A stretch of 64,000 bases of DNA from Convolutriloba macropyga (taxonomy: Eukaryota): assembly GCF_964194025.1 (NCBI RefSeq), contig NC_134474.1, positions 68,200,001-68,264,000 of the forward strand, given 5' to 3'. Positions 1 through 64,000 of this stretch are shown piece by piece. Position 1 is the stretch's first letter. Each line of letters begins with the position of its first letter. The notes under the pieces are model-generated. The model saw only the letters and a list, made by a program, of their open reading frames with translations, was not told where the DNA came from and did no database searches. The position numbers were made by a program, and so were the translations under genes.

Positions 1-3000
1 TTGTTCCCAAAACACCCATTCTATTAGCCTATTAATCACTGATGATAGATACTCACCCCAAACAAGGCTGGCTAGATCAATACTTACAACATAGCTGCCA
101 GATTGCAAGAAAATAGCTGCGATAGATTCCTAATGTTGTAGTCTCAAAACGCAAAGGAAAAACGCAAAGGAAAAACTTTTATAAAGAAAATGTGATGTCT
201 AAAATCGAAATAGACTGAAGTTTCGTTTTTAGAGGCTTCCCTCAAACAAACTTCACTTAAACAGGCATCCAAATTTGACGTTATTTTCTCAACGTAACAT
301 TGAAAGTCATGTTGAGAGCAACGCAAGCCATGTGTGGCAAAATCTATTCGCGCACATGAACAAAACGCACATTCAAACTAACTGCATGCATGAATGAGCA
401 GCTTATTTGAAGTGAGCGGGACGAAGAAAATACCAAAAAAATCGCTAAATGATTTAAGAAAATTTTTCTTTAAAACAAAAAAATGTAAATCTAAACTCTA
501 GAACAAACCAGCGGCAAGCTTAAAAAAGTTTCATCGACCTCTTGAACTCAAAAAAACACGAAAACTTCAACATTTTTGTAAATTGGGAAAAATTGGCCGC
601 ATCAAAACCGTCGCCGATTCAAATGTATAATTTGAAAGTTATGCTTCAAAATTGACTCATTCTTACAGAACTCGGCAAAAACTACCCGGAGGAACTCGGA
701 GGGTGAAAACCTGGCTGGACACAAAAAATTAGCAAGACAAAGAAGAAAAACGGACAGCAAATGATTTAAAATTTCACTTTTAAAACCAGCGAAGAATACG
801 AAGTCGATAAAATTCCTGAAGCAAACTTCTTGATTTTGTGGTGCTTAACTTATCCATTAACCCACGTACGAGCGTAAGAGTTCCAATGGCCACTAAAAAC
901 CCATAATTCCCAAAATTTTTGAAAAACTACAATTTTTGTGTTTAAATTGACAAAACATTCACCCCAAAAAGTACGGAAATACTTTTACTTGCACAAAGAC
1001 CTGTAGTAAGTGTGACCAAAATCAAGTGTATATTCATTTGTCAAAAAGATATAATAAAAAAAGCACAACATTGGGCAAAAAAGTGACCTTTTCACCTTGA
1101 ATTCAGGTATCCCCAGCAACTTATGTACAGTTAGTGTCTGGTGGACTACTAAAGCCAGCTAACAAAACCTAATGCAGCTTAATGCTTCCTTTACAAGTTT
1201 ATCCCCTTTTCGAAACCTCAAAGTGATTGAAAGAAATATGAGAGCACATCCAACCTCATACATATTCTTTGATATTTAAAAATGTAATAAATATCCCCAC
1301 TGGGGATATTAAATTCGAATGCAATTAAACTCCCCAGTCATCTATTGCCGTCGCAGCTGTTAACAGAAAGAGATAAAACTGCCGACTTTCATTTGGCGAC
1401 TATTATTGGCACTTTCTTCACTCCTTTCATTTTTATTAAAAAAAATACGCAGATTCACTTAAAGACCAACCAAGCTTTGTATAATCCAAAACAAAAGATA
1501 AATTCTGCAGCCTTGGATACGACAATGCAGTTCAAAACAGCTGTACCAAAAAGAGTAAAAACCAATGTTTTTATGAACAAACTTGTGTCCCTTTGTGTTT
1601 ATGAACAAACTACTCTGAAAACAGACAAAATTACTTATCCTCCAGCAGACAATAGTAATTATCCTCCCCAAATCACAATAAGCTATCTGTGAAATTCCAC
1701 TTAAAGCACCTGGTCAGGATTTTCAGTTTCCCTAACTCAAGACTTGCGCAAAAATTTGTGCAAAAACTTGAAATACGCAAAAATTCGTAGAAAGGGTAAG
1801 AGAAAAGCATATTTGGTGTTTGGACCTTTACCTCGGGAACATCGATTATCAGTTTTTTTTTTTATAGTTCTAGTTTTAAAAAACTTTTGAAATCGAAAAG
1901 CCTTGAGCAAAAAGTTTCATAATTTAGGGAAGATATCAACTATTGTGGACATTTTCTGAATTTTTTTCACATCTCTTTATCAATACTCTGAATCCCAATT
2001 TTTCGGTCATGAGGGCGCATTTTGAAATATTTTCAAATGAGGAAATAATTGTCCCCGACGTTGTGTTAGAAAAACAGCCTGAAATTACTTTAACCAGCAG
2101 CTGGAAGATTGCACAGGGCAAAGTTGATAAGCAAATGAAAACAAAAATGATCTTTTAGGGCACCAATTCAATCCAATTAGATTAGCTGTCTTCCCCATTC
2201 ATAAAAGTGGATCTAGCAGACAAATTTTGCGCGCAAAAATTTTCCCATGTTCGGTCACACTTAATTCTGTACACCAAATAAAAATTTGTTCTGAGAATAT
2301 TGTTCTTCGTGAAAAATAATGTTCCTCCAAACGCAGGCTTTTGAGATGTTCGTAACTGACATGTTGATGAATTAGCGAATTAACGGGTAATTGAAAAAAG
2401 GTGGAGGGAAACGTTTGCGGATTTCCAATATTTTTCCATATCCTCTTTGAAAATGAACCAATGAAGAAGATGCCTACAAGTTGCAAAAAATGACTTTGCT
2501 CATTTCCGTTTCGGGGTCCGCAACCAAGAAGGGCTAACCATACTTACGTTCCACGATACCAGATACAATAAAAATTCCCTGATACTTTTACTATTTTGTC
2601 TCGATACAGATTTTAACCTCGATTATTCTCGCATCAAGTAAGTTCAACTTGAGTCTATTAAAAAGATTATTGAACAGGTTCTAAATTAATATGGTCAAAA
2701 AGTTCGGCGCTCATTAGCATGGACATAAAGCGTGGACTTATTGCACGTAAAAGCTCCAAAAATAATTTGCAAGGAAAAGGTTTGCCAGTTAATTTTGATT
2801 TCTTTATAACAGTTTTGATGCCACTTGGATCTTAAGAGTGCTCAACGGCAACCTGGGGATATCCTATTAATAAAAAATCAATTTCTCCCCTTTTTTTCCC
2901 TTGAAAGAAGGTTGCATCACAATGTAAAGAGTTCAAATATGTTCCAAAAGACAGACTTTTCGCCCGAGCTCAACATAAGACGGAGAAAGTGAGATAATGA

Positions 3001-4201
3001 GCGACAATATTTAACATCGAACGGGATAAAAAAAACAAAAACAAGATATCAGACAAGCTGCTATGCTAAAATATCTCACATTCAGATGTAGTCAGAAACA
3101 AGGCATAGGGAGATTATCAGTGAAAATGAGAATAGCATCTGTAATTTCATGTTGAATACTATCATCTTCATCTTCGAATAATTGTCAGGCGCTAACTTAC
3201 ATTTGACCTTAATCGTAAACTGTGTCACAATCAGTGTCACATAATTATGATCAGATGCCAACAGTTCTTAATAAACTTACGCAAAAAACAATTAGCAAAT
3301 TTCTTAGTCAATTTATGCCAGTCAAACTGAAAAACTCGTGATAAGTCCAAAAGCAAAAAACTTTTTGGCAGCAATATCTCAGTTAAATGCTTAGTTCGCG
3401 AAATATAAGAAACGAGATTTTCCTTCATTTGCTTTCAACTGCCACCAAAAACACTTAAGCCAACACAAGAGACTAGCAGCTGATATTGGCAGCTGACTTT
3501 TTCATTAAATTCTGACACAACTTCGACTTCTGCGAATACGATTCAAATAAATATAATTTAAAGAGATCTTGCAAATAAATATCTCAACAAAAAACTAAGG
3601 TGAGTCAAATATCCGCTATAACGTGAGTTCCGAAAAACTTGCCGTTATTTTTCAAACAAAACGGGACAACGGTCGACAGTTAAAGTATGCGTTTATGTCA
3701 TATGTACCCAACCAAGCTGATTGAATTTTTCCCTATACTGAGATAGGGGGCTCTCTTTAATTGTTGACTCATGAAGCTTTCTAAATTCTGGCCTCACTGG
3801 TACCAAAAGCAAAAGGCATCTTTATTTAAATTTTCACAAAACCGCAGGCAAATATTTTATCGCAGGCAAACAGCGATCTCAGATTTCGTGTGTTGCCAAA
3901 ATCCGATAAGTTCAAATCAGTTACATCGAATTACTTAAAAATGAAAAGAACCCGTGATTGCCTTTGCTTGAATAACAAAATTTGCGATTAATTTCTTTCG
4001 ACAACAGAAGAACATGTTTCGGAAATAGTCAATTCTGTTAGACGATATAATTGCTCAAATTCTCTCTCTAATACAATTACAATATCAGTACAGGTAATAG
4101 CATCATAGTAACTGATTCTATTGTAGTTACTGCGTTAGAAGGAGGTTCATAAAAACAAAAACAGTGCATTGTTGTATCTATATCTGTGTAGGTTGTGAAG
4201 G

Positions 4202-6859
4202 TTATGCCCCGTGAAGTTTAAGGAAAGCGTTGTTCTGATTCATCTCTTCCAGCACTTGGTCGATATATGGTTCCAAATACCTGAAAAAAAATCATTTAGC
4301 CAGGATGTGCGCAGTTCCCAACAAGATTACCACTGGGTTTTTGTTATATTGTAAAAAAAACTTCGAGGCGAGGCTCTGTTCTAGAATAACTTTAAAACGT
4401 CGATAACAATAGTTTGTTGATGTTTCCAACCATCACTCATTTCGATTACAACAGTTGCATAACTAACGCCAGTTGTTGAATAGACTATCGAGTTCCAAGT
4501 ACTTTTGATTCTCTCCCCCCCCCCCCCATTAAGGACCAAGGGATTTAAGCGAAAGAAACAAATCGTTCACGTTCTGGGTTACGTACTCATGCTTTTGAAT
4601 TCGCATTTCATGCAATTTAGTGGCAACACCGCTTGTGCCGCACTGAGTCTGTTCTTTGCTAACTGTAAATTGTGTCGTAATCTAAAACCACGCTGAAACT
4701 TTTAGCAATTAAGCGGGGTTGGTTTCCATGGGATTTTTTTCCTGTTTTTTTTTGTTTACGTAGAATGGGGAGGGGTATTCACTCGTTTCTTTCCGATACT
4801 GGTTCTTACGCTGTTTATAATGAAGCAAATGGCGGATCCACCCCAAAAAAAAATTAGTGAAAATCGTTTCGTGCTTCTACATCGTCTATATCCAAATGAC
4901 AATAAAGCCAAAAATTCAAGGAGAAAACTGCAAAAAATCATTAACTCACAATTCATCGATTCCATTTGCAACTCAATGAATGCCAATTAAAGATATAAAT
5001 CACTGCATTGAGACCAATAAAGATAGCTTTAAAAAAATCGGATCTATTCTGTCCTAACCCAGCCCCCTCCCCCCCCCCCCCCCCACCCCCCTAAGTGTTT
5101 TTTATGACCCCAAGTTACAAATTATATGTTGTTATTTACCACGTTACTATGTAAGAAAATAGCACGTGCGCCCGGGGGTCATAAAAGATTTTTGCTCACT
5201 AAGCGGGGGGGGGAGGAGGGGGAGGATGGGCGAAACATAATGGATCCCAAAAATGACATTCTTTCATTCTCACCTGACATCTTCATGTGGTTTAGTCCAT
5301 TCGTCCTCTGGCAGTATTCTCTGTTTCATCTGTAGTTCCATCGCAATTCTGATCCTGTAGATCCTCTCATATTTTAAGTCATCAGGCAACCTCTCTAGAG
5401 CCTTTTCAACAAGGTTACTAAAATAAACTTTCAGTGAATTCATTTCAGTTGAATGCTGTCGTAGTTGAGGGAGACGGAAAATGTTAAAACTTTAGGACTC
5501 TGCACACACCATTTATGTACCATGAAATTTTAAGAGAAATATGTTGTTCTGACCCCACAGTAGTGTGGAAAAAATGCGTCTTCAGCCCACTTGGTTTAAA
5601 TTTGGCGGAATTAAAGACCCATAAACAGCTGACACAACCTTTGTGAAGGGCATAATAGGGCAAGTTTTACTTCCGTTTCTTTTGAGATTGCACTGGAATT
5701 AAAATGCGGCTAAGTAAAATCGATAATTATCCAAAATGCATTTTTCATTCTTGATACATTGAATTTTTTGGCAAACTAATCATTACAGATCTGCAGTCTC
5801 AAAAATAAAAAGAAACCGACCAAAAAGAAATTTCTTTTTATTAAATGCTGTGATGTTATATTTTGATTAAGAATCTGTTTGAGTACTGCTGCTTCTATTA
5901 GAAGCTGCTCTCAAATAACCTTCAATTAGAGTGACACGCACTCACTTGACTGACTTCTCTTGATCTCTTTGTAATAAAGTAAACAAAAACTCAGTTTCAG
6001 AGTCAGAAAGTCATTATTGAGAGTGAGCACGCGTGAAAGTCACGCGTGACCAAAAAACTTAATCACACGAATGAACAAAAAACTCGCTCCAATAAGAGTG
6101 AAAAATGACGTTACGCACTCCATTCAGTTGAAATTACATGAACGAATGAACAAAAAGCAGATTTGAAGTGATTGTGACGACACATGCTCGTAACAAAAAC
6201 CAAGAGAAGGCCAATGAGAGCCCCAGCTATTGCTGTGCGGCTATTAATAAATGAACCGATGTGACAACACTAATACCTAATCGAGGAAAAATCACCAAAT
6301 GAAAAATAGGAGACTTTTCTGTAATCTTAAATCAAGCCCATAATTGTACACTTCAGCAATCCAATTACACTGAGGTAATGACAGAGCGACATAGCAATGC
6401 GTGCTAAGCCAGAAATTCAATCTAATTGCTTGAAAAACTGGTTCGGAATTAATTAAAATCTACTGGCGAGTGTTTCAGCCGTGATCAAGATCCATATCTA
6501 CATCATATGACAGCAAATACCAACTCAAGCGGATGAAAACCAAAAAAATGCACCTCAACCTAGGTCTTGGTTGGAAGTTTGGAGTAGCACCCATTAAGAG
6601 AAGCATAGTGCCATTTCATATTCAAATGAACTTAATTGCATAATAATAAAAGGTAAACTAACTTAGAGGCCCCATCCTCCATAATACAGTCGTCATGCAG
6701 GAGTCCCAATTGACACCACTGGTTCTTGTAGTAAACGTACTTCTGCAGTCTGTATTTGATCTTATCGAAAATACTCGCATCCTCGGGTAGACGAGGCAGG
6801 TAGACTCTTCCAGGGTAGTTCCACTTCACGGCCGCCCGAACAACAGAGGTCAAACGCAT
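4202..6859 (-). CDS. UQCRB: Cytochrome b-c1 complex subunit 7 (3 coding exons: 6859-6663, 5417-5274, 4280-4202; 139 aa)
   Basis: GT-AG junctions join in frame (AA|gttagt...tag|T and AG|gtgag...ttcag|G). The product ...QLGLLHDDCIMEDGASNNLVEKALERLPDDLKYERIYRIRIAMELQMKQRILPEDEWTKPHEDVRYLEPYIDQVLEEM... matches the QCR7/UQCRB pattern (GLxxDD, RLP, ILPxxxWTK, YLEPY). An acceptor (ttttcag) lies 8 nt upstream of the ATG. Confidence 0.95.
5040..5248. mobile_element. MITE with GGATCTATTC termini and inner poly-C/poly-G arms (in UQCRB intron 2)
   Basis: Begins ggatctattc and ends in a degenerate ataatggatcc. The internal core cacgttactatgtaa..aaaatagcacgtgcgcc is shared with 23366-23535 and, inverted, with 12921-13076. 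Confidence 0.7.
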
Positions 6860-6910
6860 TCTAAGGTCTGAAAAGGTATATGCAAGATACCAATTACAGT
6901 CCCGTAGACA

Positions 6911-7436
6911 ACAAACCGACTAACGTCGGACAATTTGCTCTCGAACGACAGGCCGGGCAATTCAGAAGGGTCTGAAGCCTAGAGAATTCTTTATGGGTGA
7001 CAAAATATCGACAAAGGAGCAGTTCGAACCCTTGACCTCCGGTGTAAAAGACTGCACCATTTTACACTCGTTAACCAGGGCCTTGTTAAGCCTCATCTTA
7101 CAATCGGTTTTGTTATAGCCACAGACTAAATTTCTGAATAAGAGCAATTTAGGTCACAAAAAAAATAAAGATGTCAAGCGTGAAAAAATCACTCTAAAAG
7201 TTAAATCGAACGAATGTTCTAGAATAAAACGGTCAAGCAAAAATTTTGCATGAAAAATAAAAGTTTGCAATAAATGATTAGTAGTTGGTAATATATGCTA
7301 TCCATTAAAAAAATTGCAATAAATCTCCCGATTTAAAATCGTGAAAATTGCGTGATTTTTTACAATTTTTTTTAAGGTGGCTGGATAGCAAATATTGCTC
7401 ACTACTTTGATTCAACCTTCTTTCGAGAGCAATAAA
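6911..7436 (-). mobile_element. Non-autonomous Helentron/Helitron2-like (HINE) element with tRNA-like cassette
   Basis: Hairpin ccgac-taac-gtcgg next to the subterminal repeat ttgctctcgaa at the left; matching ttcgagagcaa at the right terminus; tRNA-like segment at 7011-7082. Confidence 0.75.
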
Positions 7437-8735
7437 TACGGCAGTAAATACGAATTTTTGGATTTCGCCCTTAATGCCCTTTGGAGTACTAAAAATTTTA
7501 CAACAGATCTCAGAGTTATGATTTGACAAAATGACAAAAAGAGTCAGTGATTCTTTTGATAACAATTTAAAAAGCATTATTTTTCTTTATACGTGAATAC
7601 CATTTGGAAGCCATATCATCAAGCAAAGATCAGCAGGTGCTGCGAACTGCTCAGGTATGTTTAACCCTCAAATAGATACGAAATAATTCAACTTCTCTTT
7701 GAAATCACAGTTTAACTTACCCCGACGTTAAAAAAAACATTGAATTTTTTAATTTGTTTGAGATTGTTAAACTGATTTTCTGGCAAAACTATCAAATCAC
7801 ATATCACAATTCATACAAAAAGTAGCGTCAAGGATTTTCAAAACAGTGAGCTACTCATTCTTTTTTCTCTAAACACAGGCGCTCAAACCAGTACTGTTTA
7901 TTAAAAACTATGGACTTCTCTCTGTTCGTGCAATGGTGAAAAAGACAAACAAGGCCGCGTAGCAAAGAGCCGCGTAGCAAAAATTTGTGATCCAAAAAAC
8001 CCAACCTTTAACACGATCTTTGACTTTGATCTATGGTCCTCTTATTTATCACAAACTCATGAAAAATTGAATCTGCGTCGGATTATTAAGGAAATTACGG
8101 CTTACCATTAGAGATTTTGATGTAATCGAGTTCCGCAACAACAACTTACAGTACACAGAAAAAGTGTCGAATATACAACACAAATTTCGTCGAATATACC
8201 AGTAAATCCACGATTCGTCTTAATTTCACTTCAAGGCGCAAAAAGTATCTGCAAAAAAGAAAGACAATTTTTGTTTGCCTTCCAAAACAAAAATCAAATC
8301 AATTTTTGTTAATTTTTTATCAGCACTAAATCCGAAAATTTATCTAATATATATTAAAATAAATCAAAACATTATTTTTTATCAATCGTTCATTAAAATG
8401 TTGTTGTTTCCAATACCTCAATCTTTTGGCCCATCCGAACCGTTCCAATTACAAACTCACGACCAATAGAAACCATTATGGGAAGAGTATCTACAAGAGA
8501 TAAACCAAAATGATGTATAATTCTACTTCTAAAAAGTACTTTGAAAGTTACAAGCTTTTATCCGTTTTTCTCCCTCTTTCTGTCAATTTTAGTTTTTTTG
8601 GTTAAATTTTTTCATTGCAGCGACCAGTTTGTAAACAACTAAAAGGAGTATCATGGAAAATTTGCAGTTAAAATGAGATGCATCAAAGCAAACGTCGAGA
8701 AATTATCTGCAGGTTAGTTTTTCGTAAAAAAAGCC

Positions 8736-9108
8736 TAATCGACTAACCTCGGGCAAATTGCTCTCAAATGACTGCTGAGCGGTCAAAATCTAGCTAAGGT
8801 TTAGGGAAGCCAGCTTTAGCTTAATTGAGGGGAGGTAAAGTGGGGGACGGGGTAAAGGGGGTCATACTCTAATAACCGCCCTTACCGTCATGAATTTTCT
8901 GTCTCCGAAACAGTTTTGTTGAATTGCATAGTTAGAGTCTAGTAAGCCGAAAGGCTCTAAGAGCCCTTAATGCCCTCCGGGTATTACCTATTCATCCCGT
9001 TTTTGAGCACGAGAAGTCAAATGGGTTAGACGAAAAACATAAAATATTTACAAATATAATATATATACGACTAATATAATTGCTATAATTTTCGTTTGAG
9101 AGCAATTT
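8736..9108 (-). mobile_element. HINE-like element (no tRNA cassette)
   Basis: Degenerate hairpin plus aattgctctcaaa at the left, tttgagagcaatt at the right; interior homologous to 19690-20060. Confidence 0.75.
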
Positions 9109-9786
9109 TTTAACCTTTTAATTATTGCTAATTTCTAACAGCTTTTTTAAATTTTCTTTTGTGATTGATAATTTTAATTTCAATTGTTTTTAAAATAAGT
9201 ACGTTCTTCTTTTGAATAGAACTTTCGCAGCAAATAGCAAGGCCGAATATACCTGAATTTAATCAAGAAATTTTTATGTCAATATAAAACGCATTTGTTT
9301 TTTAAAGCAAAGTGGCAGAGACTGATGACAAAAAAATTACTGTAAGTCACTACAATTTAAAATCAAACAATGATTTCAAAAAAGTTTCCTTTCTAATGAA
9401 GTAGCAACTGTCTGCCCCCGAATAACTTTTTGTGGTAAATTTTTCCGGCGCTCAAAAAGTATGTTAAACTGAAGTTTTTGGAAGCAGACTTAGTATCAAT
9501 TTCTAACAACTTAAAAGTGTTTATCAACTCTTCAGTTTCAGCAAAAAACATAAATCACCTTTTAGTTGCAGTTTTTAACCATTTCAGTTGAGTAAAAACA
9601 GTCAATTCACTCAATTTTTCGCTCAGTTAAACTCACACAGATAAAAGTCCTCAAAGCAGCTTTATGTAATTTAAACCTGTCTACATATTCTCAAAGTGAG
9701 ACGTGTGCATCAGTAGACAAATTTTAAGAGGAACAGACGCATTCGATTAATTATCATTATTGTTCGACAAAAAACAGACTGTAATT

Positions 9787-10147
9787 GAACATAAACCGAC
9801 TAATGGCGAAAGAATTGCTCTCGAACGACAGGCGGGTAGAAAAACATTTGAACTCGCCGGGATTCGAACCACTGACCACCTGATCCATAACCAGATTCAC
9901 TCCCCACTCGTCCATGCGACCCTCATTTTTGCTATGCTGTAACTGACTTTATATTAGCAACAAGCTTTACTTCGCAGTTAGAGCAATAGAGATCACTCAA
10001 AAATGAAGAACGAAAGCGTGAAAAAGTCACTTGAGAAGTCAAAGAATGTTCTAGAAGAAAAGCGCAAAATGGTCAGGCAAAAAATTTGGATAAAAAAGAC
10101 CAACACGTTTACAATAATTGCTATGAACTTCGTTCAAGAGCAATTAA
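9787..10147 (-). mobile_element. HINE-like element with tRNA-like cassette
   Basis: aattgctctcgaacga ... tcgttcaagagcaattaa; ~90% identical to 14819-15177 outside the cassette. Confidence 0.8.
9851..9922 (-). pseudogene. tRNA-derived (Arg-like) Pol III head inside a HINE
   Basis: Minus strand has A-box-like TGGACGAGTGG, anticodon arm TCTGG-TTATGGA-TCAGG (resembling tRNA-Arg TCTGACTACGGATCAGA) and a perfect B box GGTTCGAATCC. The acceptor stem is imperfect. Confidence 0.65.
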
Positions 10148-10645
10148 CCACTCTTTTTAATTCAAATTTTGCTATATTTCTGCCTTCTAACAAAAAGCTA
10201 ATTTACATTTGCTGAGAATTTTTCATTAACATAGCCAAATAATAACCTATTTTTAAAATATTTATCTAAAATAAATTCTTAGCTTGAAGATGAAGTGTTT
10301 TTAAGCTAAGCGTAAATGACACGCTACAAAGTCAAAATTTAAAAATCAATTTTTCTTCCAGAAATGCAAAATTTGAAAAGTCTCTTTAAGGATCAATTCA
10401 GTTTCAAAAGCTTTTCAAAGATACCACTTTTGTACATCTCCGCAAAAGGTGTCCGTTGATTTAACATAAAAGTAGGGCTGGCATAAATGGTCGGCTGGAA
10501 TAATAATCAGCATTTACTTGATTAACACTTAAAAACAAAATTGCCCTTTTCATTTTGCAGAAAAAATTGCAATAGCGACAGATCTTGAAATTGATGAAAA
10601 CTATTGGCTTAAAACAAATTTCTTTTGAGCAGATGGTAAATAAAT

Positions 10646-11662
10646 TCACATATCAAGCGGACAACCACTCATAAATTTTTCGAAATTCTGATCAACTGTC
10701 TTTTTCAATCTGCAAACAAAAAGTGGCCCCCAATTACACTGTACAGTAGGCACAACCAACACTCCATTTTCAGGTCTCCGCACATTCAGAAACTTCTCGA
10801 ATGTTCTAGAAACATCAACATGTTCCACCACGACACAACTTTTCACTGATGACTCACTCACCAACCAGTCAATGACGTCACAATTTTGGCGCTTGTCCAA
10901 GGTACAAGTAGAGTAAACAACATAACCCCCAACTTTACAACTTCGAACAGCTGACAGCAGAAGCTGTCTTTGCAACAATGACAGATCGTCTTGAGACCGG
11001 AACACCTGCTCAGGTGTGACTTGATTGTGGAAAAGGTATCTCTCATTCAAGCAAGGGGCATCAACAAGTACCCTGTCGAAACTTGACTCGAAAAAGTCTC
11101 CAAAATCAATTCCATCCAAACTCGATATATCACAAGTTATATCTCGATTTGTTGCATAATTTTGAATAGTTTCCTGCAGTCGCCATCTGCGTTCACACAA
11201 CACCTCATTTGTAACGATAGCGCTGTTCTTTTTACAGGTCCACGCTATGAGACAAGTTTTAGCGCCAGGGCTGGCACACATATCTAAGACTCTCATACAT
11301 CTCGAATCAGGCGAACCTTGAAATGGCTCGTCTAATTTCAAAGCATCAACACTCAGAGCTGAAGACAAGCTCATAAAAATGAGGGGTCGGAACCTTCTGT
11401 CCCCGAAGAATGGGCTGGATTTTAATTTCTGATCGAAAAGTAACCCCTCTAAGCTTTTCCACTCAATAGCCTCACTAGCTTTTTCTCTCCAGAGACGCTT
11501 AGAAAGGTCAGTTAGGCTCGGGTTCAACCAAGCAAAATGGGGACGCTGCTTGTTTGCGAGATAAGCGCTTTCCACTTCGTCCCATGTATTCCGATCGAAA
11601 TATTGTGAACAAGTTTTGTTGATATATTGTCTCAGAAAATATGGATCTTTCCACTTTTTCAT
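10646..11662 (-). CDS. NSUN3: NOL1/NOP2/Sun-family m5C RNA methyltransferase, NSUN3/NSUN4 type (NSUN3-like), single coding exon, 338 aa
   Basis: Motifs VLDMCASPGAKT, FDRVLVDAPC, VVYSTCTL and a C-terminal GVLVVP..NWGPLFVCRLKK. Length and WGP favour NSUN3 over NSUN4. Confidence 0.8.
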   Translation of the reverse strand: MKKWKDPYFLRQYINKTCSQYFDRNTWDEVESAYLANKQRPHFAWLNPSLTDLSKRLWREKASEAIEWKSLEGLLFDQKLKSSPFFGDRRFRPLIFMSLSSALSVDALKLDEPFQGSPDSRCMRVLDMCASPGAKTCLIAWTCKKNSAIVTNEVLCERRWRLQETIQNYATNRDITCDISSLDGIDFGDFFESSFDRVLVDAPCLNERYLFHNQVTPEQVFRSQDDLSLLQRQLLLSAVRSCKVGGYVVYSTCTLDKRQNCDVIDWLVSESSVKSCVVVEHVDVSRTFEKFLNVRRPENGVLVVPTVQCNWGPLFVCRLKKTVDQNFEKFMSGCPLDM

Positions 11663-12099
11663 TGTTGCATATCGATGCCATCCTTACATCTGCAAAAGAT
11701 TTCAGATCTATTGTTTCGGGCCCCAGCTTAGTGAGCATACAACTTTTATCAATTACTTCCCACTCGACCCCACCTCACACCCAACCCCCCTCCCCCTCCC
11801 CCCCCCCACCTCAAAAGATGCTTGTGCTATTCTTTTTACAGAGTATCGTAATAAAAGCATTATGTAATTCTGGGGCATAAAAAAACTAATTCTACCTCTA
11901 GGCATGCTCAGTAAAATTCCTCTCGCACTCACGAAAAAAAACCTATATCAAGATCCTGACTAGCACAATTAACTATCTCAGATCTATTTTAACCAAACTA
12001 ATTAAGAATTCAGCCCAACGAATTCCGAGCAGCTCTGAAATTCTAGATAGGAGTTCCGCTGTATGGCTGAAAAAAGAAACGCCTATATTGTAAAACAAG

Positions 12100-12640
12100 G
12101 ATTTTTTATATTTTTGGGGATCATGCCGTTTCATGTCGAATCGCAGCGACGTCATTTCGCATCATGGTAGAGTAAGAGACGCAATAATGGCAGCTTGCAC
12201 GTCAGCTAATCTCTGCTGTTTGCAAGCAGAAACATCTAACAGAAAACAATTCAAGACCAGCAGACGTGTATTTGTTCAGTTTTATTGCAGGACAACCCGC
12301 AGCTTTAGACGTCACCATTTTGTCCCTCTGCAAGCCCGTCTCATATCAGATTGGGCGAACAAGTGCCGCTAAGCTCTTAGCCTAGATGAAGACAGAAAAA
12401 TTGAGAAAAGTCATAAATACAGCGAGATGGGTATACACTTCATCCCATTGGCATTAGAAATTTTTGGCTGACTATTTGGAGCAATGAGGAAAACATTCAA
12501 AAGAATTCCTCTATTAGCCGATAACAGAGGTATGCAGCCCTCAAGACTATTGACAGCCTCCATTCGGCTCATTTAGGTATCAATAAGCACCATGCGTGGC
12601 ACAACCACCATGCTTATTGCTAGGGACACACGATTCTAAG
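12100..12640 (+). mobile_element. Decayed 3' fragment of a CRE-clade non-LTR retrotransposon (CCHC knuckle plus restriction-like endonuclease)
   Basis: Frameshifted pieces GDHAVSC, DVISHHGRVRDAIMAAC, NSRPADVYL, AALDVTILS, EDRKIEK and GIHFIPLALEIFG occur in the order typical of CRE RLE domains. Confidence 0.75.
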
Positions 12641-12920
12641 CCACAAATGAAAAGTGGACTTTCACTTGTGTTAAATTCTATACCAATGAAGCTGCATCGC
12701 CCCATTAGAGTGATTAAACTCTATACTTTTTTGTCTCAACCAAAGCGCTCAACCAATACTTTCCCAATAAAAAATCTAAATCAGACGCGAAGCTTCCATT
12801 GTTTGCTAAAGTTGCTGCTAACTTCTAAAGGCGCAAAATAATTTTTTTCTTAATTCCAACCTCTTAAAAAATAATCAGTTGGATATCTTAGGAAGAACTC
12901 AAAGTCTATTAAATCCCGTT

Positions 12921-13076
12921 GTATCTATTCTCTCCCCTACAGCTTACTTGGTATACAATTTTTAAATCCCACTGGCCCACGTACTATAAATTTACATAGT
13001 AACGTGCTGCATAACAACAGTTTGTTACTGGGGCGGGGGCATAAACACCAAAGGGGAGCCAAAATAGAATAGATCC
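12921..13076. mobile_element. Diverged, inverted copy of the GGATCTATTC MITE
   Basis: gtatctattc...gaatagatcc; internal cacgtactat..ttacatagtaacgtg is the reverse complement of the core at ~5138-5168. Confidence 0.55.
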
Positions 13077-14088
13077 ATCCGTATTTGCCAAAAAACAAAC
13101 ACAGACAGCAAACCAATCAGAAATCGAATAAAAGAAGTCATGCAATTTCCAACTCTAAATCTTAATTAATAACCAAAAATAAAAAGAGAACAAGAAACAA
13201 TTTGTATGAGTCTTTCACCTCGTATTGCTGCCTTTCTACAGGTACTGAAAAACGCAAGACGTTTTTCGAAAGGATAGAAATCATAAACAGTTAATGGCAC
13301 TGAGCATGAAAGATCCGTATGTCCAAAACGCAAATATATATTTCGAAAAAAAAATTATATGAAATATATATTTCCATTTTGTTTCCACAAACAAGGAGCA
13401 AGCACGTCACAGACAGACTGATTTAGTGCCAGATTAATAATCAAAACAAACAACAAAGACCTAATATATCATGTGACGACTGGAAACAAAGTCTTATAAA
13501 CAACCGCTTCAGTCTAGTGAACAAGACATACATCACTAGAACCCGAGCTATCAACAAAACGTCAAACTTTATACTCAAAAACTTTGATAAAATCTGGGTT
13601 TGAATCCAATGCTGTATTAGAGAATCGGACAAAACAAAAAGTTTCAACCTTGAGACAAGCAGCAAAATAAAAGAATTAGAAGCCATTTTTTTTAAAAACA
13701 AATACACATTCATTAACATATTTTTCTCATTTTTTTTTGTTTTTGGGCGCTGTCTTTTTACAATTGCATTAGGAGTATTGGAGAAGTGTCTTGTTAATCT
13801 TTTTTATTGGAGCGAATATTGAAGCAGGAAATGAAACGCGTGAAAAATCCTGGAGTGCTTTGTTTGCTGTACAAAACTGAAGATTAGAGCTATGTGTTTT
13901 TTTTGTTCACATCGCTGTTTCGAAAGAGCGAGAAGTTGAGATGTGAATATAATTCAGCAAGCGAGCAAAAGTTTTTGGTTCACGAGAGGCTTTTCAAGTT
14001 TTCTAAAAATTTTGGTTTCGAGATTTGATTATGATATATTATCATACATGATATACATATATGATTATTACTTTTAGTGTTAAAATTG

Positions 14089-14220
14089 CTACGTTAAAAT
14101 TGGACTGAGAAAAATTCTTGACGCAAAACCACTTGCTTTTTTGCTCTACTACCTGTTTCGGCGTGACCAAAATCAAGTGGTTTTGCGTCAAGAAATTTTC
14201 TCAGTCCAATTTTAACGTAG
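14089..14220. mobile_element. 132-bp foldback MITE with ~52-bp TIRs and a 4-bp TSD (ATTG)
   Basis: ctacgttaaaattggactgagaaa..cttgacgcaaaaccacttg is mirrored at the right end with ~2 mismatches; attg at 14085-14088 and 14221-14224. Confidence 0.85.
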
Positions 14221-14818
14221 ATTGAGAAAACGGTGTTTGAATAAAACTTCGACTGTGCTTTTTTGTTCCCCTGCGACGACTTGAATTTGATTTTTAACTG
14301 TTTTTTTGTTTTTATTGGCTTTTTTGAGCGGTTTTCCCAATCCATTAATAGTCCATTCTAAGTCTGTTTTTTGTTATGAAAATTCTTTGAATTGTAGGTC
14401 AGCATTTGTCCGGTTATGTTTTACAGTACTGCGCATGAGCATAAAGAATCACTTGATTTAAACTAATGAAAAAGCATTTGAAATTCAATTACTTCAAAAT
14501 GGCTGAAGCAAAGTAGCCATTTTTTTAGGATTTGCATACAAGGATTTGCAAAAATTAAAAAAAAAAAAAAACTCGCAACTAAATATTCGATAGAAAAATT
14601 TAAGAGCTCCATAGCAAAAAGATCGCAAGCTACTTTACAAGTTTTGGTGACTAAATAATCAAAATTTTGAAAAACACCCTGAAGTTTAAGTTTTTATTAC
14701 AGATTTAGTTGTCAAGGAACGAAGTCAATAACCTGCTAATCACTTCAAATTCGGGTACATAATAAACATGTAAATTTACGGGAAAGGATTATTAGAAACC
14801 AGTCTAAAAGACAAAAAG

Positions 14819-15177
14819 AAAACATAAACGGACTAATGTCGGAAGAATTGCTCTCGAACGACAGGCGGTTGGAAAAACATTTGAAACAACCGTGATTTGA
14901 ACCATTGATCTCTCGCTTCAAAACCATATGCATTACCGACTGTGAAATTTGCCCCTATTTTTGCTACGCTGCAACCGACTTTACAATAGCAACAAGCTTT
15001 GCTTCGAAGTGAGAGCACTAGAGGTCACTCAAAAATGAAGAACGAAAGCGTGAAAGTCACTTGAGAAGTCAAAGAATGTTCTAGAAGAAAAGCGCAAAAT
15101 GGTCGAGCAAAAAATTTGCATAAAAAAGACCAACACGTTTACAATGATTGCTATGAGCTTCGTTCAAGAGCAATTAA
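14819..15177 (-). mobile_element. HINE-like element with tRNA-like cassette (14884-14955)
   Basis: Same termini and body as 9787-10147; B-box-like GGTTCAAATC on the minus strand. Confidence 0.8.
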
Positions 15178-15304
15178 AAACTGTAGACTCATCAAAGGTC
15201 TAGTATCTTGAAGTAATAATTGACAGCCATGTGAAATCCGATGAAGACTTCAACGGATAGTTTATATTCAACGTTTCAATAGCGTCACTAAACACAGGCT
15301 CGAA

Positions 15305-16885
15305 ATAAAACAAAAATTCTGCAGCTTAAACCAATCGGCAATCACACTGTCCAGCATTGATTTTATTAAAATCGGAACCAAAAGCTAATTATAACAAAGA
15401 GGCAACAATTGGTAATTCAAGTACTGTTTTCATTGGAAAACATTATCGACCAAAAACGGACACATTGCTCACAAAAACTGAACAAACAAAACTGGTGAGT
15501 AATAAATTTTTCTGCACCAGCCTCCAGCGCGAGGGTGCTAGTAGAGGGGACAATAGATTTACNNNNNNNNNNNNNNNNNNNNNNNNNNNNNNNNNNNNNN
15601 NNNNNNNNNNNNNNNNNNNNNNNNNNNNNNNNNNNNNNNNNNNNNNNNNNNNNNNNNNNNNNNNNNNNNNNNNNNNNNNNNNNNNNNNNNNNNNNNNNNN
15701 NNNCAGGACAGTTTACAAACAATAACTTCAACAACACAAAAACTGAGAGGACACATACAGCGTCAGGTGACTCTGTTGAGATCTTATAACATCAAACAAT
15801 CGACAAAAAACTATGAGACTTCAAATGACTTAAGTTTTAGGTTCAAGAATAGAGTTTTGGTGCCCTTTTCATAGTTGTAAACATCGAACGGTAGTGTTCA
15901 GCCACCTCAAATTTGGAAGTTAGGCGTGAAAAAATCTCAAAGTCTAGATAATTAAATTATTTTCAAAAACATTACAAAATTGCAAACCTGCTTTTTTTAG
16001 TTTCTAATTCTACTTAAAATTATCTTAACCTTAAAAATCAGCTGTAACTTCAATTTAATGCAGTATTTCAAAAGTAAATTGAACATTCAAGGTTTGTAGA
16101 AAACCATAACACTTCTTTCAATCTTGACTACATATACTTTAAAAGTTTTGGTGACTAAAGAATCAAAATTTCAAACACCCTGAACAAAACAAAGTTTTCT
16201 GCAGCTAAAATCAATCGGCCATCAGACTGCCCGGCATTTAATTTATTGAGATCGGAACAAAAAGCTAATTATAACAATAAGACAACAAACAGTTGGTGCT
16301 CACAAAAACTGACCAAACAAAACTGGTGACTGTTAAATTATTCTGCCCCCGAATCCAGCGCGAGGGTGCTAGTAGAGGGGACAACAGATTCACAAAAAAG
16401 AAAGAAATTCTGCTTTATGATACGATCACGACAGCTTACAAACAATAATTTCAACAACACAAAAATTGAGAGGACATACGCGGTCAGGTGACGCTCTTGG
16501 GATCTTAGAAAATCAAGCTATCGACAAAATATATGAGACTTCAAATGATGCCATTAGAATACTAAGTTCTAGGTTCAAAAATAGAGTTTTGGCGCCCTTT
16601 TTATAGTTGTTTACATCGAACAGTAGAGTTCAGCCAACTAAAATTTTGAAGTTAGGCGTGAAAAAATCTCCCAAAGTCTAGATAAAAATTTATTTTTAAA
16701 AACCTTACGAAATTGCAAACCTGCTTTTTTTAGTTTCTAATTCTACATAAAATTATCTTAACCTTAAAAATCAGCTGTACCTTCAATTTAATGCAGTATT
16801 TCAAAAGAAAATGTCATTTTTATTGAACCATTCAAGATTTGTAGAAAACCATAATACTTCCTTCAATCTTGACTACACACTTTTA
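15305..16885 (+). repeat. Diverged tandem duplication of a ~700-bp unit (15305-16140 and 16185-16885)
   Basis: Collinear shared blocks, e.g. ccagcgcgagggtgctagtagagggga, gaagttaggcgtgaaaaaatctc and ttcaatcttgactaca. Confidence 0.85.
15563..15703. other. Assembly gap (141 N)
   Basis: Run of n. Confidence 1.
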
Positions 16886-19332
16886 ACAAAGAATTATACT
16901 TTTAAATCATGATTTATTATTCGTATGTATTATTATTCCACTAATTATTCAAGGTAGGTTTCAGCTCAGTCAATTGTTTGTTTTTGATTTAGACATTTTA
17001 GAGAAAGAGAAATGTCATTTTGTAGCTCTTGGAGTATAGTTTTGGTTCTAATTATTATTGATTTTTAAACTATTTGAAAAGGGAACTGTCAAATTTTAGA
17101 GCAAAAAATGAAGGAAAAAAACTTCGATTGGGAAAGAGTATTTTGAGAGACAAAAATCGTCATTCTGTAAGCTCGAAAATACCATTTCATTATAACAAAC
17201 ACCTTGCTAAACGCAAAATGACAAAAACATTTTCTATAAAAAAACTAAAAACTATAAAAACAAAAAATTCGAACTGTCTGTCGCTCTTGATTGTTTCTTT
17301 CTTCTATTTGACTTTTTATCGAAAGGATGTTCTCTAAGAATCAGAAACTTTAATTAGCCAATAATAAAAGCAATTAAAAACTTATTTGGGATAAAATACT
17401 TAAGGCAGTTATTTTCGTTGCTCCCGATTTCTGTTCCAATCAATTCTTCTCCAGTGTTCTAAGCCTTAATTGAAATAAGAGAAGATAATAGGGGTGTAGG
17501 ATCGGTGAAAAACCAAAAAAAATCTCAAAAAATTGCTGAAAAAAAATCTCAACAATTTTTTTGCTATTTCAATTGATTATATTACGTCAATTATACAAAT
17601 GATATCAATAAAACACAACACTCCAATTGAAAAGTCGAGAAAAAATTTTTCAAAAATATTAAAAGCAGTGATCAACATTCGTTTTTAAGTTACCGAGAAG
17701 CAAAACTTCATACACGCTACTCCTTTTTAAATTTAATGTCAAAACAAAAGAGGCTGTTTAAAACATTTTGAGATCAAAAAACACCAACTTTTTGTCCGAT
17801 TTTCTGAATTAATGAATACATTTTTAATCTGACTTTTTCCCAATTAACAAATGAAAATTTTTATCGATTTGAAAAACTAGTTTTCTGGCGTAATTACTTT
17901 GAAAAACATCGGAAAAAAAATTATATTACTACTGAGACTTCTTGATATCAAAACAAAACAATCTAAATTAATTGAAATTTTCTAACATTTGCACGCACAT
18001 GCATTTCGCTGAAAACAAATACCAAAAGCACACAAAAAAGTTTAATGAAAAGAACAATAAAAACTTATTCTCCAATAGCATCTTTAATTTTTAACTTGAA
18101 AAATTCAATTTCTGCGATACCAAAATTATGGTTCACTTGTAATTGTTATTCTAATTTGTAAAAATTACAGTGCTCAATGAAAGCCTTCATGTTTCTGAAT
18201 TATAGAACTATGATTTCATATAATGCCATCAGTCTGTTCAGTATCTTATCGGTTGTCGTTAGGCAATGAAAAACAAAATAGTCTGCAGTTAAACAGACCA
18301 TAGTGAAAATTAAAAAAAAATTTTGAACAAGTTATTTGTTGGCAATTATTGAATATTAAAAAAGAGCTTTATTAAAGTAAATTCCAACGTTTTGAGGAAG
18401 CTACTTTTTGGTTGTTCTTAAAGAGGTTTTAGGTGATTTGAAACACATACTATGGACGCCTCAAGCTTATGTCATTTGAATTATATTTTTCTTCTGCAGA
18501 TGTATTACTTATGTTTGCCTTACAATTGCTGATTGGTTAACGTTTTAATACTTGCATTAACAAAAAACGTAATAGGTAGGTTGTAGGTGATGCCCTTGCA
18601 AAAAGGAAAGACCATTTTTGAAAATCATTGATCTGCCGAAGTCTCCACTTGAATTTAAAAACTAAAGGTTGGCTTCTAAGGCCTACAAAATTCTGCAAAA
18701 CTTCATTTTTCATTTGAAAGTTTCAAGTTTAAGATAAAAAATCAGCGTATTCATGAAAAAACTTTTAAAAACTTTAAGCTCAAAAATTTGTTGCATTTCT
18801 GCTTCCTATTTAACTTCGCATATAACTCTTTGTACAAAATTTCAAAAAGATTAAGATGTACAAAAAAATAAAAAAATTTTGTTAAGCTTGGACACCAGGA
18901 AATTTCTTATCGTGCAGTCGGAATAAGACGCAAGTAAAATACAAAATATATGCAGTGCAAATAATAAATATTCAATTTTAATTGAACCAATAAAAATTCT
19001 AGTGATTTTTCTCCGGTGAAGTAGTTTTCATTACTCCGATTGAATTGGCTGTAAAATGAAAACATAGCTTGCAGATTGCCGATAACTAGCCGCAAGAGCT
19101 GACGACGAAAAAAAGCAAGAGAAGGCCGATAATAGCCCCAGCTATTGCTTTGCGGCTATTAAAAATCATTGTGCATGCTCCTGAATTCAGTTTTTTTATC
19201 AGTTGAATTTAAATGCAGCTTGAAATAGTTAGTTATTTGAAAACCGTTAAGTGCTACAGATAAACCGGTTTCTACTTCAAAGAAGCAACAAAAAGACTCA
19301 ATTTCAATCTCTGATTTTTTCCCTCTATATAT

Positions 19333-20060
19333 AGAACAAAACCGACTAACGTCGGGCGAACTCCTCTCAAACGACCGGCGAGCGCTTGGCTTCGGCGAGC
19401 GGTTGGCTAAAAAGGCGTCAACCCTATTATATACTTGTATACTAATAGATTCAAGTGATATATTTCACAAGTCAAGTTGTTGACATTTATCACGATTGTA
19501 AAAACAAGCTTAATACAAGCAATATAAAACTAATTGCGATATTACAACCATCCAAAACAACCATAAAACTTATTGCGATATAACAATCCAAACGATAACC
19601 ATTCAATTGAATTATTTAGGCTCCATAATGCAGAACATATCTTCATTATCTTTATTGCACTGGCTTTGAATGGCAGCAAAAAATTAGAGTATAATCCACT
19701 AACGTCGGGCAAATTGCTCTCAAACGACCGGCGAGCGTTTGGCTTCGTCAGTAGCTAGGCACGGTTTAGTGAGGCTAGCTTTAGCTTAATTGAAGGGGCG
19801 CAGCTTACTCTCTCTGTAAACCGCCCTTCGTACCATAAGTATAAGTCTCCAAAAAAGATTCTGTGAATGGCATACTTGAAAACTATAAAGCTGAAAGGCT
19901 CTAACATCAGTTTATGCCCGCTGGGCGCTACCTGTTTATCCCGTTTCCGAGGACGAAAAGTCAGAAGCGTCAGACGAAAAATTGGTTAAGCGAAAAATCG
20001 CATTAAAAAAGACCGACAGGACTACTATAATTGCTACAAACTTCGTTTGAGAGCAATTAA
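19333..20060 (-). mobile_element. Composite HINE-like element with two hairpin/subTIR ends (~19340 and ~19695)
   Basis: Both ends read c(c/g)actaacgtcgggc.aa.t.ctctcaaacgaccggcgagcg; a single partner TIR cttcgtttgagagcaattaa lies at 20041-20060. Confidence 0.8.
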
Positions 20061-20369
20061 ACAGAGTAATCAAAACTTTTCCAAAAAACTGCCTCTAGTA
20101 GCTTTACGATAATACTCGCATAAGTCTTCTTGTTGGATTTAGCAAATAAATTGTTAAGTTGGTTTGAAAACCGCACGACAATATGAAAAGGATGCTGTGT
20201 TTCAAAAGAAAATGAAGGCTTTCACTTGGCCACATCTCATAACTCCAAAACTATTTGTAGGAAACTAAAATTACAATTACTAGGAAAAAATGTATAGAAA
20301 ATGACATTCGGCAGAAAACTCAAACTGAGGGCATCAAATAATTGTAAATTTAACACAGATATGTCAACT

Positions 20370-22351
20370 TTATGATTGGTGGTTAGAAACTGCAGGAGGA
20401 CCTACGTCACTGCTGTCATCTAAACTATCATTCGACATCGCCTCTGACTTCACCAGGGAACTGAACTGCTGTTGTGGTCCATTTACTATCTCGTTAACTC
20501 GCTCGAAAACGCTATTAATTGACTCTGAAAAATCCATAAGCGGGCTGCTCAAACTATCCGACGAAGGCGGGGTAGGGTACATGAGGCTTTCGGTTTTAAC
20601 AAAAGTTGGGGCTGGGGAGTTCAAATAACTGGACGGAAACCCGCCCATTGGTTGGTTGAATGGGCTAGCGGTGTAATTGTTAAAAGGCCTACTCGAATTA
20701 GCAAGCGTGGCTTCGCGTTTCATATTTTGCTGAGCAGCAATTAGAGTCAGATTTTTCACACTGTAAGTTGAAGGCAGACTGTCGATATCACGCTTCTTAC
20801 ACGCGTCGCATTTCTTGAAAAACAAGCAACTTCTAGCCGCTGATAGAATTGATCGTTGCTTTTGGTTTAAGCATTTCCCGAAATCAAGGTCATCAACAGC
20901 TGGGAACCATTTGAGAACCAGGACTGTCAAACTGTTGACGAAGTTCTCCGGAATCAGTTCAAGATTGTTCTTCACTCTTGAGCTCGTGTTCAAATGCATA
21001 GCTCTGAAGCTGCCGAAATGGAGGACAAACAAGGCTTGGACAAATATGGACGGGTATTTGTACTTGATAAAAAGTCGGTACATAAACTCCTCGTCAAGGT
21101 CAAACACGTCAACAGGAGGAACAGTGTCTATGATTTTGACTTTGTGAACACTGCAATCGGCATGTAAGTCCTCAATTCTGATCTGAACAGGAGCCTGGAT
21201 ATATTTAGGTCCGACAACTTCAGCTTGCAGGGATAGTTGATCAGGTGAAATTGTTGAGCTATTCGGACCGGCGGCGGTGGCTGCATTTGGCGTCGATGGC
21301 GCAAACACTGTCAAATTTTGATTTGGAGACTTTGCCATGTTTCCAGCTGGCGGTGCACTCGAAGGACCTGCGCTACCATTAATAGGTTTTGACTGTTCAT
21401 TTGAGGCACCTTGATTCTGGGTGAGCGACAAAAACTGGGAAGCAAAATTTTGCGCCACGGCAGCGTTCGCGGTGATGTTCGAAGCCGGCGGAGCTACAGC
21501 TCCAATAGGACCTCGAGGAGCAATCTGATTGGGCATATTTTGTGGGTAAAATAAATTTGATCCGGGCAATTTAGTTGGGCCTGGAACCGCAAAACTGCTG
21601 AATTTGGGTGCTGATTGGCTCTTGACAACGAGAGGCTTCACAGGAGTTTGTTCAATGGGAGGTTTTGGCACTGTCTTTACAGATAAAGGTGGCGGTACTG
21701 CTATTGGTTGGAACGTATTTGATGCCGCACTCTCATTGGCTACTTTCGAAGCTACTAAGTCGATTTTCGATCTGGGCGACATGCTTGTCGCACTGTGCGT
21801 TAGTTCGGGGGGTTGATTGCCACCTCTGTTTGCGACACTGATCGCTTGAGTTGTTTGTCTCATTTCTGCCAAAAGTTTTCTGGATAAATTCTGGAACTGA
21901 AGGTCGACTTCAGCTTTGATCAGACATGACATGTTCAAAATGAGTTTTTGGGGGAGTTCTTGCAGGTACTGTTTGACGACAGCTAATTCGTCGGTTATAC
22001 GTTCTAAACTTTCAAAGATAAACTCGTTATCGTCAAATGCTTTCGGCTGATTGTTGTTATTGAAAGGTTCTAATCTTGGCATTTTCGGAGCCTCGGTCGA
22101 GGCATGTCCATTCATATTGGCACTGATACCATTTCTAAACATGGTTGGTGAAATTTTACTGTTTGCCATTGGCTGGCTCATACATTCGGCTTTGCGTTTT
22201 TGAAACTGGCCGTTTGAAGATTGGGAGACTTCCGTCTTTTGATCCGTATTTGAGAGGTCGAGGACATTTCCGCTTTTACTCATATCTGATGATGACTCTG
22301 TAGTTGAAGTTAGGGAACTGTTAACGTCTGAGGAATCTGGGGAGATTTGAT
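20370..22351 (-). CDS. Large terminal exon of a probable BEN-domain nuclear protein (coiled coil, P/S/N-rich linker, BEN-like domain)
   Basis: ~660 open codons beginning at an acceptor (ttttgtttag|AT); first in-frame ATG (MSKSG) near 22284. Heptad segment ESLERITDELAVVKQYLQEL; PSIFVQALFVLHF...N....K..LIPENFVNSLTVLVLKWFP...KC resembles the BEN consensus. The ORF is solid; the domain call is by eye. Confidence 0.7.
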
Positions 22352-23365
22352 CTAAACAAAACAAAATATTTAAAGTAAATGTAGTAACCCATATCCAGTG
22401 GTAATGGATATCTGGTAAAGATTTGAGGCTGTTTGAGTAATGGATACTTTCTCCTTATAGTGAGCCAATCTCCCCCCCCCCCCCCCCCATCTTACATGGC
22501 ACAGAACATATATGCCCCACTTAAAACGTATTCAACATTCAACTTTAAATAAATATAAGCCCCATAACCACATTATTGTATCTGGTGTTCATTACCTGCA
22601 CTAGGGTAGTAGGGGAGGGGACGGGAGCATTAACCACCTCCCCCCCCCCCACCCCCCCCCCCCCCCCCCACCGTCGCAAAACGTATTGGAGGGACCATTG
22701 ACGATAAAGATCACTAACAATTTTTGGGTGATAAAAACCGTAGCAGTTCGCCGAAAAAAGGAAACATTATAAACAATACTCACAAAATTTTGGAATTTAA
22801 AGTTTGCGCTGAAGTTAACGCTTTTCTTAATTTATTAAATTTTACACGCACGTGCAAATTGAGTTCGCATCATAAATTAATTTTAAAGGGTTAAAACAGT
22901 CCCGCTCATGTGCTTTTTCTGAGGTCTCTAACCCTCCGAATTTGGGCACTGATTGTCTAGGAACTGCCCCTGTGAATTATGCACATCAATGACTGATATT
23001 TTTCACATAAAACAGAATGGCAGTCGTAGTAATGGCTCAACTGCAAGTTAAAAAAGGTCAGATGTCTGCAGTGCCAGATTCTAGAATGCCAGTATTTCCA
23101 CTTATACTGACCCAGATTTTAAAACATGCAAGTTTATGCTTCAAGCAACGTTACGCGGTTCTTGATGAATGGCAGATTTTTCAATGACTTCATCAGAGTC
23201 ACGTAACGCAACCCTGTACTTATTAGGCTACAAATCATTATCAAGGTAAAATGAGATCATTCTCAACATAGTCTTACAAATGAAAAAGTCTTAGAAGTAA
23301 AATTTTTTCCTTTATTTCAATGCAGCGACTATATCTTTCCTGGGCACCAAATATATATCCGATAC

Positions 23366-23535
23366 GGGATTTATTCCTGCCCCCCCCCCCCCCCCCCAGT
23401 GTTTTTTGTGACCCCAGTTAAAAATTATATATTATATAGCACGTTACGATGTAATAAAATAGCACGTGCGCCTGGGGGTGGAGGTTACGCTCACTAAGCT
23501 GGGGGGGGGGGGGGGGGGGGGACAGAATAGATCCC
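23366..23535. mobile_element. GGATCTATTC MITE with poly-C/poly-G arms
   Basis: gggatttattc...gaatagatccc; core shared with 5040-5248. Confidence 0.7.
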
Positions 23536-25309
23536 TCATACGCGACTACCTCAGTCAGCACTGAAACAAAACTTACCCCAAGAAACACAAAGCTTTCCGT
23601 TGGCTTCTCAACTAACAAGCAGAGATATATCAAAACAACAGATGACTATTTCAACTGATATTTCAAAAACTATCCATTCAACTCTCAATTCTTTAGATAG
23701 CTCTCTAAAACTGTGAGTTCTAACTTTCTCAAACTTAGATGGTTATGTTTGTTACACACGAGTAACATCAACAAACAATAACTACCAATAACTGAATCGA
23801 TCTATAGCTGAACACAAAGCGATATATAGATGTATATAGCCTATACAAACGCATCATAGTTATTATTAATAATAAATATCTAGACAGATCTTGTACAATT
23901 AGACAATTATATGCATAATATACGAAAACAGGTACGGCTGGCTAAGATCTGATCTTACATCTTCAAATTATGATCGGCTGTTGTATGTGTAAAATCATAT
24001 GGTATATAGCCAACTGTAACTTGTGTTTTGTTTGTACGACCGCCATTTCTTCAGATGTTTTCTCTTCTGTTTATTTTGATAAACAACACCGGATGTACAC
24101 AAAACACACAACTGTGAGTGCTACATGCATTAGTTCACGTTATTTACACAAGTACAACCGAAGGTTTCTTGACAAAATGTTATCCGCAAAAAGTAAATGT
24201 CACGGCGGACAGTTTTTCACAGCCCTACAATGTGAGGAAAAACACAAATTTCGAAAACCTGGGCTAACAAATGCCTTTAATGTGGGCGAAATTATTACGT
24301 TAATGGTTTTCCTTATAACCAGCAATGAATAACTGGAGCAAAAACAAATTCGAAAACTTGGGTTTGTAATTACCCAACCTTTAGTGATTTGTAACCTACG
24401 AACAAAAAAGGGGACTGTCGTCTTTTCTCCTCAGTTTACTACGGCCATCCATAACTAATAATATGCAACTTTCATAACCGCATATAATAATTGTATAATT
24501 GCAATAGCTAATCACACCTTTTGCACGGCTACACTAACCATTATAAACGCCTAAAAAACCAGAAAAAAATGCAGTAGCTCATTCCTAGATGCCCGATGAA
24601 AAGGGAATCTTTGGGGTCAACCACCTCCCCCCCCCCCCCCCCCCAAAAAAAAAAAACAGAGCCTAGATATAAACCCCCCCCCCCGTATTGCAGTAGGTAC
24701 CATAATAGGGGCTAAAATTACCTGCTCTTGCTCATATAAGGTAATAGTAAATCTTTGTTGAGGCGATGCTGGGGGGGGGGGGGGGGGGGGGTCAGCTGGG
24801 GCCAGGTCCCAAAAAAAACTTAGCTCAATATCACACACTAACTTTGCTCATCGTTAAAAAGAAGAAGTCTCCTACAAAGATGCTCTTCTAACTGTCTTGA
24901 GTGTCTCTTATAGTAATGCTTGAGTAAATTGCCTTTCGAATGCCTGCTGTACATTTTCTCTTGTTGCATAAACGACAAACAGCTGGAACACCTTGCCTGT
25001 AAATTCTAGGAAGTCTAAAGAGATCATGGTAATTAGCTCGACAGCTCATTATATCGTCTGAAAACACATTTTGCTTTATGACTATGACATTCTGAACACC
25101 TGGTATGCGTATGACTGATAGTCTGAGAAAAATTTGGTCAAATTTCATTCATGACAGTGTTCGGGGGGGGGGGGGGGGGGGGGGGTTCTTCGTCCGTTTT
25201 TTTCCGTTTTGAAATGAGTTACGTGAACCTATTGTGAAACTACTATTATATTAGTTGATGACACATAAGAACGAACAAGCTATTTAATAGACTTACATGC
25301 ATTTATATA

Positions 25310-25665
25310 GTTAGTACACACACAAGCTGCTGTAAATATTGTGTTGAGCGTGTGTGGTTCATATGTGCGTGTCATCGTGTGTGCATGTTGGTGTGAGTGA
25401 GTATTCATATATGTGTGTGTGGTTGTGTGTGTATGTTTGTATGTGTGTTTTGAGTGTTTGTGTTTATGTGCATGTGTATGCATGTTTTGTGTGTGTCTGT
25501 TTTGTGTATGTGTGTACGTGTTCGTGTGTGCTAGTGTATGTGTGGGTATAAATGTGTGCGCGTTATTTTGTGTATGTGTGTACATATGTGTGTATGCGTA
25601 AGTGTCTATACATGTGTATCTGTTCATTTGTGAGTGTGCGTGAATCACCGAGTGTTTATGTGAGA
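25310..25665 (+). repeat. Degenerate (TG)n microsatellite tract
   Basis: gtgtgt-rich low-complexity sequence. Confidence 0.9.
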
Positions 25666-26654
25666 GTAATAAGACGGATTTTGTTCTACAAACTCAAGAC
25701 AAGTAAAACTTACTTCCTATTTGTAAATAAAAAAAGGGCTATGTTAGATCAAAAACTGACCTTCCGATGAATAAATAGATTGAATGAACAGACAATACAT
25801 GACTCTCTTCGATTAATTCTTTCAACTCTGAATAGTTTATGACCCCCCCCCCCCCATCATTGTGTTACTACGGAGGTATGGGTCGCTATACTGCTCATTC
25901 CCCGCTATCCACTGCTGGGGGAGGGGGGTGGGCTCGAAATAAATTTTATGAAAACAATAATTACAAAATCATTGAATTTCGCTCTGGATAGGGAAAAAAA
26001 GACCAAGAAAAAAATTAGGGAAACCCATTATAATATAAACGAAGACTAGACATGCCGCGATTAAAAACAGTTTATATAATCACAATGTCCCACCCTTTCA
26101 ACTACAATTTATTTCACCCCGATTTTAATTCATATATAATTGCTACAATTAGCTCCCAAAATCACGGATAATTTGGGTTAGGGAAAAGGGGCTATGGGGT
26201 GCAAAGTTTGCAAAGAGTTCAATGATGATATGAAAGTAGAAGTCAAAATATATGACGCACTACTAGTAGCAGAAAAAGAGTCTAGTTTTCCACCTCTTCT
26301 GGACAAAACGTGGACACAACTATGATAATATGATATTAAAAGTATGTGGGGCGGGGGGGGGGGGGGGGCTAAATACTGGGCCCAAAAATAGTACTTATAA
26401 TCACATCTATCTTCCGGCAAACACTTCGAGGCCCGAAAAAGGTTTATAGGGACAAAGTTTGAAGATGGAACAATCATTTTATATTCCTACTAACCTTCCT
26501 GGTCGCTGTTCTCCATTGCACACATTCAACTTCTCTGTGAGATCAAATAACAAAAGATAAGAATCAAACTTTGTTTTCGTCAAAAATGTTTTCGCTATAC
26601 AGTAATGACAACAATTCGTAATGTTAAAATAGCCGCAAAATAAGGCAATACTTG

Positions 26655-27166
26655 TTGTGTGTGTTACACAAAACACACATACACACACGCCGCGCACAAA
26701 CACGTAACAATTCAACTAATAAGAGCAACACACACACGCATACACACTCCTACACATATATATATATACACACACACACACACTCTCTCTCTCTCTCTTT
26801 CTCTCTCATACACTAATATGCACACACACGCACGTATATCGTCTAATACGCAGCTCATACAAATATAGTCCCGCATACTAACACACATACAAAGCACACA
26901 CACACATACGCACGTACAAAGCACACACCACACACACGCAAGAACGAACATATTCGCACACGTAAACTCACACACATACACAACCACACTTACGCATGCA
27001 TATTCGTTCAATTGTGTTATTTCACATATATGCAAGCTAAATACCCTCCTCCCCTGAAAGAAGCACACATACGCAAACACACACATGCACAAACACACAT
27101 CGGCGAGCGTGTGTGTGTTTGTGCGTACATAAGACAGCACACACACAAACTTCAATGCTCACACAC
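26655..27166 (+). repeat. Degenerate (CA)n tract with embedded (TA)n/(CT)n
   Basis: cacaca-rich low-complexity sequence. Confidence 0.9.
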
Positions 27167-27471
27167 TAAATAGTATAAATTTCTGTATTCATGTATTCAT
27201 ACACAAGATTTAAGCCCAGCCAATATAATTGGATGTACCAATTTCTTCACCTAATTGGTTCATCCGACAGGGTATTATCACAAACTAAGAGGGTGGGTGG
27301 ATTTAAACCTCTAGCATTTTTCAAATCCATCTCAAACTAAACACAAGTCAACTCAGAGCAGTTTAACCCCCCTCCCTCTCCCCCCCCCCATGCTTCTGCA
27401 GCCAATGTCAGTAGGTTCTCTAAATTTCGGTACATGGCATAAAATCTTGAGCTTCTTCATCATTAAAAAGC

Positions 27472-30400
27472 TTGGGGGGAGGGATCAAGACACGGCAATA
27501 CTTCGGAAGCCTTTCTTCTAAGCAGGGAATAAAAAATGAAGGGGCAGAAAATAGGGGGGGGGGGGGGGGGGGGGTAGTGGTGCGGAGGAGCAGGGTAAAT
27601 CGATTTTCTTTTGAGGAGGGCGATTTTAAGTTTGCTCAGGCAATTAAAAAGAACATAACCGACTAACGTCGGGCGAATTGCTCTCTAACATAACCGACTA
27701 ACGTCGGGCGAATTGCTCTCTATCGTCCGGATGGCTTTGGTAATAGCCAGCTACGGGCTTAGGGATGCAAGCATTAGGGGGGCGGGATGAGCGGAGTGGG
27801 GAACTCGGTGAGGGGGTTGGGGTCGAGATAGCCAGCTGAGCTTCAGGAGGGTGGATGGGCGGTAGTTGGGGGGGGGGGGGGGGATCAAGACACGGCAATA
27901 CTTCGGAAGCCTTTCTTCTAAGCAGGGAATAAAAAATGAAGGGGCAGAAAATAGGGGGGTAGTGGTGCGGAGGAGCAGAGTAAATCGATTTTCTTTTGAG
28001 GAGGGCGATTTTAAGTTTGCTCAGGCAATAAAAAGAACATAACCGACTAACGTCGGGCGAATTGCTCTCTAACATACCCGACTAACGTCGGGCGAATTGC
28101 TCTCTAACGTCCGGATGGCTTTGGTAATGGCCAGCTACGGGCTTAGGGATGAAAGCATTAGGGGGGCGGGATGAGCTGAGTGGGGAACTCGGTGAGGGGG
28201 TTGGGGTCAAGATAGCCAGCTGAGCTTCAGGAGGGTGGATGGGGGGGCTTAAACAAAGCCAAAAAAAATCAGAAGTTTGACGCCACCACAAAACAGCTAT
28301 TTGCAGCTGATCTTGCAATACCATTGCATATCGTCAAACAGGAAACTAGCAAATGACCAAAAACAACAAATGTTATACGTTGGGACCCGAGAAAGATATT
28401 AAGGAATTTACAAAAATGTATTTTTTTAAAAAAAATCCCTCCAAAAAACAAAATGCTACGCGACCTAACCATTGTTATCAGAAAATCCTTTATGTTTCTT
28501 CTGCTCAATACTGGACCTACCGAATACCCCGAAGAGACACGTTAGAACTCGGGGGAGGGATCTACAAAGGTAATTTCGGATGCCTTTCTTGACTAAGCAG
28601 GGTATAAAAAATGAAGGATGGTAACGGGGGCGTGTAGTTGCTAGTGGTACCGCGGAACGGGGAAATCGATATCTTTTAGGAAGGCAATTTTAAGTTTGCT
28701 CAGGCAATTAAAAAGAACATAACCGACTAACGTCGGGCGAATTGCTCTCAAACGTCCGGATGCTTCCGTTAGTAGCCAGCAGCGGGCATAGCGATACAAG
28801 CATATGGGGGCGGGGTGAGTGGAGTGAGGATATCATTGAGGGGGCTGGGGTCCAGATAGCCAGCTGAGCTTCAGGAGGGTTGATGGGGGTCGTGGGGGCA
28901 TAAACAAAGCCAAAACATCGAATTCCAAAAAAAATTCACAAGTATGCCGCGACCATAAAACAGCTATTTGCAATTGATCTTGCAATACAATTGCATACAC
29001 GATGGGACGCATGAACAAAGAAAAGGAACTTAAGGAAATCATAATAAATGTATTTTTTTTAAATTCCCTCCAAAAAATACGAAATGCAACGCGACCTAAC
29101 AATTGTAATCAGAAAATCTTTTATGTTGCTTTTGCTCAATTCTGGAACCGCCCAACACCAGGAAGAGACACACTTTAAAACAATAAAAAGGCCGAAAAGA
29201 AAACTCGGGGAAAATGGAAATTTGTTGCATTTGTTTAATTAAAAACTGCAGTCTTCTAATAAGGTTCTCCTCTTAGAAAAAACATTTAACATAAAGAATA
29301 AATCAAACATAACCGACTATTGTTGGAACAGTTGCTCTCGAACGACTACTGGGAGTGAATTCTAATCTATTGCAGTCTGCTTCATTCGGGGGTTGTGGCT
29401 AGATTTTCAAAGCAAATGACTACAGTTCACTGCAAAAAGTCTAATGAAAAATGCGCCAAAATTGGTCTATTTTGGGTTTTAAATTTAAGTGTTTATAGTG
29501 GAATATAATATCCTCTAATGACGTCATCATATACCACTTTAAACGAAAACAAACACCTACTTGCGCTCAATTTTCAATAGACTTTGTAGTGAACTGCCAC
29601 CACCTGAGTTTAGCTGCTGACACTTGTGAATGAAATATAGATTACGCCAAACGAAAAATCCAATTGCGTAAAAATCAATTAAAAAGACGTCAAGCCGTTC
29701 ACCATAACGACTTCACATTTTGTTCGAGAGCCATTAAAATAAGTCACCGAGGAGAAAAAACCTATTGGGAAACAAATACCAAAAATTACAAAGGAAAATT
29801 ATCAAAAAAAAATGGGTCTATATTTGATTAAACATACTCGTGGATGAGCGGAGTGGGGAACTCGGCGAGGGGGTTGGGGTCGAGATAGCCAGCTGAGCTT
29901 CAGGAGGGTGGATGGGGGGTAGTGGGGGATCAAGACACGGCAATACTTCGGAAGCCTTTCCTCTAAGCAGGGAATAAAAAATGAAGGGCCAGAAAATAGG
30001 GGGGTAGAGGTGCGGAGGAGCAGAGTAAATCGATTTTCTTTTGAGGGGGGCGATTTTAAGTTTGCTCAGGCAGTAAAAAGAACATAACCGACTAACGTCG
30101 GGCAAATTGCTCTCTATCATACCCGATTAACGTCGGGCGAATTGCTCTCTAACGTCCGGATGGCTTGGTAATGGCCAGCTACGGGCTTAGGGATGAAAGC
30201 ATTAGGGGGGGCAGGATGAGCGGAGTGGGGAACTCGGTGAGGGGGTTGGGGTCGAGATAGCCAGCTGAGCTTCAGGAGGGTGCATGGGGGTAGTGGGGGG
30301 ATCAATACACGGCAATACTTCGGAAGCCTTTCTTCTAAGCAGGGAACAAAAAATGAAGGGGCAGAAAATAGTGGGGTAGTGGTGCGGAAGAGCAGGGTAA

Positions 30401-33400
30401 ATCGATTTTCTTTTGAGGGGGGCGATTTTAAGTTTGCTCAGGCAGTAAAAAGAACATAACCGACTAACGTCGGGCAAATTGCTCTCTATCATACCCGATT
30501 AACGTCGGGCGAATTGCTCTCTAACGTCCGGATGGCTTGGTAATGGCCAGCTACGGGCTTAGGGATGAAAGCATTAGGGGGGGCAGGATGAGCGGAGTGG
30601 GGAACTCGGTGAGGGGGTTGGGGTCGAGATAGCCAGCTGAGCTTCAGGAGGGTGCATGGGGGGTAGTGGGGGGATCAATACACGGCAATACTTCGGAAGC
30701 CTTTCTTCTAAGCAGGGAACAAAAAATGAAGGGGCAGAAAATAGGGGGGTAGTGGTGCGGAGGAGCAGGGTAAATCGATTTTCTTTTGAGGAGGGCGATT
30801 TTAAGTTTGCTCAGGCAATTAAAAAGAACATAACCAACTAACGTCGGTTATAGTGGAATATAATATCCCCTAATGACGTCATCATATACCACTTTAAACG
30901 AAAACAAACACCTACTTGCGCTCAATTTTCAATAGACTTTGTAGTGAACTGCCACCACCTGAGTTTAGCTGCTGACACTTGTGAATGAAATATAGATTAC
31001 GCCAAACGAAAAATCCAATTGCGTAAAAATCAATTAAAAAGACGTCAAGCCGTTCACCATAATGACTTCACATTTTGTTCGAGAGCCATTAAAATAAGTC
31101 ACCGAGGAGAAAAAACCTATTGGGAAACAAATACCAAAAATTACAAAGGAAAATTATCAAAAGAAAAATGGGTCTATATTTGATTAAACATACTCGTGGA
31201 TGAGCGGAGTGGGGAACTCGGTGAGGGGGTTGGGGTCGAGATAGCCAGCTGAGCTTCAGGAGGGTGCATGGGGGGTAGTGGGGGGATCAATACACGGCAA
31301 TACTTCGGAAGCCTTTCTTCTAAGCAGGGAACAAAAATTGAAGGGGCAGAAAATAGGGTGGTAGTGGTGCGGAGGAGCAGGGTAAATCGATTTTCTTTTG
31401 AGGAGGGCGATTTTAAGTTTGCTCAGGCAATTAAAAAGAACATAACCAACTAACGTCGGTTATAGTGGAATATAATATCCCCTAATGACGTCATCATATA
31501 CCACTTTAAACGAAAACAAACACCTACTTGCGCTCAATTTTCAATAGACTTTGTAGTGAACTGCCACCACCTGAGTTTAGCTGCTGACACTTGTGAATGA
31601 AATATAGATTACGCCAAACGAAAAATCCAATTGCGTAAAAATCAATTAAAAAGACGTCAAGCCGTTCACCATAATGACTTCACATTTTGTTCGAGAGCCA
31701 TTAAAATAAGTCACCGAGGAGAAAAAACCTATTGGGAAACAAATACCAAAAATTACAAAGGAAAATTATCAAAAGAAAAATGGGTCTATATTTGATTAAA
31801 CATACTCGTGGATGAGCGGAGTGGGGAACTCGGTGAGGGGGTTGGGGTCGAGATAGCCAGCTGAGCTTCAGGAGAGTGGATGGGGGGTAGTGGGGGATCA
31901 AGACACGGCAATACTTCGGAAGCCTTTCTTCTAAGCAGGGAATAAAAAATGAAGGGCCAGAAAATAGGGGGGTAGAGGTGCGGAGGAGCAGAGTAAATCG
32001 ATTTTCTTTTGAGGGGGGCGATTTTAAGTTTGCTCAGGCAGTAAAAAGAACATAACCGACTAACGTCGGGCAAATTGCTCTCTATCATACCCGATTAACG
32101 TCGGGCGAATTGCTCTCTAACGTCCGGATGGCTTGGAAATGGCCAGCTACGGGCTTAGGGATGAAAGCATTAGGGGGGGCAGGATGAGCGGAGTGGGGAA
32201 CTCGGTGAGGGGGTTGGGGTCGAGATAGCCAGCTGAGCTTCAGGAGGGTGCATGGGGGGTAGTGGGGGGATCAATACACGGCAATACTTCGGAAGCCTTT
32301 CTTCTAAGCAGGGAACAAAAAATGAAGGGGCAGAAAATAGGGGGGTAGTGGTGCGGAGGAGCAGGGTAAATCGATTTTCTTTTGAGGAGGGCGATTTTAA
32401 GTTTGCTCAGGCAATTAAAAAGAACATAACCAACTAACGTCGGTTATAGTGGAATATAATATCCCCTAATGACGTCATCATATACCACTTTAAACGAAAA
32501 CAAACACCTACTTGCGCTCAATTTTCAATAGACTTTGTAGTGAACTGCCACCACCTGAGTTTAGCTGCTGACACTTGTGAATGAAATATAGATTACGCCA
32601 AACGAAAAATCCAATTGCGTAAAAATCAATTAAAAAGACGTCAAGCCGTTCACCATAATGACTTCACATTTTGTTCGAGAGCCATTAAAATAAGTCACCG
32701 AGGAGAAAAAACCTATTGGGAAACAAATACCAAAAATTACAAAGGAAAATTATCAAAAGAAAAATGGGTCTATATTTGATTAAACATACTCGTGGATGAG
32801 CGGAGTGGGGAACTCGGTGAGGGGGTTGGGGTCGAGATAGCCAGCTGAGCTTCAGGAGGGTGCATGGGGGGTAGTGGGGGGATCAATACACGGCAATACT
32901 TCGGAAGCCTTTCTTCTAAGCAGGGAACAAAAATTGAAGGGGCAGAAAATAGGGTGGTAGTGGTGCGGAGGAGCAGGGTAAATCGATTTTCTTTTGAGGA
33001 GGGCGATTTTAAGTTTGCTCAGGCAATTAAAAAGAACATAACCAACTAACGTCGGTTATAGTGGAATATAATATCCCCTAATGACGTCATCATATACCAC
33101 TTTAAACGAAAACAAACACCTACTTGCGCTCAATTTTCAATAGACTTTGTAGTGAACTGCCACCACCTGAGTTTAGCTGCTGACACTTGTGAATGAAATA
33201 TAGATTACGCCAAACGAAAAATCCAATTGCGTAAAAATCAATTAAAAAGACGTCAAGCCGTTCACCATAATGACTTCACATTTTGTTCGAGAGCCATTAA
33301 AATAAGTCACCGAGGAGAAAAAACCTATTGGGAAACAAATACCAAAAATTACAAAGGAAAATTATCAAAAGAAAAATGGGTCTATATTTGATTAAACATA

Positions 33401-36400
33401 CTCGTGGATGAGCGGAGTGGGGAACTCGGTGAGGGGGTTGGGGTCGAGATAGCCAGCTGAGCTTCAGGAGAGTGGATGGGGGGTAGTGGGGGATCAAGAC
33501 ACGGCAATACTTCGGAAGCCTTTCTTCTAAGCAGGGAATAAAAAATGAAGGGCCAGAAAATAGGGGGGTAGAGGTGCGGAGGAGCAGAGTAAATCGATTT
33601 TCTTTTGAGGGGGGCGATTTTAAGTTTGCTCAGGCAGTAAAAAGAACATAACCGACTAACGTCGGGCAAATTGCTCTCTATCATACCCGATTAACGTCGG
33701 GCGAATTGCTCTCTAACGTCCGGATGGCTTGGAAATGGCCAGCTACGGGCTTAGGGATGAAAGCATTAGGGGGGGCAGGATGAGCGGAGTGGGGAACTCG
33801 GTGAGGGGGTTGGGGTCGAGATAGCCAGCTGAGCTTCAGGAGGGTGCATGGGGGGTAGTGGGGGGATCAATACACGGCAATACTTCGGAAGCCTTTCTTC
33901 TAAGCAGGGAACAAAAAATGAAGGGGCAGAAAATAGGGAGGTAGTGGTGCGGAGGAGCAGGGTAAATCGATTTTCTTTTGAGGAGCGCGATTTGCAGTTT
34001 GCTCAGGCAATTAAGAAGAACATAACCGACTAACGTCGGTTATAGTGGAATATAATATCCCCTAATGACGTCATTATATACCACTTAAAACGAAAACAAA
34101 CACCTACTTGCGCTCAATTTTCAATAGACTTTGTAGTGAACTGCCACCAACTGAGTTTAGCTGCTGACACTTGTGAATGAAATATAGATTACGCCAAACG
34201 AAAAATCCAATTGCGTAAAAATCAATTAAAAAGTCGTCAAGCCGTTCACCATAATGACTTCACATTTTGTTCGAGAGCCATTAACATAAGTCACCGAGGA
34301 GAAAAAACCTATTGGGAAACAAATACCAAAAATTACAAAGGAAAATTATCAAAAGAAAAATGGGTCTATATTTGATTAAACGTACTCGTGGATGAGCGGA
34401 GTGGGGAACTCGGTGAGGGGGTTGCGGTCGAGATAGCCAGCTGAGCTTCAGGAGGGTGGATGGGGGGTAGTGGGGGGATCAAGACACTGCAATACTTCGG
34501 AAGCCTTTCTTCTAAGCAGGGAATAAAAAATGAAGGGGCAGAAAATAGGGGGGTAGTGGTGCGGAGGAGCAGGGTAAATCGATTTTCTTTTGAGGAGGGC
34601 GATTTGAAGTTTGCTCAGGCAATTAAAAAGAACATAACCGACTAACGTCGGTTATAGTGGAATATAATATCCCCTAATGACGTCATTATATACCACTTAA
34701 AACGAAAACAAACACCTACTTGCGCTCAATTTTCAATAGACTTTGTAGTGAACTGCCACCACCTGAGTTTAGCTGCTGACACTTGTGAATGAAATATAGA
34801 TTACGCCAAACGAAAAATCCAATTGCGTAAAAATCAATTAAAAAGTCGTCAAGCCGTTCACCATAATGACTTCACATTTTGTTCGAGAGCCATTAACATA
34901 AGTCACCGAGGAGAAAAAACCTATTGGGAAACTAATACCAAAAATTACAAAGGAAAAATATCAAAAGAAAAATGGGTCTATATTTGATTAAACGTACTCC
35001 ACTTTTTAACCAAAAACGCGAAAAAAATAAACAACACAATCAAAAGTTCACCAAAACCAATAAAATAAAGAACTTAAATAGAGAAATGTCATAGAAAAAA
35101 CTGATGATTATAAAAAGTGCTGAGAAAAATTTACACACAGCAAAATGACAAAAATTAGACTAAAATTGCATCAGAAGTCAAATAACTGCTTAAGATAGCC
35201 AATAAATGCATCTAAACATGCAGTTATTGGTTAATATCAATGAGAACACCCAGTTTGATTAAAATAAATATAGTCTGCCAGTTAAATAAATAGCTAAAAC
35301 TAAAAACTACGAGAAAAGTCGTCAACACGTTTACCATAATGACTTCAAATTTTGTTCGAGAGCCATTAACATAAGTCACCGAGGAGAAAAAACCTATTGG
35401 GAAACAAATACCAAAAATTACAAAGGAAAATTATCAAAAGAAAAATGGGTCTATATTTGATTAAACGTACTCGTGGATGAGCGGAGTGGGGAACTCGGTG
35501 AGGGGGTTGCGGTCGAGATAGCCAGCTGAGCTTCAGGAGGGTGGATGGGGGGTAGTGGGGGGGATCAAGACACTGCAATACTTCGGAAGCCTTTCTTCTA
35601 AGCAGGGAATAAAAAATGAAGGGGCAGAAAATAGGGGGGTAGTGGTGCGGAGGAGCAGGGTAAATCGATTTTCTTTTGAGGAGGGCGATTTGAAGTTTGC
35701 TCAGGCAATTAAAAAGAACATAACCGACTAACGTCGGTTATAGTGGAATATAATATCCCCTAATGACGTCATTATATACCACTTAAAACGAAAACAAACA
35801 CCTACTTGCGCTCAATTTTCAATAGACTTTGTAGTGAACTGCCACCACCTGAGTTTAGCTGCTGACACTTGTGAATGAAATATAGATTACGCCAAACGAA
35901 AAATCCAATTGCGTAAAAATCAATTAAAAAGTCGTCAAGCCGTTCACCATAATGACTTCACATTTTGTTCGAGAGCCATTAACATAAGTCACCGAGGAGA
36001 AAAAACCTATTGGGAAACTAATACCAAAAATTACAAAGGAAAAATATCAAAAGAAAAATGGGTCTATATTTGATTAAACGTACTCCACTTTTTAACCAAA
36101 AACGCGAAAAAAATAAACAACACAATCAAAAGTTCACCAAAACCAATAAAATAAAGAACTTAAATAAAGAAATGTCATAGAAAAAACTGATGATTATAAA
36201 AAGTGCTGAGAAAAATTTCAACACAGCAAAATGACAAAAATTAGATTAAAATTGCATCAGAAGTCAAATAATTGCTTAAGATAGCCAATAAATGCATCTA
36301 AACATGCAGTTATTGGTTAATATCAATGAGAACACCCAGTTTGATTAAAATAAATATCGTCTGCCAGTTAAATAAATAGCTAAAACTAAAAACTACGAGA

Positions 36401-36870
36401 AAAGTCGTCAACACGTTTACCATAATGACTTCAAATTTTGTTCGAGAGTCATTAACATAAGTCACCGAGGAAAAAAAACCTATTGCGAAACAAATACCAA
36501 AAATTACAAAGGAAAAATATCAAAAGAAAAAAGTCTATATTTGATTAAACGTACTCCACTTTTTAACCAAAAACGCGAAATTTTAAAACACAATCAAAAG
36601 TTTACCAAAACCAACAAGATAAATAACTTAAAGAAAGAAATGTCATAGATAAAACTGAAGATTACAAAAAGTGCTAAGAAAAAGTTCAGCACAGCAAAAT
36701 GACAAAATAGATCAAAATTGCATCAGAAATCGAATAATCGAATAATTGCTTCAAATAGCCAAAAATGCAATAGCCAAAAATGCAAAAATATCAATGAGAA
36801 CACCCAGTTTGAATAAAATAAATAGTCTACCAGTAAAAACAAATAGCTATAACTAAAAACTATGAGAAAG
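27472..36870. repeat. Complex tandem array of HINE-derived modules with a 1596-bp higher-order repeat (612+612+372) in the core
   Basis: Identical ORFs recur at 30656/32252/33848 and 31268/32864 (period 1596); sub-periods are 612 and 372. A later ~1085-bp period spans ~34390-36550. Every G-rich module ends in aacataacc(g/a)actaacgtcgg. Confidence 0.95.
29306..29737 (-). mobile_element. HINE-like element; source of the AT-rich module of the array
   Basis: aacataaccgactattgttgg..ttgctctcgaacga ... ttgttcgagagccattaa. Confidence 0.7.
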
Positions 36871-37204
36871 CGACGCAGGCAAATACAGCTTTTAATTGCT
36901 GCGCAAAACTTTCTACATCTACTTTTTTCACTCTTTCTCAGAATGATGTATCAAAACAGACACTTTCTTTTTTTCTCTTCCGTTATTTTTTTCAGCAGGT
37001 TGACCAAAAAACTTTTCACGCGCTGCATTGAATTTTAAATCCTGTTTTAGTGGCACAAATTTTTTTTTTAAAAATAGGAGATCAGCATCTCTTCTTCGAG
37101 TCGCAAAAATCAGGTCCTCACTACAGTCCACTCCTTTGGGTAATAAAAACGAGAGTGCTTAAATAATAGCCATTGAGAGGCTTACAGCGGCTATTAATGA
37201 TTAT

Positions 37205-37410
37205 GAACCGACTAACAAATTGCTCTCGAACGACAGGTGGGGCAATTTAATCTAAAGGGGCTGAAACCTGGCTTTTTTCACGGCATGAAAAACTCGCACG
37301 AGAAATGAAAACGACAAATTGTTCTAGAACAAACCAGTCAAGCAAAAATTTTACATAATAAACAAACAACTTTACAATAATTGCTTCAAACTTCGTTCGA
37401 ACGCAATTAA
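37205..37410 (-). mobile_element. Short, internally deleted HINE-like element
   Basis: aattgctctcgaacga ... tcgttcgaacgcaattaa; body related to 6911-7436 but lacks the tRNA cassette. Confidence 0.7.
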
Positions 37411-37586
37411 TAAGTTTCAATAAACTTATTCAACTTTGTTTCATTTAGATCACCACATTTTTTTCCAGCTGTAGAAATATGCAGTTTTCTGTGATGCTGA
37501 TAGCTTCTCAGACGTCTTTCACCATTTTCTGCAATATTTGTTTCAAGCAATTTTCCTCATACGTTTTCGAAAAGGTACTAAAGAGG

Positions 37587-38087
37587 TGTCAACCCTATTA
37601 TATACTTGTATACCAATAGATTCAAGTAATATTTTTCACAGGACAAGTTGTTGACATTCTTCACGATTGTAAACAAGTTTAAAACAAGCAATATAAAACT
37701 AATTGCGATATTACAACCATCCAAAACAACCATAAAACTTATTGCGAGATAACAATCCAAACGATAACCGTTCAATTGAATTATTTAAGCTCCATAATGC
37801 AAAACATATCTTCATTTTCTTTATTGCACTGGCTTTGAATGGCAGCAAAAAAATTAGAACATAACCCACTAACGTTGGGCAAATTGCTCTCAAACGACCG
37901 GCGAACTTGAAAACTATAAAGCTGAAAGGCTCTAAGATCACTTTATGCCCGCTGGGCGCTACCTGTTTATCCCGTTTTTGAGGACGAAAAGTCAAATGCG
38001 TCATACGAAAAATTGAAGCGAAAAATCGCATAAAAATGATCGACAGGACAATAATAATTGCAACAAACTTCGTTTGAGAGCAATTAA
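37587..38087 (-). mobile_element. HINE-like element (37856-38087) plus ~270-bp extension shared with 19415-19690
   Basis: gtcaaccctattatatacttgtatac...ggcagcaaaaaa is nearly identical at both loci and is followed by hairpin/subTIR and cgtttgagagcaattaa. Confidence 0.8.
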
Positions 38088-38246
38088 AAAAAACCTAAGC
38101 AGATAATTGGGAAGCCCAAAAATAACCCAGCGGGTAGATAAAAGTTTACTTCTCACATTAGGAGTCAATTCATATTTTCAGAACTCCAAAACTTAGCATG
38201 CCACACTTTATGAAGGCACTGCTACTCTTCGCAAATCTTTTATGTC

Positions 38247-41200
38247 TAGTAGTAGCAGTAGTAGTAAAAGACTTGAATTTACCAATTGTGGAATTTTATC
38301 AGTACAAAGAGAGGCCTGTACAGAAGGTAACTAATAAATTAATTAAAAAAAAACATTAACTAAAACAAATAGTGAGCTAAGCTCTGCAAATAGAACAGTG
38401 GCATTTTACTGACCAAGTGCAAGGTTGATTAAAATTGTACTTAGAGTCACGCAGTTTTTGAAAAATGTCTTTATAGGAGATTTTGAGTTGCTTGGTGGCT
38501 CAAGTAAATTGAAGACTTTAAAATCAATGAAATCACTGACACTTACAATTCGATAAAAAAATGATCTCCCTGTTAGGTTTCTCTTATAGCCAGACGAAGA
38601 CATATGTTGAACAGTATCGCTGCGTAAACATCTTTGATTCTGCCTAATCGCAAAGTAATTGTCAAACTGAATGCAGCTTCTTCCACTTCTAATTGCTAAA
38701 AAGAAATCGAGATCGCGTTCAATCAAATGATAAGATATCGGAAGGGAGTTAGCGCGCCGCAATAGCAATAAGTAGTCCGTCCTACCAAAACACCATGAAA
38801 GACATTTCAGATGAAAATTCTCCATTAACCGAATATGAGACACATCTGGACTCCACATTTGTGATCCATACAGAAGCGTCGATAAAACGCGAGCATAACA
38901 CAAGTTCAATTTGACTCTGCTTAGCAGATTGTATGGTGCATTGTGCCTCAAGTAGTTGAAATTGTTTCTCGCCCGAGATAATTTTGTGCGTATATGCAGA
39001 TCCCATTTTAAATTTGACAAAACTTCAAGTCCAAGATCATATGTAGCGTCTACCTGTTTCAGTAAATGACCATCTAGAGATAGTGTACCAGAGCATTCCG
39101 GACAAAACAGATGAATGCACACATGCTGATACTGGAAAGCAAATTGAGATCGTTCTGACAGTTAACAAAAGCATTGTAACCTGATGACAAAACTTTTGTA
39201 TCATCAGCAAAACAGTAACAAGTAGAATTTTCAGGTAATGATAGCATGTCATCTATATACAAGAGGAATAAAAACGGAACAAGATCGCTGCCTTGGGGTA
39301 CACCACTTGTTATGTCAAGATTCGCTGACAAATGTCCATCTATTCGGACGCGCTAAGTTCGCCCAAATAAATACGATTTGAAAAGTTTTAGAAATTCGAT
39401 CATCAAGTCCAAATGATGACAAATTCGTCAGTAAAATATTGAAGTTTACGCAGTCAAAGGCTTTGGAGAAGTCTAGATACACAACTACCTGTTCTATGTT
39501 GTCGTCAAAATTAGCGTAAAGTTCATCAAGATATACAAGTAATTGAGTAATAGTCGAATGACCGCTTCTGAATCCATGCTGCTTAGAGTTTAATTTATAT
39601 CGTAATTTGGAGTACAAAAAATGGAAAATAATTCGTTCAAATAGTAAGGACAATCGCGGAAGGATGGAGATAGGCCTATAATTCTCAACTTTGTTCTTGG
39701 ACTCCTTGTGTATTGGGGTTACAAACGCATATTTCCAAAATTCAGGCCACTCGCACGTTTCCAAAATGTGAGAGAATAACTGATGAACGTGAGCCGTTAA
39801 AAATTCAGCACTGTGAACTCCAAACAATATTTGGTACATCATCACAGGTCGCAAAGGATCCCGGTGGCATCTTTTTCATTTCCAAGCAAATTATTGTTGT
39901 TTCTATAACAATGTCGGAGAAAGATGTCGGAAATGCCGCAGTAGCGCTGAAACATTGCATCACCCGTATTCTTAAATACAGATTTAAAAAATAGGTTGGC
40001 TTTTTCGTCTACGGTTTCTCCTGAACAATCTTTCCAAAAAATTTTACTGGGTTAACTGGCCCTACCGGATAACTTCATTAGTTTGAAGGTGTCATTCACT
40101 GTAAAATATTAAAAGGAGGACAGAAGGGCAGCTTTATCAAGTTCAAAAAACTCATTGAGATCTTTTTCCAATTTCGCGGTGCAGCAAGAACTCGCATATC
40201 GCCCTCTAGTAGATTGTAATTTGTTAACATGGTGAACAGTCAAAGATAAGTAGTAAAATGACATGTTCCTCCGTTTCATGCTTTTTCGTTTTAAGCCATG
40301 GGCCAGGGCATAATCAAAATTTGACTTCCAGTAAGAGAAAAAAATTTCAACTTGTATGCCACATGCAGCAACTGATACAACTGAGTATTCAAAGACTTTT
40401 TATTAAAGTTGGTAACTGAATAGTCGGATGATATTGAAGCAGAAAAACTTCTCGGTGCATACTTTATGATGATGGGATTATGATCTGAGCACGAAGAATT
40501 GAGTATGACATAGTCCCTTAAATCAGAATAAGAAACGAAGACAGGATGAAGAATATTTCCTCGTTTATGGGTAGAGCTGCGAATAATTTGTTCCAGAAGA
40601 AGATCTTGAGATAAGTAGTCCAGGAAAAATTGTTCGTCTGAATGTATAGACTTATGAGCATCCCAGTTGGCATCAGGGAAATTAAACTCACCAAATATGA
40701 GCACTTGGAAATCATTAAGTTAATATTTGAAACTTAACTAAATGATTTGAAATCATTAAGGAAGATTTGAAAACTTCAAGCTCGTCAAAAACATTTTGTA
40801 ACTCTTCTTGCACTCTGACCGCCGATAAATAAAATTTGGAACCCCTTGGAGGCAAATAAAACAGAAGAACTCCCAACGAAAAGTTTTGGGAAAACAGAAC
40901 ACAACTGATGAAGTAGTCTGAGATTTTTAAATCCGAAACCTTAATACTGCTGTAGAAAATGTCTTCAATAGCCAAAAGGAGCCCACCACGTTTTGCTTGT
41001 TTTCTATCTGTTCTTCCCAAAATTGAATAAGACAAACCACAAAATACAGCAGTATCGCAGACGGAGTCATCGGGCCACGTTTCAAAAATACCGATTACCG
41101 CAAGCATTTGTTGCAGAATCAGCCCACCGAGATTCAGGCTGCGCTCGCTCGTAAGAATACTTTGGACATTGAGAAGCAAGAAGTTTATCTCGTGTTCTTG

Positions 41201-41990
41201 GCAATATTTAGGACGCAAATTTAGTCACTTCGATTCAATAACGCGGCCAATTTTATACTGAAGTTATTGTCACTATTTTTGCGCCAACGTGCGTTTCTCA
41301 ACAGATATTGGGCTTCAAGCTCGGATTTAGTCAAATCGGGGTCCACAAATATGTTTTGATATTTTGATGACACTCTCAACTTGATGAATTTCTTAAGAAC
41401 TCTTTTCTCTTCATTGCATCTTTGAACTTGATTAACAAAAGCTGCCTTCCATTGCTTTTGTGTATTTTTCCAATTCGTTTTGTTTCGAAATCTTGATCAA
41501 TAACCGACGAACCAATTTCACTGACTATTTCTTTTAGATGATCACGGTCATTAATTGCCTCAGAAGGACAAGAGCCCTTGACAACCAAGTTCAATTTCTT
41601 GTTATCTTGTTGAACTTGTTCGTAGCGTATTTCTCGTGCAATACAAGATCGAGCTTTGTTCTCTTGCCGTAGATTATCAACCAGCACACTTGCATAGTTC
41701 TTTGGTTCCTTTGGTATAGAAGCTGCGCAAAAAACATAAATCATTTGTAATGTCAAAGTTTTTCGGGACTATAACCTTGCTGACAACAGGGCATAAGTTG
41801 TTCCTGCAATTGATCTCTTTTTCCATGAGACTCTCCTTCGAATTTTGCGATCGCGTCGGCATATTCAAAACCTACGTCAATTGCCAATGCTACCACTGGC
41901 AATAGGGATCAAAAAGGACCAAGAGTATCCACTGCTACCAGTGGTTTAAAAAAAGATGAAAAAAGCGGAGAAGCACACACCTCTGAAGGA
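38247..41990 (-). mobile_element. Near full-length, disrupted CR1/L2-group LINE (ORF1, APE, RT) with (TAC)n tail
   Basis: ORF1 remnant at 41220-41868. APE motifs LNVQSI, ETW, GGLLLAI, YLPP, GEFNFP, SDHNPI; RT motifs NYRPISIL, QHGFRSGHST, YLDFSKAFD, GVPQGS, FADDTK. Many frameshifts; tail at 38247-38266. Confidence 0.93.
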
Positions 41991-42485
41991 ACAATAAATG
42001 TAATCAACTGAAGGAACAATAAACGCGTTTATTTTGATCTTCAATTTGATAAAGATTCGTGGAGTTGTTTTCTTCTGCCGGAATCTAAAATCCCTAATAA
42101 AGAGGGGCTACCCAGAGAATAACCCGGCCTCTGATATCATGTAATTGCAGATCTCGAGCTGAAACAGAATCAAATAGCCTCCCGGGTGCAGATGGGGACT
42201 ATTTAATAAGTTTATCACAACAATTAGGCATGGTTTGTTGTGATAAACTGGTTTGTTGTGATAAATTTCAATGACATGGTTTGTGTAACGAAATTTTGCT
42301 ATAGAATACGGAACCCTTTTTACCCTCTGATTTGCATAGCGTTTGAAGATATACTAATAACACATTTAAGTTTCAACAATTCGCATCTCTTTGACGTAAT
42401 ATTTTTCCATCACTCACTTAAAATTCGAAAAACTCATTTAGAAAACCCAAAGAATATACACGATCTGCTGGATTTCACTTACAAA

Positions 42486-43643
42486 TCATTTATCAGCAAA
42501 CTTGCAGACATTTTCATAGGGAACTTGTACTGTTGTGCCCTCAACACTTACAATCACCGCATAATCACTCTCTTTCAGGGCTTCTACAACACCTATCGCC
42601 CCTCTATGCGTTCCTTTGACAAATTTGACCGTTTTTCCTGGTACTGGAATTACTGTTTCAACGTGGATAACATCCAACTTTATCCTTGTCTCAGGCTCAT
42701 TGATCAATTCGACCATTGCGACATAGTCTGTAACCATCTCACGAACTTTCGCCTTCTGTTTGTAATAGTTATCACCAAGTCTTTTAGTGATAATCTTCAC
42801 AATTAGACCTTTCGACATCCATTTTTCATTATCTTCAGATTCTTTAACCGCTTCCTGCTCTTGCTTCATCTTCTTTGCGCGTAATCCTTCTTCCATCAAT
42901 TCTTGCAGAGCAGTTTTTGGTTTACTTTTTAACTTGAAAGACTTCTTGGAATCCGATCTTGTATCAAGAGGGTTGTCGGAAACTACCAACTTTGAACTAT
43001 CCGGCCCACTGGATGATGAAGGTTTGAGTTTTAAGGTAATTGTTTCTTCTTCGTTATCTCTTTTCAGTTCAGTAGCTTCACATTTACTGCCGGAACTAGA
43101 GCCATCTATCGCCATTTGGCGTTCAATAAATTGTCTGTTTCTTTCCTCGTCTGTGTAATCCATCTTTTCTTTTGCTTTTAGGGCTTCTTGTTTTCGGAGT
43201 GTTTCAGCATCCCGATCTATATACGAAATGAACCATCCTTTTGGTGTTTCGTCCACATGGCATAAACCTTCTCTCCCGAGCCATTTCGTGAAGGCAGTCA
43301 AGGTCACCCATTTGGTGGAGTTCATATGGATGTGTTCCTTAAATTGAATATATTCGTTGTACACTTGATTATTGTGCACTCGTTTCGTCCCAAATCTTCT
43401 CCGAAGAAGGTCCATAAAATCTGACAAAAACTCTTCCGAAAAAGCATCCAAGTATTTAGTGGGATCATCAGCAACCAGCATCATTTGACGCTGGTGACTT
43501 TCAGACATTAAATGGCATTTAAATCCATTTTCGTCTCTGCACTGCTTTTGACACATTTGACAATACCATCGTAGCTTCTGCAAACCTTTAGACTTGATTC
43601 GGTTAGCAATTGCCTTCGGCGTGAGGAAATCGTGCTTGGGCAT
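42486..43643 (-). CDS. KIN: DNA/RNA-binding protein KIN17, intronless, 385 aa
   Basis: N-terminus DFLTPKAIANRIKSKGLQKLRWYCQMCQKQCRDENGFKCH..SESHQRQ, HIHMNSTKWVTLTAFTKWLGREG and C-terminal KOW repeats (ETVIP) are KIN17 hallmarks. Confidence 0.97.
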   Translation of the reverse strand: MPKHDFLTPKAIANRIKSKGLQKLRWYCQMCQKQCRDENGFKCHLMSESHQRQMMLVADDPTKYLDAFSEEFLSDFMDLLRRRFGTKRVHNNQVYNEYIQFKEHIHMNSTKWVTLTAFTKWLGREGLCHVDETPKGWFISYIDRDAETLRKQEALKAKEKMDYTDEERNRQFIERQMAIDGSSSGSKCEATELKRDNEEETITLKLKPSSSSGPDSSKLVVSDNPLDTRSDSKKSFKLKSKPKTALQELMEEGLRAKKMKQEQEAVKESEDNEKWMSKGLIVKIITKRLGDNYYKQKAKVREMVTDYVAMVELINEPETRIKLDVIHVETVIPVPGKTVKFVKGTHRGAIGVVEALKESDYAVIVSVEGTTVQVPYENVCKFADK

Positions 43644-43894
43644 ATTTATATTTCAGGCGTTTAATCTGAAACGGCATTCCAATTTACATCTGCACATTCC
43701 TATTTTCAAAATTCTCAAACAAAACCGTCAATTACGAAAAAACCCCTCCCCAAATAGGGGAGTCGGTCAACTCGATCGGAAAGTCAACTCCTATATACAC
43801 ATATACATTCTGACAGTAGTCAAACGTCAAAATCATCTCAAAAGATAGCTTCTGTGGGAATAAGAAAGGGTGTAGGAGATTACTTGGGTCTTTC

Positions 43895-44292
43895 CCATTA
43901 TAGCCCCCCCAGGTTAGTGGTCAGATAACCTATAGCCCCCCCCCCCCCCAATCATGGTAAATATACCATAATGGGGGGGCTATATTTTTATGGGGGGGGC
44001 TATAATTTAGTTTAGGGCTATTATATCATAGGGCTATTATATCAAGATTTAGTAGTCGTAGTAGTATGTTAGGCATTGAATCGGTCTGATTCGAGGCTTG
44101 GAAGGTCTGATAACCTATAGCCCCCCCCCCCCCAATCATGGTAAATATACCATAATGGGGGGGCTATATTTTTATGGGGGGGGGGGCTATAATTTAGTTT
44201 AGGGCTATATATAATAGGGCTATTATATCAAGATTTAGTAGTCGTAGTAGTATGTTAGGCATTGAATCGGTCTGATTCGAGGCTTGGAAGGT
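43895..44292. repeat. C/G-tract foldback MITE remnant with a ~185-bp tandem duplication (43924-44106 and 44109-44292)
   Basis: tatagccccccc...gggggggctata inverted arms; duplicated block gataacctatagccc...gaggcttggaaggt. Confidence 0.85.
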
Positions 44293-47200
44293 GCAAGCAA
44301 GGTGCAACAGAAACAAACTGAGGAGGAGCTCCTGAACAATCGAGCTTCATTGCCCCCCGTAATAGCTTTTTTGAGGTATGTGGTTGCTGCTACCAAAGAC
44401 GTGGCTCAGGTACATTTTAAAAAAAAACTCTTGCAAACTTTATCTTGATTACTTGCAAACCCTAAATGAATTCACTGGCTGCAATTACCGAATTGAGTTT
44501 TTAAAACAATGCCTTAACAATGATATAATTCCGGATTTTTTGAGGTTTCGCGCTCCTAAAAATGAAATTTTTTCTGAACAAGCGCTGCACAGTTTTCAAT
44601 TAAAGCTCCTGAAACAAGAAATAAACCGTGCGGAGAAAGGCCGTAAGTGTTCAAGGAAAAACTTGAGACAGATCGCAGTAATTTTAGGGAGAAAGTGAGA
44701 CCAAAACTGATGCCATGGCCTGTTGGCAGCATTAGGCGTGAAATGAGGAATCACTCCGCAATTGTTCAAAACCGTCTTAATGGAAAACTTGATAAACTGT
44801 CAGAGAGACAGGATAGACCACTGCGGAATGGCTCCCATAGTAATGTTGTGATAATGGATGGCAGTGAACTTCCAAAGTTTGTACTTGACATCCTATCGTT
44901 TGGACCTAAACACCCTGTGAGAGACAAGTTTAATGAGGTGCACTTCCTGGCAGACGTAGACAAACATGTACGAGAATAGCGCGAGAATAACACTGAGGAT
45001 GAGAAGCTTTGTGAAATTGAGGCGTCCGCAAAATGGTATGCAAAAAATGTACGCGAAACCCCAATGGATAGAGGGGTCAAAAAAGTGCATGATTACCTAA
45101 AAGCCAATGATTTACTGCCATTTGACAAAGGCAGCGGTTTCCGTGTGATGAAGAAGTCAATGAACAGTGAAAAACTTGATGAGGTGCTGAACTCAGATCA
45201 GTTTCAAAAAATCAATGGAGCAAAAGATGATATTGTGATCAAAAATGAAAAACAGATCAATAAAAGCCTGCAACAATTAATGAAGCAAGGGAAAATTAGT
45301 GACAAAAATTATCAAAGACTCAGGTCAACAGGTTGACAACCAGCAAGGCTTCATGGCCTGGCAAAGGTACATAAAAAAGATACACCTCTCCGACCTGTTT
45401 TTTCGATACCTGGTAGCAGCTACGAAAACTTAAACAGATTTCCGGCACCATTTTCCCTACCGGGCGCAAACATTGAAACCAACGCCCAAGATGCTAGAAA
45501 GACCTTAGAGTCTCTCAATATTGAAGGTGACAAGCACACAGTATCTCTTGACGTAAAAAGTTTGTATACCAACGTTCCGGTAGGAGAGGCTATAGAAATT
45601 GCTCTAAGAGAACTCTTTTTCAGCAACCTAGCTCCAGATATCCCAAGATCCGCCATGAAAAGTTTGCTAAAGTTTGCGGTGACGAATGCTCATTTCAAAT
45701 GTAATGGGATTTGGTATGAACAATCAGATGGTCTGGCTATGGGTGCATCACTGGCTGTAATACTAGCAAACGTGTGGATGAAATCGTTTGAGGCATCACT
45801 GCAAAAACCAGAGCTCAGTGAAAATTTTTCCAGATCCGACCAAAACAGGAAGTGCAAAGACTCTAACCGGAGAGTGACTTTCCGAGGACGGGGAGTAGAA
45901 TGTGAGTCATGCAAAAACTGGTTTCATGCAAGATGCCAAAAGATATCGAATGAGGAATACGCCAACATGCAGGATGTTGTTTGGATTTGTTCTCACTGCA
46001 GCAACCAACAGACAGTGGGGCGTTATGAGGAGGTGAAATTGTTTAAAAGGTATGTGGATGATGTTATCTGTACGGTTCGTGGTGACCCAGACGAGTTTTT
46101 AAAATTTGCAAATATATTACACCACAAAATGCAGTTTACCTTAGAAAAAGATAACATGGAAGGGGATTTGGCTTTTCCTGACATTAACGTAAATGTGAGC
46201 AGCAAAAGCATTATCACCTGCCATTGGTATCAAAAAACAACTGACACTGGAATAATACTGAATTTTTGCAGCTGTGCACCGCTTCAGCATAAGAAAAATG
46301 TGATTCAAGGGACCGTTCATAGGGTTTTTTAATACAACCTCTAATTAGTTGGCCTTCGATCAGGCTCTTGAAAAGAACAAAACTTGCTGGGCAGAATAAC
46401 CAATATCCAGAGGAATGGTCTTCAAAAATAGTGAACCAGACTCTAGAAAAGATAATAAGTGGCGGTAAAGACCAAAGCAGAACAACACCAAAAGAGCATC
46501 AAAAAAGCAAGACCAGATCTTATGATAAACCAACTATTTTTCTACAATACAGAGGCAACCTTACTCAAAAGTTTGCAAGCAAATTGAAGAAACTATGCGA
46601 ATTGCAAGTGGTTTTTACAAAGCGGAAATAAGGATTATGCCTCCCCGTCCTGAAATCATCTTTGGATAGTGACCTGAAATCCCACGTGGTATATGGGATT
46701 AAATGTAATGGATGCGGATCCATCTATGTTGAGCAACAAGCCGGCATGTTACCACAAGGATAACAGAATATCAAAAAAGAAGGATTCACAGGTGGGTCAA
46801 CATCTGGTTGAATAACGTGGCGCCACGAAAGACATTGAATGGAAAACTCTGGACGCTTGTCGGACAATAAAAAAACTAATGATTATCGAAGCTAAAAACA
46901 TCAGCAAGCTGAAGCCGGTACTAAACACAGGCAATGACTATAGGTGGCAGTAAAGTTCAAGTTATAATTTTGACTACATGAGGGCAAAAAAGATGCATCA
47001 CAAAACCAAATTTGCAAAACGTCCACAAGAGGGATACTTAAGTTTAGGGCAAATTCAGAATAACCCTAAAAATACAAGAACATGGCCAAAATCGAAAAAT
47101 CGGGAATAGGAATACTTTTAAATAAATTGATAACAGATGTAAATATGAGTTGTAAACAGGCTAAAAATTGTACATAAGGAAAAATTTTTGATTGAATTTT

Positions 47201-47360
47201 TTAGAATAGTTCCCAGAATTGTTTTAAGTGTGGTCTCAGACAAATGTAAATACTTATTCATTTTATCTTTTAACAATTTTTAAAACAATTTTAACCGGAC
47301 GATGAACGTAAAGTTCGAAAACGTTTGTTTTAAATATCGGAAGTAATTTTAATTTGACAA
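44293..47360 (+). mobile_element. Penelope-like element (RT plus GIY-YIG), disrupted, with an in-frame PHD finger inside the RT
   Basis: LSFGPK, DKGSG, GLAKVHKKDTPLRP, VSLDVKSLYTNVP, GLAMGASL, RYVDD, FTLE, WYQKTTDTG; GIY-YIG start HVVYGIKCNGCGSIYV at ~46683; several stops and frameshifts. Confidence 0.92.
47296..47334 (+). ncRNA. Decayed minimal hammerhead-ribozyme-like motif at the PLE 3' end
   Basis: cggacga-t-gaac-gtaaa-gttc-gaaaacgtt; second copy at 50223 (ttgccga...). The consensus CTGACGA..stem II..GAAA can be reconstructed from the two copies. Confidence 0.5.
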
Positions 47361-47504
47361 AACGACTTCTTTCACATTGGATTTATGGATTTGGTTGCAA
47401 TGTCCACAATTGTTCATCAAAGTTCACGAACATGAAATTACATCTGAGTAACTCTTGTAAAGTAATTCCAGTAGATCTTAGATGAGTGAGATTTGTTGTG
47501 TCTT

Positions 47505-49187
47505 GACAATGAAAGGGATTTGATTTTTCTTGACATTAACGTAAATTAACGTAAATCCTACATTGACAAAGTTTAACATATCGGTTGAAACAATACATTC
47601 TTTTGTGTCCGAATTGGACCTTACTAAATCCAGGGGCTCAAACGGACTTCCTACGGCCTTCAAGAAAACTTCGAGACAAATCTTGGTCGTCCGAAAGAAG
47701 CTTTTGAAGGAGATAAAGAAGCATAGAAGGATACCTGACGCATGGAAGACAGCCACTCTGACGCCAATCCACAAGAAGGGAGACAGGCGCTACGTACAAA
47801 ACTACCATCCAGTGTCCCTACTGGACATAGAAAGAAAAATCCTGGAAAAATGCATATATGTGGCTCTTTACAACCACTTTGCCACTTTCCTGCCAAACAC
47901 CGGCATGGATTTGTTGAAAATCGATCTATTTTTACAAACAAGATTACTTTCCTAAAAAAGATCCGCGACGCACTCGATAACGATCCAAACTCAGAACTTA
48001 TTGCGTTCTACACGGACTTCTCGAAAGCCTTCGATAAAGTACCTCATTTCAAGCTATTAAAAAAGGTGGCAAATATTGGGGTAGGAAGATGTCTCCTACA
48101 AGTTCTCATGGACTACCTAAGCAACCGGAAACAGTTCGTCAGAGTCGATAACACATGTTTTGGTGTTCGAGACGTTAATAGTGGAGTGCCTCAGGGCTCA
48201 CTACTTGGCCCGCTCCTGTTTTGCATCTTCATCAACGACTAAGCCGACGCACTGAAGTTCTCAGACCTATTCATCTTCGCAGACGACCTGAAAAACCTCG
48301 CGATTGGAAAAAATCATTGGACCATCCAGGAAAACGTAGACAGTATTGCAACGTGGGTCAGATCAAACAAGATGAAGCTGGCACTGGACAAATATTCTCA
48401 GATAACATTTCGAGGGAAAAAGCGAAATTTCGATATTGTGGGTGAAGATTTGGCAAATGCAGATACAATAAAGACTTGGGAATGCACATCAAAAATGACC
48501 TGAGCTGGAGTAAACATATAGAAGAGCAACTCAGGAAAGCTGACAAAGTATTGTACATCCTCAGACGAAACGTTGCAGTACAAGTTAAACCACTCGTCAA
48601 ATTTGGGCTTTATAAATCACTAGTCCTTTCCGTTTTCTGTACGGCTTCACCTGCATGAACCCATCACGAAGCGAGCTAAAAAACCCCGAAGGCTTTCTGA
48701 AGAAAGCAGTGAAATGGATCACAGGAAACAAGGGAGTGATTTACATCAATCAATTCCGGCTGCTCAACATTCTCCCCTTGCCTATGTTTCTCCAAGTGAA
48801 CGACGTACTTCTACTTGCGAAAGTCATGCATGAAAGCTCGCACAACATCGAACTACCTGACCTCACCAGCGCCAATGGACGCACAAAGGAAGTCTTTGGG
48901 CTACAAAAAACAAGAATGAAAAAAGCTAGAAGCGAATTCACCTTCCGAAACTGCAGACTCGCAAACCGTTTAGAGAAATATGTTGATATCAGTAGACCTT
49001 ATGGACTCAAGAAGAGACTGATAAACCTAATGTAGGAGTTTGTCAATAAACGATTTTGCGATAAGAACGTCTGTACTTGGCAAACCCTTTGTGACTGCCA
49101 TTTATGCAGAAATAATTGGACTCTGTTTTAACAACTGACGACTGGGCATAAATCAACCCTGCAGCAAACCCGCTGCGAATCCTCAGC

Positions 49188-49219
<32 letters not shown>

Positions 49220-50290
49220 ATGTAGCAAAAGTAATATCACCTGTCATTGGTATCAAAAACTAACCGACACTGGAATACTACTGAAATTTCGCAGCTGTAC
49301 ACCGCTTCAGCATAAGAAAAACCTGATTCAATGGACGGTTCACAGGGTTTTAATGCAACATCTTTTTGGCTGTCCTTTTCGATCGGCCTCTTGAAGAGAA
49401 CAAAACTTGCTGGTCCAAAAATCAGAAAAATCAGTATCCATACGAATGGTCTTCAAAAATAGTAAACCAGACATTAAAAAAGATAATAAGTGGCGGTAAA
49501 GGCCAAATAAGAACAACACCAAAAGATCATCAATAAAGCAAGACCAGATCTTATGATAATTCAACTATTTTTCTACAATACAGAGGCAACCTTACTCAAA
49601 AGTTTGCAAGCAAATTGAAGAAACTATGCGAATTGCAAGTGGTTTTTACAACGCGGAAATAAGGATTATGCCTCCCCGCCCTGAAATCATCTTTGGATAG
49701 AGACCTGAAATCCCACGTGGTATATGAGATTAAATGTAATGGATGCGGATCCATCTATGTTGAGCAACAAGCCGGCATGTTACCACAAGGATAATAGTGA
49801 ACAAAAACAAAGGAGAAGCTATATACATCAGCTAGCTGAAGCCGCCACTAAACACGGGATGAAACACGGGGGCGGGAACTCACGCTAAAATAGTAGTTCA
49901 AATCAAAATTTTGACTAGATAGGGATATATAGGGCAAAAAAGATTTTTTGCATGACAAAACGAAATTTGCAAAACCCTAAAAATAACCCTAAAAAGACAA
50001 GAACATGGCCAAAAATTCGAAAAATCCGGAATAAGAATGTTTTTTAAGGAAATTGATAACAGATGTAAATCCGAGTTGCAAACAGGCTAACTATTGTATA
50101 TGGAAAAAAATTATCAATTTAATTTTTTAGAATAGTTCCTAGAATTGTTTTAAGGGTTGTCTCAGAAAAATTTAAATTCTTATTCATTATTATCCCTTGA
50201 CAATTGGTGAACCATTTTTAATTTGCCGATTAACGTAAAGTTCGAAAACGTTTGTTTGAAAGTCGGAAATAATTTTATTTTGACAAATTG
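47505..50290 (+). mobile_element. Second, 5'-truncated tandem PLE copy (47505-47556 and 49219-50290) split by a LINE insertion
   Basis: 47511-47546 matches 46159-46194; 49219 onward resumes at the homologue of ~46198 and runs to the same 3' end. Confidence 0.88.
47557..49218 (+). mobile_element. 5'-truncated CR1/L2-group LINE (RT) with (AAC)n tail
   Basis: PIHKKGDRR..NYHPVSLL, HGFV, YTDFSKAFDKV, SGVPQGSLLGPLLF, FADDLK; tail at 49187-49218. Confidence 0.93.
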
Positions 50291-50899
50291 GATTTTTTTT
50301 TGAGATTTGTTGACTTCGCCTATTAATGTACATGTATGTTTAGCAACTATGTTTGAAAAATGGCTGGATCTTGTCCAAAAATTGTCGGCAACCTTTTTCG
50401 TGTTTTTTGTAGTTCTATAAAATCTTGGTGTCTCGTTTTTGTCATTGTATTTTTCTAGGAATTTTATTTTGTTGGTAGATCGATATCAAAATTCCCTTCG
50501 AGAAGAGACAGTAAAAGGAGGACTGCACGAAATACATTGAAAGTATAAATATCTTGAGCTTTTTAAATTACTATCTTAGTCTTATAATTAGTGATCCAAT
50601 CATACAAAATCCAACTTTTAGCTTTGCGCTGAACGTTTTCAAGATCCTCAATCTCAGATTTGTTTGCACACCAGACCTGGGAAGAGTTAGAATAAATTAA
50701 TGACTTAATATAACGATCCGTCTTCTACAGTGGCTTCAATGAAAGCTTCAACAAAAGCACGCCAGCAAATTGAACTGTAAGTTCATTTCTTATGTACGTA
50801 ATCACGTCTTAACATAATATGCCAACCTTTGTACGTCTTCCGACAGCCGCCCATTCATTGCGCAACAGGGAGGAAGAGTAAAGCGCTACGCAAGAGCGC

Positions 50900-53665
50900 A
50901 AAGCTGGTTTTTTCCTTTTGTATGTAGTCAGGTCTGAATATGAATCCAGTTTTCTTGCGCTGGTTCTTGCTGCCAACCTATAGCTTTTGCCGCCGAAGGG
51001 CTAGTTCCCCGAGTACAGGATAATGTCAATGGACAGGTGGCCCTTGCGACTTCAATTACTTATCGCTGTAAAAAACTCTTTTGATTCTACTCCCTGACTT
51101 TTCCACTCTCTGACGCTAGTGCTGCTGAAAAATTTTCTTGATGATACTGAAATTATTGTCCTAGCGTTCCACAACACCTCAACCCCAAAGGGCATCTCAT
51201 GCCGTTAAAAGATAATCGATTCCAATCAGTTCCTGAAAAACCTTCCCAAAGACTTACCAATATGGTTCTGCAGCGACTTTAAATTTCATGAGACAAACTG
51301 GGAGACACTAACGAGTTCATATGAACGTGACGAAGATGTGATAGAAATTTTTGAAGAGACACTTTACCTGCAAGTAATAGACACCACGCATGTTAGCAGA
51401 ATATACCAGATGTAAATTTGTGTCACAATTGTAGCTAGTTAGCTGAAAAGGACCGCTCGTTCTGCGAGATAAACGACGGTTTCGATCATAAGGAGATCTA
51501 TCGAAAACTTGAGTACTCAACACCAGAATACAAACCGGTAATGGAAATTCTCAAAAATTTTGGGAGATCCGACTACCTGATAGAGAACGCATACCTGATA
51601 AAGAATTTTTTGCAGCAACGTGCTTTTCTATCATCAACATTATCGAATACGATCTCTATGAGTACTTTGAAAAAATGATCAAGATCTTTATCCCACGACG
51701 AAACAGACATCGCCAAAGTCTTCCAACCTGAATCAAGAGCTAAACGTCCAACTTGATAATGAGATTAACTCCTTCCAAAAAATGACTGACAGGTCAACTA
51801 TTTACTGGAACCGAATCGTAACATAACTAAAAATTTTGGTAACAGAATCCGCAGAAAAGAACTCAAAAGAGAATATCAGAAAAACTGCTGGGCTTAAAAA
51901 ACACGGATAAAACTTTCAAACTTCTAAAAAATTTAGACAAGTCTCAAAATTTACCTAATTTCCTGATCTATTGCAGCAAATAATCAACGAACAACAAATA
52001 ACAATTGAATACGTTAAACAAACTCTTCAATCCGTTTGCTCTTCAACCCTGCGTTCAATTTAACTGACATCAAGACTGAGGAACCAACGTTGACAAACTT
52101 TGAGAAAACTATCCACTCCATAGTTTCATCCGTTGACATATCAAAGATGCGAAAAAAAAGTGACTGCCTTCCGCCTTCTTCCAAAAAACCATTCGAGGCA
52201 TGGTCAAAATCCCGACCAAGAATTTAAAATGTTTGCGCAAAACCCTAGACTGCTGGAAACTGACTGCATCTTCTTCAGTTACAAAAGGCAATTCTTTTCT
52301 TCAGGCAGCAAAAGATGTGTGAACAACTACAGACATATTTCAATGTCAACTATAGAGGTCAAATTTTATCAAGAGGTGCTTATACCTAGAACTTTACAAC
52401 CAAAATTGCTGCCTTCTGACATCAGAACGGTTTTGAAAGAATTCGACAAGGTCACAACCAATATGCTATTGAAAAGGATACATGAAAAAGATATATGAGG
52501 TCGTTGAAGAAAATCCCGACACTTGGATTGTGGCGTTCTACACAGATTACAATAAACCATTAAACGAATCACCTCACTGAAAGTTTTTAGAGAAAGTTGA
52601 AGGCTTAGGTGTAGGGGCGTGTTTACTGGAGATCCTGTTCCACTACCTCTTGGTCCCCCTTCTCTCCTGCATCTTTATTAAAGGCTTGCCGGAAGCCCTC
52701 ATAATCTCAAATGCATTCATTTCTGTTGCTTATTAAAAATAATAGCAACTGGAGAAAAAACATGAGAGGAACAAGAAGACGGGAATGTAACCCAAAAATG
52801 GGTGGAAACAAAAAATTTGATTTTACCATGCAAAAGTGCAATAAAATTATTTTCAGAGGAAATAATAAGTCCTAACGGATGTCCGAATACATAACTCAAC
52901 GACAGTGAAATACCTAGGGATTCATGCGTTGAGTAACCTTACTTGGAAGGAGCACGACAAAAAGAAGCTAAAGAAAGTGAACAAAAAGCTCTACTTGCTT
53001 CGCAAGATTGTTGCAATGAGTGTATAAACGAGGATCAAACTTGGACTCTGAAAAACCTCAATTCTTCCAGTGGTATTGAGCGGTTTCGTTTGCATAATGT
53101 GATCAAGAAATGAGCTGAAAGAACTGGACAAACTCCAGAAGAAATTTGACTAGTTAATCACTGCATTCAGAAAAGTAAGTAATGAAAGCCAAAATTAGAC
53201 TGCTAAATATCCTCCCACTGCCGACATTGCTGCACCAAAATATTCTGTTGCTTCTGTCAAGGAAGAAGAACAAATATTCGAACTTCATTGAGCTGCCGGA
53301 AACTTTGCAAGACAAAAGAAAAAAAGACATCCTTATGCTCGATAAAATTGTACCAAAAAAGATCGCGGAGTGTTTGTCAAAAAATGTCAATTTTTGAATA
53401 GGGTGGACAAATTCCATGAAAATGAGAACGAAACCGGACTAAAAAAATAGGGATAATTTGGTGTTTTGTCAACGAACGGCGTTTTGTTACTCTGAATAGA
53501 ACGTAAGCACCGGGCAATTGTTTTGTGATTGCCATCTCTAGAAATAAGTGAACAAAACTTTAAATTTGATGACTGGCTCTGAAAATCCTGCAACGGAAGT
53601 CGCGAAACCACAACAACCACAACAACAACAACAATAACAATGACAACGACAACAACAGCAACAAG
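50900..53665 (+). mobile_element. Heavily decayed LINE related to 47557-49218, with (AAC)n-like tail
   Basis: APE and RT remnants, RLLNILPLP motif shared with ~48760, tail at 53607-53665; 5' boundary approximate. Confidence 0.75.
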
Positions 53666-54020
53666 AAAACTTTCTCCACATGCACATGTCCATAGTATTT
53701 CTAGCCTCACAGGTTTCCGGCCGCATCTGAGGGCAATGCCATCTCTAAATGTTCCCCGGGTTATATGAATATTATATCCTTTCGACGGGATCGCTCTCAG
53801 TCAGAAATATATCGCTCTTTCATTTGCTAGACTTGGAGAATAAGCCTCAGTTTGATCAAGAAAACGTATCATTTGTGAAACTTTCTTGGGATCCTGTTGC
53901 TGCCTCTCCTTGAATTTTCTTAAGGTGCGTAGTTTTAGTGAGTATGTGTACGTGTGTGTACGGAGGGTGGTTTCAGTGAACCATCTTAGAGGAGGTCCAA
54001 AACGGTTTAAGTGCATCGCA
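53665..54020 (-). mobile_element. CRE-clade retrotransposon fragment (post-RT region); duplicated at 56065-56420
   Basis: AIPSK.YNFHITRGTFRDGIALRCG..P......CACGESF resembles the CRE WL..P....F.L...EFRDA..LRYG...C.CG segment. Confidence 0.65.
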
Positions 54021-55549
54021 TACTATAGTTAGTGGTAAACCGAAAGCCTTTTGTGACAGTTAGAGGGTACGCAAGGTACCACTTCATTGTTCATAAAAAT
54101 GTTGAGTCAGAGAGCTGAGTTTGAACGATTGATCTTTAACTTGAAGAAAGGAAAGTAATTTTTGTCCTAAATTAGACGCCAGCTCCCTGGTGTCAGAGCA
54201 TTAAGTCCCTTGGTCGACTAACACTTCGTTCTAAAGTACACGTACAACCCTCCGGGCGTTACTTTTCCATTCTGTTTTGGGGACCAAAATACAAAAAGAC
54301 CAGACTACAAATCAAAGAAGCAAAAAAATTGTAAGAAAGCCTGTAGAATACTGCAAACTATTCGAAGGGTTGCAAAACCTAAACTCTTAGACAACCATAC
54401 CTATTTCCGAAATATCAAAGAAACAAAAAAGAAGCAATATATAGTGAGAAACTAACATTTTCTAGGTAGGAATGTTCTTGGAAGTGTGGGGTGTAAAAAG
54501 GTTGGCGGAAGGGGCGTAGGTGGGTGACGAAAATGTGGTAGGAGTTACTAGAAAGTAAATGGGTAGTTAGTAGGGCGAGTTTGGTAATGGGGTGCAAGAG
54601 CCCTCTTTTCACGATGCGAGCGCCCTCAAGACAAAGCACTAAGTTCCTCGGGCGACTAACAGTTTGTTATAAAATAATTTTTGTGCCCTCCGGGCGTTTT
54701 CTATTTAATCCTGGATTGCAATCCAAAAATCAAAAATATTGGACGAAAAAATCAGCCAAGCAAAAACTAGCATTAAAAATAATCACTAGAATATCGAAAC
54801 AATTCAAGGAGTCGTGAAATAATAGCACTTAACTACACTGCTCTTTTTCAGAAACAACAAAGAAATATGAGCGAAGCAATATATAATCAGCAGCCATAAA
54901 TTTTATTCAGGAATGTTGTTATAAGTTTATGGTGTCAATAGGTTGGCAGGGGGGCTAGGCGGGTTAAGAGAACTGGAGGGGAGAAGGTTACTACGGTAAC
55001 TATAGTGTAGGTAGTAGAAGGAGTTATTTGTTGTGGAGGATTTTGTAAGGTAGTTGGTCTGTTGGTTGGAGAGTTGGGAGGGAGTTATGTTGAGGATCAG
55101 AATTCTCAAAATTACCATTTCACCTGTGACATTAACGGAAATACTTCAAAGTGTCTGTGAAAATATGCACATTTAAGTTTGTATTACGCTTGTCTGATTT
55201 ATGCTCAAATTTTTATAGAAGAAAAACACCTGCTTCGTAAGGAGTGAACAATTACAAAAAGATCAAACACGGCTGACGTTTAGAACAGGACAATTTTCTT
55301 TGTCACTATTGCTGGGATTCCGTGCTCGTAGTTGAACAAAGAATTTTTCTGTATCTCTCTTCAAATTTGGTCTCAAGTTAACATTGACCAAGAAATTTTG
55401 TATTTGTGATTTGGCTTGTTTGCCACCTGTGATCTTCTTTGACAAATTAAATGCAGAACACATCAACTTGTGGTAGGTATCAATTAGCTTTTGGGAGTCC
55501 CAATTGGCTTCCGGTCAACTTCGATGTAGCAAATTTTTTGAGCAATTGT

Positions 55550-56420
55550 GTTAATCACTGCATTCAGAAAAGTAAGTAATGAAAACCAACATTAGACTGC
55601 TAAATATCCTCCCACTGCCGACATTGCTGCACCAAAATATTCTGTTGCTTCTGTCAAGGAAGAAGAACAAATATTCGAACTCCATTGAGCTGCCGGAAAC
55701 TTTGCAAGACAAAAGAAAAAATGACATCCTTATGCTCGATAAAATTGTACCAAAAAAAGATCGCGGAGAGTTTTTGTCAAAAATTGTCAATTTTTGATTA
55801 GGGTGGACAAATTCCATGAAAATAAGAACGAAACCGGACTAAAAAATAGGGATAATTTGGTGTTTTGTCAACGAACGGCGTTTTGTTACTCTGAATAGAA
55901 CGTAAGCACCGGGCAATTGTTTTGTGATTGCCATCTCTAGAAATAAGTGAACAAAACTTTAAATTTGATGACTGGCTCTGAAAATCCTGCAACGGAAGTC
56001 GCGAAACCACAACAACCACAACAACAACAACAATAACAATGACAACGACAACAACAGCAACAAGAAAACTTTCTCCACATGCACATGTCCATAGTATTTC
56101 TAGCCTCACAGGTTTCCGGCCGCATCTGAGGGCAATGCCATCTCTAAATGTTCCCCGGGTTATATGAAAATTGTATCTTTTCGACGGGATCGCTCTCAAT
56201 CAGAAATATATCCCTCTTTCATTTGCTAGACTTAGAGAATAAGCCTCAGTTTCATCAAGAAAGTGTATCGTTTGTGAAACTTTCTTGGGATCCTGTTGCT
56301 GCCTCTCCTTGAATTTTCTTAAGGTGCGTAGTTTTAGTGAGTATGTGTACGTGTGTGTACGGAGGTTGGTTTCATTGAACCATCTTAGATGGATGTCCAA
56401 AACGGTCTAAATGCACTGCA
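55550..56420 (+). repeat. ~870-bp duplicate of 53150-54020 (LINE 3' end plus CRE fragment junction)
   Basis: Near-identical from gttaatcactgcattcag to gtccaaaacggt. Confidence 0.95.
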
Positions 56421-58092
56421 GATTTTCGGCAATTTAAAATGTGCACGTGAGTGTTTTAAGTATCGTTTCTATATCGGAGGCTAGTGTTCTGCGCAATTGA
56501 AAATCCAGATTGTCTCTATATCACATTGAATGTTCTCTGATGTTGAAAGAATTCTGATCAGAGTCAGACAGAAGTCTGATTGGCAAAAACCTTGTCATTT
56601 AGTGCAAACTATCTATATATTGCTGCTGCATTGCAGACTCTCACAAGTCTTTAAATTTTTTCGGATTGATAACTGGTTGCTGAGGCAAATACCATTGTTA
56701 GTTCTCAGTTTGACATTTTTCGGTTTATTCAATTTTTCAAACTCATCACTTTTTGATGTCTATGATGCTGTTGAGACCGCGTGTTTGTAAAGCTTTTTCT
56801 TCTTCTAGCTGTCAATCTGGAGATTTCAATGACCTCTAAGGGAATAGAGGTCGCTTGGTAACTTCATATTGTCTTCGCATTGCAGAAAACCAATATAAGA
56901 CAATTTTCACTGGTATATTGAAATATTTGTGGCAATGTTTGAATTGCTCGTTGTTCGTGATTTGACTAACCGCCGGCGACATAACAATTCAACATGAATA
57001 ACCAGTATCGCAAAACGTACTCAGTTCTTGAGCTATTTTCTAATCTGATTAGATTTATCTTGTTGTATCAAGTTTCACTGCTTGCCTAGCTGGAGTCGAA
57101 CTGCATAGAGCCCAACTAATTTTTGTTTTCAGGACTCGCGGCGCAGTTTCGCCGTCGCATTTTATGATCTCAGTGTCAACAATGGCCGAAGTTTCTCACA
57201 GGCCACTATTTCAGTATTTACATCGTGTGATCAATGGTTAGTTAAAACTAATAAGGGCGCTTTTCATCCTAGGATTACAAATTGAGAAACCTGACTCCTC
57301 TAGCAACAAAACGAGGACTCAGGGTCAAAAATTCCCAGAGCATTAAGAACTCAGTCAGCTTGATACTTTCAACTTCTTATCTTCCTCATTTTAAATTCAT
57401 TGCTATTGCTGTTGTTATATGTGGCATGCATCCTTCCTTGAGAAATAGCTACTCAGGAGTTTATTGTGTCGTTTTCCTTAGTTGTGGACACGAAAATTCT
57501 GTTTTTGCAGCTTTTCGGCAGCTGAGTTGGTCTCAGGCAAATGAAACGCAATCGATTTTTCTGAAAATCGTGATTTTCATCGTTAATTCAGTTTTATGGG
57601 TTTGAAATTTGCACAAGCCCAAAAAACGTTTGAGCGTAACGTCATTTTGTTTGGTTTGTTGCGGCTTCGGAATTTAATTTATTGAATTGACAAGAATTTT
57701 TGTGCTAATAGATGTTATGAAAATCAGCTTTGGAAACAAACCATATTAAAAAACATTCAAGTTAGCACCTGTATTTGTTGCAACCACTGTTGTTTCGTAT
57801 GAAGGGAAAAACGTCCCAAAATACGGCGAGAACAGAGATTTCCCACCAATTACTGCACTGATTCCAACTACGGAAATTCTGAGGGAAACCCTGGAAACTC
57901 TGCTAATTTGAGTGTGGGCAGTCATTTTTGCAGAGGCACCACTCCAAACTGGCAGGAAAAAAATTGGTGAGTGGTTTTGCTTATTGTGTTCCATTGTAAA
58001 TTGTGAACAGATCCTTTGCAAAATAGTCACGCGAACTGTGGTTCATGTTCCTATTTCGCTGTATTGAGTGCTCTTTCTGCTGAAATTTAATG

Positions 58093-58200
58093 TTTGGGAA
58101 AAATTAATTTTGTTGAACCTTTATCAACAAATTAATTTGGGAAAAATTAATTTTGTTGATTCTTGATTTTTGGGAAAAATTAATTATGTTGATACTTGAT
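58093..58200 (+). repeat. Three copies of tttgggaaaaattaatt(t/a)tgttga
   Basis: Direct repeats visible in the sequence. Confidence 0.8.
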
Positions 58201-58277
58201 TCTTGATTTGAGTTGTAATCATTGAACAATGCGTCTCGCTTGTTATGATTCTATATCTTTGGAGTGTTGGAGAGAAA

Positions 58278-58280
<3 letters not shown>

Positions 58281-58328
<48 letters not shown>
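58281..58328. repeat. (TA)n microsatellite abutting the Polinton end
   Basis: Perfect TA run. Confidence 0.95.
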
Positions 58329-58330
<2 letters not shown>

Positions 58331-61300
58331 TAGTATCGTATATATACAGGAAGATCGGGGGGGGGATCCTTTGGAGATCCGTTCAGCAGAGGGGGATCCC
58401 TGATCCCTTAGGGGAGATCTTTTAAAATAGGAAAGTGGTAATTGCGCTACATGTATTTGTCTGGTGGCTTATTGTTGGTATTGCGCTATTGGAAAGCCAT
58501 TCCAGTTTCAACTTTTCTTGCTTATTTGTGGCAAAACCTAGCAAAGTAGATTTGAATTAAAGCTGAATTTATACGTTACAACATATAGAATAGAATTGTT
58601 ATAGAAACTGTTATAGATAAGAGAATTAAACACGTACAAAAGCGTCAAATTGCATACAAAATAGCGCATTGTTTTGTTAATTAAGAGTCTGATTCTATCG
58701 CTTCATAATCAATAAATGGGTTAAACACTGGACGTTCTTCTTCTATCTAATTTTCATCGGCAATTTCATCAGAACAAATATCAGACTCTGTGATTGCGGC
58801 GGTTCTTACGAAGCCGGGGTCAGGGATTTCAGCGTTGTCAGTATTCGTTTCAACTGTGGTTTCAATTTCCCTCTGGTTTTCAATTTCGTACAACTCTCCA
58901 GACGACCAGGAACTCAACGATTCATTATCGAAATTGTCGTCTTCGTCGAAGAAACGATCGTGCACAATATTTATGTGACCAAACGGCAGCGTATCGATCC
59001 CATTTTCAAGAGTGTATCGTTTATCGTCGAAAGCGTTGAGCGACACTTTATTAATGGTTACTGTATGGAGTTGGTGGATGCTAGAAGCTATTCTATGGTT
59101 TTGCGTGCGGATCAAACGACCAGAGGAGAGCGTTTCTTTGAATCTGTCATGCGTCAGTTGTCGTTGTGCTAATTTTGTGACGCCTTTAGCTGATTTCTTT
59201 TCCCCGCCATCTAAATTAAAATATTGAACATTAGGAACAGTCCCAACTAACAAGCTGTATATTGATACGTGTGAGTGTGATGAAAACTAACTTACCAATT
59301 GCAATTACTGAGTAGAGTTTCGGCTTGAGAGCACAAAATTCTTGAATAGGCACGCTGGCAAACTCGTCCTTAAACTTCAGGACGACATATTCGTTCACTT
59401 TGGAGAAGAGCGGGTGCTGTGGTGGATAATTAGAGAAGTCGAAATGTTGCAAAATATGAATTTTTTGGCGTATATCTTCATAAACGTCTATTGTATTGAT
59501 TCGATATAGCAGTGAATCAGTATCCGAGTAGAGAACTTTGCAATCAAAATTTGGCTTCATCACTGTATAATGGAATTGGAACATGTGTAATTTGGCCAGA
59601 TCAAGTACACATGCCCCTACAATAGTGGGTTTGTTCCAATAAATCCGTTTTTTTGCAGTTTTTTGCAGCCATGCTCTCTCCAAAGATTTTGAACGATTTA
59701 AAATGAAAGTTTTGCGTTCTTTGTAGCACACTTTGAGCATTTCGAACAATAACGACTTGATCACGGTTCCTTTTCGACTCGCACGTTTTTCCGAACGCTG
59801 AATTATTCATGCCCTTATAGAACTTTTTGCCACAAGCAGTACTGGCAGCAATCCGGAGACTGGTATTTAGCTCCATGTAGGGTCGCATCCAGTTCGCTCG
59901 CTCAAACTTTAATGCCCGATGAAGTTTTGTAATTTTGAGCCCCATTGTATTGTAGAATTGGGCAAGCCGATAATGTAGCGTGTAGCGGTTTTTAAACAAC
60001 AGCGTTTGGACGAGTTTTGGCCCAGATGACTTTTCAGGTAAGTGCATCTGTACTTTCAAATTTTTCTGGTAACCGCTCAGCCAAGAATGTTTGATTTTCA
60101 ATTTGGATGGCGCCAGAGGGTAATCTTGATGAGCTTCATGAAATTCGGGTGGATAATCAATATCAACTTCAATTATGTATCCATGCTGTGCCGTTGACGA
60201 AATTTTTAGTACTTCCTCGAGCGTGATGTGTGCATCTAGCGCAAAATCCTTCAAGGGCAAATGATCGTTCTGCATTACGCCGCCGTAGAGGTTATTTGCG
60301 TCTAGCATCAACGCATATGTAGACGGCTTAGAAGCATCATAGTTCGGCAGATGGAAGTTGTTTGCTTGAAAGAGTCGTTGCTCATAGATTGAAGACACTC
60401 CTCCGCGCATCATGTTCACTACAAGTTCAAGTTGTTCTCTCTCGGTTAGCAAATGCAGGTCGGGTTTGCACACCTTGAGGAACGCATCTCCTGATAAATT
60501 TGATGCTCCATAGTACTGTGCGCAATCTAAACCGTACGTGTCATAGCAGATATCTCTGAAAGCCTCAAAGACGCACGCCAAGAGCAAAGTGTCACTGGTT
60601 AGATAAAGGTCGTGGTAGTGGCCGATGTTTTGACAACCAAATTTTGAAAACACTGTTTGAGCATGATTGTAGTCGGTTTCGCTGATAGTGACTTCACCGC
60701 CATGCAATGTATTTTTCCATTCCGATAATGGAGGCAACACTTTTTCTTCAAACACTTGTTCTGATGTGATGTAGGAATAACAGTAAAAACCTTTTTGGCA
60801 GATAAGTTGAAAATCGCTATTGGAGTTAGATTCATACTTAGAGCGTAGAATGTCAAAGCGATTGTCAGGCAGATCAGCTACCAAGGACTCGAGTGATTGG
60901 GGCATGAAGTTAAACGTGTCAATTAACCTTATGTATTCGAAGATGGGTACTTGTTGTCCGGCCTCCGACTCAAAATTTTTAATGAACACTCCAACAGAGA
61001 GTGATATATAGTTTTCGTCCGTAGAAGGTATAACTTCAAACTTCGTTTCTGGCTCACACTCTGCTAGTGCAAGACATATATGATGAATATCATACTTTTT
61101 GATATTATGACCAATCATTGGCGTAAAGTTAGATGTTCTGCGACGAGTGTTACAGAGTTGATGCGCCCACCCTAGAAAATGACCATCGTAGGGACAATGG
61201 TCAAGAACAAGCGCAGCCTCATCGTTTATTTCGTTTTCACAGATCCAACATCTTGTGTTATTTTCACGCGCTGGAACAGGTCCTCGGTAGGGTCCGTAGA

Positions 61301-63100
61301 AAGCTCGTTTTCGGTTGTAGATGTCCCGCGCCAGTACGTGCAAAGATTTTACAAATTCGTTCATACAGTTGTCACCTCTTTTGAGTTCAAAGTAGACAGG
61401 AGTTGCTTTACCGTGTTCTATGGCTGATATTGCATAACCACAAGGTTCATGTTTTTCAATTGCAACTGTGTAGGAAGTAGAGGGTGAGGGTTGTGCTGTA
61501 GCGATTGGAACAAGATAAGATTCTGTGTCAAAGTATAGAACGATAGGAAGAAACCAGCGTGCTTTCCAGTTTCTGAACTGTAGGGAAGTGTTGCTTTCTG
61601 TGGCATAACAATTTCTGCTGCTGCATGTTCACTGCATGTTTTAACATGGTTTTGATAAGTTTCTCTGTTTGTACACAAATGAAAACAATTTCGACAAATA
61701 CGCTGCGCTGCACGGTGCGCTATACCTTTGAAGTATGCGACAAATCGTTCCAGATTCAAGATGAGAACGTAGTGATGGGCATTCTCATCGTGGAGGAGAA
61801 GAAGGTCCATTGTGAAGGATTTGTTTGACTTTTTGGAAACGTAGATCATCACCAAACGTGTTCCCTCGATTCTGTAAACAAAACAGATTCATGAAGACCA
61901 ATACAGTTTTAACATTTTGATTCGTTGAGCGGGATTATTTGAATTTTATTGATATTATTAAAGAAACACGTACCCGAAAACATTGACGCGAACGTCGTTG
62001 GCGTCCTCAAAGTATGGGATCCTGTTTATGGGCATGGGCATCTGATAGTCTCCAACCGGCTGTCGTTCCGCATTCTTGTACGTATCTGGATTCGTCTTTT
62101 CAGTTCCCGATCGACCTTCTGTCAGTAAATTGATTCGATTTTTGATGTGATACGCGGCAACGAAACAATACACGAAGCAGTTGTGATCAAAATGGTTTCG
62201 TATGTTGAGCAATGAACGGCATCCGTTCAGGAAACCAGGTAGAGCTATATATGACGATGCATGCACGGGGGCAAAGGCGGCTATCTTGATTTCCAGTCTG
62301 TTTACTTTGCGTAGAATCCATCCACTGCCTTGTGACGAAAACATGAAGAGAATATTCAACATCTTACTCAACATCTTGAAAAAATCTTTGTTTGAGAGTC
62401 CATCCAAGTACACTGTAGTCATTTCAGAGCTAGCAAAGATTTCGATAGCTTGTTCTTCGTTGTCATTTTCGTTTCTTTCTTTGTACAGATCCAGAGACAC
62501 AACAAACTGAATTTTTTTGGCTGCAGTCGAAACTTCGCTGTTTATAAGGTCCGTTATGATGTCTCTATTGTTCAGCATGAACTCCATGAGATCTTGGTCG
62601 TCCTCCGTTCCATCAATAGTGAAAACTTGAAGTGCTCCTTGAAAGGCGGATTCTGTTGGCCTTCTGCTTGTTTCACTAGTTCTCGAGGGCAGTCCATGTT
62701 GATCTCTTATGTGTGTGGCAAAGCGATCAGCAGAATCAAAGCCAATGTAGCAGTAGAGACAACATTGTACTAACGGATTATGTCGGTTTCCGAAATGTCG
62801 TTCGAGAGTTCGTAGATCTCTTGTAGTGAAATCACAGTGTTCACAGCGGTACACTGGCACTCCAACTTCATCTGGATGCAAGTTCCTTTGGTGACGATTG
62901 CGGTTGGTGCGAAATGTGAATTTTGCGTTACAAAATTTGCACGAGAAACTCATTGTTGAATCAATTTGAAGATAAAATGGTTTTGAGTTCGAGCTAAACC
63001 AAACCTTCAACTCTCTAAAAATAACCAACGTTCTGATTGGTTGAATTTGAAAACATGTTCAAAACGAAATTTCTAGGGACAAAGTTTCTTTCCAATCAGT
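58329..63100 (-). mobile_element. Left end of a Polinton/Maverick (right boundary unknown, may extend past the window)
   Basis: Terminus AGTAGT directly after (TA)n, a GATC-rich subterminal region, then a pPolB gene pointing at the terminus. The partner TIR, integrase and capsid genes are not seen. Confidence 0.75.
58681..62953 (-). pseudogene. Protein-primed family B DNA polymerase (pPolB) with N-terminal C2H2 fingers and an EndoVII-like module; 2 introns, 2 frameshifts, 1 likely premature stop
   Basis: ExoI YFDTES, ExoII GHNIKKYD, ExoIII YLTSDT; Pol motifs RGG, DANNLYG, K.MNNSAFGK, YSDTDS, KLYS. Introns at 61973-61872 and 59295-59211; frameshifts near 61597 and 59665; TAG at 58749-58747. 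Confidence 0.92.
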
Positions 63101-63390
63101 TAACTAAAGGATTACACAAGAGTGAATACCATCATTGCCCAATGTTCACAGCCCTATTAATTAAATTAGGAGATGGATGAAGCTTTAGAAACAACATTTT
63201 TTTTATCCCGTAAGAGGGCGTCTAGCATTTTATGCAAATTTAGTCCTGCTTTATGCAAATTCCATCATTCGCCAGTGAGGGCGTAGATCATGTTTTATGC
63301 AAATCCATTTGCATATATGATTGGTATTCTGGCCAAAGAGGGCTACAATCATGTCTTATGCAAAGTTGAATTAAAATGCAAATACCAATG
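63030..63390. promoter_or_regulatory. Candidate promoter region upstream of pPolB: two CCAAT boxes and an octamer (ATGCAAAT) cluster
   Basis: ctgattgg at ~63033 and ccaatcag at ~63092; ATGCAAAT at 63232, 63253, 63297 and 63376, ATTTGCAT at 63307. Confidence 0.4.
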
Positions 63391-64000
63391 TTTTGCCGTA
63401 ATAGTCGGAGACTTATGCGTATTTTCTATGCAATATATGCGTAATGACTATGCAATGACGTGTTTTAGCGAGCCTTATATGGTTAAATGGCTTTATTGGT
63501 GTTCCAGTGCAACTGAATATCTCTTTTTAGGCATAAAAAAATTGATTATCGCAGTTTTTTTAAACAAAAACCTTGAAAAAAAATTTTTTTGAAAATAGAT
63601 TTGAATTTTAGTATAACAAGTCCCCTCAATGATTACTGGAGGTTGTAGCAGAATCAGTTGAGGGTTGAAAGATTTTAAAAAACTAAGAAAAAATGTTTTT
63701 AAAAGTTGGAAAAAAATTGATTTTTTTTTTGTTTTTTTTCGCAATTTTTAATGGAACTCATACTTGGTGAGCAGCTAGCTTCATCATTTTTATGATCAAA
63801 GTTTCACACGGTGAGATTTTATGAAGACCGGTTTTTACAGAAGTGTGAAAAAACCTCGGGAACACGATTTTTCAAAACATCTGGCAGCCACATGTTTTTA
63901 ATTGAAAACAGGTGTTAGCGAAAACCGTGATCCCGGGGTTTTTTGGCCATGATCATCATAACCTTTTATTTCTGTTACAAAGTCGTAAGAAAAACTCATT

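Follow-up and report, generated by a model that had tools for sequence, protein, structure and literature searches.

The DNA polymerase gene of a Polinton/Maverick element lying in the window (the whole 64,000-nucleotide stretch of DNA that was analysed) is interrupted by two GT-AG inserts, which are likely introns of the U2 type. Sequence comparison further suggests that they were probably gained early in a clade of Polintons and are probably spliced routinely by the host, with one polyprotein as the product. Under this scheme, host Pol II would transcribe the gene for the protein-primed family B polymerase (pPolB) in the nucleus, the host spliceosome would routinely remove both introns, and the spliced message would encode a single terminal protein-OTU-exonuclease-polymerase polyprotein, from which the OTU domain might cleave off the terminal protein, as proposed for polintons in general.

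The element and its relatives

On its gene content and ends, the element is a Polinton/Maverick carrying a protein-primed family B polymerase. It occupies 58329..64000 of the window and runs on to G000:C7:68275554, for a full length of 17,226 bp. The left terminus (58329..58422, plus strand), made up of an AGTAGT end and a terminal inverted repeat (TIR), matches the right end at 92 % identity across 94-99 nt; the TIRs have the (AGT)2//(ACT)2 ends described for Mavericks (PMC8097293). The left host flank (57227..58328) ends in (TA)n, and an inverted repeat of it (98 %) lies past the right end, a duplication seen only in the window copy among the copies examined. The source genome holds at least 40 copies at 97-100 % identity. 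Seventeen different flanks adjoin 18 left ends, and a 6-bp target site duplication is present in six of six siblings, the window copy lying in (TA)n where a duplication is unreadable; the family has thus spread with both inserts in place.

The gene set of the 17.2-kb element comprises a protease, major and minor capsid proteins, an integrase, a candidate ATPase and pPolB. The retrovirus-like integrase (PF00665, E 1.5e-8) and the adenovirus-like cysteine protease (PF00770, E 9.1e-6) score above the cut-off, while the ATPase candidate, a 243-aa frame in siblings, has a Walker A motif and a match to Pox_A32 that is below it (E 0.026). The candidate double jelly-roll major capsid protein, a 436-aa frame in siblings, had no match in a Pfam search; by a lead-level method, it has an atlas score of 0.97 to clusters in which 11-39 % of the members carry the DJR-like PF21738. 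Among 10 siblings, at least some have unbroken frames for the integrase, the ATPase, the protease and the two capsid proteins. pPolB is interrupted twice, unlike the intronless core genes described for Mavericks.

As described in published accounts, vertebrate (PMC8097293) and nematode (10.1101/2022.07.12.499685, 10.1101/2023.08.22.554363) Mavericks resemble this element in size (about 17 kb), in their (AGT)2//(ACT)2 ends, TIRs and 6-bp duplication, and in encoding a pPolB, an rve integrase, an ATPase, an adenovirus-like protease and a double jelly-roll capsid protein. These accounts call the core genes intronless and confine introns to cargo genes (PMC8097293; 10.1101/2022.07.12.499685; 10.1101/2023.08.22.554363), in keeping with the statement of an initial annotation of this DNA that Polinton and adintovirus polymerases are mostly continuous ORFs (PMC8097293; 10.1101/2022.07.12.499685); here, by contrast, pPolB has two position-conserved introns across a whole clade. 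None of the literature searched describes spliceosomal introns that are conserved in the polymerase of a Polinton, although Repbase entries, subscription papers and supplements, which were outside that scope, may have one. The pPolB has an OTU domain at its N terminus and an HNH-like insert, both as in the pPolB2/Alpha types; placement there is suggested by the Pfam labels of homologues and by the HNH-like domain, rather than by a tree with named references.

Structure of the pPolB gene

The product is 43-49 % identical across most of its length to pPolB homologues of 1200-1460 aa, several of which have PF03175, and it contains the DANNLYG and YSDTDS motifs, bearing out the initial identification of the gene as a Polinton pPolB. 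All parts of the gene lie on the minus strand. Exon 1 (61974..62953) encodes C2H2 zinc fingers, a terminal-protein-like domain and the first part of an OTU-like protease (Cys codon 62177-62179). Intron 1 (61872..61973; 102 nt, phase 2), which reads GG/GTACGT...TTTACAG/A with its boundaries marked by a solidus, falls within the OTU-like domain, keeps the frame and contains stops. Exon 2 (59296..61871) encodes the OTU remainder (His codon 61772-61774), the exonuclease region, including an EndoVII/HNH-like insert at about 61143-61268 (PF02945, E 7.5e-4, below the cut-off), and polymerase motifs. Intron 2 (59211..59295; 85 nt, phase 1), reading G/GTAAGT...ATTTAG/AT, shifts the frame between the K-x-Y and S-A-K-G motifs, and exon 3 (58681..59210) encodes the C-terminal part and an acidic tail.

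The initial annotation had reported these two GT-AG stretches, and their coordinates, lengths and ends were verified. Its further claim, that removal restores frame and motif spacing, also held: without insert 1, the N(VF)-to-His spacing is 36 codons, compared with 35-36 in uninterrupted homologues, and, without insert 2, the Y(S)-to-G spacing is 15 codons, compared with 14-15. Its description of the inserts as spliceosomal-like agrees with their ends, phase and cross-family conservation; donor consensus, a T-rich 3' tract and GT(GC)...YAG ends are all present. The pattern goes beyond coincidence: both lengths are kept in 29/29 sibling copies, and each acceptor in 28/29. A host chaperonin gene is likewise interrupted by an intron with GT-AG ends, about 140 nt long. 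An Rfam search of 58300-64000 for self-splicing intron RNA gave no match at E<=1, and insert lengths of 56-208 nt across families, together with the spliceosomal ends, would argue against a group I or II intron. Within the young family, polymorphism did not separate introns (0.65-1.28 %) from exons (0.59-1.0 %), and polymorphism by codon position was uninformative. In four unlabelled contig runs from one study, which have no bearing on expression, no joint fell at insert 1 among the 7 listed or at insert 2 among 15 of 29 joints.

The window copy is a decayed member of its family. It has frameshifts near 61600 and 59660, at each of which the length differs in 29 of 29 siblings, and an early stop near 58750 that leaves an open frame of 179 aa, compared with 201 aa in most close siblings; because of these lesions, it would lack a full polymerase even after both introns were spliced. 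None of the three was recorded in the initial annotation. The intron-1 donor of this copy is also a private, weaker variant.

The same sites in distant families

Conservation of the intron positions in other copies, which the initial annotation had named as a check, proved far stronger than expected, with the sites common to distant families. Inserts occur at the same two sites and in the same phases in pPolB families that are 41-79 % identical, both in the source genome and on unrelated metagenome contigs (L195, L196, L197 and L220); two of these contig relatives, searched against the source genome, had no close match there. At site 1, the GT lies at an identical position in all 10 family representatives and the YAG in an identical phase (background frequencies, GT 0.049 and AG 0.060), even though the inserts are mutually unalignable; at site 2, the tested geometry was found in 13 of 14, the acceptor of the L281 group lying outside it. 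Insert lengths range from 56 to 169 nt at site 1 and from 60 to 208 nt at site 2, many not being multiples of three, and the inserts fall into nine and 13 clusters, respectively, with no BLAST alignment between clusters. In 13 family pairs, flanking exon pieces had pN of 0.03-0.32 vs pS of 0.48-1.0, and, judged from substitutions of this kind, purifying selection is acting on all three exons; intron identity was at most 10 points from shuffled controls in 10 of the 13 pairs. One clade has a GC-AG intron at site 2 (donor AAG/GCAAGT), whereas GT stands in that context in L123, a close relative. U2 introns are known to include GC donors whose consensus is otherwise ideal. An NCBI gene model of a sister family (P0108, a prediction) joins the exons at both sites, its DNA having both inserts. 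The automatic GT/AG call failed at 3/25 site-1 and 3/39 site-2 insert-bearing loci of the source genome, all decayed-looking by eye. Because distant sister families share both points of interruption, the inserts are likely old and genuine introns, which the host would need to remove by splicing.

Beyond the clade, no GT-AG insert was found in distant pPolBs from 38 viral-contig loci (0/24 at site 1 and 0/35 at site 2 with both anchors). Among 80 metagenome loci, there was one in 36 at site 1 (two counting the hand-assigned L196) and three in 53 at site 2, all within the close clade. Homologues from 50 % clusters served as alignment rows only and are excluded from these counts.

It is highly improbable that the two stretches are unspliced, whether as decay products, small post-integration insertions such as introners, or coding loops. 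The window copy is indeed decayed, coding inserts that stay in frame occur near site 1 in some distant pPolBs, and, according to one report, introners entered dinoflagellate Maverick-like elements mostly after integration (10.1101/2025.03.18.643946). However, both inserts have the same lengths in all 29 siblings and contain stops or change the frame, their positions are common to deeply diverged families with the splice signals alone kept, and exon 3 is under purifying selection. Nor is the intron-1 sequence in excess over the element, a query with it giving 104 candidates vs 128 for the element, and the best 40 of the 104, which were scored, all including exon flanks. The dinoflagellate case resembles this one in having spliceosomal-type introns inside Polinton-like elements, but the introns there are young, repeated and transposon-derived (10.1101/2025.03.18.643946), whereas those of pPolB are probably old, cannot be aligned from one family to another, occupy fixed positions and are copied together with the element.

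Probable gain and loss of the introns

All four presence/absence states of the two inserts occur among the families, and absence is exact, intron-less families showing the spliced spacing; an old gain followed by repeated loss is therefore favoured. On a family tree from a quick search, with 17 of 56 branches open and the backbone largely unresolved, intron-less P0005, P0007/8/11/13/51 and P0061 are nested among intron-bearing forms. Site 1 requires at least 5-10 changes and site 2 at least 4-5, counts that are blind to gain vs loss. That number of changes would also suit a rather improbable history, in which two hot spots acquired introns repeatedly and independently, or introns passed between families by recombination or homing, to give the patchy pattern; one genome houses many families, the gene itself encodes an HNH/EndoVII-like domain, and sub-gene mosaicism of replicases is reported for such viruses (10.64898/2026.10.13.758929). 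Yet many independent hits at the exact two sites and phases are unlikely, the nesting of intron-less forms tells against this history, and the inserts have no common sequence and therefore no sign of a mobile donor. Inter-family recombination may have operated alongside intron loss. With early gain as the preferred history, exact loss would probably reflect recombination, either with a reverse transcript of the spliced mRNA or with sister families that have no introns. Families of the CACTA DNA transposon reportedly differ in exon number, mainly via intron loss, as the title of a transposase study has it (PMC4158355); CACTA elements are cut-and-paste plant transposons without a viral module, unlike the Polinton here.

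An apparent loss of intron 1 inside one young family (L275 and L286) was an anchoring artefact, arising because the 3' end of the intron translates like the x-V-F motif. The intron states of L275, L286, L196 and L129 were reassigned after re-anchoring.

Intron 1, the OTU domain and the terminal protein

The initial annotation had suggested that retention of intron 1 gives a separate terminal-protein-like product, an idea that did not gain support. In the fold model of a sister family lacking intron 1, site 1 corresponds to residue 238, which sits between Cys166 and His270 on a strand in the core of the OTU-like domain (about 145-276). The segment 145-276 resembles OTU domains (for the best match, Z is 8.1 and rmsd 3.3, with 100 residues aligned; many other OTU entries have Z of 5-7), pointing to a predicted OTU-like protease domain with Cys and His; there were no OTU folds among the matches listed by Foldseek, and a PDB sequence search gave only zinc-finger proteins among 60 of 66 matches. 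The exon 1 product is 44 % identical to P0284, whose predicted model has little-finger/PAD-like and OTU-like domains. According to 10.1101/2024.03.18.585575, polinton pPolBs of the TP-vOTU-EXO-PALM type likewise have this domain order, the OTU Cys and His, and a terminal-protein domain resembling the Y-family little finger/PAD.

We consider it doubtful that intron 1 is a regulated switch, whose retention would yield a short zinc finger-terminal protein as a separate primer protein, in the manner of adenoviruses with their split pTP/Pol. The terminal-protein-like domain (model residues about 4-138) does lie wholly upstream of site 1, retention would stop translation one codon past N-V-F in 8 of 10 family representatives, and TP/polymerase splits have reportedly arisen several times in polintons (10.1101/2024.03.18.585575). 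An immediate stop, though, is inherent in any phase-2 GTRAG donor, the predicted product would bear about 95 residues of broken OTU fold without the His, and intron 1 is absent from many families. A stop upstream of intron 2 is, moreover, expected to trigger nonsense-mediated decay, which counts against such a switch. Finally, the published natural splits and the proposed cleavage fall between TP and OTU, not within OTU as intron 1 does (10.1101/2024.03.18.585575). With intron 1 inside OTU and off the terminal-protein border, a product devoted to the terminal protein is conceivable yet finds no support here, and routine splicing to one polyprotein is the preferred reading.

Implications

If the splice sites have long been kept, the element is transcribed in the nucleus and depends on the host spliceosome through its whole life cycle. 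The four presence/absence states in co-resident families, together with the GT/GC donor switch, offer a compact test system for intron gain and loss in a DNA-only replicon. A bolder scenario, which from our standpoint is improbable, combines clade-wide introns kept beyond synonymous saturation, use of intron 1 as a switch, and intron-less sisters recording recombination with reverse-transcribed mRNA. If it were true, a retained intron 1 would mean a free-standing terminal protein whose protease is disabled, splicing would produce the full polymerase, replication of the element would be governed by host splicing, and the intron-less sister families would be traces of polymerase mRNA that was reverse-transcribed and recombined into a DNA virus. 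For surveys, the matter is more immediate, in that Mavericks are screened for as elements with intronless cores and ORF-based pipelines see intron-split polymerases as broken. Database proteins of the clade often begin or end at the two intron sites, and working families are therefore likely undercounted.

Two probable introns in the window pPolB gene

Two inserts split the minus-strand pPolB gene of the window into three exons, and both lie at the coordinates given in the initial annotation. Insert 1 (61973-61872, 102 nt, minus strand) keeps the reading frame but contains stops, and insert 2 (59295-59211, 85 nt) shifts the frame; in tblastn with 20 long homologues against the window, alignments are gapped through site 1 and switch frame at site 2. 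That motif spacing is restored without the inserts is borne out at both sites by uninterrupted relatives: the N(VF)-to-His distance minus insert 1 is 36 codons (relatives, 35-36), and that from Y(S) to the G of SAKG minus insert 2 is 15 (relatives, 14-15). What had been overlooked is decay of this copy, with a premature stop near 58750 and two frameshifts, one near 61600 and one near 59660, at each of which all 29 siblings (near-identical copies of the element) differ in length; this copy's intron-1 donor is a private variant, weaker than that of the siblings. Judged from sequence comparison, the pPolB introns are quite probably real and routinely spliced. Host Pol II would transcribe the element in the nucleus and U2 splicing would remove both introns to leave one mRNA, the polyprotein from which may be processed by its own OTU domain.

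The element and its recent spread

The sequence common to siblings and window starts at 58329 (AGTAGT...), and the right end of the element (...ACTACT) is at G000:C7:68275554 on the same contig, which makes the element 17,226 bp long; its terminal inverted repeat measures about 95 nt. Genes past the window edge encode an adenovirus-like protease, a double jelly-roll-like capsid protein, an rve integrase and an ATPase. There are at least 40 copies at 97-100% identity (the best 40 were scored), 6-bp target duplications accompany six of six copies examined, and 18 left ends have 17 different flanks. Given these near-identical copies, target duplications and varied flanks, the family spread recently by integration with both inserts already in place, the 102-nt and 85-nt lengths being kept in 29 of 29 siblings. 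Core genes other than pPolB have uninterrupted frames in at least some of 10 siblings, so that, among core genes, interruptions are confined to pPolB.

Three accessory frames of the element have no Pfam match: L061:4593-5731 (+), L061:2974-3861 (-) and L062:2196-2912 (-), the last with an acidic D-x-E start that we take to be suggestive of a DEDD nuclease. Outside its termini, the window copy is flanked by a 1.1-kb inverted duplication (98%; window 57227-58328 and G000:C7:68275555-68276640) that is absent from all siblings examined and could stem from a template switch at integration, a TIR-driven rearrangement or an assembly artefact. Adjoining the duplicated flank is a 340-bp MITE-like palindrome whose centre is a long (TA)n tract (L062:4638-4977, G000:C7:68276638-68276977).

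Conservation across pPolB families

Protein searches of the genome (G000) revealed very many distinct co-resident pPolB families, many with long open frames, among 1601-9820 first-look candidates. From these, 52 loci were taken as hand-picked family representatives, with a bias toward long open frames. Where both anchor motifs were mapped, an insert is present at site 1 in 25 of 49 loci (automatic GT/GC-AG call in 22) and at site 2 in 39 of 44 (36); L275, L286 and L129 carry a site-1 insert, all three having been scored insert-free by automatic anchoring. Conservation of intron position, a check that the initial annotation had named, thus holds at both sites, in the same phase. With one representative per family, site 1 has GT at the identical base in 10/10 (phase 2, within the codon that follows N-V-F), an in-phase CAG or TAG acceptor in 10/10 and inserts of 56-169 nt; 13 of 14 representatives have the site-2 geometry (phase 1, 6-7 codons past the Y of K-x-Y), with inserts of 60-208 nt.

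Middle-exon identity among 14 intron-bearing families is 41-79% (median 49%), and the inserts form 9 (site 1) and 13 (site 2) clusters with no BLAST alignment across clusters. All three exons are under selection, the pieces flanking inserts having pN of 0.03-0.32 versus uncorrected pS of 0.48-1.0 in 13 pair comparisons; the introns of 10 of these pairs are no more than 10 points from shuffled controls in identity, and those of the three closest pairs reach 63-67% versus 47-48%. One clade (L119, L140-L148, L283 and L284) has a site-2 GC-AG donor, AAG|GCAAGT (GCAAAT in L284), and its close relative L123 has GT. In a contig from three of four runs, both exons align and 108 unlike letters replace the intron-1 region. 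The shared insert positions recur in four metagenome contigs (L195, L196, L197 and L220), and a search of G000 gave only short matches, and no close counterpart, for L195 and L196. Unspliced database proteins of 841-875 aa (P0025, P0027, P0030, P0031, P0034 and P0041) start just past site 1 and stop just past site 2. The NCBI model P0108 joins both sites and its family DNA has both inserts; as a prediction on a decayed copy, it counts little. Distant pPolBs, from 38 viral loci and the majority of 80 metagenome loci, lack a GT-AG insert at either site.

Probable gain and loss

Each of the four presence/absence combinations is represented: both introns (window family, L114, L276, L278, L281, L196), site 1 only (L121, L126, L127), site 2 only (L119, L133, L134, L140-L150) and neither (proteins P0005, P0007, P0008, P0011, P0013, P0051, P0061). 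Absence is exact, with inter-anchor distances of 105-108 nt (site 1) and 42-45 nt (site 2), as if spliced. For the middle exon, a quick maximum-likelihood tree of 60 hand-picked rows (33 loci and 27 proteins) splits a 51-row clade (SH-aLRT 100) from 9 distant rows; every intron-bearing row falls within that clade, intron-less rows are nested among the intron-bearing ones, and the base of the clade holds two rows that lack intron 2. At least 10 changes are needed at site 1 (intron present in 20/53) and 5 at site 2 (33/58), or 5 and 4 without states inferred from protein ends; shuffled labels gave means of 11-19. Early gain followed by repeated loss is the simplest reading, not a proven one, because the tree resolves its backbone poorly, with 17 of 56 branches open. 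Loss may have occurred via cDNA or sister-family recombination, and recombination between families could have contributed to the pattern.

Intron 1 and the OTU domain

A 329-residue natural piece of P0284, from a family without intron 1 and 44% identical to window exon 1, was modelled (mean pLDDT 90.5). In structure comparison, residues ~4-138 resemble the little-finger/PAD domain of Y-family polymerases; for residues 145-276 the matches are OTU domains (best Z 8.1, rmsd 3.3, 100 aligned). This layout agrees with the TP-vOTU architecture put forward in the available text of 10.1101/2024.03.18.585575, where vOTU is predicted to cleave between TP and vOTU. Site 1 corresponds to residue 238, which is part of strand 233-240 and lies between Cys166 and His270. 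On this model, an intron-1 retention product would combine zinc fingers and a complete TP-like domain with a broken protease. Reading into a retained intron 1 stops after one codon in 8 of 10 families, because of the donor consensus. The proposal that retention yields a separate TP-like product has a low probability; nothing was found in its support, and intron 1 is absent from many families.

Relation to published elements

That Polinton polymerase genes are mostly continuous agrees with the available text of PMC8097293, which describes intact vertebrate Mavericks without introns, consistent by its account with Kapitonov and Jurka 2006, and of 10.1101/2022.07.12.499685, in which core genes are intronless and introns occur in cargo only. 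Similarly limited text reports introners, mostly secondary insertions, in dinoflagellate elements (10.1101/2025.03.18.643946) and lists group I introns in PLVs (PMC12220804). Spliceosomal introns in pPolB go unmentioned in the available portions of 10.1101/2023.08.22.554363, PMC8502044, PMC11071296, PMC6431247, 10.64898/2026.07.28.741278 and 10.64898/2026.10.13.758929. Added here are the deep positional conservation, all four intron states and the GC donor clade.

Other features of the window and its host

The host is probably an acoel: among the 120 near-length pPolB homologues listed, 3 are labelled Convolutriloba macropyga. A GT-AG intron of about 140 nt interrupts one of the host's chaperonin genes; some of that gene's host paralogues are single-frame and others many-exon. 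A single-frame KIN17 gene (Pfam) lies at 42486-43652 (-), and the single frame at 10646-11683 (-) is presumably RNA methyltransferase-like. At 44375-46631 (+) are what we take to be decayed LINE-like reverse transcriptase frames, the RT frame (45337-46332) holding a Cys-rich, presumably PHD-like stretch. A direct duplication of ~865 bp, 97% identical, occupies 53153-54015 and 55550-56415, and 27652-33715 is a tandem array of a 372-bp unit with a recurring 35-bp subrepeat and strong G and A skew.
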